A stretch of DNA of 48,887 nt, taken from contig JBDGRM010000020.1 in the NCBI GenBank assembly GCA_042218035.1, positions 3,759-52,645 on the forward strand, read 5' to 3'. The number at the start of each line of letters is the position of its first letter. The stretch's first letter is position 1. Both the position numbers and the translations under genes were made by a program. Positions 1 through 48,887 of this stretch are shown here, piece after piece. The notes beneath the pieces are model-generated. The model did not search any database and was not told the origin of the DNA. It saw only the letters and a program-made list of their open reading frames with translations. The stretch is from Candidatus Magasanikiibacteriota bacterium. Its GTDB lineage: Bacteria > Patescibacteriota > Minisyncoccia > UBA6257 > GWB1-50-10.

Positions 1-198
1 TTTACCGGCCAGTTTTTGATCTTTTTCAACCCCTAAATATTTAATTTCATTATTTTTTATTAGTCTTTCTGTAATTTCTCCGTGGCCTGGCCCTATCTCT
101 ATTACCGTATCGCCATCTTCAATTGCAAGAGTTTTTATTATTTCTGCAATAACGGTTTGATCTTGTAAAAAATGTTGACCCAGAACTTTATTTGGCAT
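1..198 (-). CDS. rsmA: 16S rRNA dimethyladenosine transferase RsmA/KsgA, N-terminal fragment (runs off the left edge)
   Basis: Own reverse-strand translation from ATG at 198..196: MPNKVLGQHFLQDQTVIAEIIKTLAIEDGDTVIEIGPGHGEITERLIKNN... The LGQHFL and EIGPGxGxxT (SAM-binding) motifs are typical of KsgA/Erm methyltransferases. It is absent from the ORF track because there is no stop inside the window. Confidence 0.65.
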   Translation of the reverse strand, partial: MPNKVLGQHFLQDQTVIAEIIKTLAIEDGDTVIEIGPGHGEITERLIKNNEIKYLGVEKDQKLAGK

Positions 199-251
199 TG
201 ATATTTTATTATTTTTCAACTTAGTAGGTTTGTATATTATAGTAGTGAAAG

Positions 252-327
252 CTCCCCATAGTTCAATTGGATAGAACAGGGGATTCCTAATCCCCAGATC
301 CAGGTTCAACTCCTGGTGGGGAGACCA
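252..327 (+). tRNA. tRNA-Arg (anticodon CCT), 3' CCA encoded
   Basis: Hand-folded cloverleaf. Acceptor CTCCCCA/TGGGGAG. D arm GTTC..GAAC. Anticodon stem GGGGA/TCCCC with loop TTCCTAA (CCT). T arm CCAGG-TTCAACT-CCTGG. Discriminator A, then CCA. Confidence 0.85.
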
Positions 328-528
328 CAATCCGCTCAGTGGTCGGCTATTTTTAAGATTTAAAAGAAAGGAATGTTTTGTAAGGTTGGGCCGACCACCC
401 TGATGGGAAGATTGAAAATGAGCCAATCTCAGTGTTGTTCCTTCAAGAAGCATCCAATACGTATTTCGGTCACTCCTTGACCTTGGCTCGTTTTTAAACT
501 TCTGAAGGGGTTGTGGTAAGAGATTGGA

Positions 529-614
529 GGCGGAGTGGCAGAGTCTGGTTTATTGCGCCGCACTCGAAATGCGGTAGGCTTCAAGCCTCGGGGGTTCAAA
601 TCCCTCCTCCGCCG
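529..614 (+). tRNA. tRNA-Ser (anticodon CGA), class II with long variable arm, no encoded CCA
   Basis: Acceptor GGCGGAG/CTCCGCC. Anticodon stem CCGCA/TGCGG with loop CTCGAAA (CGA). Variable arm AGGCT-TCA-AGCCT. T arm GGGGG-TTCAAAT-CCCTC. Discriminator G. The 100-aa reverse ORF at 429..731 overlapping it is spurious. Confidence 0.85.
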
Positions 615-623
615 CAGTGAATT
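600..623 (+). repeat. Direct repeat copy 1 (ATCCCTCCTCCGCCGCAGTGAATT), which is the 3' end of tRNA-Ser plus 9 nt of trailer
   Basis: Exact 24-nt match to 773..796. Degenerate similarity continues for about 20 nt downstream of both copies. Confidence 0.9.
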
Positions 624-772
624 TAGAGAACGAGGACGGAAAGGGATTTGAACTTCAAAAGGGCTCGGGAAAACGGTTGAGTTTTCCCGTGTTGGAAAGC
701 AGGGACGAGCTTTGCGAGGACCGCCGAACACCGAGGGTGTTCGGAGAGCGAACGTAGTGAGCGAGTTTTAAT
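624..772 (+). other. 149-bp GC-rich, hairpin-rich insert bracketed by the duplicated tRNA-Ser 3' end
   Basis: Perfect hairpins GGGAAAAC-N6-GTTTTCCC (667..688) and CCGAACACC-GAG-GGTGTTCGG (724..744). GGGATTTGAAC (643..653) is an inverted copy of the tRNA T-loop GTTCAAATCCC (594..604). No convincing ORF. Confidence 0.5.
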
Positions 773-796
773 ATCCCTCCTCCGCCGCAGTGAATT
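773..796 (+). repeat. Direct repeat copy 2 of the tRNA-Ser 3' end
   Basis: Exact 24-nt match to 600..623. No tRNA body precedes it. Confidence 0.9.
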
Positions 797-854
797 AATA
801 AACGAGAAAAGAAAAATGCCTAAAGGCTTAGAATTGCTTGATGGACTTAGGATT

Positions 855-3407
855 CTAGTTTAGATCAGGAATTACAAAATTGATGAGTGTGTCCTCTACA
901 AAAATAACTTTTTCAACTTCATTTCCTTGAAGGTATTTTTTAATTTTTTCTTGCGATTCAGCCAAGTTTTGTGCTTTTTCTTTAGAAATTCCTTTATTAG
1001 TTCTAACTTTGTCTCTGAACTCCCCGTTTATTTGAACCACTAACTCAAAATCTTCTTTTTTTGTTTTTTTATCTTCATATTCGGGCCACGACTGTTCGTG
1101 GATGGAGTTATTCTTATCCAAATCCTCTCTCCATATTTCTTCTACCAGGTGGGGACTGAAGGGCGCTAACATCTTTAAGAGGTTTTCATATAATTCTTGG
1201 GGAACTTCATCCAAGTCTCTTACTTCTCCTTCTAGTTCCATTAGGGCAGCTATCGCTGTATTGTATTGCAAAGACTGAATATCCTCTCCCGCTTTCTTTA
1301 TTGTTCTATGCATTTTCCTTTGAAGTTTTTCGGAAAGGTTTTTTTGTTCGGAGACTCTATTTTTTAGCTTCCATATTCTGTCCAGGAATCGAGTTATTCC
1401 CAATATCCCCTCGTCTCGGAAATCCCCTCCTTCTTCAAAGGGGGCAAGAAACATGAGATAAGTTCTTAAAACATCGGCTCCGAATTTATTGATGTATTCT
1501 TCCGGATTCACCACGTTTCCTACTGACTTCGACATTTTTTGACCTTCTTTAATTAAAAGGCCGTGAGCTCTGAATTTTTTGAACGGCTCTTTAAAATCAA
1601 TTAGATCCCAATCATAAAAGACTTTCGTTATGAATCTAGTATAAAGAAGATGAAGAACAGCGTGTTCAGCTCCTCCTATATACATATCAACAGGCAACCA
1701 GTTTTTGTTTACTTTTTTATTCCAAGGAATTTCTACTCTCTTATTATTTTTTGGTGTTTGCGATTGAGAGTTTTCTGAATTCAGACTGGGATAACGATAA
1801 TAGTACCAAGCAGAATCTAGAAAATTATCAGATACATCGGTTTCCCTTTTGGCTTCACTTCCACATTCGGGGCACTCAGTTGTCACAAATGATTCATCAA
1901 GACCAAGTGGAGAAACCTCTACTCCTTTTGGTTTGAAATCTTCTATGTAAGGAAGCTCAACAGGAAGATTATCCTCTTCGACAGTATGTATCATGCATTT
2001 CTCTCCGTCTATTACATCATAGTCCACTCCTTTTTCTAACCCATCTTTTTGGGGGTTATTCTTCCAACAGTTATTACAATATATTATTGGTATTGGAGGA
2101 CCCCAGTATCGTTGTCGAGAAATCAACCAATCCCTCAATTTGTAATTTTCCGTTTTTTCCCCTCCTACATAATTTGTAATTTCTTCTTTTGCTTCTTCAG
2201 CCGACAACCCATTGAATTGAGATGAATTTATAAGCGTACCCTTCCCTTCATATGCTTCTTCAAGATTATTTTCTCCATCTCCTTTGGATATTACTTGTTT
2301 AATAGAAACATCATGTTTTTTAGCAAAAGCGAAATCTCTTTCATCGTGAGCCGGAACAGCCATGATAGCCCCACTTCCTACGTCTTTCAGTACATATTCA
2401 GCTGCAAAAACCGGAAGCTTTTCACCGTTTGCTGGGTTTTTCGCCTTTAAACCTTTTATTTTTATTCCAGTTTTATTGTCAGCATCCTTTTTTCTTTGTT
2501 CTTCTGTTTTACTTTTTATTTTATTTACGTATTTTAAAACCTCTTCTTTGTTTTTTACTTTGATTTCGTCTTTTTTAATTCTTTCTATTAATTCATGCTC
2601 TGGCGCCAAAGCTAGGTAAGTAGCCCCGAATAGTGTGTCCGGCCTTGTAGTAAAAACATTTATATTAACCTCATTGGATTCTACCCCTTTAACCTTAAAA
2701 GGTATTGTTGCTCCCTTTGATTTGCCTATCCAATTTTTTTGAGCATTTTTGACTCTTTCAGACCAGTCCAAGTCTTTAAGATCTTCAAGCAACCGGTCAG
2801 CGTAATCAGTTATCTTAAAGAACCATTGCCGCAGCTCTTTTTGCTCAGCCTCACTATCACATCTTTCACACTCCCCTTTTATCACTTGTTCATCAGCTAA
2901 AACAGTTTTACACCCTGGACACCATTTTACCGAAGAAGTATCTCTGTAAGCCAGTCCGTTTTTATACATTTGAATGAATATCCATTGAGTCCATTTGTAA
3001 TATTCAGGTTTATAAGTTTCTAACCGTTCTTCCCAACTGAATCCGTTCCCTACCATTTTTAATTGTTCATAGAAATTTTTTTCTGATTTTTTTGATTGTT
3101 CAACGGGATGAGTATCCACTTTGATTGCATAATTTTCCGAATGTATTCCAAACCCGTCGAGTCCGATAGGCTCAAAAACATCTTTTCCCTGCATTCTTTG
3201 AAACCTCCCGTATACGTCAGAACCGGTGAAGGCGTACATATTGCCAACGTGAAGTCCTTTTGCTGAAGGATAAGGGAACATCATTAAGTTATAAAAAGGG
3301 TCTTGAGGGTTTTCTAAATTCGGCTCATAAATTCCCTCCTCTTCCCATTTATCTTGCCATTTTTGCTCTATTTTTTTGTGATCGTATTCCATGGTTTTAG
3401 TATCCAT
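855..3407 (-). CDS. leuS: Leucyl-tRNA synthetase
   Basis: 850-aa ORF with the class I HIGH-type motif (GLHVGNMY), KMSKS, and LeuRS-typical N-terminus and editing-domain layout. Confidence 0.95.
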   Translation of the reverse strand: MDTKTMEYDHKKIEQKWQDKWEEEGIYEPNLENPQDPFYNLMMFPYPSAKGLHVGNMYAFTGSDVYGRFQRMQGKDVFEPIGLDGFGIHSENYAIKVDTHPVEQSKKSEKNFYEQLKMVGNGFSWEERLETYKPEYYKWTQWIFIQMYKNGLAYRDTSSVKWCPGCKTVLADEQVIKGECERCDSEAEQKELRQWFFKITDYADRLLEDLKDLDWSERVKNAQKNWIGKSKGATIPFKVKGVESNEVNINVFTTRPDTLFGATYLALAPEHELIERIKKDEIKVKNKEEVLKYVNKIKSKTEEQRKKDADNKTGIKIKGLKAKNPANGEKLPVFAAEYVLKDVGSGAIMAVPAHDERDFAFAKKHDVSIKQVISKGDGENNLEEAYEGKGTLINSSQFNGLSAEEAKEEITNYVGGEKTENYKLRDWLISRQRYWGPPIPIIYCNNCWKNNPQKDGLEKGVDYDVIDGEKCMIHTVEEDNLPVELPYIEDFKPKGVEVSPLGLDESFVTTECPECGSEAKRETDVSDNFLDSAWYYYRYPSLNSENSQSQTPKNNKRVEIPWNKKVNKNWLPVDMYIGGAEHAVLHLLYTRFITKVFYDWDLIDFKEPFKKFRAHGLLIKEGQKMSKSVGNVVNPEEYINKFGADVLRTYLMFLAPFEEGGDFRDEGILGITRFLDRIWKLKNRVSEQKNLSEKLQRKMHRTIKKAGEDIQSLQYNTAIAALMELEGEVRDLDEVPQELYENLLKMLAPFSPHLVEEIWREDLDKNNSIHEQSWPEYEDKKTKKEDFELVVQINGEFRDKVRTNKGISKEKAQNLAESQEKIKKYLQGNEVEKVIFVEDTLINFVIPDLN

Positions 3408-3471
3408 TAGTTAGTAACTAGTGATTAAAAATAATGACTAAAAATCAGAATATAGAATTAAGATTCAAGAA

Positions 3472-4317
3472 TCAAGAGAGGTCTAAGCCAAAAACTTTTT
3501 CGTTATTTTCAATAATTTTACTTTTTAACTCTTCAAGCCCCACCCCTTTTATGTCGGCCATTTTTTTGTAGACCTCTTTTACATATATAGGTTTATTTCT
3601 TTTACCTCTATGCGGTTCCGGAGTTACGTAGGGAGCGTCTGTTTCTAATAGTATCTTATCTATGGGGATATAATTAACAACATCATTATAATCCCCTGTA
3701 AACGTTATAGCTCCCCCAAAAGTGAAAAAATATCCCATGTCCAAAAAATTTTTTGCCATATTTTTATTACCTACAAAAAAGTGAATTATTATCTTTGGCA
3801 GATCATTTTCTTTTTTAAGAATGTCATATAAGTCATTATAAGCATCCATTGAATTTTCTGAAGGCCGGCAATGAATCATTAAAGGTAAGTCAGCATCTTT
3901 AGCCAAAGCTATATGCTTTTTAAACATACTCTTTTGCTGCTCTTTTTTCTTTTTCGTTTCACTATCCAGATGAAAATAATCAAGTCCACACTCTCCTATT
4001 GCTACTACTGTTTCTCTTTGGGTAAAATTTTTAAAAAAATCATAATTCCATATATTACCCTGGTCACCCCTCTTGTTTACCTCCTTGTCATTTTGAAAAT
4101 TAGAAGAAACCTTTGTGGGGTGAATTCCTACTGTAGAAAAAATAAATTCATTCGTGCTCTTTTCAGATAGTTTAACAGCTCTTTTTGAGGTTTCTTGAGT
4201 AGTCCCGACATTTACCAAACCCATTCTATCAGTTTTCATTTCTGATAATATATCCTCTCTTGTGTTGTCGTAATCTTTAAATTGAAGATGGGTATGAGAA
4301 TCAAAATATTCTAGCAT
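3472..4317 (-). CDS. TatD-family metal-dependent hydrolase/DNase
   Basis: 281 aa. N-terminal FDSHTHL metal motif and TIM-barrel TatD-like pattern (IGECGLDY, ETDAPY). Confidence 0.8.
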   Translation of the reverse strand: MLEYFDSHTHLQFKDYDNTREDILSEMKTDRMGLVNVGTTQETSKRAVKLSEKSTNEFIFSTVGIHPTKVSSNFQNDKEVNKRGDQGNIWNYDFFKNFTQRETVVAIGECGLDYFHLDSETKKKKEQQKSMFKKHIALAKDADLPLMIHCRPSENSMDAYNDLYDILKKENDLPKIIIHFFVGNKNMAKNFLDMGYFFTFGGAITFTGDYNDVVNYIPIDKILLETDAPYVTPEPHRGKRNKPIYVKEVYKKMADIKGVGLEELKSKIIENNEKVFGLDLS

Positions 4318-4321
4318 CTTG

Positions 4322-5344
4322 TCATGCTTCTAATTCTGCTCTTCGGCTGGCTTTTTGCTCTGCTATGTGGTTAAAGACCTCTTGTACAAGGAGTGCTATA
4401 GGAACAGCCAGAAGAACTCCTACGAAGCCAGCAATATGACCTCCTGCTATTAAGGCTATTATTACTATTACGGGATGAATTTTCATGGCTCTTCCCATCA
4501 CTAGTGGAACAAGAACATTGTTTTCTATTTGTTGAACTATAAAGAAGAAGATCAATACGTATAATCCCAAAGTAAGTGACTCCGAAAGCCCTACCAGAAA
4601 TGCTATACCCCCTGTCACTACCGGTCCTATAACCGGAACCAATTCTAAAACTCCTGCTATTATTCCAATAATTAGTGCGTATGGCATACCAAGAAGCCAT
4701 AAACCTACACCTGTCATTAAACCTACCATGGTTGTAAGCCCCAGTTGAGCCAATAACCACACTCTCATTTTCTTTTTAAACTGAGAAAAAACATTCAGTA
4801 CAGGCTTTTCATATATCCGGGGAAGTATAACTTTTAAGAGTCTCTCGGTTCCATTTTTTTCAAGAGAAAGGTAGAAAGATATTATGAAAGTTGAGAGAAT
4901 TAATACAGACTTATTGAAAATAGTAGAAATCGTCCCGGTAATCGAAATACTGGAAGAGGTTATGAACCGGATTGCCTTGTTAATGTTTGCAGTGAAGCTT
5001 TCTATTAAGTTTTGAGGGATACCCAACCCTAAAAGCTCTGAAGAAACTTGATTAAGTTGAGAGATGAAGCTCTGTATTTCCACTGCCACTACAGGAACTA
5101 TTAAATATATTCCCACACCAAGAGAAATTATCATTAAAAGAAAAAGCGCTATCGTTGCGAGCAATCTGTTTATTCCCCTCCTTTCTAAGAAATCCACAAT
5201 AGGGTCAATGCCGAGTGATATTACTACTGAAGCAAAAAATACAGTAAGAGCCTGTCTACTAAAATAAAGCAGGGCCACCAAACCTAAAAACACAAATATC
5301 TTCCAAAGAGTATTCCAGGTTATCTCAACATTGACATTTTCCAT
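4322..5344 (-). CDS. AI-2E family transporter (PerM/UPF0118) membrane protein
   Basis: 340 aa, multi-TM. The C-terminal pattern (LELVPVIGPV...GGIAF, HPVIVIIALIAGG) is typical of AI-2E/PerM permeases. Confidence 0.75.
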   Translation of the reverse strand: MENVNVEITWNTLWKIFVFLGLVALLYFSRQALTVFFASVVISLGIDPIVDFLERRGINRLLATIALFLLMIISLGVGIYLIVPVVAVEIQSFISQLNQVSSELLGLGIPQNLIESFTANINKAIRFITSSSISITGTISTIFNKSVLILSTFIISFYLSLEKNGTERLLKVILPRIYEKPVLNVFSQFKKKMRVWLLAQLGLTTMVGLMTGVGLWLLGMPYALIIGIIAGVLELVPVIGPVVTGGIAFLVGLSESLTLGLYVLIFFFIVQQIENNVLVPLVMGRAMKIHPVIVIIALIAGGHIAGFVGVLLAVPIALLVQEVFNHIAEQKASRRAELEA

Positions 5345-5361
5345 TTTTCTTTTTAGAAAAG

Positions 5362-6633
5362 CTAATCTACATTTAGTATATCAACAAAATCACCCTTTTG
5401 GAAAGGTCCTATTAAAGCCAAGTTGAGGTTTTTATTTTTAAAGAGATCATTAGCTACTGATTTAACAGATTTAATGCTTACTGACTTTAATTTTTTAATT
5501 ATTTCTTCAGGGTTTAATATTTGCTCGGACCGTGCTGCTTGATCGCTGTAGAATCTTGCAAGAGAGCTGGAGGTTTCAAGCCCAGTCATCAAATTACCTA
5601 TTATATGATTCTTGCTTTTTTTAAGCTCCTTCTCTTTTATACCTTCTTCTTTGATCTTCTTTAGTTCTTTCATGGTGGCTTTAATAGCTGCCTGAGTTTT
5701 TGAATTTTTCACACCCGCACTTACTAAGAATAAACCCGTACCTCTAAGTAAGTGGTTTTTTGAGCCAACATAGTAAGCAGCCCCCATTTCGCTTCTTATT
5801 TTTTGGAAAAGACGAGAGCTTATGCCACCGCCTAATACGTTACTCAATATTTTCAACGGATATTTACGATCGTCTTCAGTTCCAAATGCCCTAAAACCAA
5901 TTCTTAAGTGAGTTTGAGCTGAGTCTTTATTATGCACTAACTCTCTCACTTCCTTCTGTTTATTTAGTGCTTTTTTTGATTGGGTATTATTCCCTTCTTT
6001 TAGTTCGGAGAATAGAGAATTAATGCTTTTTTCAACATCTGGATTTAAATTTCCAGCAACCGTTACGATCGTATTGTTAGCTACATAATTTTCATTTCTG
6101 TATTCTTGGAAATCTTCGCGGGAAAGGTTTTTTATAACCTCTTTTTTGCCTAATACTGAACGACCCAAAGAGTGGTTTTTATAAGAAGATTCAAAAAGTA
6201 AGTCGAAAACTTTTCGTTTCGGGTCATCATCATACATATTTATTTCTTCTATAATAACCCCTCTTTCTTTTTCAATTTCTTTCTCGGGAAGAATAGAATT
6301 TTTATACATATCAGCAATTATATCTAATAAATCTCCCCACACACCAGACCTACCCTTCGCGTAATAGCTTGTGTACTCCCTATTTGTGAATGCGTTATAA
6401 GTTGCTCCAAGATTTTCGAATTCACTTGCAATCTCAACTTGGCTCGGTCTCTTATTAGTCCCCTTGAAGCCTAGGTGTTCCAAAAAATGAGAAATTCCGT
6501 TTAATTCTCTTGTTTCGTGTTTTGAACCCACCTTTGCAGTAGCCATAACGGTGGTGGTAAAGCTATCTTCTTGAGGTGCCAGAATAATCTCTAAACCGTT
6601 GTCTAATTTGTAGTTTTTAAAATTTTGTTTCAT
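5362..6633 (-). CDS. M16-family (pitrilysin-like) zinc peptidase
   Basis: 423 aa with the inverted zinc motif HxxEH (HFLEHLGFKGT) near the N-terminus. Confidence 0.85.
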   Translation of the reverse strand: MKQNFKNYKLDNGLEIILAPQEDSFTTTVMATAKVGSKHETRELNGISHFLEHLGFKGTNKRPSQVEIASEFENLGATYNAFTNREYTSYYAKGRSGVWGDLLDIIADMYKNSILPEKEIEKERGVIIEEINMYDDDPKRKVFDLLFESSYKNHSLGRSVLGKKEVIKNLSREDFQEYRNENYVANNTIVTVAGNLNPDVEKSINSLFSELKEGNNTQSKKALNKQKEVRELVHNKDSAQTHLRIGFRAFGTEDDRKYPLKILSNVLGGGISSRLFQKIRSEMGAAYYVGSKNHLLRGTGLFLVSAGVKNSKTQAAIKATMKELKKIKEEGIKEKELKKSKNHIIGNLMTGLETSSSLARFYSDQAARSEQILNPEEIIKKLKSVSIKSVKSVANDLFKNKNLNLALIGPFQKGDFVDILNVD

Positions 6634-6820
6634 ATTTAGTTTTATATTTACTTAAACCCAACGTCACTTTGGGATAAATATACAGTTGTTTTTTCAGTGG
6701 GGAGACCATTGCTTTGCCCTTGCTTCCGCTCGGTTGAGCTGAGGTCGAATTCGTCTGAGTTCCGAAGTTTTATCTCACAAAAAGCATTTACCCCGAATTT
6801 TTATTTGCAGTATGTAATTT

Positions 6821-8155
6821 TTAGTCAACCAACTCTCCTAACTTTTCAATTGGATCCCCTTCCATTAAATCAGATAAGGCGGATTTTAAATTATCTAACT
6901 CAACCCTAACTTGCTCCATAGTATCTCTATCCCTGATAGTTACTGTTTCATCCTCTAGTGTGTCAAAGTCTATTGTAACGCAAGCTTTTGTTCCGGCTTC
7001 ATCTTGGTATCGATATCTCTTACCTATATTTCCTCGTTGATCCCAGTCGACCATCCATTCTTTTTGAAGATTTTTATAAACCTCTCTTGCTTTTTCAACT
7101 AACTTCTCTTTGTTTGAAAGGAGGGGAAAAACAGCCACTTTATAAGGAGCTATTTTTGGATCGAATTTAAGAACAGTTCTTTCATTGCCGTTATCTAATT
7201 TTTCCTCTTCAAGAGCTTCAGCAATAAGAAAGAGAGTGACTCTGTCTACCCCTCCCGAAGTCTCGACTATCCAAGGCAAGAACTTTTCCCCTGTTTCAGG
7301 ATCTCTTACCTCAAAATCTTTACCAGAATGTTCCTGATGTTTTTTCAAGTCCCAGTCACCTCTGTTATGAACCCCTTCAAATTCCATCCATTCTTCACCG
7401 AGATTATATTCTAGATCCCATGCGTCTCGGGCATAATGAGCCATTTCATCTTTTTCATGTTGCCGAAATCGTATATTTTCTTCATTGAAACCTATATCCT
7501 TATACCACTCTAACCTCCTTTGTTTCCATTTTTTCATCCAATCTTCAGCATTGCTGGGGTGAACATAAAATTGAAGCTCCATTTGTTCAAACTCTCTAGA
7601 GCGAAAACTTAATTTAGCGGGAGTTATTTCATTTCGAAAAGCTTTTCCTGTTTGAGCTATGCCAAATGGAACCTGAACGCGACTTGAGTTTATAACTTGC
7701 TTAAAGTTTACATGTGCTCCTTGGGTTATTTCACCGCGTAGGTATACTTTTCTTTTTTCTCCCTCAACTGAGCCAAGATATGCGTCCACTAATAAATTGA
7801 ATTCTTTCTTCTCACCTAATTCAGATCCACATTCCGGGCAATTTTCACCTTCAACATGATCTGCCCTGAACCTTTTTTTGCATTCTGTGCACTGAACTAA
7901 GGGATCACTAAAAGAATCTAAATGACCACTTGCCTCCCATACTTTCGGATTCATTATTATCGACCCGTCCGCACCTACTATATTTTCCTTTCTTTGAACC
8001 ATACTTTCCCACCAATAGTCTTTTACATTCTTCTTTACTTCTACTCCCAAAGGTCCATAATCCCACATTCCAGAAATACCACCGTAAATTTCTGAGCATT
8101 GATATATAAAACCCCGCCTTTTTGTTAATGATGCTAATTTTTCTAGTTTGTCCAT
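6821..8155 (-). CDS. glyQS: Glycyl-tRNA synthetase (dimeric GlyQS type)
   Basis: 444 aa. The N-terminus RRGFIYQCSEIYGGISGMWDYGPLG and the class II layout are typical of GlyQS. Confidence 0.92.
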   Translation of the reverse strand: MDKLEKLASLTKRRGFIYQCSEIYGGISGMWDYGPLGVEVKKNVKDYWWESMVQRKENIVGADGSIIMNPKVWEASGHLDSFSDPLVQCTECKKRFRADHVEGENCPECGSELGEKKEFNLLVDAYLGSVEGEKRKVYLRGEITQGAHVNFKQVINSSRVQVPFGIAQTGKAFRNEITPAKLSFRSREFEQMELQFYVHPSNAEDWMKKWKQRRLEWYKDIGFNEENIRFRQHEKDEMAHYARDAWDLEYNLGEEWMEFEGVHNRGDWDLKKHQEHSGKDFEVRDPETGEKFLPWIVETSGGVDRVTLFLIAEALEEEKLDNGNERTVLKFDPKIAPYKVAVFPLLSNKEKLVEKAREVYKNLQKEWMVDWDQRGNIGKRYRYQDEAGTKACVTIDFDTLEDETVTIRDRDTMEQVRVELDNLKSALSDLMEGDPIEKLGELVD

Positions 8156-8238
8156 ATTAAAATATTTTAAAAACAGCTTATTTACTTTTTAGCTTAATTA
8201 AAGAATAAACGTTGGCGCCTAACCTATCAAGAAAATTA

Positions 8239-9972
8239 CTACTCTGCCTCTTTTGGCACAACCTTCCCCTTTTCTTTAGGAACTGTTTTATCAGAAGGTA
8301 AGAAAGTGTTTAATGGTTTTTTAATTATCGTTTTGTTTTCTTCTATAAAAGAGTCCTCGAATGTCATTTTCGTTTTTCTCGTTAGCGGAGCGTAATCCCC
8401 TATTTGTTCCGCTTTTGGAACAAGTTCGACTTGAAAAGCCGCTTTCAGAGCAGGGTTTAAATATCCTCTTCCCGCTAAAATCTTATCTATTTTCCAAACC
8501 ACTTTTCTTGATTTTTCTTTAAAAATTGGAACTGAATCATAATTACTTTTTGTCCGATTAGTCCATTTTACATTTGGAGGAAGTTTAGTGGTGATTTTCA
8601 CATCTTCGTTGTCTGCAAGTTTGTTTTTCACCTCCCAATGAATTGTGAACTGAGTTTTTTTAGAAACTTCTGGTGGTATGGGCCCCCGATTTAATATCTT
8701 TGATTGAGGGTCTCTATATAGAGCTTTTACTTTTATATTAGTTTTGCTTCCTATTTTTACTTCTTTTTTATCCTTAGAGGATATTTTTTTAGCATTCAAT
8801 TTATAAGGCACTGTATCGGACTCTATCCGGGCTTCAGCTTTAAGAGAAAAGTTTTTGTCGCTCAACTGATTCATAGAGTAGTTTTCTTTTATATTTATTG
8901 ATGTTATAACCTTTCCAGACTCTCCGGGCTCCAATGTTTTAAGTTTGTCAACTTTTTTTGGGGTCCAGGTTGTTGTGCCGTCACTCGTTCTAAAATCTCC
9001 ACTGGTGTCAATAGTACTAAAGTCAAACAAGGCACCCTTCAGTCTTGACTCAATTTTTACATTCTTAAACGCCGTATTACTTTTATTTTTATATTTGTGT
9101 ATAATTTTTATTTTATTTCCTAATTTTGGTTCACCCCTAAATTGCACGTTAAACCTAAGAGGGGATTTAGCCGGAGTTAAAGTGAATGATCTTTGAGAAA
9201 TTTCATATTGCCTATTATAAAAAGACTCTAGAGCAGCAACCTTAATAGGTTTTATTTTTTTATTGTTAACTCTGCCCTCTATTTTAAGATTTTTTTTCTC
9301 TTCTGGTTTTAAGGTTCCTACATCCCAGTAGCTATTATTTGCCTTCTCTGGTTTATTAGAAGAAATAAATTCGAACCCATTAGGGTAGTTCGTTTTTACT
9401 TCAAGATTTGAAAATCTAACTTCACTTTTATTCTTGAGTGAGAAGTTAGACTCAAATGAAGAACCAGTTACTATTTTGTTTGGCGTATCAAAGTTGAACT
9501 TTATAGCTCTTTTTTTAATATCAATTTTTTTTATGTTTGTTTTTTGAAAATTTGTATGACCAAGAGCATATGAAAGACTTGCCTTTATAGTTTCTGTGTC
9601 ACCTTTAAGATCTATCGGCAACAGCTTAAGTGACTCTCTTCTCAAATTATTGCCGCTTATATTTTCAAGGGATTTAATCATTGTCCTGTCATATTTTTTT
9701 GGTTTTAAAAGAGCTAGACCTTTTGAGATGTTAAAAGACAAATTCACTTCTCTAAGTGTGGTGTTGGTATTGTTTTCTATATTTGCTGAAAGGCGAAAAG
9801 GAACCCCTCTTGTAATTTCTTTTTTCTTTTGTATATCAATATCCAAACTCACATTTTCTTCTGATTGAATGAAACGTAGAAAGAACAAGGCACTTGAAAC
9901 TATAGCCACCAAAGTAGCTGTACCCAAAGCAGTTAATATTATTTTTGTTTTAGAAACATTTTCTTCAGACAT
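8239..9972 (-). CDS. Hypothetical membrane-anchored protein (single N-terminal TM, then a long K/N/S/T-rich extracytoplasmic region)
   Basis: 577-aa uninterrupted ORF with N-terminal hydrophobic helix IILTALGTATLVAIVSSALFFL. No motif I recognise. Confidence 0.7.
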   Translation of the reverse strand: MSEENVSKTKIILTALGTATLVAIVSSALFFLRFIQSEENVSLDIDIQKKKEITRGVPFRLSANIENNTNTTLREVNLSFNISKGLALLKPKKYDRTMIKSLENISGNNLRRESLKLLPIDLKGDTETIKASLSYALGHTNFQKTNIKKIDIKKRAIKFNFDTPNKIVTGSSFESNFSLKNKSEVRFSNLEVKTNYPNGFEFISSNKPEKANNSYWDVGTLKPEEKKNLKIEGRVNNKKIKPIKVAALESFYNRQYEISQRSFTLTPAKSPLRFNVQFRGEPKLGNKIKIIHKYKNKSNTAFKNVKIESRLKGALFDFSTIDTSGDFRTSDGTTTWTPKKVDKLKTLEPGESGKVITSINIKENYSMNQLSDKNFSLKAEARIESDTVPYKLNAKKISSKDKKEVKIGSKTNIKVKALYRDPQSKILNRGPIPPEVSKKTQFTIHWEVKNKLADNEDVKITTKLPPNVKWTNRTKSNYDSVPIFKEKSRKVVWKIDKILAGRGYLNPALKAAFQVELVPKAEQIGDYAPLTRKTKMTFEDSFIEENKTIIKKPLNTFLPSDKTVPKEKGKVVPKEAE

Positions 9973-9974
9973 CC

Positions 9975-10556
9975 TTATTTTATTTTTACCTTTTTTTTCT
10001 GAGGGATTTTATTTGAGCATTTTTGACAGAAAAATATTTGATCCTCTGGAAAAAATATCTCCACTTCTTTACTTTTACAGTTAAAACAGTTCGCTGAGAC
10101 TGGGTCATAACCTAACTCCTTTAAAAAAACCTCAACAATCAACTCACCTGTGTAGAAAGACTTTATCAGATAATTCCACAACTTCCTCCTTTCTGCTAGT
10201 TGAGGCAATAGGCTTTTAAGAATGCAAGTAATATCAAGAGCTCTTCCCATTTTATTAGAATTTCTTCTAATTTTTTTAAATCTACTTCTTAAAAGAGCAT
10301 CTGTGACCGTGAATCTATGCTTCTTAAAAAGGCGTATTTTGCTTAAAGTAACGGGCTCTAGATGGGGGGATAATTTTGACTTTATCTTTGCACCGCTTCT
10401 TACATATGCCTTTAGGAGTCCTAGCTTTTGAGAAAAGATTTTAACTTTTTCATCTTCACTAGAAAAACTCTCTTTAGCTAGAATTATTCCATTAATGACT
10501 ACTTCTTGCATAAAACCTCTTAAAGAATAGTAAAAAGGCAGGCTTTTTAAACCCAA
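9975..10556 (-). CDS. recO: DNA repair protein RecO (start probably at the internal ATG at 10511)
   Basis: N-terminal OB-like region (MQEVVINGIILAKE...EDEKVKIFSQKLGLLKAYVRSGAKIKSKL...LEP) and a C-terminal CxxC...CxxC zinc finger (CFNCKS...CQKCS). Confidence 0.65.
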   Translation of the reverse strand: MGLKSLPFYYSLRGFMQEVVINGIILAKESFSSEDEKVKIFSQKLGLLKAYVRSGAKIKSKLSPHLEPVTLSKIRLFKKHRFTVTDALLRSRFKKIRRNSNKMGRALDITCILKSLLPQLAERRKLWNYLIKSFYTGELIVEVFLKELGYDPVSANCFNCKSKEVEIFFPEDQIFFCQKCSNKIPQKKKVKIK

Positions 10557-10578
10557 TGCCTTGAGCTTGGAAGCCTAT

Positions 10579-10983
10579 TTAATAAAAGATTAAGTTGAGA
10601 ATTTTATCAAGGGTATATAAACCACCTCCTGAGGTAAGAAGAACCAAGCTAGAAACCAAGATTAAAAGTGGGAATTCATAGCCCCCTCTAAAATTTGCTT
10701 CTTTTTTTACAGTAAATAAGATAACCAAGAACTGAATAAAAAACAGCAAAGCAAATAATTGAGTAAGAAAGCCCAAAATCAAAGCAATACCCCCTATAAA
10801 TTCTAACATTGCTACTAACCACCCCCAAAAAAAGGCTGGCCTAAAACCCATATCAGAAAAATCACTTTTTGTCTTTTCCATGTTTTCTATTTTCGGTTTT
10901 CCGTGTACCACCATGATAGCACCCACAACAATTCTTAAAAAAAGCAAGCCCCACTCACTAAAAAGATAAAAGATAGGAATCAT
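10579..10983 (-). CDS. DoxX-family membrane protein
   Basis: 134 aa, 4 TM. The N-terminus LLFLRIVVGAIMVVHG is typical of DoxX. Confidence 0.7.
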   Translation of the reverse strand: MIPIFYLFSEWGLLFLRIVVGAIMVVHGKPKIENMEKTKSDFSDMGFRPAFFWGWLVAMLEFIGGIALILGFLTQLFALLFFIQFLVILFTVKKEANFRGGYEFPLLILVSSLVLLTSGGGLYTLDKILNLIFY

Positions 10984-12743
10984 AAGTTATTTACAGCTTC
11001 TTTGAAGCCAGAATAAGAGGTTCCAATTATCAACTTTCGACCATTCCAGCCATAGTTAAAAGCTGCTTCTTTTGAGCTAAACTTAATATATCGACTAGAT
11101 ACATTGCCAGCCCCTCCATCCTTCCAAGAGGCGGCTTTTCCAGGCTCAGAGAGATAAAAGTTTTTAACCTCTTCCACTTGACTTTCGATTTGATCAGAAA
11201 AGTTTGTTTTAGCTTTTTCTAAATTCGCACCTTCTTTAACTTTTAGTATTAGTCCAGGCCATGTTCCGGCATTGTTAGAATAAGTGAAAGCCGTGGGGTC
11301 CGGTGCAAAATATTGCATTGAGTCTAGGCTTGGAAGAAGAGCATTAAGAATTTCTTGAGAGCTGATAAGGTTTTCTTTCTGGTTTTTAGTTAAAACAACC
11401 TCTCTCATAAGTGGCACTTGAGTAGGACTGAACTCCAAAGCTGATTTTATATTTTCTAAATTAACTTTCGAAACATTAACTTTTGCAGTGGTATCTACAG
11501 GAGAACTAAAAAGACTAGAGTGTGAATCAGAGGGGATCAAGTTCGAAGATTTTTTATTTGCTTCTTTTTCCGTGGATGTTGCTTCTTTTTGTTCGGAAGA
11601 CGTTGAGGTAGCCTTTGTAGAAGTAGATTTAACCTCTGTAGAGGTGGCCTTTTTGGTAGATGTTGTTTCTTTTACTGGAATCTTTGGTACCTTTGCTGTA
11701 GAGGTGGTTTTTTTCTTAGAGCTTGTTGTTTTTTTCTTGACTTGCTTTTCCTTTGTTTTAGAAGCGTTACTTTTATTTTCTTTTGCCGGAGGTTGAGAAT
11801 TATTCTTATCCTTTAAAAAGAGAAAGTAAGCTGCAGCAGCCAGCCCTATAAGAATCAATGTTATTAAAAGCATCATAAAAAGCTTTTTATTGCTGGACCC
11901 CTCCTTAGGAGGATACTCTTTTGCATTTTTAAACTCTTCAGGGTCAAACTCTTCAGGGTCTTCTGAACCAGATGGATTGGCGGGACCCCCATTTTCATCA
12001 CCTATTTCACCACCACCTCCCGATTTGGGAGAAGGCTTTTCGGGGGGGTTCATTTCCTCGGTTGGACTTGAAGAAGAACCGCTAACACCCCTTCCTCCAG
12101 AAGGGTCTATTTCAGTATTTCCTCCAGTTTGTTTAGCGGGGCCCTCCTGAGAAGTTTGGGAAACCTCTTCTAGGTCGGAAGGTTTTTTAGGGGTATTCGT
12201 TTGATTTTCTGATTTTTTATTTTTGCTTTGGTTATCATCTTGTATATTAAACCCAGATTTAGACTCATCTTTGCTTTCCTCAGACTGGCTAGCTCTAGGC
12301 TTAGTTGGTTGGCTTCCAGGAGAGCCGGGGCTTGGCTTTGAAGGTTTTGGTTGCCCTGGATTTTTTGAAGGAGAATTTGGTGTTGAGGGCTCTTTTTTGG
12401 GTTCGGGCTCAGTAGGGTTCGGCGGCTGATTCGGCTGATTCGGCTGTTTAGTAGGAGTCCCGTCAGGACGAGAAGGTTCATCGTTCGGCTCTGGCACTGC
12501 TCCCGGTGATGTTTTTGGTGAAGGCTTGTTTGGTGAAGACGGTTTCTTAGGACCTTGACTTGGTTCATTTGGGGTATCTTCAGCATTTTCTGTTACTGGA
12601 GTTGAGGGTTCTTCTGCTATTTCCTTATCTCCTCCTTCTTCGTCTGAAGGTTTTGTGTTCGAGGGGTCACCGGGTTGACCACTTGTATTGTTTTTCGACT
12701 TTGAAGATTGACTTGGTTTTGATTCGTTGTTGTTTTCTGGCAT
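10980..12743 (-). CDS. Hypothetical low-complexity membrane protein (P/S/K/E-rich N-terminal ~290 aa, one TM, S/T/K-rich linker, ~190-aa C-terminal globular part)
   Basis: 587-aa ORF with TM helix LFMMLLITLILIGLAAAAYFLF. The alternative-frame ORFs inside it are by-products of the low complexity. Confidence 0.7.
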   Translation of the reverse strand: MPENNNESKPSQSSKSKNNTSGQPGDPSNTKPSDEEGGDKEIAEEPSTPVTENAEDTPNEPSQGPKKPSSPNKPSPKTSPGAVPEPNDEPSRPDGTPTKQPNQPNQPPNPTEPEPKKEPSTPNSPSKNPGQPKPSKPSPGSPGSQPTKPRASQSEESKDESKSGFNIQDDNQSKNKKSENQTNTPKKPSDLEEVSQTSQEGPAKQTGGNTEIDPSGGRGVSGSSSSPTEEMNPPEKPSPKSGGGGEIGDENGGPANPSGSEDPEEFDPEEFKNAKEYPPKEGSSNKKLFMMLLITLILIGLAAAAYFLFLKDKNNSQPPAKENKSNASKTKEKQVKKKTTSSKKKTTSTAKVPKIPVKETTSTKKATSTEVKSTSTKATSTSSEQKEATSTEKEANKKSSNLIPSDSHSSLFSSPVDTTAKVNVSKVNLENIKSALEFSPTQVPLMREVVLTKNQKENLISSQEILNALLPSLDSMQYFAPDPTAFTYSNNAGTWPGLILKVKEGANLEKAKTNFSDQIESQVEEVKNFYLSEPGKAASWKDGGAGNVSSRYIKFSSKEAAFNYGWNGRKLIIGTSYSGFKEAVNNL

Positions 12744-12748
12744 ATTTT

Positions 12749-12895
12749 TTATTTATTTTTTTTAGATTTTTTACTCTTTGGTTTATATGGTTTTGGTTCC
12801 CCACCTCCACGACTTCTAATTGATTTGATATCGGACTTCATTGTACGTATATAAATTTTTTCAAATTTTGCAGCGTCAGGAGTCTTGTTCTTCAT
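12749..12895 (-). CDS. Candidate 48-codon ORF immediately upstream of the 587-aa gene
   Basis: Own translation: MKNKTPDAAKFEKIYIRTMKSDIKSIRSRGGGEPKPYKPKSKKSKKNK*. The stop lies in an A-run 5 nt before the ATG at 12743, in a different frame. It is below the ORF-track cutoff. Confidence 0.35.
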   Translation of the reverse strand: MKNKTPDAAKFEKIYIRTMKSDIKSIRSRGGGEPKPYKPKSKKSKKNK

Positions 12896-12984
12896 TTTAT
12901 TCTTTTTTAATTATGCACCACACTCTTGATTCTATCAACCTTTTCGTAAAAACCATGAAACTGGCCTCCCTATTATTATAGCAA

Positions 12985-13012
12985 ATAAAAAACCCCGGAC
13001 CGCCCGAGGTTT
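12985..13012 (-). terminator. Intrinsic terminator downstream of pnp
   Basis: Reverse strand reads ACCTCGG-GCGGT-CCGGGGT followed by TTTTTTA. Confidence 0.6.
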
Positions 13013-13036
13013 TTGTCCTTAGTTTTTTTGATCTTA

Positions 13037-15076
13037 TCAGGGTTGATCAACACCCACCATTGAAAGCTTTATACTACCATCTTTCTCAACCTCAGTTATT
13101 TTTGCTCTTACTCTGTCTCCTACTTCAAGTTCATCTTCTACATCGTCTATATAATCATCCGAAATTTCAGAAATATGAATCATTCCACTTGATCCTCTGC
13201 CGAATTCTACTATTGCCCCAAAATCAAGTAGTTTTACAACTTCTCCCTCTATGACTTCACCAGTTTCATAGTCACGGACAACCTCCTTTACTATCTGAAG
13301 TGTTTTTTTTGCTTTGCTTTCATCCTTGGAGGAAATAAATATTTCTCCGTTATCCTCTATATTAATGGAAACCTCGTCTTCTCCAACTATAGAAAGAATA
13401 TGGTCAATAGTTTTTCCACCTGGACCAATAAGAGTACCTATCTTTTCTTCGGGAATTTCATGCTTTAGTATGGTTGGGGCATTTTCAGAAACCTTTTTTG
13501 ATGGGGAGGGAATGGCTTTTTCCATCACCTCGATTATTTGCATTCGTGCTTTGCGAGCCTTAGGAAGAGCCTCCTTGAATATTTCTTTCGTAATTCCTTT
13601 TCTCTTTACATCCATTTGAATTGCGCTAATACCATTTCTTGTGCCAGCAACTTTTAAGTCCATTTCGCCGAAATGATCTTCTGGACCCTGAATATCTGTA
13701 AGTATTTCCCACCCATTCTTATTTGAAACAAGCCCCATGGCTATACCCGCTACGTACTCTTTTAGATCAACACCGGCATCCATAAGACTCATGCAGGAAG
13801 AACAAATTGCACCCATCGAAGTAGAACCATTGGAAGATAGAGTTTCAGCTACAACCCTGAGAGTGTAGGGAAAATCTTCTTTTGAGGGGACAAAAGGGAG
13901 CAGAGCCTTTCTAGCAAGCGCACCATGTCCTATCTCCCGCCTTCCTGGACTTCCCGGCCTGCCGGGTTCACCTACAGAGAAATCAGGGAAGTTGTAATGA
14001 AGCATAAAACGCTTTTCACCGGATTTTTCAATAGTTTCAACCACTTTCTTTTCACTTGGGGGAGCCAAAGTTGTCATAGCAAGAAGTTGTGTATCACCTC
14101 TTATAAAAAGACCAGAACCGTGGACCTTATTAAATAAATCTACTTCCGAATAAAGGTCTCTTACCTCCCCAACCCCCCTTCCATCAGGTCTTTCACCTTC
14201 TTCTATTATCATTTTGCTAATAGCTTTTTTAATTTTGTCATCAAGCAACTCTTTCCCTGCGGATATTTGTTCTGATTCTTTTTCATTTTCTTCAAGTTTT
14301 TCTTCCAATTCATTTTCTATTTTTGAGGTTTTATCCTCTTTAATTGCTTTACGAAGTGTGCTTTCTTCAATTCCTTCTACTGCTTTTTTTACTTCTTTGT
14401 CAGGTTTGCTAAACTCAATGTTTTCTTTTTCTTTTCCTTCTTTTTTAATTATGTCTTTTTGAAAACTCACTAAATCGCTTATTTCATCTTGTGCATTTTC
14501 AAATAAATCTACAACTGTTTCCTCTTCAGCCTCATTACCTCCAAGCTCTATCATGTTTATTTTTTTAGAAGGACCTGCAAAAAAGGCTTCTATATCATTT
14601 TTTTCTGATTTGATTTCCAGTCCTCCTACAGGACCATCCCATGGGATGTCGGAAACCCCAAGAGCAGTAGAAGCCGCTAATAAGGAGATAGTTTCAAGGT
14701 CGTGAATTTCATCATATGCAAGAATAGTAATCATCACTTGCACACTTCTTCTAAGACGATGGTCAAAAAGCGGACGTATACATCTATCTATTAATCGAGA
14801 AGAAAGGGTAGCGCCCTCAGAAGGTTTTCCTTCACGACGTACAAAGCGAGAACCCAATATTTCTCCCACTGCATAGAACCGCTCTTCATAATCAACCCTT
14901 AGAGGGAAGAAAGGAAGGTCTTGATCATCTTCACTCATAGTAGCGGTGGCAAGCACTACTGAGTCTCCATAACGACCTATAACTGATCCATTTGCCTGTT
15001 TTGCTAAGTCAGAAAAAATTAACTCTACCTCCTCACCCTGTATATTTGTTTGATATTTTCTGTTATTTAAATTCAC
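13037..15076 (-). CDS. pnp: Polyribonucleotide nucleotidyltransferase (PNPase)
   Basis: 679 aa. Two RNase PH-like cores followed by KH (GPGGKTI) and S1 (GEVVKLLDFGAIVEF) domains. Confidence 0.95.
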   Translation of the reverse strand: MNLNNRKYQTNIQGEEVELIFSDLAKQANGSVIGRYGDSVVLATATMSEDDQDLPFFPLRVDYEERFYAVGEILGSRFVRREGKPSEGATLSSRLIDRCIRPLFDHRLRRSVQVMITILAYDEIHDLETISLLAASTALGVSDIPWDGPVGGLEIKSEKNDIEAFFAGPSKKINMIELGGNEAEEETVVDLFENAQDEISDLVSFQKDIIKKEGKEKENIEFSKPDKEVKKAVEGIEESTLRKAIKEDKTSKIENELEEKLEENEKESEQISAGKELLDDKIKKAISKMIIEEGERPDGRGVGEVRDLYSEVDLFNKVHGSGLFIRGDTQLLAMTTLAPPSEKKVVETIEKSGEKRFMLHYNFPDFSVGEPGRPGSPGRREIGHGALARKALLPFVPSKEDFPYTLRVVAETLSSNGSTSMGAICSSCMSLMDAGVDLKEYVAGIAMGLVSNKNGWEILTDIQGPEDHFGEMDLKVAGTRNGISAIQMDVKRKGITKEIFKEALPKARKARMQIIEVMEKAIPSPSKKVSENAPTILKHEIPEEKIGTLIGPGGKTIDHILSIVGEDEVSINIEDNGEIFISSKDESKAKKTLQIVKEVVRDYETGEVIEGEVVKLLDFGAIVEFGRGSSGMIHISEISDDYIDDVEDELEVGDRVRAKITEVEKDGSIKLSMVGVDQP

Positions 15077-15089
15077 TTTTAATAAAGAA

Positions 15090-15602
15090 TTATTTATTGG
15101 GAATATCCATTAGAGAATTATTTATATCAGCTATTTCTATGAATCGATCAGCTGTTTCCTTTAGATTTGAAGAAGTAGCTTTTTCAAACGCCGCTACTTC
15201 AATTTGTTTTCCAAGGCCCCACTTAAGGTATTCTACAAGTGGTATAAAATCACCATCACCAGTAACTAAAATAACGACATCCAGATCTTTAGCAATTCTA
15301 ATAGCGTCTACAGCCATTCCTACGTCCCAGTCCGCCTTTTTAACACCTGAAGAGTAAACCTTTAAATCTTTTATTCTTAACTCAAAACCTGCCTTCTCAA
15401 GAGCCTCAAAAAAAGATTTTTCTCCTAGGGTGGAGTCACTCTTTACAACATAAGCCACTGATCGAATTAAATCTCTATCACCCACCAAACCTTCTAAAAG
15501 GTTACTAAAATTCACCCTCGCATTATGGAGGTTTTTTGCAGAATGGTATATATTTTGGACATCTACAAAAATGCCCACTCTTTGAGAAGCAGTTTTTGGC
15601 AT
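15090..15602 (-). CDS. NYN/LabA-like (DUF88) PIN-fold putative RNase
   Basis: 170 aa. VGIFVDVQNIYHSAK... and VILVTGDGDFIPLVEYLK are the conserved acidic NYN motifs. Confidence 0.8.
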   Translation of the reverse strand: MPKTASQRVGIFVDVQNIYHSAKNLHNARVNFSNLLEGLVGDRDLIRSVAYVVKSDSTLGEKSFFEALEKAGFELRIKDLKVYSSGVKKADWDVGMAVDAIRIAKDLDVVILVTGDGDFIPLVEYLKWGLGKQIEVAAFEKATSSNLKETADRFIEIADINNSLMDIPNK

Positions 15603-15872
15603 TTATACTTCAACACCGAGTTCCTCACTGAGCTCTTCGTAGGCCTCTTCATTTTCTCGTTTCAGATATTTTAATAAACGTCTTCGCTTTCCGACCATTT
15701 TCAAGAGACCTCTTCGAGAGTTGTGATCCTTCGGATGCTCTTTTAGGTGGTTAACTAATTTATTAATTCTTTTTGTTAACAAACCCACTTGAACTGTAGC
15801 GGAACCTGTATCGTTGTCGTGTTTTTGGTATTTTTCTATAACAGACTCTTTTTGATCTTGAGATAAAGACAT
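15603..15872 (-). CDS. rpsO: 30S ribosomal protein S15
   Basis: 89 aa. DTGSATVQVGLLTKRINKLVNHLKEHPKDHNSRRGLLKMVGKRRRLLKYL matches the S15 signature. Confidence 0.95.
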   Translation of the reverse strand: MSLSQDQKESVIEKYQKHDNDTGSATVQVGLLTKRINKLVNHLKEHPKDHNSRRGLLKMVGKRRRLLKYLKRENEEAYEELSEELGVEV

Positions 15873-16120
15873 TTATATCCTTATTGAATTAAATTAAAAC
15901 CATTTTACGCTTAATATAGTGTATCAGGAATTTGCGTTTATGGCAAATTAAAGCTGTTTATTCAGTTTACTTTAAGATGTCTTAATGGGCTTAAATTTTC
16001 CTTATTTAATGAATAACACGTTATAGAAAGTTCTGAAAAAGTATATAAAGAGACTTGTAAAAGCCAAAAAATAAACCCGAAAAGCGTAAATTTGGATAAT
16101 AATTGTCAAATAATCTTTGC

Positions 16121-16149
16121 TTGACAAGAGTGTGTGTCTGTAAATAATA
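16121..16149 (+). promoter_or_regulatory. Candidate sigma-70 promoter for the LysM/M23 gene
   Basis: TTGACA (16121..16126), a 17-nt spacer, then ATAATA (16144..16149). Confidence 0.4.
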
Positions 16150-16241
16150 GTTCATGATAGCCGTAATATGGGTTTACTTGCTACATTTGGAAGTAAAAAC
16201 CAAAAGCTATTTCATATAAAAATAAAAATTCAATAAAATAT

Positions 16242-17270
16242 TTGGCTTCATCTTTTGAGTCTGAACTCATTACGTTAACGATTTTAATTGTCACTTTTTT
16301 GGGGATTGCAACTGCATTAAGTTCTATGCAGTACTTAAAAAGGAACGCCCAAAAAAATGTGAAACAATTAGGCGGTCCTTCAGATTCGGTAAGTTTCCAG
16401 ATTAAAACAGCAGCGATAATGGGTGGACCCATTTCGCCGAAAAAAGGGGAAGAGGTCTCAGGAAAGAGTAAAAGGAATTCTTCCTTTGTAAATAAGAATG
16501 GAGCTGCTATTGGAGTTTCCTCCCCGGTAAGTGATGTTTTTCATAAAAGAAATGGCCAAAAAATATATGAAGTCCAAGAAGGTGACACTCTTTCTGAGAT
16601 AGCCTCTAGTTTTGATATAAGCTTAAAGACTTTAAAATTAGCCAATCCTGAAATAGTGTCTACTATTTCACCGGGAGACAAGTTAATCATACTGCCCGTT
16701 TCCGGAATTTTATACAAAACTAAAAAGAGTGACACTCTCGCAAGTGTAGCAAAAGAATATGAGATAAACCCGGAATTAATAAAAGAATACAACCCAAACC
16801 ATCACAAACTTTTCGATCGCAAAGGCTCCACCATTGTACTTCCATATGCTGAGCCAAAAAATAAGTGGACTTATTTAAAAAAACGAGAAGAGAACCAAAA
16901 AGAATTGAATAACTTCTTTAAAAGGCCCGCCGCCGGTTATAATTGGGGAAAGCTTCATTACGATAACGCTGTTGATATAGCTAATGACTGCGGCACCCCC
17001 ATAAAGGCAGCTGCTGAAGGGATTGTTATTAAAGCGAGTGATGAAGGTTTTTGGAACGACGGATACGGCAATTATATACTAATCGAGCATCCAAATGGAA
17101 CAAAGACAAAATACGCCCACACAAAAGAGAATTTTGTAGCGGAAGGAGACTATGTATTACAAGGCGAAAAGATAGCTATTATAGGAAATTCCGGAAACAC
17201 TCATGGCCCTACTGGTTGCCATCTCCATTTTGAGGTTAGAGGAGGACAGAATCCGTTTGCACAAAACTAA
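16242..17270 (+). CDS. Membrane-anchored LysM-repeat M23 (LytM-type) peptidoglycan endopeptidase
   Basis: 342 aa from a TTG start. N-terminal TM, two LysM repeats (YEVQEGDTLSEIASSFDISLKTLKLANP; YKTKKSDTLASVAKEYEINPELIKEYNP), and M23 motifs (HYDNAVDIA, GNYILIEHPNG, GNSGNTHGPTGCHLHFEV). The exact start is uncertain. Confidence 0.85.
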   Translation: MASSFESELITLTILIVTFLGIATALSSMQYLKRNAQKNVKQLGGPSDSVSFQIKTAAIMGGPISPKKGEEVSGKSKRNSSFVNKNGAAIGVSSPVSDVFHKRNGQKIYEVQEGDTLSEIASSFDISLKTLKLANPEIVSTISPGDKLIILPVSGILYKTKKSDTLASVAKEYEINPELIKEYNPNHHKLFDRKGSTIVLPYAEPKNKWTYLKKREENQKELNNFFKRPAAGYNWGKLHYDNAVDIANDCGTPIKAAAEGIVIKASDEGFWNDGYGNYILIEHPNGTKTKYAHTKENFVAEGDYVLQGEKIAIIGNSGNTHGPTGCHLHFEVRGGQNPFAQN

Positions 17271-17282
17271 CAAAATAAAAAC

Positions 17283-17304
17283 CCCGCTCCGACTTCGGAG
17301 CGGG
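17283..17304. terminator. Bidirectional intrinsic terminator
   Basis: CCCGCTCCG-ACTT-CGGAGCGGG, a 9-bp stem. A-run upstream and T-rich sequence downstream. The strong T-run is on the reverse strand. Confidence 0.75.
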
Positions 17305-17311
17305 ACAAATT

Positions 17312-17533
17312 TTATAATTCATGGTTGACCAAGTTCGTTTGTATTAAGCCTGGATCCGTATTAAAGACCCCTTCTAGTTCTGATAAAGACTTTTCTTTTC
17401 GGTTCCGAAACCTTCTTCTGCGGCCAAGTTCGTGACTCCCTTCTTGGCCACAAAATTGAACTACCTCCTCCCGAGACTTAGAAGGAGTTGGGTATTGCAG
17501 GCTGGAAACGAAAGCTTCTTTTTGAAGAGCCAT
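17312..17533 (-). CDS. Hypothetical 73-aa basic protein (could instead be a small RNA unit)
   Basis: ATG-initiated ORF lying between an extended -10 element (TGATATAAT, reverse strand, 17607..17599) and the terminator at 17283..17304. No recognisable motif and no obvious Shine-Dalgarno. Confidence 0.35.
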   Translation of the reverse strand: MALQKEAFVSSLQYPTPSKSREEVVQFCGQEGSHELGRRRRFRNRKEKSLSELEGVFNTDPGLIQTNLVNHEL

Positions 17534-17628
17534 AGCCAGGGCAGGATTTTAAAAAGGAGAGTAAAGGTGATTCAGTCTCTTTTAAAAGACCTAATACTAT
17601 TATATCACATTAAAATAAAATCACCCTC

Positions 17629-17979
17629 TTATTTTTTGTCTTCTTTTTTGCATTCTTTGCAAAGATGGGATTCCGGGTCTATCTTTATGATTTCGACCGG
17701 AATTGAGTTTCCACACTTTTTGCAATCTCCATATTCTCCTGCTTCAATTTTTTCTAAAGCTTTTTCAATATCTTCTAGCCTAGTTTCAAGATGACTTTTT
17801 ATTCCAAAGTAATGAGCATGTTCTTCAGATTCATCAGTAATTTCATCGCCTCCGTCCACATCATCTCCAAGGTCTGTCATGTCGTGAAGATGACTCAATA
17901 AATTTTCAACTTTCTCTTTTTCCTCATTGAGATGTTCTTTCACCTCCAAATTTTTTATTTGTTTTTCATTTAAACTCAT
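17629..17979 (-). CDS. DksA/TraR-family C4 zinc-finger protein
   Basis: C-terminal CKKCGNSIP...CKECKK zinc finger preceded by a coiled coil. I place the start at the ATG at 17979 (MSLNEKQIKNLE...) rather than the TTG at 18036 used in the track. Confidence 0.7.
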   Translation of the reverse strand: MSLNEKQIKNLEVKEHLNEEKEKVENLLSHLHDMTDLGDDVDGGDEITDESEEHAHYFGIKSHLETRLEDIEKALEKIEAGEYGDCKKCGNSIPVEIIKIDPESHLCKECKKEDKK

Positions 17980-18054
17980 AAATATTTTATATTTACTTGT
18001 AAATAAAGTATACATTAATAAGGATTGAATTTCCAAGATTGTGATTAAAAAAAT

Positions 18055-19140
18055 ATGAATATTTTAGCCATAGAAACATCGTGTGACGAAACCAGCCTAT
18101 CTGTAATTTGTGCAGAAGGCAAAATTAAAGATTTGCAATTTAAAATAGAGAACAACCTGGTAGCTTCTCAGGTTGAGGTTCATGAAGAATGGGGTGGGGT
18201 TGTGCCTCATTTAGCAACAAGAGAGCATGAGAAAAACTTGCCTATCCTTTTTAAGAAGTTGTTCGAGGACCCTCAAATTAATTTTGATGATATCGACAGG
18301 GTAGCAGTTACCGTGGGGCCGGGTTTGGATCCATGCCTGTGGGCCGGGATTAATTTTGCCAAAAAGGTAAAGAAAAAACATTTTTCTCAATCTGAACTTG
18401 TCGGGGTAAACCATTTAGAAGGTCACTTATATAGTTTTTTGCTTTCGCAAAAAACAAATAACAAATTTCAAACCCCAAACTCCAAAGAGCTCTTTCCAGC
18501 TGTTCATCTTCTTGTTTCCGGTGGGCATACGATTTTGTTTCTTATGGAATCTATGACTGAGGTTACAAAACTTGGAGAAACTCAAGATGATGCAGCGGGT
18601 GAAGCATTTGATAAAGTTGCAAGACTTCTTGGGTTAGGCTATCCGGGGGGGCCTGAAATTGAACGGACGGCTAAAGAGGGTGCTCCAGATTCAATTAATT
18701 TTCCTCGACCGATGATTCATTCCGGCGATTTCAATTTTAGTTTTTCTGGGCTCAAGACAGCAGTTCTTTATTACCTAAAAGAGAACTTTAAAGAGCTGAA
18801 AAAAGAAAATGTGAAATTCAATATGAAGAAAACTGAGAGACAGAATTTGGCTGCCAGCTTTCAGGAAGCCGTAATAGATACATTGGTTTCAAAAAATTTG
18901 CAGGCCCAAAAGGAGTTTTCCGCTAACTCAATAATGCTTTCTGGGGGAGTAGCGGCTAATTCGTGCCTTCAAGAAAAACTGAGAAGTGAGGCGGACAAAG
19001 AAGAAATAAGTTTTTACACTCCGCCGATAAAATATGATACCGATAATGCTGCTATGATTGCCGTAGCCTCTTATATAAATTATTTAGAAGGCAGAGAATA
19101 CAATTTAGAGTCCCAACCAAACCTAAATATAAGCAACTGA
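18055..19140 (+). CDS. tsaD: tRNA N6-adenosine threonylcarbamoyltransferase TsaD
   Basis: 361 aa. ILAIETSCDETS, VNHLEGH, GGVAAN and other Kae1/TsaD signatures. Ends in TGA. Confidence 0.92.
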   Translation: MNILAIETSCDETSLSVICAEGKIKDLQFKIENNLVASQVEVHEEWGGVVPHLATREHEKNLPILFKKLFEDPQINFDDIDRVAVTVGPGLDPCLWAGINFAKKVKKKHFSQSELVGVNHLEGHLYSFLLSQKTNNKFQTPNSKELFPAVHLLVSGGHTILFLMESMTEVTKLGETQDDAAGEAFDKVARLLGLGYPGGPEIERTAKEGAPDSINFPRPMIHSGDFNFSFSGLKTAVLYYLKENFKELKKENVKFNMKKTERQNLAASFQEAVIDTLVSKNLQAQKEFSANSIMLSGGVAANSCLQEKLRSEADKEEISFYTPPIKYDTDNAAMIAVASYINYLEGREYNLESQPNLNISN

Positions 19141-19297
19141 ATCTGTCATCTCAAAAATTTCGATTAAAGCAGACTAAGATAGTTTTAATATGCATGAAAC
19201 TTCACTTGTATTAGCTTTGGAAAAACAACTTTTAACCTTATAATCAATGTATACTTTTAGACCCCACCAATTAATTGCTAAATACTACAATTAAAAA

Positions 19298-21574
19298 ATG
19301 GACAAAAGATTTAACCACGAAGAGTTGGAAAAAAATATTTATAAAGCCTGGGAGAATTCTGGATATTTCAACCCAGATAAATGTGTAGAAGATGAAATTG
19401 CTTCAGAGAACGCTGATACCTTTTCCATGATTTTACCTCCTCCGAACGTCACGGGCACTCTTCATATGGGACATGCTGAAATGTTGGCAATTGAGGATAT
19501 CCTTACTAGATATCATAGAATGACAGGCAAAAAAACTTTGTGGATTCCGGGCACTGACCATGCTGCTATAGCAACTCAGTCAAAGGTAGAAAAAAAATTA
19601 CATGAAGAAGGGGGAAAAACAAGGTATGACCTCGGAAGAGATAAATTTTTGGAAAAGGTACAAGAGTTTGCAAAAGATTCTCAAGAAACCATTATAACCC
19701 AAACTAAAAAAATAGGAGCCAGCCTTGATTGGAGTCGCCAAGCCTATACCTTGGATAAAGAACGAAACAAGGCAGTAAAAACAGCTTTTAAGGAAATGTA
19801 CGAAGAGGGGCTTATTTACAGAGCTGACAGAGTAATTAATTGGGACCCAAAAGGGCAGACAGTGGTTTCTGATGATGAGGTGGAATATGAAGAGGTGGAA
19901 GGCAAGCTTTACACCTTTAAATATTCTGAAGACTTTCCTTTTGCAATTAGCACTACTCGACCTGAGACAAAGCTGGGAGATACAGCTGTAGCTGTTCATC
20001 CTGAAGATGAGAGATATTCTGAATATGTAGGAAAAGAATATCAAATAAAATTTCTAGGGAAAGAAAGGACAATTGAAGTGGTTGCTGATGAGAAAATTGA
20101 TCCTGAATTTGGCACTGGAGCAGTAGGAATTACTCCTGCTCACTCTCATGATGACTATGACATTGCTCGCAGACACAATCTGGAACTTGATCAAATAATA
20201 AACGAACAAGGTGAATTAATGACAGGTGAAGAGATAGGAGTAAAAGGTAAAAGCACTCAAAGAGCAAGAGAAATTATAGTGGATGAGCTGAAAGATAGAG
20301 GGCTGATGGAAAAAGTAGAAGAAATAGAACAATCTATAGGGAAGGCCGAAAGGAGTGGAGGTGTAATTGAGCCGCTACCAAAGCTGCAGTGGTTCATTGA
20401 TGTGGAGAAAAAATTCAAACTTGGTCCAAATTCTATTAACGGAGTTGAGTCGGACGAAAAAGTGAGCCTTAAAGAGCTTATGCAGAAAGTAGTGGAAAAC
20501 AGCCAAATTGATATTTTACCTGAAAGGTTTGAGAAAATTTATTTCCACTGGATAGATAATTTAAGAGATTGGTGCATAAGTAGACAAATTTGGTTTGGCC
20601 ACCGTATTCCGGTGTGGTATTGCCAAGAACCCGAAGGTAAAACCCAAGCCGAGGAAAACTCCGATTCAGAACAAGCACAGTTTAGAAAATCTAAATTAAA
20701 AGAAAATAAAGAAAGTAAATGCTTGGAACCGATTGTTGCAGTCGAGGAACCTAAAAGTTGCCCCCACTGTGGAGGACAAGTCCGGCAGGACCTCGACACC
20801 TTGGATACTTGGTTCTCTTCAGGTCTTTGGACATTTTCAACTCTAGGCTGGCCTTCAGAAACAGAAGACCTCCAAAACTTTCATCCCACGAACGTGCTCG
20901 AAACAGGATACGATATTCTTTTCTTTTGGGTGGCTCGCATGATTCTTATGTCCACTTTCCTTTTAGGGGAAGTTCCGTTCAAAAATGTTTATCTCCACGG
21001 TATGGTTTTGGACAGCCAGGGAGATAAAATGTCTAAGTCAAAGGGCAACATCATAGACCCGGTGGATATGATTGAAAAGTATGGAGCCGATGCAACTCGG
21101 TTTAGCCTTATAATAGGCACGGGCCCCGGAAGTGATGTTAATATTTCAGAAGAAAAAGTGGAGTCATATCATAAATTAACTACAAAGATTTGGAATGTAG
21201 CTCGGTTTCTGAATATGAATAAAAAAGAAGTGGGTGATATAGAGATAGAGGGCGAGGATCAGAAAATATTCGAAAAATTTCAAGAAAAGAAAAGAAAAGT
21301 GGGAGAAAATATAGAAAATTATGAATTCCATCTCGGAGCTGAAAATGGATACCATTTCTTTTGGGATGATTTTGCTAATGGAGTCCTTGAGGATGTAAAA
21401 CCGAGAATGTTTTCAGATGACACAACAGAAAGTAAAAAAGCATACAAAGTACTCTCTAAAAGCTTTTTAGAGTGCCTAAAAATGCTTCATCCTTTTATCC
21501 CTTATGTTACTGAGGAAATATACCAACGTCTTGAATTGGGAGAAGAAGAGTTTCTTATGGTAGAGGAATGGTAA
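19298..21574 (+). CDS. valS: Valyl-tRNA synthetase (short form, no C-terminal coiled coil)
   Basis: 758 aa. PPPNVTGTLHMGHA (HIGH), KMSKSKGN, and a CP1 editing-domain layout. Confidence 0.93.
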   Translation: MDKRFNHEELEKNIYKAWENSGYFNPDKCVEDEIASENADTFSMILPPPNVTGTLHMGHAEMLAIEDILTRYHRMTGKKTLWIPGTDHAAIATQSKVEKKLHEEGGKTRYDLGRDKFLEKVQEFAKDSQETIITQTKKIGASLDWSRQAYTLDKERNKAVKTAFKEMYEEGLIYRADRVINWDPKGQTVVSDDEVEYEEVEGKLYTFKYSEDFPFAISTTRPETKLGDTAVAVHPEDERYSEYVGKEYQIKFLGKERTIEVVADEKIDPEFGTGAVGITPAHSHDDYDIARRHNLELDQIINEQGELMTGEEIGVKGKSTQRAREIIVDELKDRGLMEKVEEIEQSIGKAERSGGVIEPLPKLQWFIDVEKKFKLGPNSINGVESDEKVSLKELMQKVVENSQIDILPERFEKIYFHWIDNLRDWCISRQIWFGHRIPVWYCQEPEGKTQAEENSDSEQAQFRKSKLKENKESKCLEPIVAVEEPKSCPHCGGQVRQDLDTLDTWFSSGLWTFSTLGWPSETEDLQNFHPTNVLETGYDILFFWVARMILMSTFLLGEVPFKNVYLHGMVLDSQGDKMSKSKGNIIDPVDMIEKYGADATRFSLIIGTGPGSDVNISEEKVESYHKLTTKIWNVARFLNMNKKEVGDIEIEGEDQKIFEKFQEKKRKVGENIENYEFHLGAENGYHFFWDDFANGVLEDVKPRMFSDDTTESKKAYKVLSKSFLECLKMLHPFIPYVTEEIYQRLELGEEEFLMVEEW

Positions 21575-21582
21575 TTTAAGAT

Positions 21583-22290
21583 ATGTTCTTTATTTCTTTA
21601 ATTTTTATAATTCTTGCAGCGATTGCTCCAGGACTTGCCTGGCTGATATTTTTTCTTCGGGAAGATGTTCACCCTGAACCGAGAAAATTTATTGCCTACA
21701 CCTTTGGAATGGGCGGAATTTTAAGTGTGCCTATTGTTGTAATTCAAGTTCTCGGCAGAGGTGTTATATTTTCATTTTTCCCCAGTGTAGTTGTGATGAT
21801 TTTGTTTTTAGCTCTTATAGAAGAACTGTTTAAGTTGTTAGCAGTATATTTTTCCGTCGGTAATACTTCCGCTTTGAGTGAACCTGTGGATTTTATGATT
21901 TATATGATAGTGGCCTCTTTAGGACTGGCTACGGTAGAGAACTTTTTTATACTCTCTGACTTCCTTTCTTCTTTTGGTGTAGAAACAATGAAGAGAGCTG
22001 GAGATGTCATGGCTTTGCGATTTGTAGGAGCAACGTTTTTGCATGCTCTCGCTTCGGGTATTGTAGGTTTTTATTGGGCTAAATATCGAATTGAAAGTAC
22101 TAAAAAATATCTTTTCTTTGGTATAGTTTTTGCTACCTTATTACACTCTGCATTTAATTATCTGGTTATAACTTTTCAAGAGAGCAATTTTCTTATATAC
22201 CCCAGTATCTTGCTTATTTTTGCCAGTGTTTTCTTGTTTAAGGACTTTGAAAAATTAAGGTCAGCTTCAAGGAAGGATGTAGAGGTATAG
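21583..22290 (+). CDS. PrsW-family intramembrane metalloprotease
   Basis: 235 aa, polytopic. The EELFK and FLHALASG motifs are typical of PrsW. Confidence 0.7.
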   Translation: MFFISLIFIILAAIAPGLAWLIFFLREDVHPEPRKFIAYTFGMGGILSVPIVVIQVLGRGVIFSFFPSVVVMILFLALIEELFKLLAVYFSVGNTSALSEPVDFMIYMIVASLGLATVENFFILSDFLSSFGVETMKRAGDVMALRFVGATFLHALASGIVGFYWAKYRIESTKKYLFFGIVFATLLHSAFNYLVITFQESNFLIYPSILLIFASVFLFKDFEKLRSASRKDVEV

Positions 22291-22358
22291 TTTTTTGTTA
22301 CAAAAATATAGCCTATAATAAAAAGGAAGAAAAAGTATTAATAAATAAACACAAAAAA

Positions 22359-22796
22359 ATGAGCGAAGAAAAACAAGATGACAAAAACGTTTTTTTGCAA
22401 CTTGCCGATTCAAAAGAAGAAGCTGATTTTGATTCTGAAGATGTTGAGGAGGAACCTAAAAAAGGCCAACTTACAGTTGATGTATTTAAAAAAGACAACC
22501 AAGTAATAGTAGAATCCGCAATAGCGGGAATTGACCCGGATGATTTAGATATCAGTATTACTGATGAATCAGTAACGATAAAAGGAGAACGAAGCAGAGA
22601 CTATGAGGTTGAAGATGAAAACTTTTTCTACCAAGAATGCTTTTGGGGAGAATTTAGTAGGTCCATTATTCTTCCTGAAGAGATAGACCCTGAAGAAGCT
22701 GAAGCCACTTTTTCTAATAATGGAATCTTAACCATAAAACTTCCTGTTCTAAAAAAAGGGAGCTCTACCACATTGGAGGTAAAAACTGACGAATAA
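22359..22796 (+). CDS. Hsp20/alpha-crystallin small heat-shock protein
   Basis: 145 aa. Alpha-crystallin domain pattern (LTVDVFKKDN..., F.R.I.LP..ID, ILTIKLP). Confidence 0.85.
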   Translation: MSEEKQDDKNVFLQLADSKEEADFDSEDVEEEPKKGQLTVDVFKKDNQVIVESAIAGIDPDDLDISITDESVTIKGERSRDYEVEDENFFYQECFWGEFSRSIILPEEIDPEEAEATFSNNGILTIKLPVLKKGSSTTLEVKTDE

Positions 22797-22802
22797 AATT
22801 AC

Positions 22803-23072
22803 TTAATAACGTATTTCAAAATCTTCATAATCTTGAATCCCTCCTTCCTCTTTTTCTATACGTTTTACTCTTGCAAAGCTCGGTCCTTCCTTGCACCATT
22901 CTATAAATTTATCTACCTTTTCTGGCTCACCTTCTACTTCAGTATATACTGATCCATCTTCTTTGTTTTTTACAAAACCTGAAACGCCTAATTTATCAGC
23001 GGTTCTTTTGGTGTTAAATCGAAATCCAACACCTTGTACTTTCCCGAAAATTTTTATGTCGTAATGAATCAT
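22803..23072 (-). CDS. acyP: Acylphosphatase
   Basis: 89 aa. The GKVQGVGFR motif and size fit acylphosphatase. Confidence 0.85.
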   Translation of the reverse strand: MIHYDIKIFGKVQGVGFRFNTKRTADKLGVSGFVKNKEDGSVYTEVEGEPEKVDKFIEWCKEGPSFARVKRIEKEEGGIQDYEDFEIRY

Positions 23073-23162
23073 AATTCTGTTTATTACCTTTTTATTCTAA
23101 TAATATTCCAAACTAGTATAAAGAATTTTTGACTCCTAACAAAAACTAAACTAAAATTTAAA

Positions 23163-23187
23163 TACCGCCTTGTAAGGGCGGATTTTT
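23163..23187 (+). promoter_or_regulatory. Terminator-like hairpin plus U-run in the nusA 5' leader (possible attenuator)
   Basis: CCGCCTT-GTA-AAGGGCGG followed by ATTTTT, 25 nt upstream of the nusA start. No upstream + strand gene needs a terminator here. Confidence 0.4.
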
Positions 23188-23211
23188 AAATATTTAAACC
23201 AAAAAAGCAAT

Positions 23212-24474
23212 ATGAAAATGGATCTCAAAAAGTTATCCTCTGCTATGAAGCAGATTGCACATAACAGGGGAATTTCTGAAGATAAGGTGAACAAAGCAAT
23301 TGAGTCTGCTCTTGCCAGCGCATACAAAAAGGAGTATAGATCGGATTCTGAAAAAGTAGATGCTGATTTTGATCCGGAAACCGGGGAGGTTGAATTTTAT
23401 TTGGAAAAAGAAGTAGTAAGACCCGAAGAAGTTTGGATTCCGGGGGATGACAGCGAAGAGGACAAAGAGAAAAAAGAAGAAAAGTTAGGCAGAAAGGTAA
23501 AGCGATATGATGATAATCGACACATTTTACTTGAAGAGGCCCAAGAAGAAAAACCTGAAGCGGAATCGGGAGATAAAATTAGATTTCCTCTTGAGACAAA
23601 AGAGGAATTTGGGCGAATTGCCTCTCAGACAGCCAAACAGGTTATCATTCAAAAAGTGAGGGAAGCTGAAAGAGATTCTATAAAAGAAGAATACAAAAAG
23701 AAAGAAGGCCAAATAGTTTCCGGAGTAGTTCAAAGAAAAGAAAAAGGCCATGTATATGTAGATTTAGATAGAACCATGGGTATAATGTTTGAAAATGAGT
23801 CAATACCCGGTGAAAAATATGATTCGGGCCAGAGGCTCCGATTTTATGTAATGTCCGTTCAGGAAGAAACAAAGAAACGGCCGGGCGTGATACTCTCTAG
23901 AGCCCACCCCAAATTCGTAGTCCGGCTTTTTGAACTAGAGGTTCCTGAAATTGCTGAAGATACAGTTGAAATTGAAAAAATAGCTCGAGAAGCAGGCAGT
24001 CGAACAAAAATAGCTGTTAGCTCTAATGAGGAAGGTATTGATCCAGTCGGTTCTGCAGTTGGCCAAAGAGGGGCTCGCATTATGGCAGTTATAAATGAAC
24101 TCGGCAATGAAAAAATTGATGTAGTCGAATACAGTGAAGAACCAAAAGAATACATTGCTAATGCTATGTCTCCTGCAAAAGTAAAACTGGTTGAAATTGA
24201 AAGCTCCAGAAAAGCAACCGTACTAGTGGAAGAAGACCAGCTCAGCCTAGCAATCGGTAAGGGAGGACAAAACGTACGCCTGGCAGCAAAACTTACAGGC
24301 TGGAAAATTGACGTAAAATCTCAGGAGGAACCTGATGAAGTAGTAGAGAGTGTTGGAGCTGAAGAGCAAGAGCCACAAAAAGAAGAAAACGAAAAAACTG
24401 ACCAAGAAAAAGAAGGACAGGAGGAAGAAGAAAAAGAGAGGGAAGACCTTAACGTGGAAGATTCAGAAGAATAA
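23212..24474 (+). CDS. nusA: Transcription termination/antitermination factor NusA (acidic C-terminal tail)
   Basis: 420 aa. N-terminal domain, S1 (GQIVSGVVQRKEKGHVYVDL) and two KH domains (GSAVGQRGARI; AIGKGGQNVRLA). Confidence 0.93.
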   Translation: MKMDLKKLSSAMKQIAHNRGISEDKVNKAIESALASAYKKEYRSDSEKVDADFDPETGEVEFYLEKEVVRPEEVWIPGDDSEEDKEKKEEKLGRKVKRYDDNRHILLEEAQEEKPEAESGDKIRFPLETKEEFGRIASQTAKQVIIQKVREAERDSIKEEYKKKEGQIVSGVVQRKEKGHVYVDLDRTMGIMFENESIPGEKYDSGQRLRFYVMSVQEETKKRPGVILSRAHPKFVVRLFELEVPEIAEDTVEIEKIAREAGSRTKIAVSSNEEGIDPVGSAVGQRGARIMAVINELGNEKIDVVEYSEEPKEYIANAMSPAKVKLVEIESSRKATVLVEEDQLSLAIGKGGQNVRLAAKLTGWKIDVKSQEEPDEVVESVGAEEQEPQKEENEKTDQEKEGQEEEEKEREDLNVEDSEE

Positions 24475-24524
24475 AACCAAGACATTTTAAATTTAATTTA
24501 AAATATTAAATAGAAAGATAAACT

Positions 24525-25067
24525 ATGTCTCAACAAGACAAATTTTCTCATATACCACCGGGAGATGATATCCCCAATGAAATTCATGCCATAATTGAAA
24601 TTCCAAAAGGAAGCAGAAACAAATATGAATATGATGAAGATTTGGGAGTTTTTAAACTGGATAGAGTTTTGTATTCACCAATGCATTATCCGGTCGATTA
24701 CGGACTTATCCCGCAAACCCTTTCCGAAGATGGAGACCATTTGGACACATTAGTTCTCGGTTCAAATTCTACCTTCCCAGGGTGCTTGGTAGAGGCTCGG
24801 CCTTTGGGGCTGTTTAAAATGATCGATGATGGAGATGAAGACTTTAAGGTCTTGAGTGTCCAAACTGAAAATCCTCGCTTTGAAGAGGTTAACTCCTTAG
24901 AAGATATAAGAAATTACAAACCCCACCTTTTAGAAGAGGTCTCCCATTTTTTTGAAACATATAAAGATTTAGAAGACAAGAATGTTGAAGTAAAAGGGTG
25001 GAGGGGTAAACAAAAAGCCTTTCAAGAGATAGAAAAATCAATAGAAAATTACAAGGCCGAACATTAA
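24525..25067 (+). CDS. ppa: Inorganic pyrophosphatase (family I)
   Basis: 180 aa. IEIPKGSRNKYEYD and DGDHLDTLVL are family I PPase signatures. Confidence 0.93.
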   Translation: MSQQDKFSHIPPGDDIPNEIHAIIEIPKGSRNKYEYDEDLGVFKLDRVLYSPMHYPVDYGLIPQTLSEDGDHLDTLVLGSNSTFPGCLVEARPLGLFKMIDDGDEDFKVLSVQTENPRFEEVNSLEDIRNYKPHLLEEVSHFFETYKDLEDKNVEVKGWRGKQKAFQEIEKSIENYKAEH

Positions 25068-25094
25068 AATTCAACCCTTCTGAAAATAAAAAGG

Positions 25095-25126
25095 CCCGGC
25101 CCTCTTGAAGGCCGGGTTTTTGTTTT
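25095..25126. terminator. Bidirectional terminator between ppa and the Nudix gene
   Basis: CCCGGCC-N8-GGCCGGG, flanked by an A-run (upstream) and TTTTTGTTTT (downstream). Confidence 0.8.
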
Positions 25127-25136
25127 GAGACAGAAT

Positions 25137-25649
25137 TTACAACAAGTTTGGAAATGCCTTTTTTAATACCTTCTCGTGCGAAGTGAGGATTTTGTTTCTT
25201 TCGATGAGTTCTTTAATATCTTTCAGACTTGCTAGCTTAATTTCTTCAACCTCTTCATTCTTTTTTATCTTTTTTGGATGAACCGCAGAGGTCAAAAAAC
25301 AAACAAAATCATGATCACTTTTTTCAATTGTCTCTACCCAATCTGTTACTTTTACCTTAGCTCCCAATTCTTCATTAATCTCCCTCACTAATGTTTCCGT
25401 TTCATCCTCCCCTCTTTTTTGTCTTCCACCCGGTAACTTCCAATAAGAATTCTTATATTCTATCCCCCGTTCAGGATCACTACCTTCTTTTATTAATAAA
25501 ATAAAGTAATCTCCCTCTTTGATAACGGGTACTATCCCAAAGGCGGCCCAATCACTATTACTTGTAATTTCCATGGCAAGGGCAGGGAAGTTTATTTTTT
25601 TTTGTGAGAATACTGACTTTAATTTATAACAAAAATTAGAATTTGTCAA
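25137..25649 (-). CDS. Nudix hydrolase
   Basis: Nudix box GGRQKRGEDETETLVREINEELG. The true start may be the internal Met (MEITSN..., ~25574). Confidence 0.8.
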   Translation of the reverse strand: MTNSNFCYKLKSVFSQKKINFPALAMEITSNSDWAAFGIVPVIKEGDYFILLIKEGSDPERGIEYKNSYWKLPGGRQKRGEDETETLVREINEELGAKVKVTDWVETIEKSDHDFVCFLTSAVHPKKIKKNEEVEEIKLASLKDIKELIERNKILTSHEKVLKKAFPNLL

Positions 25650-25842
25650 TAAAATATCACAAACACATTAACTTGTTTGACATTAAATTTAAAAATTTTT
25701 TGCAAAATTAAACAATTATTTTTTTAAAAAACAAGTTTCACCTTTTTTCTTTTTTTAATTTTCTTTGTTAAATATAGATAATTCATTGATATTCTCGTAT
25801 AAAAAAATATTAGATTCTTAACCAACCCTATTTATATGATTT

Positions 25843-25874
25843 AAGATTTAATAATTATAAGATTTAATAATTAA
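25843..25874. repeat. Tandem AT-only 16-bp repeat (AAGATTTAATAATTA x2)
   Basis: AAGATTTAATAATTA occurs at 25843..25857 and again at 25859..25873, separated by one T. Confidence 0.85.
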
Positions 25875-25884
25875 ATTAATTTTC

Positions 25885-26154
25885 AAAAAAATGTTTCGAG
25901 CGAAACATTTTTTTCGGTTCTGATAAGTAGAATTGTTTCAAAAAAACATTTTAGCTTTAAAATAAAATCAAATTGTTTAGCTCGAAACATTTTTATGGGA
26001 GAGTTGGGTAAAATTGTTTCAAAAAAACATTATTTTTCGATTGAGGGGTTGAATGTTTCAAAAAAACATTCATTTTAGTCTAAATTAAAGAAAATTGTTT
26101 CAAAAAAACATGTTTTCCACAGATTTAGACAAGAATGTTTCGCAATGTTTCGAT
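25885..26154. repeat. Array of seven palindromic 16-20-bp repeats (core TGTTTC-N4-GAAACA) in a ~40-bp register
   Basis: Copies:
- 25891..25908 ATGTTTCGAGCGAAACAT
- 25931..25950 AATTGTTTCAAAAAAACATT
- 25971..25990 AATTGTTTAGCTCGAAACAT
- 26012..26031 and 26051..26070
- 26093..26112
- 26133..26154 (two direct half-sites AATGTTTCG)
The TGTTT start positions are spaced 42, 40, 41, 39, 42 and 40 bp apart. Confidence 0.9.
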
Positions 26155-26167
26155 GATTTGTCAACTA

Positions 26168-26252
26168 AATTAAGCAATTTTTCCAATAAACTTAAAGTTA
26201 AGAGGCCTTTGTTAGCAAATTTTTTGACTTTAATTTTAAAAATTGCTTAATT
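26168..26252. repeat. 15-bp inverted repeat (AATTAAGCAATTTTT / AAAAATTGCTTAATT) with 55-bp spacer
   Basis: Arms at 26168..26182 and 26238..26252 are perfect reverse complements. Confidence 0.8.
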
Positions 26253-26316
26253 ATAAGAACTTGCTACCCCTGTTATATACCACCTTGAAAAACCTCTAAC
26301 TTGACTAAAACTTAGT

Positions 26317-26345
26317 TTGACAGTATTAAATAATAGTTATAAAAT
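26317..26345 (+). promoter_or_regulatory. Near-consensus sigma-70 promoter for the GC-rich ORFan
   Basis: TTGACA (26317..26322), a 17-nt spacer, then TAAAAT (26340..26345). It lies about 50 nt upstream of the ATG at 26397. Confidence 0.55.
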
Positions 26346-26396
26346 TATAATTAGTAACTTCTCAATAATTTTCCCTGCAAACCATTTTTATCACCC

Positions 26397-26777
26397 ATGG
26401 CGTTCAAACGAGGAATTTTTTCGATCTTTCACGAATTCTTTGGATTTGACGGGTTCAGCGCTGCAGAGCTCGCTGCGATGAAGAAGAAGGACTTGGTTGT
26501 CACAAAGGACATGGCCGCCATCGCAGCTTTTAAGATTGGAGCGCTCATGAATGAGCTCGACTTCACTCCACCCTTTGAGGGTGCGAGCGCGTACTCCAAT
26601 TTAAAGGTCCACCTGAGCCTCAATGGAGCCCAGCTCGTTTGGGGCAAAGTTCCTCAGACTGGCTATGCCCGCCCGAGCAAAACCGAAGACGACTTTATCT
26701 TCCTCTTCAATCAGGAAGAGGAATGGGTCGGGATGGCTCGCTCTCAGGCTGAACCTGAACCCAAAGAAGCTTCCTAA
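26397..26777 (+). CDS. Hypothetical protein, GC-rich ORFan #1 (126 aa)
   Basis: ATG-initiated ORF. 33 of 60 nt are G+C at 26461..26520, against 16 of 60 at 26281..26340. Third codon positions are mostly G/C (GAG, AAG, CTC, GCC). No motif recognised. Confidence 0.7.
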   Translation: MAFKRGIFSIFHEFFGFDGFSAAELAAMKKKDLVVTKDMAAIAAFKIGALMNELDFTPPFEGASAYSNLKVHLSLNGAQLVWGKVPQTGYARPSKTEDDFIFLFNQEEEWVGMARSQAEPEPKEAS

Positions 26778-26799
26778 CCGAATAGTTTTTCTAATTTAT

Positions 26800-26834
26800 C
26801 CCGGGACATTGAGTTGTCCCGGGCTTTTTATTTT
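26800..26834 (+). terminator. Intrinsic terminator of ORFan #1
   Basis: CCCGGGAC-N8-GTCCCGGG followed by CTTTTTATTTT. Confidence 0.85.
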
Positions 26835-26919
26835 AGATTTAGTTTTAGTAATTTTGACAATCTTTCTGAGTTTGGGTTTACTGACAATAGCCTACCTTCA
26901 AAAAAATCTTCTATCTGAT

Positions 26920-27732
26920 ATGGATACAATCGATTTTATTTTTAGAGGTGATAACAGTTCTGGTTTTCAAAGCAGGGAAGAAGAAATGCGTTGCATCAAA
27001 AAAGCCAAGAAAGGAGATCGAAAAGCCAGAAATAAAATATTAGAAAAACACAAAAAATTTGTCTTTAAATTCATTCAGCAATGGAACAATGACAACGTTG
27101 ATATTAAAGATCTATTTCAAGAAGCATTGCTTGGGTTGATCGAGGCAATAGAAAAAGTCGAACCTCAGAGAGATGTAAAATTCTTAAGCTATGCCCGATA
27201 CCATGTTAAAAGAAAAGCGCTTGATTTTTTGACTCAAACCAACGATTTGATAAGACTTCCTCAAAACAAAAAGACCCTCTTACTTGAAATAAGAAAAACG
27301 AGAGATCGATTGAAGCAACAAAACCTAGAAGAGCCTAATCTTTCTGAGATTGCAGAAGAGATGAACAGAGACATAGAAGATTTAGAATTCGTAATCCGAA
27401 CATCTCAGACCCCAAGATTTTTAGAAGACAAGATCGGCTCAGACTCTAACCCGTTAAGACTAAAGGAAGTATTGTCAGCCCCTGAAAGAAAAGAATCAGA
27501 AAATATATCAAATGAAAGATTTCGTAAGTTTATTAGAAAGCATCTTTCAAAATTATCTCAAAGAGAGGCAGAAATACTCGAGAAGTATTTTGGGATAAAT
27601 TGTAAGTCTCAAAATTTAAAACAGATTGCAAACTCAAAGGGCTTAACCAGAGAGAGGATTAGACAGATTAAACAGAAAGCTATCCGAAGGTTGAGGGACT
27701 TTAATGATGAAGAGTTAAGAATGTTTTTATAA
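26920..27732 (+). CDS. RNA polymerase sigma factor, sigma-70 family (regions 2, 3 and 4 present; no long region 1)
   Basis: 270 aa from the ATG at 26920 (MDTIDF...). Region 2 (DLFQEALLGLIEAIEKVEPQRDVKFLSYARYHVKRKALDFL, LIRLPQN) and region 4.2 (LKQIANSKGLTRERIRQIKQKAIRRLR). The track start at 26623 overlaps the upstream gene and its terminator, so I reject it. Confidence 0.85.
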   Translation: MDTIDFIFRGDNSSGFQSREEEMRCIKKAKKGDRKARNKILEKHKKFVFKFIQQWNNDNVDIKDLFQEALLGLIEAIEKVEPQRDVKFLSYARYHVKRKALDFLTQTNDLIRLPQNKKTLLLEIRKTRDRLKQQNLEEPNLSEIAEEMNRDIEDLEFVIRTSQTPRFLEDKIGSDSNPLRLKEVLSAPERKESENISNERFRKFIRKHLSKLSQREAEILEKYFGINCKSQNLKQIANSKGLTRERIRQIKQKAIRRLRDFNDEELRMFL

Positions 27733-27738
27733 CCTTAA

Positions 27739-27770
27739 CCCGGACTTTTTAGGTCCGGGCTTTTCTTTTT
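27739..27770 (+). terminator. Intrinsic terminator of the sigma factor gene
   Basis: CCCGGAC-N7-GTCCGGG followed by CTTTTCTTTTT. Confidence 0.85.
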
Positions 27771-27797
27771 GACAATATTTATAAGAATTACTATAAT
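27769..27797 (+). promoter_or_regulatory. Perfect consensus sigma-70 promoter
   Basis: TTGACA (27769..27774), exactly 17 nt, then TATAAT (27792..27797). Confidence 0.65.
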
Positions 27798-27875
27798 TTA
27801 AGTAACAGTAGGGTTTGAAAACTCACGTTTTTAAACCCTCCGAGCTACCTTTAAAAAAATATAACCTGAAATCTT

Positions 27876-28256
27876 ATGAAACTATTTGCCTCTTTTCTGC
27901 TTTTAGCAGTGATTGGAGCTGCGCTTGCAAGCAGACTCAATTCCGAGTCTTGGGAGGTTTGGACAGTTTGGGGACTTGTCTCCTTGCTGTCGCTGATAGT
28001 CCTTTATCCTTCCGTGCTACATAAACCCCAAGAGGCATTTTATGCAATGGTTGCAGCCTCCGTTTTTGGATGGATTATTCCAGATATTGGCTCTGCGATT
28101 TCCTCTCTTTTAGCGCAGCCAAAAACTTGGGGTTTAATTCTGATAATTTCGTTAGGGGTTTGTTTGGTTTACAATCCCCAATTTCTTTACCCACTTCTCG
28201 TATTGGGGTTAGTAATTGTCGGCTTTAAAACCATGCTAAAACCCCTTGTAAAATAA
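27876..28256 (+). CDS. Hypothetical 4-TM membrane protein
   Basis: 126 aa with four hydrophobic helices. No motif recognised. Confidence 0.65.
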   Translation: MKLFASFLLLAVIGAALASRLNSESWEVWTVWGLVSLLSLIVLYPSVLHKPQEAFYAMVAASVFGWIIPDIGSAISSLLAQPKTWGLILIISLGVCLVYNPQFLYPLLVLGLVIVGFKTMLKPLVK

Positions 28257-28257
28257 C

Positions 28258-28349
28258 TCGGGAGGGCGGGGAGCCTGCACCCCGTTCGGTGCAAGCCGAG
28301 AAAAACGCAGCCATACAGGGCGTGAAGTTTTACTTCACGCCCTTTTTTA
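28258..28349 (+). ncRNA. GC-rich structured element ending in a strong intrinsic terminator (3' UTR element or small RNA; family unknown)
   Basis: CTCGG...CCGAG encloses the TGCACC-CCGTTC-GGTGCA hairpin. Next comes GGGCGTGAAG-TTTTA-CTTCACGCCC (28318..28342) plus TTTTTT. It starts 2 nt after the stop of the 4-TM gene. Confidence 0.4.
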
Positions 28350-28431
28350 TTGGGAGTAAAAGGTTATCTTTTTAATTACTTTCCTTTATACTTATTACTG
28401 AGCTGTATTTTCACAAAAAAGTGTTTACCTC

Positions 28432-28602
28432 GTGCCTAGAACCCAAAATAGAAAAGCCCTCCACTTAAAAGGAACTGGGACAAAAAATAAACTTCCGAAA
28501 GAGTTATCAAAATATAAAAATCGCCTCCGAGCTCCCGACTTGCCTTGGTATAGAAACGAAGAATCCGAGAAGAGTTACAACAACAATACTCAACCGAGAT
28601 AA
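28432..28602 (+). CDS. Candidate 56-codon basic ORF (GTG start) hidden in an apparently empty 350-bp gap
   Basis: Own translation: (V/M)PRTQNRKALHLKGTGTKNKLPKELSKYKNRLRAPDLPWYRNEESEKSYNNNTQPR*. A terminator follows 33 nt later. No Shine-Dalgarno seen. Below the track cutoff. Confidence 0.3.
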   Translation: MPRTQNRKALHLKGTGTKNKLPKELSKYKNRLRAPDLPWYRNEESEKSYNNNTQPR

Positions 28603-28634
28603 GATTAGTTCTTCTAATGAAAAGTTTTTATTAA

Positions 28635-28667
28635 GGGTATAGAGTTCAAGCTCTATACCCTCTTTTT
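28635..28667 (+). terminator. Intrinsic terminator
   Basis: GGGTATAGAG-TTCAAG-CTCTATACCC (10-bp stem) followed by TCTTTTT. Confidence 0.8.
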
Positions 28668-28703
28668 AGTTATGCTAAAATAAAAAATGCAATTAGATTT
28701 AAT

Positions 28704-29408
28704 TTGAAAGTATTTATGGAAAATTTTGAAAAAATAAATAAAAAAAGAAACTCGAGTGATCAAATAGAAGAAGAGTCCTTTAAAAATAAAAAAAGTGATC
28801 CTGAGACTCTGCGAGAGATTGACCGACTTAATGAAAATCCAAAATTAATAGAAAAGAAAATGGACAATGGTGAATTGGCTGATTTTATCGAAAAAGTTAA
28901 ATCAACTCCGGAATTCAAAAAGTATAAAAAACAGAAAGTTAGGCTGGAAACCTTTTCGAAGATGAAAGAAAAATTAATTGACCGTCTGAAGCAGGTAGAT
29001 AAAAAGGATGAATACCAAGAAGAAATAATTAAGTTTTTTAAGGACAGAGTTAAATCTTTAAAATCAACCATTGAAGATTACAGACGAAATATAGTCAACA
29101 TGGAAAGATTGAGAGGTTCAGCTATAGGATTTCATATGAGCAATAGAGAAAAAAAGCAACGACTGAAAAAAGTTGATAGGGAGCGTCGTAATAATCACAA
29201 TTTGATCCAAGACTATTTAAGGCAAATTAATAGGTTGCCTAATAAAATAAATGAAGAATTGGACATTGATATCGAATGGAGTAGATTTTTTTCTTCTAGC
29301 CAAATAGAAAATAGAAACTCTGTTCGGGATTGGGCTTACAATACTGCTGTAGTTCAAAGAATGAAAGAACTACTTAAAAAAGCAAAAGAAAAAAAGGCAG
29401 AACACTGA
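28704..29408 (+). CDS. Hypothetical K/E/R-rich coiled-coil protein
   Basis: 234-aa ORF (TTG in the track; an ATG at 28716 is an alternative start). No motif recognised. Confidence 0.6.
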   Translation: MKVFMENFEKINKKRNSSDQIEEESFKNKKSDPETLREIDRLNENPKLIEKKMDNGELADFIEKVKSTPEFKKYKKQKVRLETFSKMKEKLIDRLKQVDKKDEYQEEIIKFFKDRVKSLKSTIEDYRRNIVNMERLRGSAIGFHMSNREKKQRLKKVDRERRNNHNLIQDYLRQINRLPNKINEELDIDIEWSRFFSSSQIENRNSVRDWAYNTAVVQRMKELLKKAKEKKAEH

Positions 29409-29427
29409 CTGAGTAGTGCCTGCCCTT

Positions 29428-29673
29428 TTACAAACTTTTTTCGGACAACTTGCTTGCCAGTTGTTCAACAAACAACTGCAATTCAAACTCATTATCTAAA
29501 TCAGCTTCAAATTCAGATATTTTATTAACTTTCTTTTTAAACTCGGCTAATTTCTTTTCCTGAAGAATATCTTCAGTGGCTAATTCTAGGGCTAATCTTT
29601 CCACCTCTTCAAAAAGCCGTGTGTTTCTGGACTTTCTTTTTGCAGTTTTCCATTTACTTATGAGGTTGTCCAT
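29428..29673 (-). CDS. Hypothetical 81-aa helical protein
   Basis: ATG-initiated ORF convergent with the previous gene. Charged, helical-looking. No motif. Confidence 0.5.
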   Translation of the reverse strand: MDNLISKWKTAKRKSRNTRLFEEVERLALELATEDILQEKKLAEFKKKVNKISEFEADLDNEFELQLFVEQLASKLSEKSL

Positions 29674-29810
29674 GTTTATCTAAATTTTTAAAAGAACGTA
29701 AGGAATAAATTACTTTAATATATAAATATTTAATCGTCAAATAAGCTGGAGCTAATTTAATTGAATTATGAACTTCTTTCAGTTTTAATAAAAAGAGATA
29801 ACTTTAGTTT

Positions 29811-32060
29811 TTGATGGCAAAAAATAAATCAAAATTCAGAGAATTCTTTGACCATATTCACGAAGAAACGAAAAAGAGTATTTGGGTGGTTACTTTTCTT
29901 GGGATAGCAATTCTTTTAATTTTAGCTGCTACAGGCCAAGCGGGGCCAGTGGGTAATAGCTTTTACTCTTTTTTTCATAGACTTTTTGGGATAGGTTATT
30001 ATCTCCTCCCTATCATCTCTTTTACTCTTGCCTTTTCTTTTATAAGTCCCGACAAAAAAAGGAGAGCCAGCGTCACTATAGGGGCGGTCATCTTTTTTAT
30101 ACTTTCTGGCCTCGGTTTTATAGATATAATTTCAAAAGGAACTGCTGGGCTGACAGGTTCAGTAGTAGGGTCTCTTAGTCAGCCGTTTGGAATTCCTGCC
30201 TCTTTAGTAATAACTGGCTTAATTTTAATTATTTCTTTTCTTCTAGTTTTAAATCGACCGCTTAAACCCAAAAAAGCCTGGGAAGCTATAAAATCAACAA
30301 TCCCTAACTGGAGACCGCCTAAAAGCTCTCAGTCTTCGCTGGAAGTGAAAGATATGACTGACTCTTCTAATGAAGACAGCTCTGAAAAAGATGATGATCA
30401 AGAAGACAAACAACCAGAAACCTCGAAAGAGGAAAATAGTACTAATGAAAGCATAAAGAAGGAAGTTGTAGATAAGGATAAGGCCAAAAAAGAAGAAACA
30501 AAACCATCAAAAGAAAACCCTGAGATCAAAACAAAAAATGGCAACTCACTTACCAGTAATTCTTCAGGCAACTATGAAGCTCCGCCGCTATCTTTGCTTA
30601 ATTCTAACACGAAAAAACCGACTATCGGCGACCTTAAGGCAAACGCAAATATTATTCAAAGGACCTTGGATAGTTTTGGTATTGATGTGGAAATGGGAGA
30701 AGTTGAAGTAGGCCCTACAGTAACCCGATACACCCTAAAACCTGCTGAAGGGGTAAAATTGTCAAAGATAACCTCTCTTAATCAAGACCTAGCGTTAGCA
30801 CTTGCAGCCCACCCTGTAAGAATCGAGGCTCCTATACCGGGTCGTTCCGTGGTAGGGGTAGAGGTCCCTAATGATTCTGCTGCGATGGTCCGGCTCGGAT
30901 CTTTGATAAGTATGGAAGAGTTTCAAAACTCTAACCCTCTCACAATAGCCTTGGGAAGGGATGTAAGCGGAGATCCGGTTTTTGTAGACATTGCAGAAAT
31001 GCCGCACTTATTAGTAGCCGGTGCTACCGGTTCGGGAAAATCCATAGCAATTCATTCTATGCTTGTATCGCTTTTATCCAAAAACTCTCCCGAAGATTTA
31101 AAATTGATCCTTACTGACCCAAAACGAGTTGAATTATCTGCTTATGAAGATATACCTCACCTTGTGACTGATGTTATTACCAAAAATAAAAAATCATTAT
31201 CTGCTCTGAAGTGGGCAATAGATGAAATGGAAAGACGTTATGAAACATTATTGGATGCCGGAGCCCGAGATATTAAAAGCTTTAACAAAAAAGACGACCA
31301 GCATATGCCCTACATTTTAATAGTAATGGATGAATTAGCTGATCTTATGAGCTCTCACGGCAAAGAAGTTGAGGGGGCAATAGTAAGGCTCGCTCAGATG
31401 TCCCGGGCTACAGGCATTCATTTGGTCGTCTCAACCCAGCGACCCTCGGTTGAAGTGATCACCGGTTTGATTAAAGCTAATATTACAACCAGAATAGCCC
31501 TGCAGGTTGCTTCCCAAGTGGATTCTAGAACTATTCTTGATTCTGGAGGTGCTGAAAAGCTATTAGGCAGCGGTGATATGTTGTATGAATCCTCTGAGTC
31601 TTCTAAACCAAGAAGGATTCAAGGGGCCTATATCTCTGAAAAAGAAATCAAGGATGTCGTGAATTACATTAAAGAGAACAATGAAACGGGAGAACAAGAA
31701 GTAGAACTAGAAAAAGAAGAAAAAAGCTCTTCTCAAGTGGATTTGGATGAATACCAGAAAAAACAAGAAAAAGATGAACTATATGAAGATGCGGTAAAGA
31801 TAGTCAAAAAGGCTGATAAGGGCTCGGCTTCCCTTTTGCAAAGAAGATTGAGAATAGGTTATGCAAGAGCAGCCCGCATTTTAGACCAGATGCATGAGGA
31901 GGGCATAGTAGGCCCTGCTAGAGGCTCAAAGGCCCGAAAAGTCTTAGTGGATACTGAAGAGGGGGGTAAAAATTCAAAGAAGCAAGAAGACCAACAAGAC
32001 TCTCAAGAAAAAAATGAAATAAAAGAATCGAACCCAGAAGAAGGGGGAGATAAAAAATAA
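29811..32060 (+). CDS. ftsK: DNA translocase FtsK/SpoIIIE
   Basis: 749 aa. N-terminal TM segments, an acidic linker, a motor domain with Walker A (GATGSGKS), and a C-terminal gamma winged-helix (LLQRRLRIGYARAARILDQM). Confidence 0.93.
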   Translation: MMAKNKSKFREFFDHIHEETKKSIWVVTFLGIAILLILAATGQAGPVGNSFYSFFHRLFGIGYYLLPIISFTLAFSFISPDKKRRASVTIGAVIFFILSGLGFIDIISKGTAGLTGSVVGSLSQPFGIPASLVITGLILIISFLLVLNRPLKPKKAWEAIKSTIPNWRPPKSSQSSLEVKDMTDSSNEDSSEKDDDQEDKQPETSKEENSTNESIKKEVVDKDKAKKEETKPSKENPEIKTKNGNSLTSNSSGNYEAPPLSLLNSNTKKPTIGDLKANANIIQRTLDSFGIDVEMGEVEVGPTVTRYTLKPAEGVKLSKITSLNQDLALALAAHPVRIEAPIPGRSVVGVEVPNDSAAMVRLGSLISMEEFQNSNPLTIALGRDVSGDPVFVDIAEMPHLLVAGATGSGKSIAIHSMLVSLLSKNSPEDLKLILTDPKRVELSAYEDIPHLVTDVITKNKKSLSALKWAIDEMERRYETLLDAGARDIKSFNKKDDQHMPYILIVMDELADLMSSHGKEVEGAIVRLAQMSRATGIHLVVSTQRPSVEVITGLIKANITTRIALQVASQVDSRTILDSGGAEKLLGSGDMLYESSESSKPRRIQGAYISEKEIKDVVNYIKENNETGEQEVELEKEEKSSSQVDLDEYQKKQEKDELYEDAVKIVKKADKGSASLLQRRLRIGYARAARILDQMHEEGIVGPARGSKARKVLVDTEEGGKNSKKQEDQQDSQEKNEIKESNPEEGGDKK

Positions 32061-32065
32061 ATAAA

Positions 32066-32815
32066 ATGACAAAAGACCCCAAAAAGTTTTCTACTATAAT
32101 CACTGAAGCTATGGAAAAAGAAGGAGTTACTATTAGCCAACTGGCCCAAGAAACCGGCATATCTGAAAACTTCATTAAATTTTTGGTAGAAGGTCGAATT
32201 GAAGAGCTCCCCTCTCGCCCGTATACTCATGGTTATGTATTAAAAATATGCAAAGTGCTTAATATGGATGGGGAGAAAATGTGGAATAAATTTTTTGATG
32301 ATTCGGAAAACCTTGAAGTTTCAGGGAGAAAAGATAAACTGCCGCAAAATAGATTTGCAGTTTCTAATTTAAATAAAAAAGCTGTTTTCATAGGGGTATT
32401 GATTTTAGCCTTGATTGGTTATTTTGTGTTCAGGGCCTTTGCTGGTGCAAATATCTCTGATGAATTTAAGGTGTTTAATTTAAAACAGGACACTACCACT
32501 GTGGTTAAGAAGTCAAAATATACTCTCAAAGGAAAGGTGAACCCTGAGTATAAGTTGACAGTTAATAACTCACCGGTATACCCTGAAGAAGGAGGAGGGT
32601 TTCAAAAAACAATTCAACTTGAACCTGGACTAAACGCTGTTCGGTTTAATATTCATGGTTTCTTGGGGCGAGAAGCTACTAAAGAAAAGAAAATATTTTT
32701 TAAAGCTACTTCCACTGATACTGAAAATGTTTCTACGAAAGAAGACAAAACTAAAGGCACCACCTCTACTTTGAATTCAAATAATTTTATAAATTCGCAA
32801 AATGGCTCAAGATAA
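32066..32815 (+). CDS. RodZ-like HTH (XRE-type) membrane protein
   Basis: 249 aa. N-terminal HTH ([23 protein letters not shown]), a single TM ([17 protein letters not shown]), and an extracytoplasmic C-terminal domain. Confidence 0.65.
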
Positions 32816-33866
32816 AAATGAAGACAACTTAGATGATGTTTTAGACTCGCTCCAATCAAAATACGGAGAGGGGGCTGTAATGAAATTAGGAGACCAGCAA
32901 AAAGTGGAAGTCGATACTATTTCATCCGGCTCTTTTTCACTTGATCTAGCCCTGGGAGTAGGGGGACTGCCAAAAGGTAGAGTTATAGAAATATATGGCC
33001 CTGAAGCAAGCGGTAAAACTACGCTTGCTCTTCACGCTATAGCCGAAGCTCAAAAGGAAGGAGGGAAAGCCGCATTTATAGACGCAGAACACGCCCTTGA
33101 CCCTGAGTATGCAGGAAACATTGGAGTAGATGTAGATAACTTGGTTGTTTCTCAACCTGACAGCGGAGATGAGGCTCTAAATATCCTTGAAAGTCTAGTT
33201 GAGTCCGGAGCCTTTGATATAGTAGTGGTGGACTCTGTGGCGGCGCTTACTCCAAAAGAGGAAATAGAAGGTGAGATGGGTGACAAGCACGTGGGGCTGC
33301 AAGCAAGACTTATGTCTCAGGCCCTTCGTAAACTCACTTCTATAACTTCGAAAACAGGCACAGCCGTAATATTTATTAATCAAATAAGAATGAAGGTGGG
33401 GGTAAGATACGGAAACCCTGAGACCACTTCGGGAGGACGAGCTCTTAAATTTTATTCTTCAGTCCGCCTTGATATAAGAAGAAAAGCAAAGATTAAAAAA
33501 GATAATGAAGTTATTGGAAACAGAACAAGAGTTAAAGTAGTAAAGAATAAAGTTGCGCCACCCTTCAAAGTTGCAAAGTTTGATATATTTTACGGAAAAG
33601 GTATAGCTTATGAATCTGACTTACTTACTGTAGCCTCTCAACATGAAGTAGTAGAGAGGGCCGGTTCTTACTATAAATACGAAGGGGAAAATATAGGCCA
33701 AGGAAAAAGAAAGGCCATGAAAACCTTACAAGAAAACGAAGAATTACTTGAAGAAATAGAAGAGAAAACCCTAAAAGCTGTAGGAGAACTACCTGAAGAG
33801 GGAAAAGAAAATGAAGAGATCCAAGAAGAAGAGTCGGAAGACGACGAAAAAGACGAAGATGAATAA
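32802..33866 (+). CDS. recA: Recombinase RecA (acidic C-terminal tail)
   Basis: 354 aa. [12 protein letters not shown] (Walker A), IVVDSVAAL, and the canonical RecA core. Confidence 0.96.
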
Positions 33867-33887
33867 TTAGCCCAAAAAAGTAATTAT

Positions 33888-34250
33888 ATGAGCCTGATAA
33901 CAAAGCCTCTTTTCTCTGTTTTTTCAAATATAATATCAATTCTTGCAGCGCTCTATCTTGTAAAGGGGGTAACTTTCAGCGGTGATTTGAAAGGCTTGTT
34001 TATAGCAGCGGCTATTTTTACCGCCATTAATTACTTTCTAAAGCCATTGCTAAAGCTTCTTTTGGGGCCTGTAATAATCATTACTTTAGGGATTGGGACC
34101 ATATTCGTAAATGCTCTCACCCTCTATTTACTTGACATATTTACTGCTCATCTTACAATAAATGGGTACTTATCACTGTTTTTGGCTACTCTGATAATTG
34201 CAATCTTCAACTGGCTTGTAGAGTTTAGTGCAGAGTCTGCTCATGAGTAA
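33888..34250 (+). CDS. Small 4-TM membrane protein, DUF360/phage-holin-4-like (YvlD type)
   Basis: 120 aa. Its pattern (FIAAAIFTAINYFLKPLLKLLLGPVIIITLGI) resembles the holin-4/DUF360 family as I remember it. Confidence 0.5.
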   Translation: MSLITKPLFSVFSNIISILAALYLVKGVTFSGDLKGLFIAAAIFTAINYFLKPLLKLLLGPVIIITLGIGTIFVNALTLYLLDIFTAHLTINGYLSLFLATLIIAIFNWLVEFSAESAHE

Positions 34251-34320
34251 AGAAACGTGTATCGGGCAAAGAGCTTTTTCTTTTTGCCGGTTACAGGTTT
34301 CTTTAAACTAAACCTTATGT

Positions 34321-34530
34321 ATGCTTAATATACTTCAAGTCGTAGTTTCAGTAGTTCTGATAATATTAATACTTTTACAAGAAAGATCGAGTGGCTTATC
34401 CGGTGCCTTTGGCGGCTCAAGTGGAACTCCTTACCAAAAAAGAAGAGGGCTTGAAAAGTTTATTCATTGGGGAACTATAGTTACTGCCATACTCTTTGCT
34501 TTGCTCGCTGTTCTTAATCTCATCATCTAA
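34321..34530 (+). CDS. secG: Preprotein translocase subunit SecG
   Basis: 69 aa. VVLIILILLQERSSGLSGAFGG is typical of SecG. Confidence 0.8.
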   Translation: MLNILQVVVSVVLIILILLQERSSGLSGAFGGSSGTPYQKRRGLEKFIHWGTIVTAILFALLAVLNLII

Positions 34531-34558
34531 TTTTTACCAAGACAGACCTCCATTAAAA

Positions 34559-36175
34559 ATGAATATACTCCAAGCTTTCTTTAATTCTTTTTCTAAAAAA
34601 GAAAAAATAATCTTTGTTTTGCTTGTAGCAGTTTTTCTGCTTAGCTCCATTGCAAGAGCTGCTCTTGCAGTTCAAAAAAATACTGAATTTGTTCCAATTA
34701 AAGGAGGAAGGTTAAATGTCGGGATGGTAGGTCAACCGAGCTCTATAAATCCAGTTATTGCAAAAAGTTCTGTAGATTCTGTGCTTTCTTCAGTTGTATA
34801 TTCTCCTTTGGGCAAGCTTTCAAAGAAGATAACCACTAACAATTTCAGAGAGTATACTTTAACCTTGAAAGAAGATCTTAAGTGGAGTGATGGGTCTTCT
34901 ATTACAAGTGAAGATATAATATTCACTTTATCTGCTATTCAAAATTCCCAAATAAAATCCCCTCTTTATAAAAAGTGGAAAGGGGTTTCAGTAGAAAAAA
35001 TTAGTTCAAATAAAGTTCGCCTTAATCTTCCCTCGAAATATGTATTCTTTAAAAAGGATCTTGCTGAGTTGGAAATAGTTCCCAAACATGCTTTTGGAAG
35101 TATACCAACATCGAATTTAGAGTTTTCTTCTTATAATTTTAAACCCATATCCTCCGAACCGTATAAGTTTAAGGAAATAACTCGAAAAAAGAACGGTTTT
35201 GTTAAGAAGTACACAATAGAAATAAATGAAAATTATTCCGGCTCTAAGCCTTACATAGAAGAATTAACTTTTCACTTTTTCAAAAATAAAAGCGAACTGA
35301 TATCTGCTTACAAAAAAAGAAAAATTGACCTTTTTACCTTTGTAAACCCTCTAAATAATTCAGTTAGAAAGATAGACTTTGCAAAAATAAAACAGGTTCC
35401 AACACCTCGGTATTACAGCGTGTTCTTTAATCCGAAGTCTACCTCCCCTTTTCGAAAAGGAAAATTTCGAAAAGCTCTTAATTCTGTTATAGACAAGCAA
35501 GCAATAGTAAATAATGCTCTAAATGGACAAGCAACCCCTGTAGATTACCCCTATACTCCAGCGGTTGATTTTAACTTACAGCAAAAAACTCCCATTAAGC
35601 CAAAGAAGGTAATAAGAAAAATGAAGAACAACAACTCAGATAAGAAAAATAAAGAAATCAAAATAGAACTTACAGCACCGAATGTGGATTTTTTAAAGCC
35701 TGTGTTGCAAGAATTAAAAAAACAATGGAAAGATGCAGGTATCGACAGAGTTAAGATTGAAACTTTAAGAAATGAGGATTTTTCGGAAGCAGTACTTAGA
35801 CAAAGGAATTATGAAGCTTTACTTTTCGGGAATGTTTTAGAGCACCCTACTGACCTTTTTCCTTTCTGGCACTCATCACAAAAATTTTATCCGGGACTGA
35901 ATTTATCTTTTTTCGACAACAGCAGGGTAGATAAACTTTTAGAGGAAATAAGGAAGTCCCCTAAATCTTCACAGAGAAAGAGAAAATTTAAAAAAGCGGT
36001 AAGGATTATTAAAGAGAAGGCTCCGGCATCTTTTCTTTTTACGGTTCCCATAAGCTTGGTCTATAAAGATAATTTAGAAGGAATAGATATGACATCTAGA
36101 AACATAATAAAAACCGAAGACCTGTTTAATGGAATTAATAATTGGTACCTAAAGAAAGTAAGAGAATTTAAATAA
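34559..36175 (+). CDS. ABC-transporter substrate-binding protein, family 5 (peptide/nickel type), orphan
   Basis: About 538 aa from the ATG at 34559 (MNILQAFF..., signal anchor). SBP_bac_5-like layout (LKWSDGSSITSEDIIFT...). No permease or ATPase genes adjacent. Confidence 0.7.
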   Translation: MNILQAFFNSFSKKEKIIFVLLVAVFLLSSIARAALAVQKNTEFVPIKGGRLNVGMVGQPSSINPVIAKSSVDSVLSSVVYSPLGKLSKKITTNNFREYTLTLKEDLKWSDGSSITSEDIIFTLSAIQNSQIKSPLYKKWKGVSVEKISSNKVRLNLPSKYVFFKKDLAELEIVPKHAFGSIPTSNLEFSSYNFKPISSEPYKFKEITRKKNGFVKKYTIEINENYSGSKPYIEELTFHFFKNKSELISAYKKRKIDLFTFVNPLNNSVRKIDFAKIKQVPTPRYYSVFFNPKSTSPFRKGKFRKALNSVIDKQAIVNNALNGQATPVDYPYTPAVDFNLQQKTPIKPKKVIRKMKNNNSDKKNKEIKIELTAPNVDFLKPVLQELKKQWKDAGIDRVKIETLRNEDFSEAVLRQRNYEALLFGNVLEHPTDLFPFWHSSQKFYPGLNLSFFDNSRVDKLLEEIRKSPKSSQRKRKFKKAVRIIKEKAPASFLFTVPISLVYKDNLEGIDMTSRNIIKTEDLFNGINNWYLKKVREFK

Positions 36176-36275
36176 AAGAAATCATAAATCGTAATATTTA
36201 ATCATGACTTTACAATTTTACTTATTTACCTATTAAAAGTCGAGAAATTAATTTAACTAATTATTTATAAAAATT

Positions 36276-38039
36276 ATGTCTAAAGAAATCATAAAATCAT
36301 CCAACGAAACTAATGTAATGAGAAGGTCGGAAGTTAAAAAGGCTAAATCTCGTTTATCCACTGAAGTGCCTGAAGCGGATAATGTGAGATTTGTTGCACT
36401 GGGAGGTTTGGAAGAAATTGGAAGAAACATGATGTTTCTCGAATATAAAGACGAAATCTTAGTCGTTGATGCTGGTATTCAGTTCCCCTCTGAGGAAACT
36501 CCCGGTATAGATTACATAATTCCAAACACTAGTTATTTAGAATTAGTCAAAGATAGAATTCAAGGATTAATTATTACCCATGGCCATCAAGACCATATTG
36601 GGGCCATTCCTTACATATTGGACAAATTAGGAAACCCGGTAATTTATACTACTAAATTCACCAAAGAAATGATAATGAGCATGGTTGAAGAGGAACCTAG
36701 CTGCCCTAATCCGAAATTTGATCTGGTTGAGTCCGGAGATAGCAGAAAGATTTCAAAAAACTTCACTGCGAACTTTTTTGAGGTTTCACACAATGTTCCG
36801 GAAGGAGTAGGATTTCTTCTCGACACCCCCGTAGGTAATATAGTTCATCCGGGCGAATTTAAACTAGACAGAGATAAGGATGGAAATGCAAAAAATCTTG
36901 AGATATGGGAAAAGTTAGGAGAAAAAGATATTCACACTTTAATGCTAGACTCAACAGCGTCAGGAGTTCCGGGAAAGTCCGTTTCTGAGGAAACGGTAAA
37001 AGAAGAGCTCACTAAACTTTTTGAGAAGGCGGAAGGAAGAATTATAGTAGGAACTTTTTCTTCTCTTATTGATAGACTTTCTGAGATTATTGATATTGCG
37101 GAAGAGATGGGTAAAGTAGTAGCGATTAGTGGCTACTCTATGAAACAAAATATTGAAATAGCCAAGAGACTCGGCTTTATTGATACTGAAAAAGGCACTT
37201 TAATTCCTATGGAAGAAATTCATAAATATGATGATGACAAAGTGATGGTACTTTGCACAGGAGCACAAGGAGAGGAAAGGGCCAGCTTAATGAGAATGGC
37301 AAGACGTGAGCACAGGAATATTGACTTGAAAGAAAGTGACACCATCATATTTTCTTCTTCTGTCGTTCCCGGAAATGAAATGAGTGTTCAAAACCTTAAG
37401 GATGATCTGGCACGCCAAGGGGTTACAATTTATGACTATAACATGCTTGACATTCACTCCTCTGGCCATGCACCCCAAGAGGATCTCAAAACGGTAATGG
37501 AGCTAGTTAAACCTAAAAACTTCCTTCCTATTCACGGATACTATTTTATGAGATGGAAAAATGCTCAGCTTGCCAAAGAAACTTTAGGGATCTCTCAAGA
37601 TAATATAATTCTTACCGACAATGGTAGAGTAGTTGAACTAAAAAGGGATTCGGTGGAGGTCACCGATGAAACAGTACCCTCCTCCTATGTGCTCGTAGAC
37701 GGAGCGGGGGTTGGTGATATCGGAGAAGTGGTGCTAAGAGATAGAAAAGTTTTATCTGAAAGTGGAATGGTAGTCATTATAGCTACCATTTCAAAAAAAG
37801 ATAGCAAGATTCTGAAAAGCCCTGATATAATCTCGAGAGGCTTCGTTTATCTTCGGGAAAATAAAGACTTGTTGAACGACATTAGAGACAAAATTAGAAA
37901 GATAATCCGTGGAATTTCTAAGGGTGGCTCTCTGGATATAGACTACACAAAGTCTGCCATTAGAAAGCAGGTAGGAAGATTCTTGAACCGAAGAACGGAT
38001 AGAAGTCCTATGGTCTTGCCAGTTATTATAGAGGTTTAA
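36276..38039 (+). CDS. rnj: Ribonuclease J (beta-CASP metallo-beta-lactamase)
   Basis: 587 aa. HGHQDHIG motif, beta-CASP region and the RNase J C-terminal domain. Confidence 0.9.
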   Translation: MSKEIIKSSNETNVMRRSEVKKAKSRLSTEVPEADNVRFVALGGLEEIGRNMMFLEYKDEILVVDAGIQFPSEETPGIDYIIPNTSYLELVKDRIQGLIITHGHQDHIGAIPYILDKLGNPVIYTTKFTKEMIMSMVEEEPSCPNPKFDLVESGDSRKISKNFTANFFEVSHNVPEGVGFLLDTPVGNIVHPGEFKLDRDKDGNAKNLEIWEKLGEKDIHTLMLDSTASGVPGKSVSEETVKEELTKLFEKAEGRIIVGTFSSLIDRLSEIIDIAEEMGKVVAISGYSMKQNIEIAKRLGFIDTEKGTLIPMEEIHKYDDDKVMVLCTGAQGEERASLMRMARREHRNIDLKESDTIIFSSSVVPGNEMSVQNLKDDLARQGVTIYDYNMLDIHSSGHAPQEDLKTVMELVKPKNFLPIHGYYFMRWKNAQLAKETLGISQDNIILTDNGRVVELKRDSVEVTDETVPSSYVLVDGAGVGDIGEVVLRDRKVLSESGMVVIIATISKKDSKILKSPDIISRGFVYLRENKDLLNDIRDKIRKIIRGISKGGSLDIDYTKSAIRKQVGRFLNRRTDRSPMVLPVIIEV

Positions 38040-38227
38040 TCAGAACGCTCTCAGTAACCCATTCCAGAAGTAAATAAGAATGAATTGATTTTTTATTAAG
38101 GGTTACCGCAAGGGAAAGCCTGTCAGCGATTCAACTTTTTTGTCACCCCTCGGACTAGTAGTCCAGTACGAGTCCTCAGGGTTCCGTGAACTTGAAATCA
38201 CGCTGACAGCTTTCTGAGAGGTTCTGA
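38040..38227 (+). ncRNA. Candidate ~190-nt structured RNA (family not identified; strand assumed from context)
   Basis: Nested helices:
- TCAGAAC(G)CTCTCAG (38040..38054) pairs with CTGAGAG-GTTCTGA (38214..38227).
- TAACCC (38055..38060) pairs with GGGTTA (38100..38105).
- GAAAGC(C)TGTCAGCG (38114..38128) pairs with CGCTGACAGCTTTC (38201..38214), extended by ATTCAA/TTGAAAT.
- GGACT (38152..38156) can pair with either of two AGTCC copies (38160..38164 or 38171..38175).
G+C is higher than in the AT-rich flanks. Confidence 0.45.
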
Positions 38228-38419
38228 TAGGCTTGTCTCAGCAGTTTATAAGTTTAGTTAGATATGGCTTACTTGTTACTAATTTACTCATAGTTCAAAT
38301 TCTTAACTTCTTAATTCTTGGTAAATGAAAAAAGTTTTATGAGAGGTGAAATCTTAAATCTTTCCTTCTTAATAACAATTGGTAAACTTAGAATACAAAA
38401 GTATTAATTTGCAAAATCT

Positions 38420-39418
38420 ATGCCTAACAACAAACCAAAGCTTATATCAGGAATCAGACCAACGGGAAAGCTTCATTTAGGAAATTATCTAGGAGCTCTA
38501 AAACAGTTTGTTGAACTGCAAGACTCAAATGAATATGAGTGCCTTTTCTTTATTGCAGATTACCATTCTCTAGCTGGTGGTTTTGAGTCAAGCAAAAACC
38601 GTGAGCAAATTATAGATACTACCGCAAGCTATATGGCAGCTGGATTAAGCCCGAAAAAATCAACTATATTTATTCAGTCCTCTATCCAGGAGCACACAAA
38701 CCTAGCCTGGATTCTTTCTTCTTTGGCTTCTTTTGGAAAATTAAAACGAATGACCCAATTCAAAGAAAAAAGCAAACAAAAAGATAACGTAGATGTAGGT
38801 TTATTCTATTACCCTGTTTTAATGAGTGCGGATATACTTTTGTATGATGCCAAAAAGGTCCCGGTAGGAGAAGACCAAACTCAACATTTAGAGTTAACTC
38901 GTGATCTCGCCCGTAAATTTAACAATAGATTTTCTGACACTTTTGAGGTTCCGGAACCTGTAATGACGGAAGCCCCCAGAATAAAAGATCTCCAAAATCC
39001 GGAAAATAAAATGTCAAAATCCTCTCCTAAAGGGTGCCTTTTTATAGATGATTCCCCAAAAGTTATAAAAGACAAAATAATGTCGGCTCTAACGGATTCC
39101 GGCAATAACATTATTTTCGACCCAGAAAACAAACCGGGAATTTCAAATCTTATTCTTATATACTCCTCTCTTGCCGACCTTTCGCGTGAAAAAATCAAAG
39201 ATGAATTTCAGGATTCTGGATATGGAGATTTCAAAAAATCTCTCTCGAAGCTGATAATTGATTATTTTGAAGACTACAGGAATAAAAAAGAAAACTTGAT
39301 GAAAGACAAAGAAAGAACTGAAAAGACCTTAAGGGCTGGAAACAAGAAAGCGAGAAAAATTGCTGCTAAAAAAATGACCGAGGTTAAGCAAAAAATAGGA
39401 ATTGAAGTTATAAAATAA
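38420..39418 (+). CDS. trpS: Tryptophanyl-tRNA synthetase
   Basis: 332 aa. SGIRPTGKLHLGNYLGA (HIGH-type) and KMSKS, with the size typical of TrpRS. Confidence 0.93.
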   Translation: MPNNKPKLISGIRPTGKLHLGNYLGALKQFVELQDSNEYECLFFIADYHSLAGGFESSKNREQIIDTTASYMAAGLSPKKSTIFIQSSIQEHTNLAWILSSLASFGKLKRMTQFKEKSKQKDNVDVGLFYYPVLMSADILLYDAKKVPVGEDQTQHLELTRDLARKFNNRFSDTFEVPEPVMTEAPRIKDLQNPENKMSKSSPKGCLFIDDSPKVIKDKIMSALTDSGNNIIFDPENKPGISNLILIYSSLADLSREKIKDEFQDSGYGDFKKSLSKLIIDYFEDYRNKKENLMKDKERTEKTLRAGNKKARKIAAKKMTEVKQKIGIEVIK

Positions 39419-39450
39419 AAAGACAGCTCGATTTCTAGATATAATTAATC

Positions 39451-39489
39451 CCAAAAGAAAAAGCCCCGCCTGGCAAAGCCAAACGGGGC
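39451..39489 (-). terminator. Intrinsic terminator of GC-rich ORFan #2
   Basis: The reverse strand reads GCCCCG-TT-TGGC-TTT-GCCA-GG-CGGGGC followed by TTTTTCTTTTGGG. Confidence 0.8.
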
Positions 39490-39512
39490 CCGGAAAGCGC
39501 GAAATCTCTCAC

Positions 39513-40544
39513 TTATCCATTGTTCTGTTCTTCAAGCCGGGACTTCAGCTTCTGGAGAGCAGCGTAGAGGGCTCCCCACGCCTTGTGTGAGGGGTCGATG
39601 ACCTTCCCTTCCAAAGACGAGAACGCATCGGAGCGGTTTATCTGGATCTGCGGGGTGGTGCCGTTTCCGACACCCCGCGCGTCCAGATAGGCTTCTCCGC
39701 CTTCCCAGGGGAATTTGCCGATTACGGTATCCTGCTCACCGTTCAGCAAAGAGGTCACGCGAGACGGGGACATCTGCAGTTCCTCGAGACGTTCCTCGAA
39801 CTCCTGCTTTTTTTGCTCCCGCTCCTCCTTGTAGCGGCGCACCTCCTCGGTGCACGCTACTCGGAGATCGTGAAGCCGGTCGAACAAAACCTTGCTCATT
39901 GAGCTGCCCTCCTTTTCGGGAACGAAGACCTTGGTCTCGCCCCGGAAGTTGACGATGAGGTGCATCTTGTGAAGATTGTCCTCATCGGAATCGGAGAGAG
40001 CGGCCTTTCGCTCCTCGTCGTTCGCGGAGCGGACGTAGCCGATCTCCTCAGCTCTCCTTGAAGCCTTTTCCAGGAGCCGGTACGGATTGCCTCCGTCCCA
40101 CTCCTCGCTGATCAGGTGGGTGTAATGCTCCACCCGCTCGATCAGCGCATCAAAGTGGATACGCTTCCTGATTCGGCTCTCCCAAAAGGAGGGAACTTCG
40201 TTCATTAGCCGCTCCCGAACCTCCTGACGGAGGTTGTAAACGGCGGTGTTCTGCTGCCCCTCGTACTTGAGCTTTCGGATGACTTTTGAGAGGTGCCGAA
40301 GCACCTCCAAAAGCTCAGCGTACAGCTCGGTCTCTCGAGAGGCCCTCTCGCTGACCTCATCAGGGGAAGCATCGCCTTTGACCTCCGTAATTTCCTGGAG
40401 CTCTTCGATGAGCCTATCCGCCTTCTCAACCGGCGTTTCCTCTGTCTGCTCTTGAGATTGATTGGACTGATTCGAGGTTCCGTTCGTGGAAGGTCCGAGT
40501 CCAGCCTCTTCCATTGCATTTTTCATTGCATCATTCGTTTGCAT
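39513..40544 (-). CDS. Hypothetical protein, GC-rich ORFan #2 (343 aa, acidic, coiled-coil-like)
   Basis: ATG-initiated ORF. 34 of 60 nt are G+C at 39601..39660, against 22 of 60 in trpS (39301..39360) and 24 of 60 in rpsA (40741..40800). Codons are mostly GAG/AAG/CTC/ATC/AAC, whereas the neighbours use GAA/AAA/TTA/ATT/AAT. No motif recognised. Confidence 0.75.
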   Translation of the reverse strand: MQTNDAMKNAMEEAGLGPSTNGTSNQSNQSQEQTEETPVEKADRLIEELQEITEVKGDASPDEVSERASRETELYAELLEVLRHLSKVIRKLKYEGQQNTAVYNLRQEVRERLMNEVPSFWESRIRKRIHFDALIERVEHYTHLISEEWDGGNPYRLLEKASRRAEEIGYVRSANDEERKAALSDSDEDNLHKMHLIVNFRGETKVFVPEKEGSSMSKVLFDRLHDLRVACTEEVRRYKEEREQKKQEFEERLEELQMSPSRVTSLLNGEQDTVIGKFPWEGGEAYLDARGVGNGTTPQIQINRSDAFSSLEGKVIDPSHKAWGALYAALQKLKSRLEEQNNG

Positions 40545-40672
40545 GGTCTCAAAGAGCTTTTATTCAGTATTGCATGAAAAAGATTTCCTGATTTTCGGAA
40601 ACCATTGATGTTGAGTGCTATTTTAAAACTAACATAGACTTAAAATTTTGTCAAACAGACTATCAAAACCCT

Positions 40673-40706
40673 AAAAAAAACAAAAACCCCCTCTTTCAAG
40701 AGGGGG
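40673..40706 (-). terminator. Intrinsic terminator downstream of rpsA
   Basis: CCCCCTCT-TTCA-AGAGGGGG, with a long T-run on the reverse strand (the A-run at 40673..40686 on +). Confidence 0.85.
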
Positions 40707-40733
40707 TTTTAGAGCTAAATTACAATTTTTAAG

Positions 40734-41864
40734 TTAGTCAGCCATTGAAAGGTCGATTCTTTGGTCTTCTGACCGGATTTCCTTTATTTCAAAGTTGTAG
40801 GCAGAACCTTGTTCTAATTCTTCTTTCATTTCCTCTACACCACCGAATTCAGTTACATGAACCTGACCTTGAATTCCTTGACCGAGATCCACGGTAGCGC
40901 CGAACGGATTAAACGAATAAATCTCCCCTTCTATTTCTTCTCCCTCTTCATATTCTTCTTCTATTGACTCCCAGGGATCTTCTTTAAGAGCTTTCAGAGA
41001 CAGCGAGATCTTTCCGTCTTTTATTTCTATAATTTTTGCTTCCACTTCGTCCCCTACTTCAATGATATCCTTTGGATTGTCTACCATTTTGTGAGAAAGC
41101 TCTGAAACGTGGATAAGGCCTTCCATTCCTGGACCGTCTTCTATTTTAACGAATGCCCCAAAGTCAGCAATGCCGGAAACCGTTCCTTTTACCACTTGGC
41201 CTTCTTCATACTCTTCTGCCAATTTCTTCGTGCTTTCTTCTTTGGCCTTCTTTTCAGAAACTATTAACTTGTCCTTTTTGGGTTCTGCACTAATAATTTT
41301 CACTTCCATCTTTTCGTCCAGCATATCTTCCAGCTGTTCCTTTATTTTTTCCTTGTCCCCATCTTCAACATTTGGATAATTTTCCGGAGAAAGTTGTGAG
41401 GCAGGTAAAAATGCTTGTAAGCCTTTGATTTCAAATATTAAGCCACCTTTGTTGGCGGATTGGGGGGAAATTTCGAGCACTTCTTCGTTTTCATAAAGCT
41501 TTTTAATTTCGAGCCAACTTTTCTTCTTTTGGGCCTCGGAAAGAGAGAGCTCTATGAAGCCGTGATCATTGTCTACTTCCACCACTTTTGCTTGAACTTC
41601 GTCCCCCTCTTCAATGTCTCTTATTATAGAACGGGCATTCATTATTTCTCCTCTATAAACAACGCCGGTGCCGTATTTGCCCAAATCCACCTTCATTTCT
41701 CTAGGACTTTTTTCTAAAACCGTTCCTTCTACCAAGTCTCCTTGCTTGAGAAACTCAAAAAGGTCCGGATTTGAATTTATAAAACTTCTTGTTTTACTGT
41801 TTTGACGATTAATTTTTGTCTTCATAGCTTCAACTAGAGTATCGAAAAAACGCTCTAAAATCAA
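40734..41864 (-). CDS. rpsA: 30S ribosomal protein S1 (four S1 repeats)
   Basis: 376 aa. Repeated S1 OB-fold motifs (GDLVEGTV..., VQAKVVEVD, GQVVKGTVSGIADFGAFVKI, IEGEIYSFNPFGATVDL). TTG start in the track; an ATG at 41825 is an alternative. Confidence 0.88.
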   Translation of the reverse strand: MILERFFDTLVEAMKTKINRQNSKTRSFINSNPDLFEFLKQGDLVEGTVLEKSPREMKVDLGKYGTGVVYRGEIMNARSIIRDIEEGDEVQAKVVEVDNDHGFIELSLSEAQKKKSWLEIKKLYENEEVLEISPQSANKGGLIFEIKGLQAFLPASQLSPENYPNVEDGDKEKIKEQLEDMLDEKMEVKIISAEPKKDKLIVSEKKAKEESTKKLAEEYEEGQVVKGTVSGIADFGAFVKIEDGPGMEGLIHVSELSHKMVDNPKDIIEVGDEVEAKIIEIKDGKISLSLKALKEDPWESIEEEYEEGEEIEGEIYSFNPFGATVDLGQGIQGQVHVTEFGGVEEMKEELEQGSAYNFEIKEIRSEDQRIDLSMAD

Positions 41865-41955
41865 CCCTCACCAAATTGACTCAACACCCCCTAAATATTA
41901 ACATTAAAGAGTGTTAATATTGCAAAATTCTTAAATTTTAAATCACCGAACAGAA

Positions 41956-42540
41956 ATGACCATAACCTATCAGGGCGATAACTATTTTAAGATCAAGTCA
42001 GGTGATGATTTGGTATTGGTAGATCCTGAAGATCAACGCTCCTTTAAAAAGGCTGATATGGCTTTAAATACGATTAAGCCAACTTTAACTGAACCACCAT
42101 CTAAAAAAGATCTTTTTTGGTGTGATCATGCTGGGGAATATGAAGTTGAAGGAACAAGAATAAGGGGTTGGTATAATAATACGGGAGAGTACAGAGGTGA
42201 ACGAAGGCAAAAAACAGTATATAGACTCGACTTTAAATCTTTCCGCTTTGTTATTTTTGGCTTTTTAGCAGAGGAACTGGATCCCGATATTTTTGAATAT
42301 ATGCAAGAGGTGGATGTTGCCATTATTCCTGCTGGTAACGATGAACTTATTAACCCTTCCGATGCCGCTCAAATTATACGTCAGGTTGAGCCATCGCTCG
42401 TTGTTCCTTCTTTTAATGATGAATTGGATAAGTTCCTGAAAGAGCTAAACAAAAAATCATGCGAGAAAGAGGAAAAAATAGTAATAAAGAAAAAGGATTT
42501 GAAACCCCAAGCGATGAAAGTGAGGTGTCTTCAAAGCTAA
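41956..42540 (+). CDS. Hypothetical protein (N-terminus resembles UPF0173/MBL-fold hydrolases, but I see no HxHxDH metal motif)
   Basis: 194-aa ORF. MTITYQGDNYFKIKSGDDLVLVDP resembles the first strands of Lactamase_B_3-type proteins. Weak call. Confidence 0.55.
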   Translation: MTITYQGDNYFKIKSGDDLVLVDPEDQRSFKKADMALNTIKPTLTEPPSKKDLFWCDHAGEYEVEGTRIRGWYNNTGEYRGERRQKTVYRLDFKSFRFVIFGFLAEELDPDIFEYMQEVDVAIIPAGNDELINPSDAAQIIRQVEPSLVVPSFNDELDKFLKELNKKSCEKEEKIVIKKKDLKPQAMKVRCLQS

Positions 42541-42553
42541 TGCAATAGTACTG

Positions 42554-42955
42554 ATGAGGGGTTTTATAGAAAGAGCAAGAGAAAAGTTAAAAGAAATCAG
42601 AGAGTCCGATGATGCCACAAAAAAACGTTATTTGATAGGAGGGTCGACTTTAATCTTTCTTCTGGTAATAGGGGTATGGCTTGTATGGTTTAGCAATAGT
42701 ATCCCCAGGGTTGTTCCACCAGAAAAACCTGAAGTAGCTGAAAAACAAAAAATGAAGCCCGAGAAAACAGATAAAAATGTCGACGGCTTTTTCTCAAAAG
42801 TAAAAAGAGGCTTTCAAATAACATTGCAAGGTTCTAAAAAAAGCTTAGAAGATTTTGGAAAAATATGGACAAAGGGCCTCAATTCTTTTCGAGAAGCCTT
42901 AAAAAGAAAGCGAGTCTATAAATTTAAGAAACAATCAACTACCACTAAAAAATAA
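42554..42955 (+). CDS. Hypothetical membrane-anchored basic protein
   Basis: 133 aa with one TM ([20 protein letters not shown]). Its stop overlaps the gyrA start. Confidence 0.55.
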
Positions 42956-45408
42956 TGTCAGAAGATAAATCTCAAAAAGAGGCAGCAGAAATAAGAGACG
43001 CTGAAATTACCGACGAGCTTCAAGATTCATATCTTGATTATGCGATGTCCGTCATAGTCTCAAGGGCCTTGCCGGACATGAGGGATGGACTAAAGCCCGT
43101 TCAGAGAAGAATATTGTGGGCTATGTGGAATATGGGCCTCGATTCGAGCTCAGCTCATAAAAAGTCCGCACGTGTAGTAGGAAAAACAATGGGGGTTTAT
43201 CACCCTCACGGAGACAAGGCTGTTTATGACACCTTGGTTCGAATGGCTCAAGATTTCTCACTGCGTTACCCTCTTGTAGATGGGCAAGGAAACTTTGGTA
43301 ATGTGGACGGCGATTCAGCTGCAGCTCAGCGTTACACGGAAGCAAAGCTGGAAGCGATTTCTGAAGAGATGCTCGAAGACATAGAAAAAGACACCGTAGA
43401 GTGGTCACCTAATTATGACAACACCCAAGAGGAACCCGATTATCTTCCTGCCAAGCTTCCGAATCTCGTTTTGAACGGAACCATGGGAATTGCCGTGGGT
43501 ATGGCTACAAATATTCCACCTCATAACCTTACTGAGACTGTAGAAGCTCTTAAATACCTGGCTAAAAATGAAGATGCTACGGTTTCTGAGTTGATGGAAT
43601 ATATTCAAGCCCCCGACTTCCCTACCGGAGGAGTAGTATATGACCAAGAAAAAATAGAAGAAGCTTACTCAACCGGAAGAGGTTCGGTGACTATTAGAGC
43701 AAAAACTGAAATCGAGGAAACCGAAGGGAAAAGCGGTCCCCGTATAGCAGTCACCGAAATCCCTTTTCAGGTTACCAAGTCTAAGCTTATAAAGAAGACA
43801 GCAAAACTAGTTAAAGATGATAAATTAAACGGGGTAAAGAATATAAGAGATGAATCGGGCAGAGAAGGTTTGCGCATTGTCCTTGAACTGAAACAGGGAG
43901 CCAACCCTCAAAGAATTTTGAATTCTCTTTTTAAACACACCCGCTTCCAGAAGAAGTTCCACTTTAATATGGTGGCTTTGGAGGACGGCATTCAGCCGAA
44001 AGTTGTTTCTCTAAAAGATTTACTCGCCGCTTACTTGAAGCACAGAAAGAAAGTCGTTAGACGACGAGCCGAATATAAACTTTCCAAAGCCGAAGACAGA
44101 GCTCATGTTCTTGAGGGTCTTGTTTCAGCCCTTGATGAAATAGACAAGGTAATCGAAACCATTAAGTCTTCTGAAGACAGAAGTGATGCCCAGCAAAACC
44201 TTATGGAGAACTTTGACCTTACAGAAAGGCAGTCCGACGCCATCCTGAAGATGCGCCTTCAAACTCTAGCTTCTCTGGCTGCCAAAAAGCTTAAAGATGA
44301 ACTCAAAGAAAAGAAAGAATTAATTGAAGAATTGAATGAATTACTGGATGACCCTGAGAAAATAAAAGAAGAAATAATTGAAGAGCTCGAAGAGCTTAAA
44401 GAAAAATATGGAGACGAAAGAAAAACTCAAATAGTTGAAGAAAGTGTAGAAGAGTTCAGCCAAGAAGACTTTATACCTCAAAAAGAAACAGTAATTCTTT
44501 TAACAAAAGAAGGTTACATCAAAAGAGTCTCCCCCACCTCCTTTAAGGTGCAAAAGAGAGGAGGGCAGGGGATAATTGGTTTTGACCTTAAAGAGGAAGA
44601 CACTGTTGAGAACTTTGCCTTGGCAGACACTCATGATGATGTGCTCTTCTTTTCCGATAAAGGCCAAGTGTTTCAAACAAAAGTTTATGATATCCCTAAA
44701 GGTAAAAGAACTACGAAAGGGAGCTTGATTGATACTTTCCTGGGTGTAGAAGATAATGAGAATATTACTTCTTTTATTACATGCTCCCTTGAGGACAATG
44801 AACAAAATTATCTTGTTATGGCTACGGAAAACGGCACCATAAAGAAAACACCCATGGAGGAATTTGAAAATATTCAAAGCAATGGCATTAAAGCCCTTAG
44901 TCTTGATTCATCTGATAAACTTTTGTGGGCCGGAATATCAAACGGAGAATGTGATATAATCCTCACAACTAAGAACGGTAAAGCAATAAGATTCAGCGAA
45001 GATGAAGTCAGGCCGATGGGAAGAGGTGCTGCAGGAGTGAAAGCAGCAGACCTCAAAAATGATGATAAAGTAGTAGGTGTGGACGTCATTACTAAAAAGG
45101 GAAAAAATGAGCGACTGTTAGTAGTAACGGAAAAAGGTTATGGCAAACAAACGGAAATAGATGATTACAGCACCCAAAAGAGAGGCGGGGTGGGTGTGAA
45201 AACTGCTCAGGTTTCGGACGATACTGGGCCTGTAGCGGCTACCAAACTTGTTGATGACAGTGTGGACCAATTACTTGCTTTTTCTGCAAAAGGTCAAGTT
45301 ATAAAAATGGGTCTTGAAGATATTCAAATTTCAAGCAGAGATACAAGGGGAGTCAAGGTTATGGAACTCCAAGAAGGAGATACCCTTTCTGGTTTTATTA
45401 CTCTCTAA
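42955..45408 (+). CDS. gyrA: DNA gyrase subunit A
   Basis: 817 aa. [17 protein letters not shown], the [10 protein letters not shown] active-site Tyr region, and C-terminal beta-pinwheel repeats. Confidence 0.96.
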
Positions 45409-45411
45409 ATT

Positions 45412-46695
45412 ATGTCCAACACAAGAAAAATAATAATGGCAGTAGTGGGGGCTACCGTCTTGGTAGTTCTTTTGGTGGTTTTGGGCTTCTTTTTTGGTAG
45501 GCCCTCCCAGTCACCTAAAAGCCGAAAAGCAAAGTTAGACTTTTGGGTGGTTGGAGAACAAAAAAGCTCTTTTAAAACGGCAATTTCTAGCTTTAAGTCT
45601 GAGTACCCCAACGTAGAAATAAACCTCCGCGTTTTTGACTCCGTGGAAAATTATGAAAATACATTGCTTAAAGCAATGGCAACAAATGAAGGGCCGGACA
45701 TATTTTCGATTCGTAATAACGACCTCTACCGAAAAAAAGATAAAATAGAACCGCTCAACAACCGAGATTATTCCCTCGTAGACTTGAAAGAAGATTTTCC
45801 TCAAATTGTTGAAAAAAGCTTTGTCCGGGATGGGCGTATTTATGCACTGCCATTATACATAGATACACTCAGCCTTATCTACAACAAAAATATATTTAAT
45901 GAGAAAGGGATAGTATTCCCCCCTAAAAAGTGGAAGAAATTCAAAAAAATAGCTAAGGAGCTGACTAAGAAAGGTCCCCAAGGTAAAATTGAAAGAGCAG
46001 GAACCGCTTTTGGGCGGGCAGATAATATAAAAAACTTTAAAGATATCTTGTCTCTTCTTCTGTTTCAGAAGGGAGCCCAACTTATGTCTGAAAATTACTC
46101 AAGCGCTGATTTGTCCGGCCAACAAAGCAATCAAGCATTCCAATTTTACACTCAATTCGGCAAACCAAAAAGCAATTACTATATGTGGCCGGAATCCATG
46201 CCGAATTCCCGAAAAGCATTTAGCCAAAAGAAGGCGGCAATGATAATTGACTACTCCTCAGCAGTTCGATCGATCCGGCAAAAATCCCCCTTCCTTGAGG
46301 TGGGAGTTGCAAAAGTTCCTCAATTTTCTAGCCAAAGGAATGAAATATCACTCGGTCACTTCTGGGGTTATACTGTTTCAACCAAAACGAATTACCCTAC
46401 TATAGCATGGGATTTTATTCTTCATTTAACAACGGACCCTTCTGTGGCAAACAGCTACATTAAGAAAACCGAAAAACCTCCAGCATTAAAGCGATTGATT
46501 AAATATTATAAGACAAAGCCAAAATTTGAAACATTTGCTTCTCAGGCTCTTACAGCAACTTCCTGGACTGAGCCCAATCCTGACAAAATAAAAAACATTT
46601 TTGCTGATACTATAGAAGCTATAATAGAAAAAGAGGAAAGCGTTGGAACAGCCCTGGATAAAGCGGCACAATCTATAAATAATTTAGTAAAGTAA
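45412..46695 (+). CDS. Extracellular solute-binding protein, family 1 type (sugar/polyamine-like), orphan
   Basis: 427 aa with an N-terminal signal anchor and an SBP_bac_1-like layout. No permease or ATPase adjacent. The gap is 3 nt after gyrA and 2 nt before the next gene. Confidence 0.65.
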   Translation: MSNTRKIIMAVVGATVLVVLLVVLGFFFGRPSQSPKSRKAKLDFWVVGEQKSSFKTAISSFKSEYPNVEINLRVFDSVENYENTLLKAMATNEGPDIFSIRNNDLYRKKDKIEPLNNRDYSLVDLKEDFPQIVEKSFVRDGRIYALPLYIDTLSLIYNKNIFNEKGIVFPPKKWKKFKKIAKELTKKGPQGKIERAGTAFGRADNIKNFKDILSLLLFQKGAQLMSENYSSADLSGQQSNQAFQFYTQFGKPKSNYYMWPESMPNSRKAFSQKKAAMIIDYSSAVRSIRQKSPFLEVGVAKVPQFSSQRNEISLGHFWGYTVSTKTNYPTIAWDFILHLTTDPSVANSYIKKTEKPPALKRLIKYYKTKPKFETFASQALTATSWTEPNPDKIKNIFADTIEAIIEKEESVGTALDKAAQSINNLVK

Positions 46696-46697
46696 AA

Positions 46698-47099
46698 ATG
46701 AGAACTCTTGCTTTATTTTTAACTATATTTTTTGCGTTTAGCCTTTTGTTTCCGCTTACTGCGTTTGGAGCGAATCCAATTTGGAATGGGAGATACGATG
46801 TAGATTGTAATGTTGACGGAGCCTGTAGCTTATGTGATGGTCTGAAAGTCGGGGTTAATATAATAACCTTCATTCGAGATTTAGCTCTTGCTGTAGGCAC
46901 TCTAATGGCAGCAGCCGGAGCAGTTATGATAATGGCAGCCGGAGCAAATGAAAGTTGGTACAATCAGGGAAAAGATATGATTAAAAATGCTATAATAGGA
47001 ATTGCGATAGTTCTTTCTTCATGGTTAATAATAAACCTTTTCATCAATATATTGGGCGGAGCAAGCCCCAACCCCCTCTCAGAGGGTATAACATGCTAA
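46698..47099 (+). CDS. VirB2/TrbC-like (T4SS-pilin-like) small secreted membrane protein, paralog 1
   Basis: 133 aa. Signal peptide (..LTAFG/AN), a Cys-containing mature N-terminus (CNVDGACSLC), two TM helices separated by a short polar loop (AGANESWYNQGKDMIKN), and a C-terminal Cys. Confidence 0.6.
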   Translation: MRTLALFLTIFFAFSLLFPLTAFGANPIWNGRYDVDCNVDGACSLCDGLKVGVNIITFIRDLALAVGTLMAAAGAVMIMAAGANESWYNQGKDMIKNAIIGIAIVLSSWLIINLFINILGGASPNPLSEGITC

Positions 47100-47106
47100 T
47101 TTAACT

Positions 47107-47490
47107 ATGAAAAAATTTGCCGCTTTTACAATTTTTATATTAATTTTCTCTCTAAGTTTTGCTTTTCCCTTTATATCTTTTAGTGCGGGAGGCGAAGGTC
47201 CCGATTGTGGTGATGATGCAACAATTTGTCTTACCAACCCTCTTGGAGGGAGCGGAGACTTGATAGGAGTGGTAAATAATGTAATAAGAGATTTAAGGGA
47301 TAGAATAGCCCCGCCTGTAGTTGCTCTCATGGTATTATACGGCGGTTTTCAGATGCTTTTTGCAAAAGGTGAGCCCGAGCAGTTCAAGAATGGAAAGCAA
47401 ACCTTATACTATGCAGTAATAGGGTATGTTATAATATTAGTAGCCAGCGGGATATCTGAGATTATAACTCAAATATTGACAGCTGGCTAA
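47107..47490 (+). CDS. VirB2/TrbC-like small secreted membrane protein, paralog 2
   Basis: 127 aa. Signal peptide, a CGDDATIC segment, then TM - FAKGEPEQFKNGKQ loop - TM. Confidence 0.6.
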   Translation: MKKFAAFTIFILIFSLSFAFPFISFSAGGEGPDCGDDATICLTNPLGGSGDLIGVVNNVIRDLRDRIAPPVVALMVLYGGFQMLFAKGEPEQFKNGKQTLYYAVIGYVIILVASGISEIITQILTAG

Positions 47491-47559
47491 TCATACTTAA
47501 AAATTAAGATATAAGATATAGAAAGGTCGAATATATTTATTTACCAAATTAAAAGAATA

Positions 47560-47937
47560 ATGAGTCGACTCAAAAATTTCCTTTACATTTCTGTAATACC
47601 TGCTTTAGCTGGTGTTTTGGCTCCAAGTTCTGCTTTAGCTCAAACCCCCCCAAGAGACAATCCTGCGCCTGATCCCGTTCAGGGCGTTACAGTTTCAGGA
47701 TTTATAGGACTTTTAGAGCAAATCCTTGGCTGGGTTTACACTATATTTTTCATTGCCGCAGCTGGTGCCTTTCTTTACAGCGCATTTCTCTACCTTACAG
47801 CAGCCGGCGATGAGGAACAGGTTGAAGATGCTAAGAATGCCTTGATCTATGGAATTGTCGGAGTTGCAGTAGCGTTGCTTGCCTTTGCAATAGATGGCTT
47901 TGTAGATAATTTGCTTTCAGAAGGCATTTCTTCTTAA
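47560..47937 (+). CDS. VirB2/TrbC-like small secreted membrane protein, paralog 3 (higher GC)
   Basis: 125 aa. Signal peptide (..SSALA/QT), then IFFIAAAGAFLYSAFLYLTAAGDEEQVEDAKNALIYGIVGVAVALLAFAID. Clearly related to paralog 4. Confidence 0.6.
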   Translation: MSRLKNFLYISVIPALAGVLAPSSALAQTPPRDNPAPDPVQGVTVSGFIGLLEQILGWVYTIFFIAAAGAFLYSAFLYLTAAGDEEQVEDAKNALIYGIVGVAVALLAFAIDGFVDNLLSEGISS

Positions 47938-47962
47938 TTTTTTATTTTGTTGGAACCTTAAA

Positions 47963-47997
47963 AGCCGAAACCCCTCCCTTAGGGTTTCGGCTTTTTA
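47963..47997 (+). terminator. Intrinsic terminator after paralog 3
   Basis: AGCCGAAACCC-N8-GGGTTTCGGCT (11-bp stem) followed by a T-run. Confidence 0.85.
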
Positions 47998-48021
47998 TAT
48001 AAAAATATTTCTATAATTTCG

Positions 48022-48378
48022 ATGCAATTATTTAAAAATTTAAAATTCTACGTAATAACCTTCTTTTCTTTTTTGCTGGTTCCGAAACTTGTGCTTTCTG
48101 CAGGTGAAGACCCTCCTCCTGATGTAAGCAGTATTGAGGATATAGTTAATATACTAGAATTTATTTTAGAAAAAGCATACCAAATATTTTTTATTGCAGC
48201 TGCAGGCTCAATTTTATACTCAGCTTATATGTTCTTATTTGCAACCGAATCAGACGAGCAAATTACAAAAGCTCGAAGGGGTCTTTATTATACGGTTTCA
48301 GCTATAGTCGTTGCCCTTTTAGCATACGTTCTCGATAATCTGGTAGCAGATATTATCTCCTCGGGTGTTAATAACTAA
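48022..48378 (+). CDS. VirB2/TrbC-like small secreted membrane protein, paralog 4
   Basis: 118 aa. Signal peptide (..LVLS/AG), then IFFIAAAGSILYSAYMFLFATESDEQITKARRGLYYTVSAIVVALLAYVLD. Confidence 0.6.
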   Translation: MQLFKNLKFYVITFFSFLLVPKLVLSAGEDPPPDVSSIEDIVNILEFILEKAYQIFFIAAAGSILYSAYMFLFATESDEQITKARRGLYYTVSAIVVALLAYVLDNLVADIISSGVNN

Positions 48379-48382
48379 AAAA

Positions 48383-48412
48383 GAAAAACCCTCCGGACTT
48401 CGGAGGGTTTTT
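48383..48412. terminator. Bidirectional intrinsic terminator
   Basis: ACCCTCCG-GACTT-CGGAGGGT flanked by an A-run and a T-run. It serves paralog 4 (+) and ORFan #3 (-). Confidence 0.85.
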
Positions 48413-48417
48413 GAAAG

Positions 48418-48852
48418 TTACTTCACCGATTCTAATATTTTTTTCTGAGTTGTAATAAATACGCAATTTTCCCCCTTCAGGGGTTTGAATTTCCCCAAAT
48501 CCTGAAGGCTTTTTAGCTGGAGGTGGGTACCGGGCGGAACCACCCGGATTCCCTCATGCTCCAGCTTAACTTTTTCCCCCCCTATGTTTCCAGAGGGGCG
48601 CAGACTCACCCAATGAAGGGCATTTCTGCTTTCAATTTCGGGACTCCACCTCTCTTTGAGAAGGGGAATTACAAAGCTATCCCCCTGTTTCAGCTCGACA
48701 ATTCCGGAGCTTGGATGAGCCACCGGAAACTGGCTGGCAAGCTTTTTACACTTACCAACCAGTTCAAAACTAACTTTCTTTTTGTCTTTGCTGGGGTCGG
48801 GCGGAGGGGGCGGCTTTTTAGTCTTAGTTTCAGTGGAATCAGTTTTAGCCAC
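48418..48852 (-). CDS. Hypothetical protein, GC-rich ORFan #3 (the 5' end may continue beyond the window)
   Basis: 144 aa from a GTG start. The frame stays open upstream to position 48887. 34 of 60 nt are G+C at 48541..48600. K/P-rich N-terminus (KKPPPPPDPSKDKKK). No motif recognised. Confidence 0.65.
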   Translation of the reverse strand: MAKTDSTETKTKKPPPPPDPSKDKKKVSFELVGKCKKLASQFPVAHPSSGIVELKQGDSFVIPLLKERWSPEIESRNALHWVSLRPSGNIGGEKVKLEHEGIRVVPPGTHLQLKSLQDLGKFKPLKGENCVFITTQKKILESVK

Positions 48853-48887
48853 CTTTTTGTCTGGAGGGTTATAAGCCGATACCCCCC

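Follow-up and report, generated by a model that had tools for sequence, protein, structure and literature searches.

The chromosomal parS/ParABS centromere consists of a 16-bp site (TGTTNCACGTGAAACA) that is bound by ParB/Spo0J and is among the most strongly conserved sites of protein binding in bacteria, and chromosomal parS sites are usually regarded as independent 16-bp loading sites. Among plasmid systems, KorB is a ParB-family protein of the IncP group, with operators O_B of sequence TTTAGCSGCTAAA, and the sopC centromere carries the motif TGGGACCACGGTCCCA. In the F plasmid, sopC comprises 12 direct repeats of 43 bp, and every one contains a 16-bp inverted repeat to which the ParB-family protein SopB binds (PMC3177203). 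ParB of P. aeruginosa has been found to bind GTTTCAC-type half-parS (PMC5961200). Genes of the ParB family (K03497/PF02195) are common across CPR, with 1717 genomes listed as compared to 1985 for GyrB (Meheust et al. 2019, Supplementary Data 1, PMC6744442). TIGR-Tas systems, among them palindromic ‘stem’ arrays, are likewise found in CPR (PMC12045711).

We analyzed a stretch of 48,887 bp from a Paceibacteria (CPR) chromosome, hereafter the window, in which the noncoding gap between the end of a Nudix gene (25137-25649, minus strand) and the start of the first downstream ORF (26397) extends over 747 bp at 15-27% GC, close to the 750 bp that the initial annotation had called unusually long. Within it, an array at 25892-26151 comprises six palindromes and one direct-repeat unit, with TGTTT-N5/6-AAACA cores beginning at 25892, 25934, 25974, 26015, 26054 and 26096. 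Compared with canonical parS, one 16-bp site has three mismatches (site 1, 25892..25907, TGTTTCGAGCGAAACA, enclosed in a perfect 14+14 palindrome at 25885-25914 with arms AAAAAAATGTTTCG and CGAAACATTTTTTT), another has four (site 3, 25974..25989, TGTTTAGCTCGAAACA), and the remaining four are 15-bp variants on the plus strand, all TGTTTCAAAAAAACA (site 2, 25934..25948; site 4, 26015..26029; site 5, 26054..26068; site 6, 26096..26110). The best window site thus matches parS at 13 of 16 positions, with the central CACGTG lost. The four 15-bp units read TGTTTC-AAA-AAAACA, with arms TGTTT/AAACA around a 5-nt centre, so that their half-sites lie 1 bp nearer each other than in the 16-bp form, and the asymmetric core points the same way in each of them. 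These 15-bp cores are identical; over 17 bp three remain so and the fourth has one mismatch, among spacers that are unrelated. The motif TGTTTC-N4-GAAACA, under which the array had been introduced, fits two of the seven units (one with A for C) and not the rest, and the seventh unit does consist, as had been described, of two direct half-sites (ATGTTTCG at 26135 and 26145).

When remeasured from one TGTTT to the next, the intervals are 42, 40, 41, 39, 42 and 40 bp, exactly the even spacing first listed; from centre to centre they are 41.5, 40.5, 40.5, 39 and 42 bp, with unrelated linkers. The previously proposed super-repeat of three units (~120 bp) finds no statistical support, given that spacer pairs 1-4 and 2-5 score z=2.9 and z=2.0 and that out-of-register pairs score up to z 2.5, several being no worse than these in-register ones. 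Of eight exact TGTTT-N5/6-AAACA matches in the whole window, six sit inside 219 bp of the array; the expectation is ~0.17 matches per pattern over the full 48.9 kb, and the observed counts were not attained in any shuffle. In a scan of the 48.9 kb, TTGTTTCAAAAAAACAT at one mismatch or fewer was likewise confined to the array, and the motif is essentially restricted to this gap rather than being scattered through the window; scatter at similar density would have spoken against the original description.

Further elements bracket the array. On its left, an AT-rich leader (25650..25887, 15-20% GC) holds a promoter-like site for the divergent Nudix gene (TTGACA at 25649-25644, minus strand) and a 16-bp tandem repeat detected by TRF (AAGATTTAATAATTAT, 2.8 copies, 25830-25873); this repeat is real but not AT-only as had been stated, with one G per unit. 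Immediately 3' of the last palindrome lies the 9-mer TTTTCCACA (26113..26121, plus strand), earlier noted as DnaA-box-like and indeed present, followed by a distal module (26135..26165, plus strand) in which direct half-sites with a 10-bp period (ATGTTTCGCA/ATGTTTCGAT) precede TTTGTCAAC. The element ends in an inverted repeat (arms 26168-26190 and 26230-26252, 23 nt at 87%), and the perfect 15-nt core reported for it (26168/26238) is genuine. Farther downstream, the near-consensus promoter mentioned in the same place corresponds to a promoter-like TTGACA-17-TAAAAT at 26317-26345, an 11/12 match that faces the adjoining cassette.

This lineage-specific cassette (26397..29700, plus strand) lies between the array and ftsK, outside the conserved element, and contains an ORFan (26397-26777), a divergent sigma-70-family gene (26920-27732), a small membrane protein (27876-28256), a DUF3232 protein (28704-29408) and an 81-aa ORF (29428-29673, minus strand). 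We found no homologue of the cassette in any array-keeping relative examined, and none above 37% identity for its sigma factor; a search of genome contigs with the latter gave a single match, to Nitrospina at 28% identity, and was uninformative because the protein is too divergent. Beyond the cassette, ftsK, a rodZ-like HTH_25 gene and recA (29811..33866, plus strand) follow, and every relative has these three on the downstream side of the array locus. Within the 48.9-kb window and flanks of 8-10 kb in 10 relatives, neither Pfam nor tblastn detected parA or parB (the tblastn queries, B. subtilis Spo0J and Soj, matched no locus). Pfam also revealed no Nop-domain (Tas) or Cas gene in the window or flanks, and Rfam searches in gathering and E-value modes returned tRNAs only, apart from two chance-level matches.

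To see how the sites compare with those of relatives, we looked at the syntenic gap between the nusA block and ftsK-HTH_25-recA, where nine relatives with NusA 57-66% identical to that of the window carry ATGTTT...AAACAT palindromes, with one to eight full sites per array. A tenth locus (L087) has degenerate units only, together with the distal module. The L094 array contains eight sites, three of them perfect canonical parS (TGTTTCACGTGAAACA), and each of the six sites in L002 is 1-2 mismatches from parS (14-15/16). Across 725 kb (the window plus the loci), sequences within three mismatches of parS occur in the arrays only, except for one stray. When orthologous gaps are compared, as had been proposed for weighing sites against spacers, the sites and their arms are kept at the same syntenic position; the arms are invariant and the inner 6 bp vary both between and within arrays, with CACGTG, CACGCT, ACCGGT, GTTGAC and CGAGCG among the variants alongside the 15-bp form. 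The variants follow the NusA tree, with relaxed 15/16-bp sites in the window and L003 (both of which combine the two forms and share the terminal direct half-site unit) and canonical sites in L002 and L094. Inner half-site positions do not maintain self-complementarity, and recognition by a protein is therefore favored over an RNA hairpin. The nusA block beside the window array is inverted. An FtsK search of metagenome contigs recovered 80 loci, none with an array, all at 38-56% identity and too distant for this purpose.

Unit length in the relatives is not fixed (30-91 bp), but their site spacings are multiples of ~10.2 bp (30, 41, 50, 61, 72 and 82 bp), and a Rayleigh test on the relatives alone gives R ~0.7 and p ~1e-6 at 10.2 bp with a mean phase near 0. 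The suggestion that all sites face the same side of the helix is therefore borne out, as a conserved property of the whole array family. The distal module is shared as well: that of the window is homologous to ATGTTTCACA-TGTTTCACAC-TATTTTGTCAAG of L094, with equivalents in L002, L087, L088, L003 and L005, and in relatives this accessory module comprises TTTTCCAYA, direct half-sites and TTTTTTGTCAA. The counterpart of TTTTCCACA, TTTTCCATA, occupies the same place in L002 and L088 and is weaker in L087 and L094; the 9-mer belongs to the conserved distal module rather than being an isolated DnaA box. Module identity is 84% over 127 bp (L002/L094) and 97% over 67 bp (L087/L088), as against just 72-75% for nusA and ftsK coding DNA between the same pairs, so that a noncoding module is better conserved than the coding sequence of its neighbors. 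Both the sites and this module are under purifying selection. In most relatives (L002, L003, L087, L088, L090 and L094), a hairpin lies 10-60 bp from the module. The array is immediately upstream of ftsK in L002, L003, L005 and L094, and elsewhere is separated from it by the Nudix gene (L087/L088), a 169-aa ORF (L090) or a PGM gene (L091/L092).

Orthologous to canonical parS arrays, phased, and confined to one gap, the window sites most likely represent a strongly derived form of the parS cluster that relatives keep at the same locus. The centromere option raised in the initial annotation, in which the motif had gone unrecognized, gains support from this comparison, with arms that equal the outer parS half-sites and syntenic orthologues that hold perfect or near-perfect parS; because relatives keep parS sites at the same spot, a centromere is likelier here than an origin or a gene switch. 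On balance we lean towards a sopC-like, helically phased chromosomal centromere of the parS type. We infer that ParB, not another protein, binds the diverged 15-/16-bp sites of the window (e.g. ATTGTTTCAAAAAAACAT and TGTTTCGAGCGAAACA), and that a partition complex would act in segregation. In the mechanism we propose, the dimer-binding palindromes and half-sites, presented on one face of the DNA helix, would let a ParB-family protein nucleate on the sites and then assemble a higher-order partition complex, which, by way of ParA and/or SMC loading, may segregate and organize this part of the chromosome. A gene-strand switch and cumulative GC-skew minimum lie ~8-10 kb from the array, at 15.6-18 kb; neither a DnaA-box cluster nor dnaA was found at that switch. 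The shortened half-site distance of the four 15-bp sites could be incompatible with parS-catalyzed closure of the ParB clamp. We know of no chromosomal parS for which strict helical phasing or an ultra-conserved accessory module has been described, and the two features (the module with its TTTTCCAYA, direct half-sites and TTTTTTGTCAA) could imply a different or additional protein. Our search of the literature on parS/ParB in Patescibacteria, CPR and Parcubacteria found no description of such arrays.

In a replication origin, the TGTTTCAC(A)-like half-sites would stand for diverged iterons or DnaA boxes, with unwinding at the AT-rich tandem repeat; such a reading would suit the long AT-rich gap and its repeat, the agreement of TGTTTCACA with TTATCCACA at 6/9 positions, a ~4-fold higher density of DnaA-box-like 9-mers in the gaps (8 in 7.15 kb vs 50 in 190 kb outside) and the TTATCAACA-N2-ATAT(C/G)CACA element that L002 and L094 have in common upstream of the array. 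We nonetheless regard it as improbable to a marked degree: at one mismatch or fewer there is one box in the window gap and at most two in any relative's gap (15 in the whole window vs 12.3 expected), and conservation in the half-site falls on ATGTTT rather than on the CACA end read by DnaA. No dnaA or rep gene was found nearby, with no dnaA in the window. Genes flanking the array run in the same direction on both sides, and replication would run head-on into ~9 kb of essential genes to the left. The cumulative GC-skew plot that had been recommended as an origin check shows no inflection here, skew being positive in plus-strand genes on both sides (~+0.14 left, ~+0.07 right), the opposite of the prediction, and its minimum at ~17-18 kb falls at the strand switch; the iteron-type origin suggested earlier is accordingly not supported, given the single box, the missing dnaA and the unchanged skew sign. 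A cooperative operator for the cassette and its sigma factor, or for ftsK, as the reason for the array is very unlikely. It would draw on the strong promoter-like site facing the cassette (11/12) and on the array's position directly before ftsK in four relatives, but relatives that keep the array lack the cassette, the promoter lies ~165 bp past the last site and beyond the inverted repeat, array flanks are often hairpins rather than promoters, and no single promoter goes with the array, since other genes intervene before ftsK in L087, L088, L090 and L091 (with L092 also having the PGM gene). Reading each unit as a promoter with TTGTTT as its -35 was rejected for want of a consistent -10 element, and a terminator was rejected in view of A/U-rich stems with a long stem in unit 1 only; none of the SOS/LexA, CIRCE, CtsR, CodY or IHF consensuses fits the spacing or both arms. 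Least credible of all is a transcribed array of guide RNAs or structured RNAs of the CRISPR-like or TIGR stem-loop type. Regular ~41-bp units with a conserved palindrome and variable spacer recall such systems, as does the occurrence of TIGR-Tas with palindromic ‘stem’ arrays in CPR (PMC12045711), and the fold z-score is -4.9; the low fold energy, however, is a trivial consequence of repeated palindromes. Against this reading, Nop-domain (Tas) and Cas genes are absent from the window and flanks, the dual edge/loop-repeat organization and box C/D-like motifs are missing, the period in relatives ranges between 30 and 91 bp, inner stem positions are uncompensated, and Rfam has no match to the array.

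Decay of an ancestral parS cluster, with specific binding lost in the window lineage, would account for the window version being the most degenerate (3-4 mismatches or 15-bp sites), and a 3.4-kb cassette has been inserted beside the array, whose neighboring nusA block is inverted. We consider such a relic improbable because neutral decay is not expected to preserve four identical 15-bp cores (three over 17 bp, the fourth with one mismatch) among unrelated spacers, the 39-42-bp phasing and the distal half-site/TTTGTCAAC module. Less improbable, though still unlikely, is an assembly site for a dimeric HTH/RHH protein other than ParB, which would recognize ATGTTT arms with loose spacing and polymerize cooperatively on a single face of the helix. 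Its function could be nucleoid organization, membrane tethering or centromere binding; one candidate is the membrane-anchored RodZ-like HTH_25 protein of the adjacent ftsK-recA operon, and on this reading the parS resemblance would be ancestral or convergent. Such a protein would be consistent with invariant arms around 6 variable inner bp, with 15- and 16-bp forms together in the window and L003, with strict phasing, with an accessory module of direct half-sites at a 10-bp period, with an HTH_25 gene syntenic with the locus in every genome and with the absence of parAB nearby. It sits poorly with three perfect 16/16 parS sites in L094 and six at 14-15/16 in L002, and with ParB being common in CPR. 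We know of no protein family besides ParB that reads the canonical parS sequence, and the RodZ HTH is known to contact MreB rather than DNA. As a less likely possibility, parS, near-universal elsewhere, may in this Paceibacteria lineage have been remodeled into a spacing-relaxed (15-/16-bp) array of TGTTTC half-sites, read by a co-evolved ParB of changed specificity or a non-ParB protein such as the RodZ-like HTH, that forms a helically phased sopC-like complex with the accessory module. To our knowledge, a helically phased, sopC-like chromosomal centromere with an accessory module is an architecture not yet described.

This ultra-small CPR clade departs from the usual arrangement with a syntenic tandem array on a single helix face, coupled to a noncoding module that is more conserved than the adjoining essential genes, and with a site that changes from perfect parS into 15-bp variants inside one family-level group. 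With ParB as the binder, this would provide a natural series for the co-evolution of ParB-parS specificity and spacing tolerance; with another binder, it would imply a new centromere or organizer protein. In practice, the locus can also serve as a landmark to anchor and orient Paceibacteria genome assemblies.

Set beside the known systems, the array shares with chromosomal parS identical outer half-site arms (TGTTTC...GAAACA), the grouping of several sites in one intergenic region, and orthologous arrays in relatives that hold perfect or near-perfect parS. It differs in that the central CACGTG is replaced in the window (13/16 at best, with 4/6 sites of 15 bp), in the tandem, helically phased arrangement at 39-42 bp, and in having a highly conserved accessory module 3' of the array with parAB not nearby. 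KorB sites are dispersed single operators, in contrast to the phased window array; the TGTTTAGC half-sites of L002, L087 and L088 contain TTTAGC, as does the KorB half-site. This analogy suggests that ParB-family proteins may differ in the inner bases they read and by 1 bp in half-site spacing. Extra half-sites are a further point of likeness to parS, given the binding of GTTTCAC half-parS by ParB (PMC5961200). Iteron/DnaA-box origins resemble the locus in phased repeated sites, a long AT-rich gap, an AT-rich tandem repeat and one 9-mer, but here a box cluster, an initiator gene and a skew inflection are missing and the sites, instead of being direct iterons, are dyads that match parS. TIGR-Tas and CRISPR arrays, of which the former occur in CPR bacteria (PMC12045711), have regularly interspaced palindromes with variable linkers in common with it, whereas this locus is syntenic and chromosomal, has no Tas/Cas gene or box C/D-like motifs, and varies in period among relatives. 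In architecture the window array matches sopC, being built of head-to-tail units of fixed length (about four helical turns), every one of which carries a single dyad of 15-16 bp and a linker that is not conserved. Unlike plasmid-borne sopC, the array is chromosomal, its motif is unrelated, its 6-7 units have heterogeneous cores, and no cognate sopAB/parAB operon is adjacent (no ParA/ParB domain or tblastn match).

Between the Nudix gene (25137-25649, minus strand) and the ORF starting at 26397 lies a 747-bp non-coding gap (15-27% GC), which contains, as the initial annotation described, six palindromic cores (starts 25892, 25934, 25974, 26015, 26054 and 26096) and a seventh unit of two direct ATGTTTCG half-sites (26135 and 26145), with units spaced 39-42 bp apart. 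The motif proposed for them, TGTTTC-N4-GAAACA, holds for two units only and fails for four identical 15-bp units (TGTTTCAAAAAAACA). Exact TGTTT-N5/6-AAACA occurs eight times in the 48.9-kb window, with ~0.17 matches expected per pattern, and six of the eight fall inside 219 bp of the array. Because the four 15-bp cores are identical amid spacers that are essentially unrelated to one another, the sites themselves are the maintained element; the suggested ~120-bp three-unit super-repeat is not significant (z=2.9 for spacer pair 1-4, z=2.0 for 2-5, and up to 2.5 for several out-of-register pairs). The gap also has the reported 16-bp tandem repeat, not AT-only as described since every unit holds one G, an inverted repeat (26168-26252) and a promoter-like TTGACA-17-TAAAAT (26317-26345).

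The window is an AT-rich, gene-dense chromosomal segment encoding aminoacyl-tRNA synthetases, NusA, inorganic pyrophosphatase, FtsK, RecA, GyrA, RNase J and tandem T4SS pilins, the last being four small T4SS/TrbC-type paralogues of 133, 127, 125 and 118 aa (46698-48378). A local GC-rich stretch at 39000-41000 (46-47% versus ~37%) holds a 343-aa ORF (39513-40544, minus strand) with no credible Pfam family. The nearest NusA homologues by BLASTP come from sources named Candidatus Paceibacterota, Jorgensenbacteria and Minisyncoccia, with local identity no higher than 70-73%, so the organism is a Paceibacteria-type CPR/Patescibacteria member without close sequenced relatives.

Using NusA as the anchor, we obtained ten related loci (L002, L003, L005, L087, L088, L090, L091, L092, L094 and L096) with NusA 57-66% identical to that of the window. 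All ten have the same gene order, with TsaD, IleRS, PrsW and HSP20 followed by the nusA block, a variable gap, and then ftsK, HTH_25 (RodZ-like) and recA. Nine of these loci have one to eight full palindromes with identical arms (ATGTTT...AAACAT), bordered by A and T runs, in the nusA-ftsK gap; L087 has degenerate units, and its sole clear part is the distal module, a conserved block beyond the last palindrome. The array locus is syntenic over a deep clade and strongly constrained. No such array was seen at FtsK-anchored metagenome loci (FtsK 38-56% identical), so it is clade-specific or has changed beyond recognition elsewhere. The acylphosphatase-nusA-pyrophosphatase block of the window (22803-25067) is inverted relative to L002, L003, L005 and L094, the relatives inspected for orientation, so the array borders a rearrangement-prone region. 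A free-standing LAGLIDADG homing-endonuclease gene immediately adjoins the array in L087 (5551-6009), with an apparent remnant of this type in L088 (6490-6720), where RecA (263-2410) also has an intein bearing a LAGLIDADG domain.

The arms of the array are the outer half-sites of parS, the 16-bp site of the chromosome-segregation protein ParB (canonically TGTTTCACGTGAAACA). The canonical or ancestral state persists in L094, where three of eight sites are perfect parS, and in L002, whose six sites have 1-2 mismatches. L005 and L092 (three and two sites) have TGTTTACCG(G/A)TAAACA, with TGTTTGTCGGTAAACA also in L005, while the five sites of L090 are TGTTTGTTGACAAACA and the four of L088 have mixed inner sequences. 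L003, the window's nearest neighbour in the NusA tree, mixes 16-bp and 15-bp (6+3+6) forms among six sites plus a terminal unit, and its array ends with AATGTTTCGAACGTTTC, as does that of the window. These variants track the NusA tree, as (window, L003), (L002, L094), (L087, L088) and (L091, L092, L096, Jorgensenbacteria). Across 725 kb (the window and all fetched loci), sequences with at most three mismatches to parS were found only inside these arrays, one stray excepted. The sub-clade of L091, L092 and L096 has only one or two palindromes and, twice per locus between or after them (5320-5460, 6510-6640 and 7700-7800, respectively), a different ~34-bp motif, AAAAAGTGTAGGTTTCATGGGCTTATCAGC, which includes a GTTTCAT half-parS variant and is 89-91% conserved between genomes.

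Counting the relatives only, adjacent sites lie 30, 31, 41, 49-53, 61-63, 72 or 82 bp from one another, integer multiples of ~10.2 bp (Rayleigh R ~0.7, p ~1e-6, n=28, mean phase near 0), and p is still ~1e-5 once repeated spacings within each locus are collapsed. The 41-bp ladder of the window is therefore one case of a conserved same-face arrangement. The distal module consists of TTTTCCAYA directly 3' of the last palindrome, a half-site with ACTTTTTTGTCAA and TGTTTCACAC, a linker of ~30 bp, and two or three direct half-sites repeating every 10 bp, the final element being TTTTTTGTCAA(G/C). Its identity is 84% over 127 bp for L002/L094 and 97% over 67 bp for L087/L088, pairs whose nusA and ftsK coding sequences are only 72-75% identical. 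The window keeps TTTTCCACA (26113-26121), the direct half-sites (26136-26151) and TTTGTCAAC (26157-26165); thus the 9-mer, present as annotated and called DnaA-box-like, belongs to this module by homology, as do the two direct half-sites. In the window, L002, L003, L087, L088, L090 and L094, the element is closed off by a hairpin or inverted repeat. In L090 (6525-6750), the palindromes are TGTTTGTTGACAAACA and its complement, so that TTTGTCAAC, elsewhere 3' of the array, is incorporated in every site; a separate distal module was not seen there.

The earlier proposal of an iteron-type origin at the array is rejected, as DnaA-like 9-mers number one in the window gap and at most two in the gap of any relative. 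Moreover, DnaA would read the opposite end of the half-site from the one that is conserved, genes on both flanks are co-directional, and GC skew is positive on both sides, higher on the left. Upstream of the arrays, L002 (8913-8941) and L094 (7388-7416) share a block, AAAWTGTTATCAACAATATAT(C/G)CACACC, 93% identical over 29 bp, with two DnaA-box-like 9-mers (TTATCAACA and ATATCCACA) 11 bp apart, and a weaker look-alike lies at ~25642-25668 of the window. Window genes left of ~15.6 kb are all on the minus strand and those from 16.2 to 38 kb nearly all on the plus strand, with the cumulative GC-skew minimum near 17-18 kb. The switch at 15603-16241 could be an origin-like divergence point; its intergenic DNA holds one DnaA-box-like 9-mer and no DnaA-box cluster. 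Switch and minimum, 8-10 kb from the array, are the sole hint that the array locus may be origin-proximal. Control of the downstream cassette and sigma factor, another function initially offered, is likewise dismissed as the reason for the array to exist, since the cassette (26397-29700, between array and ftsK) is unique to this genome and found in none of the relatives, several of which have another gene between array and ftsK. This lineage-specific cassette encodes a GC-rich 126-aa ORFan (no homologue among 1.84 billion representatives searched), a divergent sigma-70-family protein without region 1.2, a small membrane protein, a DUF3232 protein and an 81-aa ORF (minus strand). The sigma factor is a poor anchor for comparison (best homologue 37% identical); its listed ORF (26623-27732) is over-extended, the true start by public gene call being 26920 (270 aa, MDTIDF...), and a GC-rich terminator-like hairpin (26800-26823) separates it from the ORFan.

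A TIGR/CRISPR-like RNA array was discarded: Nop and Cas genes, dual repeats, box motifs and Rfam matches are all absent, and the period is variable. The repeated palindromes by themselves account for the RNA-fold z-score of -4.9. Within each half-site, the three inner positions often lack self-complementarity, which favours half-site recognition by a protein over an RNA stem. That protein would be ParB, even at the diverged sites of the window, with the 15-bp half-site spacing presumably tolerated; binding by another protein, such as the syntenic membrane-anchored HTH_25 protein, is possible. A decaying relic is also possible but disfavoured, given identical sites, preserved phasing and a retained distal module.

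Based on the parS arms, the canonical relatives, the synteny and constraint, and the literature on ParB, half-parS and sopC, the window array is most likely a derived, sopC-like, helically phased chromosomal parS-type centromere, on which a partition complex would nucleate. Clusters of parS sites near origins are familiar, so the kind of element is not new. What appears to be new is the tandem, phased arrangement on a chromosome, the ultra-conserved accessory module, the parS drift inside one clade and the unusual 15-bp variant sites of the window; full-text literature searches on parS/ParB in Patescibacteria, CPR or Parcubacteria returned no description of any of the four. The finding would be of greater interest if the binder were another protein or a ParB of altered specificity. 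ParB (K03497/PF02195) occurs in 1717 CPR genomes versus 1985 for GyrB (protein-family table of Meheust et al. 2019, Supplementary Data 1, PMC6744442), and Pseudomonas aeruginosa ParB binds GTTTCAC-type half-parS (PMC5961200). In sopC of the F plasmid, SopB binds a 16-bp inverted repeat within each of 12 repeats of 43 bp (PMC3177203), and the window array is similarly tandem, with units of about four helical turns and one dyad per unit.

Follow-up and report, generated by a model that had tools for sequence, protein, structure and literature searches.

Four tandem genes near the end of a 48.9-kb stretch of DNA (the whole of it hereafter called the window) encode small two-helix proteins, P1 to P4, which we interpret, with a probability of roughly 60%, as pilin-like subunits of the VirB2/TrbC superfamily that belong to a Patescibacteria type IV secretion system (T4SS) and are encoded at a satellite locus apart from the VirB4 machinery. 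The array lies directly behind a gene for an extracellular solute-binding protein (SBP), which is its conserved partner gene, in a part of a Patescibacteria genome from a salt lake that carries housekeeping genes (gyrA, RNase J, trpS, recA, ftsK). A link to the Patescibacteria had been drawn in a preliminary description made from the DNA alone, and it holds: The nearest relatives of this gyrA are found in Patescibacteria metagenome-assembled genomes, and arrays of this kind are documented there.

Layout of the Array and Family Membership of Its Products

The gene for DNA gyrase subunit A (gyrA; 42955..45408, + strand; NCBIfam NF004043, 1090.9 bits, cut-off 902) is followed on the same strand by the gene for a family-1, sugar-type SBP with an N-terminal membrane anchor (45412..46695), and this in turn by the pilin genes P1 (46698..47099; 133 aa), P2 (47107..47490; 127 aa), P3 (47560..47937; 125 aa), and P4 (48022..48378; 118 aa), all four on the + strand and at the coordinates reported in the preliminary description. 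The tight packing described there is likewise correct, with 3 nt between the gyrA stop and the SBP start, 2 nt between SBP and P1, and 7 nt between P1 and P2; P2 and P3 are separated by 69 nt. Its title, however, announced a "gyrA-binding protein operon"; gyrA is indeed present, but the phrase has to be read as gyrA followed by a solute-binding protein, given the matches of the latter to SBP_bac_1 and SBP_bac_8.

A strong terminator-like hairpin lies 3' of P3 (47960..47995, + strand; RNA fold −22.4 kcal/mol, z −4.83; 0 of 200 shuffled sequences fold equally well), and P4 is followed by a hairpin of its own (48384..48412, without assigned strand; −19.1 kcal/mol, z −4.27), which a consensus scan also found on the − strand and which is shared with a convergent ORF (48418-48852, − strand). 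Because one hairpin lies between P3 and P4 and a second follows P4, the four pilin genes are probably not carried on a single transcript, and P4 is probably a separate transcription unit. The gene gyrA is probably the first of the transcription unit of the array, and the spacing and conserved synteny make its cotranscription with pilin genes plausible; with respect to function, gyrA is context and has no part in the pilin system. The sequencing runs that contain the locus are of salt-lake metagenome DNA only, with no RNA run among them.

The VirB2/TrbC-like reading had been offered with a check against Pfam profiles in mind, and these profiles support it. At the curated gathering scores (26.6 bits for PF18895, T4SS_pilin; 27.9 bits for PF04956, TrbC/VirB2), P1 (28.5 bits), P2 (38.8 bits), and P3 (37.3 bits) pass the PF18895 cut-off, and P2 additionally passes that of PF04956 (29.1 bits). 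P4 remains under the cut-off of PF18895 at 20.5 bits; it shares 38% identity with P3 across 118 residues and matches a pilin profile derived from the related loci. The occurrence of one Pfam family in four adjacent open reading frames, together with its recurrence 3' of an orthologous SBP in dozens of loci, argues that the array is not a product of chance. Searches with single proteins against word-indexed databases yielded almost nothing, and an alignment was used as the query instead.

Hydropathy profiles bear out the single architecture proposed for the four proteins, as each of them shows a hydrophobic N-terminal leader with two more hydrophobic stretches behind it. AlphaFold2 models of P1 and P3 form a helix-loop-helix hairpin (residues 45-80 and 85-119/122; pLDDT 82-95), and the Cys-bearing tails are modeled at a pLDDT of about 50-55. 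P1 consists of a signal peptide, an N-terminal tail with cysteines (CNVDGACSLC), the two-helix hairpin, and a C-terminal tail ending in Cys. The distribution of cysteines is as first described (C37, C43, C46, and the final residue C133 in P1; C34 and C41 in P2; none in P3 and P4), and the string noted as common to P3 and P4 is correct in every letter.

Structural searches were less informative. Neither the P1 nor the P3 model has a match in the PDB at E ≤ 0.001 (Foldseek), and a search of the PDB with the pilin sequence profile gave no match. The best-ranked PDB fold for P1 is a subunit of the archaeal conjugation/DNA-import pilus of A. pernix (8dfu), with a TM score of 0.67 on the target and a sequence identity of 12%, but at E = 1.7 this is not significant, and the same entry ranks 33rd for P3. 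As helical hairpins are not discriminating, these results weigh neither for nor against the pilin reading. The N-termini of P1 to P4 lack the prepilin peptidase site of class III leaders (G|F/M-x-x-x-E), and no N_methyl-type Pfam family is among their matches at E ≤ 1; we therefore do not regard them as pilins of type IV pili. A PADLOC scan for defense systems was without matches.

A Conserved SBP-Pilin Block with Three Pilin Types

Examination of 70 loci with an orthologous SBP revealed the block [gyrA]-(methyltransferase)-family-1 SBP-pilin array in 58. Of the 12 loci without an array, ten have at most 245 nt of sequence behind the SBP; L055 is ambiguous, and only L060 genuinely has no pilins. 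In 45 loci gyrA is found within four genes upstream of the SBP, and a methyltransferase gene, absent from the window, lies between the two in 44. The SBP gene and the first pilin gene are a median of 5 nt apart, and they overlap by 4 nt in eight loci. Loci of generic SBPs, by comparison, gave pilin matches in 0 of 13 (sequence up to 10 kb on each side). The papers searched mention neither the SBP linkage nor the fixed order of pilin types described below, and the linkage of SBP and array, usually just 3' of gyrA, is apparently a previously unreported detail.

The SBP itself (SBP_bac_8, 96.5 bits; SBP_bac_1, 93.7 bits) has the fold family of the substrate-binding proteins of ABC importers. Its nearest solved structures are those of sugar SBPs (5ci5, 1eu8), with PDB matches down to E = 8.6e-20, and in this it resembles the family-1 sugar-binding proteins of the MalE/TMBP type. 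Unlike these, it has an N-terminal helix anchor and no adjoining gene for an ABC permease or ATPase, its neighbors in the window being gyrA and the pilins; in the related loci, either gyrA or the methyltransferase precedes it directly and pilins follow. Its genetic coupling is to pilin genes and not to a transporter.

The pilins fall into three types, which follow one another in a fixed order across loci: the Cys-type A first (P1), then type B (P2), then the Cys-free type C (P3, with P4 as a second copy). They are positional orthologs across genomes whose gyrA proteins are only about 50% identical. C37, C43, and C133 of P1 are invariant in 29 first-position orthologs and 121 database homologs; P2-type genes are usually second in the related arrays; and P3 shares 49% identity with the pilin that ends the array of another locus (L002). 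Local identities within the array are 25-38%. The number of type C copies differs by locus, from 1 to about 6, and P3 is a candidate for the major subunit. Because order and diagnostic motifs are kept at about 50% identity in gyrA and 28-41% in the SBP, we consider the three types to be ancient and nonequivalent. In other lineages, the first-position pilins are fused to four PKD domains and a PA14 domain, or bear a He_PIG domain, weak SLT matches, or both, and single polypeptides with 6-17 fused hairpins also exist. The idea of subfunctionalization, raised initially from the cysteine pattern, is strengthened by this positional orthology and by the PKD/PA14 or weak SLT-like matches on the Cys-type elsewhere.

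Comparison with Known Systems

Arrays of this kind are already published and count as a hallmark of the ultrasmall Patescibacteria; the preliminary description overrated the novelty of this one. Quinonero-Coronel et al. (2025; PMC12102498) counted 441 VirB2 arrays, each consisting of 2-11 divergent pilin genes in tandem or one gene apart, with a mean identity of 25% and a maximum of 54%; P1 to P4, as four tandem genes with identities of 25-38%, fall within this definition. Like those arrays, including SEML1_0014-0019 of S. epibionticum ML1 and the "Sec-secreted array" of N. lyticus TM7x, the genes studied here encode proteins with PF18895, with or without PF04956, of equal size and composed of a signal peptide and a hairpin; they also share the tandem arrangement of 2-11 genes, the low identity within the array, and a chromosomal, nonmobile setting. 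They differ in their surroundings, as the ML1 and TM7x arrays lie inside a T4SS cluster, whereas in the window no T4SS gene is found for more than 46 kb upstream of the array. This array also lies 3' of gyrA and a family-1 SBP; in ML1 such an SBP is absent, and PAP2 comes after gyrA.

The absence of secretion machinery, initially noted for 20 kb, extends over the whole 46.7 kb upstream. No VirB4, VirB6, or VirD4 is encoded in the window, which extends only about 0.5 kb downstream of the array. An array without T4SS machinery alongside is a known situation in the Patescibacteria: VirB4 was found in 2417 of 3035 genomes (80%), and of 1948 assemblies only 1135 had pilin genes close to virB4 (PMC12102498). 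Among the loci related to the window, a single one (L068) has the order MTase-SBP-pilin-pilin-PrgI-TrsD-like-VirB4, with a VirB4 score of 370.7 bits against NF045971 (cut-off 325); within the sequence covered for the related loci, relatives of its VirB4, PrgI, and TrsD were found in L068 itself only. To account for the location near gyrA, a replication origin was also considered at the strand switch near 16 kb; the idea was dropped, because DnaA boxes are not enriched (15 matches against 12.3 expected).

P1 to P4 share with the VirB2/TrbC/TraA pilins of Gram-negative T4SSs a cleaved leader, two hydrophobic helices, and a short polar loop, and P2 scores above the TrbC/VirB2 cut-off. However, the host is monoderm, the context lacks VirB5, VirB7, VirB9, and VirB10, and the array holds several nonequivalent paralogs in place of one major pilin. 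The conserved cysteines in both tails of P1 would further contrast with the head-to-tail cyclization of T-pilin, TrbC, and TrhA. A monoderm parallel, from an MPF-FATA system, is the pilin-like protein of the Mbov_0395 family (NF045849) of Mycoplasma integrative and conjugative elements, also a small two-helix protein; P2 to P4 reach 19.5-36.2 bits with its profile, all under the 40-bit cut-off, and its gene is single-copy and inside a mobile element, unlike P1 to P4.

Proposed Role and Alternative Readings

We propose that P1 to P4 are Sec-exported two-helix membrane hairpins that would serve a monoderm, MPF-FATA-derived T4SS from a satellite locus of the form [gyrA]-SBP-pilin A-pilin B-pilin C(n), the VirB4 machinery presumably being encoded elsewhere in the genome, for which the gene order of L068 and the 80% prevalence of VirB4 in the phylum offer indirect support. 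After cleavage of the leader, the proteins would reside in the membrane, their N- and C-termini both facing out, and a VirB4-dependent machine may extract them and build a pilus-like filament or conduit touching the host cell. Type A (P1) would be a surface or tip subunit, with putative disulfides tying its N- and C-terminal tails; in other lineages this position bears the PKD/PA14 domains, which are adhesin-like, or the weak SLT-like matches suggestive of cell-wall lysis. Type C (P3 and P4) would be the bulk subunit. In the least certain step, the membrane-anchored sugar-type SBP may be active at this surface structure too, for instance through the binding of a glycan derived from the host. 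The literature treats a filament of Patescibacteria pilins as a possibility, none having been observed in any Patescibacterium.

Several findings count against this proposal: The window contains no gene for a T4SS ATPase or channel, VirB4 is present in the sequence covered for only one related locus, and up to 17 hairpins can be fused in one polypeptide, which is awkward for a classical pilus subunit. The rarity of a nearby VirB4 and the fused hairpins also favor a second explanation, in which the hairpin proteins are membrane-resident oligomers that form an uptake or sensing device with the permease-less SBP, independently of a T4SS. The SBP-pilin linkage in 58 of 70 loci set against one nearby VirB4, the SBP without adjacent permease gene and with gyrA or methyltransferase and pilins as its neighbors, the resemblance of the 6-17-hairpin polyproteins to polytopic membrane proteins, and the nonsignificant pilus fold match all agree with such a device. 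We nevertheless consider it unlikely, as curated TrbC/VirB2 and T4SS_pilin profiles are matched above their cut-offs, the SBP-pilin block of L068 is directly upstream of PrgI-TrsD-VirB4, and the homologous array of S. epibionticum lies inside the T4SS cluster and is equally essential (Wang et al. 2023; PMC10633639). Fused hairpins, moreover, are still compatible with a filament, because both termini face outward.

A rather doubtful possibility is that (methyltransferase)-SBP-pilin A-B-C constitutes a distinct, conserved, and previously undescribed surface apparatus of Parcubacteria-like Patescibacteria that imports or captures host glycans. The membrane-anchored sugar-binding protein would here work with a three-component VirB2-like filament, a disulfide-locked type A may provide the scaffold onto which adhesin (PKD/PA14) or wall-lytic (SLT-like) domains are grafted, and the T4SS would have been repurposed for nutrient uptake.

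Low identity within the array (25-38%) and the variable number of type C copies might suggest that the array is a cassette of rapidly evolving versions of one pilin that can replace one another and serve to vary host range or antigenicity; such a role has been proposed for the VirB2 paralogs of Bartonella and Anaplasma, and the idea is also offered for Patescibacteria arrays (PMC12102498). The conservation of order and motifs across genomes as divergent in gyrA and SBP as those compared above makes this improbable, since three ancient types in fixed order imply paralogs that are not interchangeable; only the pair P3/P4 fits, yet at just 38% identity. We give very little credence to soluble effector or toxin subunits secreted by Sec and a T4SS in the manner of pertussis toxin, an early reading of the TM7x array, the layout of which resembles ptx/ptl (McLean et al. 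2020): Signal peptides are present, but in every member the mature protein consists mostly of two long hydrophobic helices, the pilin profiles are matched above cut-off, and a search for toxin domains found none. Equally slight is the chance of a remnant of an integrated conjugative element, of which the pilin families would be typical, in view of the housekeeping setting, the lack of any relaxase, integrase, or coupling protein gene in the window, the unremarkable GC content, and the identical chromosomal position in dozens of divergent genomes.

Few systems have been demonstrated to be essential to Patescibacteria living as epibionts, and the T4SS with its pilin array is among them; in cultivated S. 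epibionticum the pilin array is essential. The window adds one further example of such an array. Across a wide clade the array is coupled genetically to a sugar-type binding protein, and type A serves as the attachment point of adhesin-like and possibly wall-lytic domains. Taken together, the ancient pilin types, the domain-bearing type A, and the coupling to the SBP suggest that glycans are recognized where the cell meets its host.

Pilin-like genes downstream of gyrA

The preliminary description had placed four small ORFs in tandem at the end of the window, and both the ORF listing and direct reading confirm them, all on the + strand: P1 (46698-47099; 133 aa), P2 (47107-47490; 127 aa), P3 (47560-47937; 125 aa), and P4 (48022-48378; 118 aa). 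They follow gyrA (42955-45408, +; 817 aa; NF004043 at 1090.9 bits, cut-off 902) and a family-1, sugar-type extracellular solute-binding protein (SBP; 45412-46695, +; 427 aa; SBP_bac_8 at 96.5 bits and SBP_bac_1 at 93.7 bits). The tight packing reported at the outset is also correct, with 3 nt between gyrA and SBP, 2 nt between SBP and P1, and 7 nt between P1 and P2, as are the cysteine pattern of the array and the string common to P3 and P4. Each of the four proteins has a hydrophobic leader and two more hydrophobic segments, and in pairwise comparison they share 25-38% local identity.

Their interpretation as VirB2/TrbC-like pilins is supported by Pfam: P1, P2, and P3 score over the cut-off of PF18895 (T4SS_pilin) with P4 under it, and P2 passes PF04956 (TrbC/VirB2) too. 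In NCBIfam, the Mycoplasma ICE pilin-like family NF045849 was matched at sub-threshold scores only. AlphaFold2 models of P1 and P3 (input alignments of 121 and 70 sequences, respectively) have a leader helix followed by a two-helix hairpin, the hairpin at pLDDT 82-95 and the tails at low confidence. Fold searches with these models were not discriminating and gave no significant match, the conjugation pilus subunit 8dfu ranking first for P1 without significance; a profile search of PDB sequences gave zero matches. An exhaustive profile search (E <= 1e-3) returned 81,372 cluster representatives, and the family is therefore very large. Among its results, three proteins from outside the window (P0126, P0127, and P0129; 552, 606, and 1775 aa) hold 6, 7, and 17 tandem pilin hairpins per polypeptide, each with one N-terminal signal peptide. 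They amount to pilin arrays joined into polyproteins, which could be processed, could remain as covalently linked subunits in an assembly, or could be polytopic membrane proteins.

No RNA hairpin was found in the 69-nt interval between P2 and P3, and strong hairpins lie 3' of P3 (47960-47995; -22.4 kcal/mol, z -4.8) and 3' of P4 (48384-48412; -19.1 kcal/mol, z -4.3). From this layout we infer that gyrA-SBP-P1-P2-P3 is likely to form one transcription unit, with P4 alone in another; the reads holding the locus come only from DNA runs, from salt-lake metagenomes. The hairpin 3' of P4 is common to a convergent 144-aa ORF (48418-48852, -) with a Lys/Pro-rich N-terminus, for which Pfam, NCBIfam, and PADLOC gave no family match.

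Conservation of the SBP-pilin module

The order gyrA-SBP-pilin(s) is kept in both species genomes found via gyrA, whose closest relatives there are Patescibacteria MAGs at 50-54% identity. A metagenome scan queried with an alignment of three SBPs gave 80 loci, in which ORFs were called and then searched with profiles built from the pilins, SBPs, and gyrA. The orthologous-SBP set comprises 70 loci, including the window, at 28-41% SBP identity, and a same-strand pilin array lies downstream of the SBP in 58 of them. Ten of the 12 loci without an array have <=245 nt left 3' of the SBP, the start of a type A (P1-like) pilin being visible in one of these ten; in L055 an unassigned ORF follows the SBP and runs off the contig, leaving L060 as the sole locus truly without pilins. 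In the 13 generic-SBP loci, searched up to 10 kb on each side, pilin hits were absent. Array size, taken from arrays with >=1.5 kb of sequence beyond, is 2-7 pilins (mode 3), and the gap from SBP to pilin has a median of 5 nt, with 4-nt overlaps in eight loci.

Upstream, gyrA is found in 45 loci, where it either adjoins the SBP or has a class I SAM methyltransferase of 180 aa in between. This conserved methyltransferase (~180 aa; Methyltransf_31/25/11, UbiE-like) stands directly 5' of the SBP in 44 loci (e.g., L010:6242-6784) and is absent from the window. In five loci (L056-L058, L063, and L068), each extending 5-10 kb upstream, the methyltransferase-SBP-pilin block occurs without gyrA. The core module thus consists of the SBP and the pilins, and the adjacency to gyrA is lineage synteny. 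The gyrA genes of four loci (L002:1774-5418, also L022, L036, and L045) are 1214-1358 aa long; the insertion in L002 is a putative intein as read from its translation, and the other three, by length alone, may hold the same. The 817-aa gyrA of the window has no such insertion.

Pilin types within the arrays

Across the related loci, the first gene 3' of the SBP is almost always P1-like (type A), with the motif VPCG...C.LC ahead of helix 1 and a C-terminal W...C; the P1 residues C37, C43, and C133 do not vary among 29 orthologues or among 121 database homologues. The second gene is usually P2-like (type B), and further genes, varying in number, are P3-like and cysteine-free (type C, with P3 and P4). 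P3 shares 49% identity with the final pilin of L002, more than with any other member of its own array, and the window is therefore to be read as A-B-C-C'. Judged from these comparisons, the paralogue types are ancient.

In several lineages the first gene is enlarged, to 300-990 aa, and Cys-rich. Four of these expanded type A pilins (386-991 aa) carry, respectively, four PKD domains with PA14 (L066:11219-13834), a He_PIG Ig-like domain with a weak SLT (lytic transglycosylase) match (L037:8278-11253), the pilin domain with a weak SLT match (L033:11476-12636), and the pilin domain only (L002:6937-8127). Such proteins fit an exposed scaffold of adhesin or wall-lytic kind, in agreement with the earlier guess of disulfide-stabilised tips versus major subunits.

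Relation to secretion machinery

The other 46.7 kb of the window holds no VirB4, VirB6, VirD4, relaxase, or integrase, and each of its sizeable ORFs either lacks an assignment or encodes a housekeeping protein (leuS, tatD, class II aminoacyl-tRNA synthetase, PNPase, a second class I aminoacyl-tRNA synthetase of Ile/Leu/Val type, nusA, sigma factor, chromosomal ftsK with gamma domain, recA, RNase J, class I Trp/Tyr-type aminoacyl-tRNA synthetase, and an S1-domain protein). A 120-aa Phage_holin_4_2 family protein with four transmembrane segments lies directly 3' of recA (33888-34250, +), and possible surface proteins are a DUF11-domain protein of 577 aa (8239-9972, -) and a 587-aa protein without family match (10980-12743, -). 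Gene orientation flips from - to + at 15602-16242, with a cumulative GC skew minimum at ~16-18 kb, a pattern resembling that of a replication origin; DnaA boxes are not enriched and a dnaA gene is absent.

Among the locus sequences searched, T4SS genes were found in L068 only. Its cluster (9406-20437, +) runs methyltransferase, SBP, type A pilin, 353-aa double pilin, PrgI, TrsD-like protein, and VirB4 (CD1110 family; NF045971 at 370.7 bits, cut-off 325), continuing past VirB4 (+) with a 152-aa ORF, ComM, a G5/DPBB protein, a 137-aa ORF, and KsgA, such that the SBP-pilin block is contiguous with T4SS genes. In S. epibionticum a six-pilin array within a T4SS cluster is essential (Wang et al. 2023, PMC10633639). 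These two layouts tie the module to T4SS by association.

A survey of 3,035 Patescibacteria genomes with exactly the same Pfam models (Quinonero-Coronel et al. 2025, PMC12102498) found VirB4 in 2,417, and VirB2-like pilins in 1,948 assemblies also having VirB4, close to virB4 in only 1,135 of these; it reported 441 pilin arrays of 2-11 genes with a mean identity of 25%. An array was first seen in TM7x (McLean et al. 2020), and, according to a 2025 review, a pilus in these monoderms is an intriguing possibility. Given these reports, a tandem divergent array apart from virB4 is of a kind already described.

We favor, at a probability of roughly 0.6, a reading in which P1-P4 would be pilin-like subunits of a VirB4-powered filament or conduit at the cell surface, with their genes at a satellite locus and the SBP working at the same structure. 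The main rival, that P1-P4 and the SBP form a membrane-resident, T4SS-independent complex, draws on the rarity of VirB4 nearby and on the polyproteins in which 6-17 hairpins are fused behind one leader; set beside the association in L068 and S. epibionticum, we consider it rather doubtful. That the array is a variant cassette or the remnant of a conjugative element, or that P1-P4 are a secreted toxin, is unlikely. The linkage to the SBP, the fixed order A-B-C, and the cysteines conserved in type A, of which we found no mention in the literature searched, are modest new leads.
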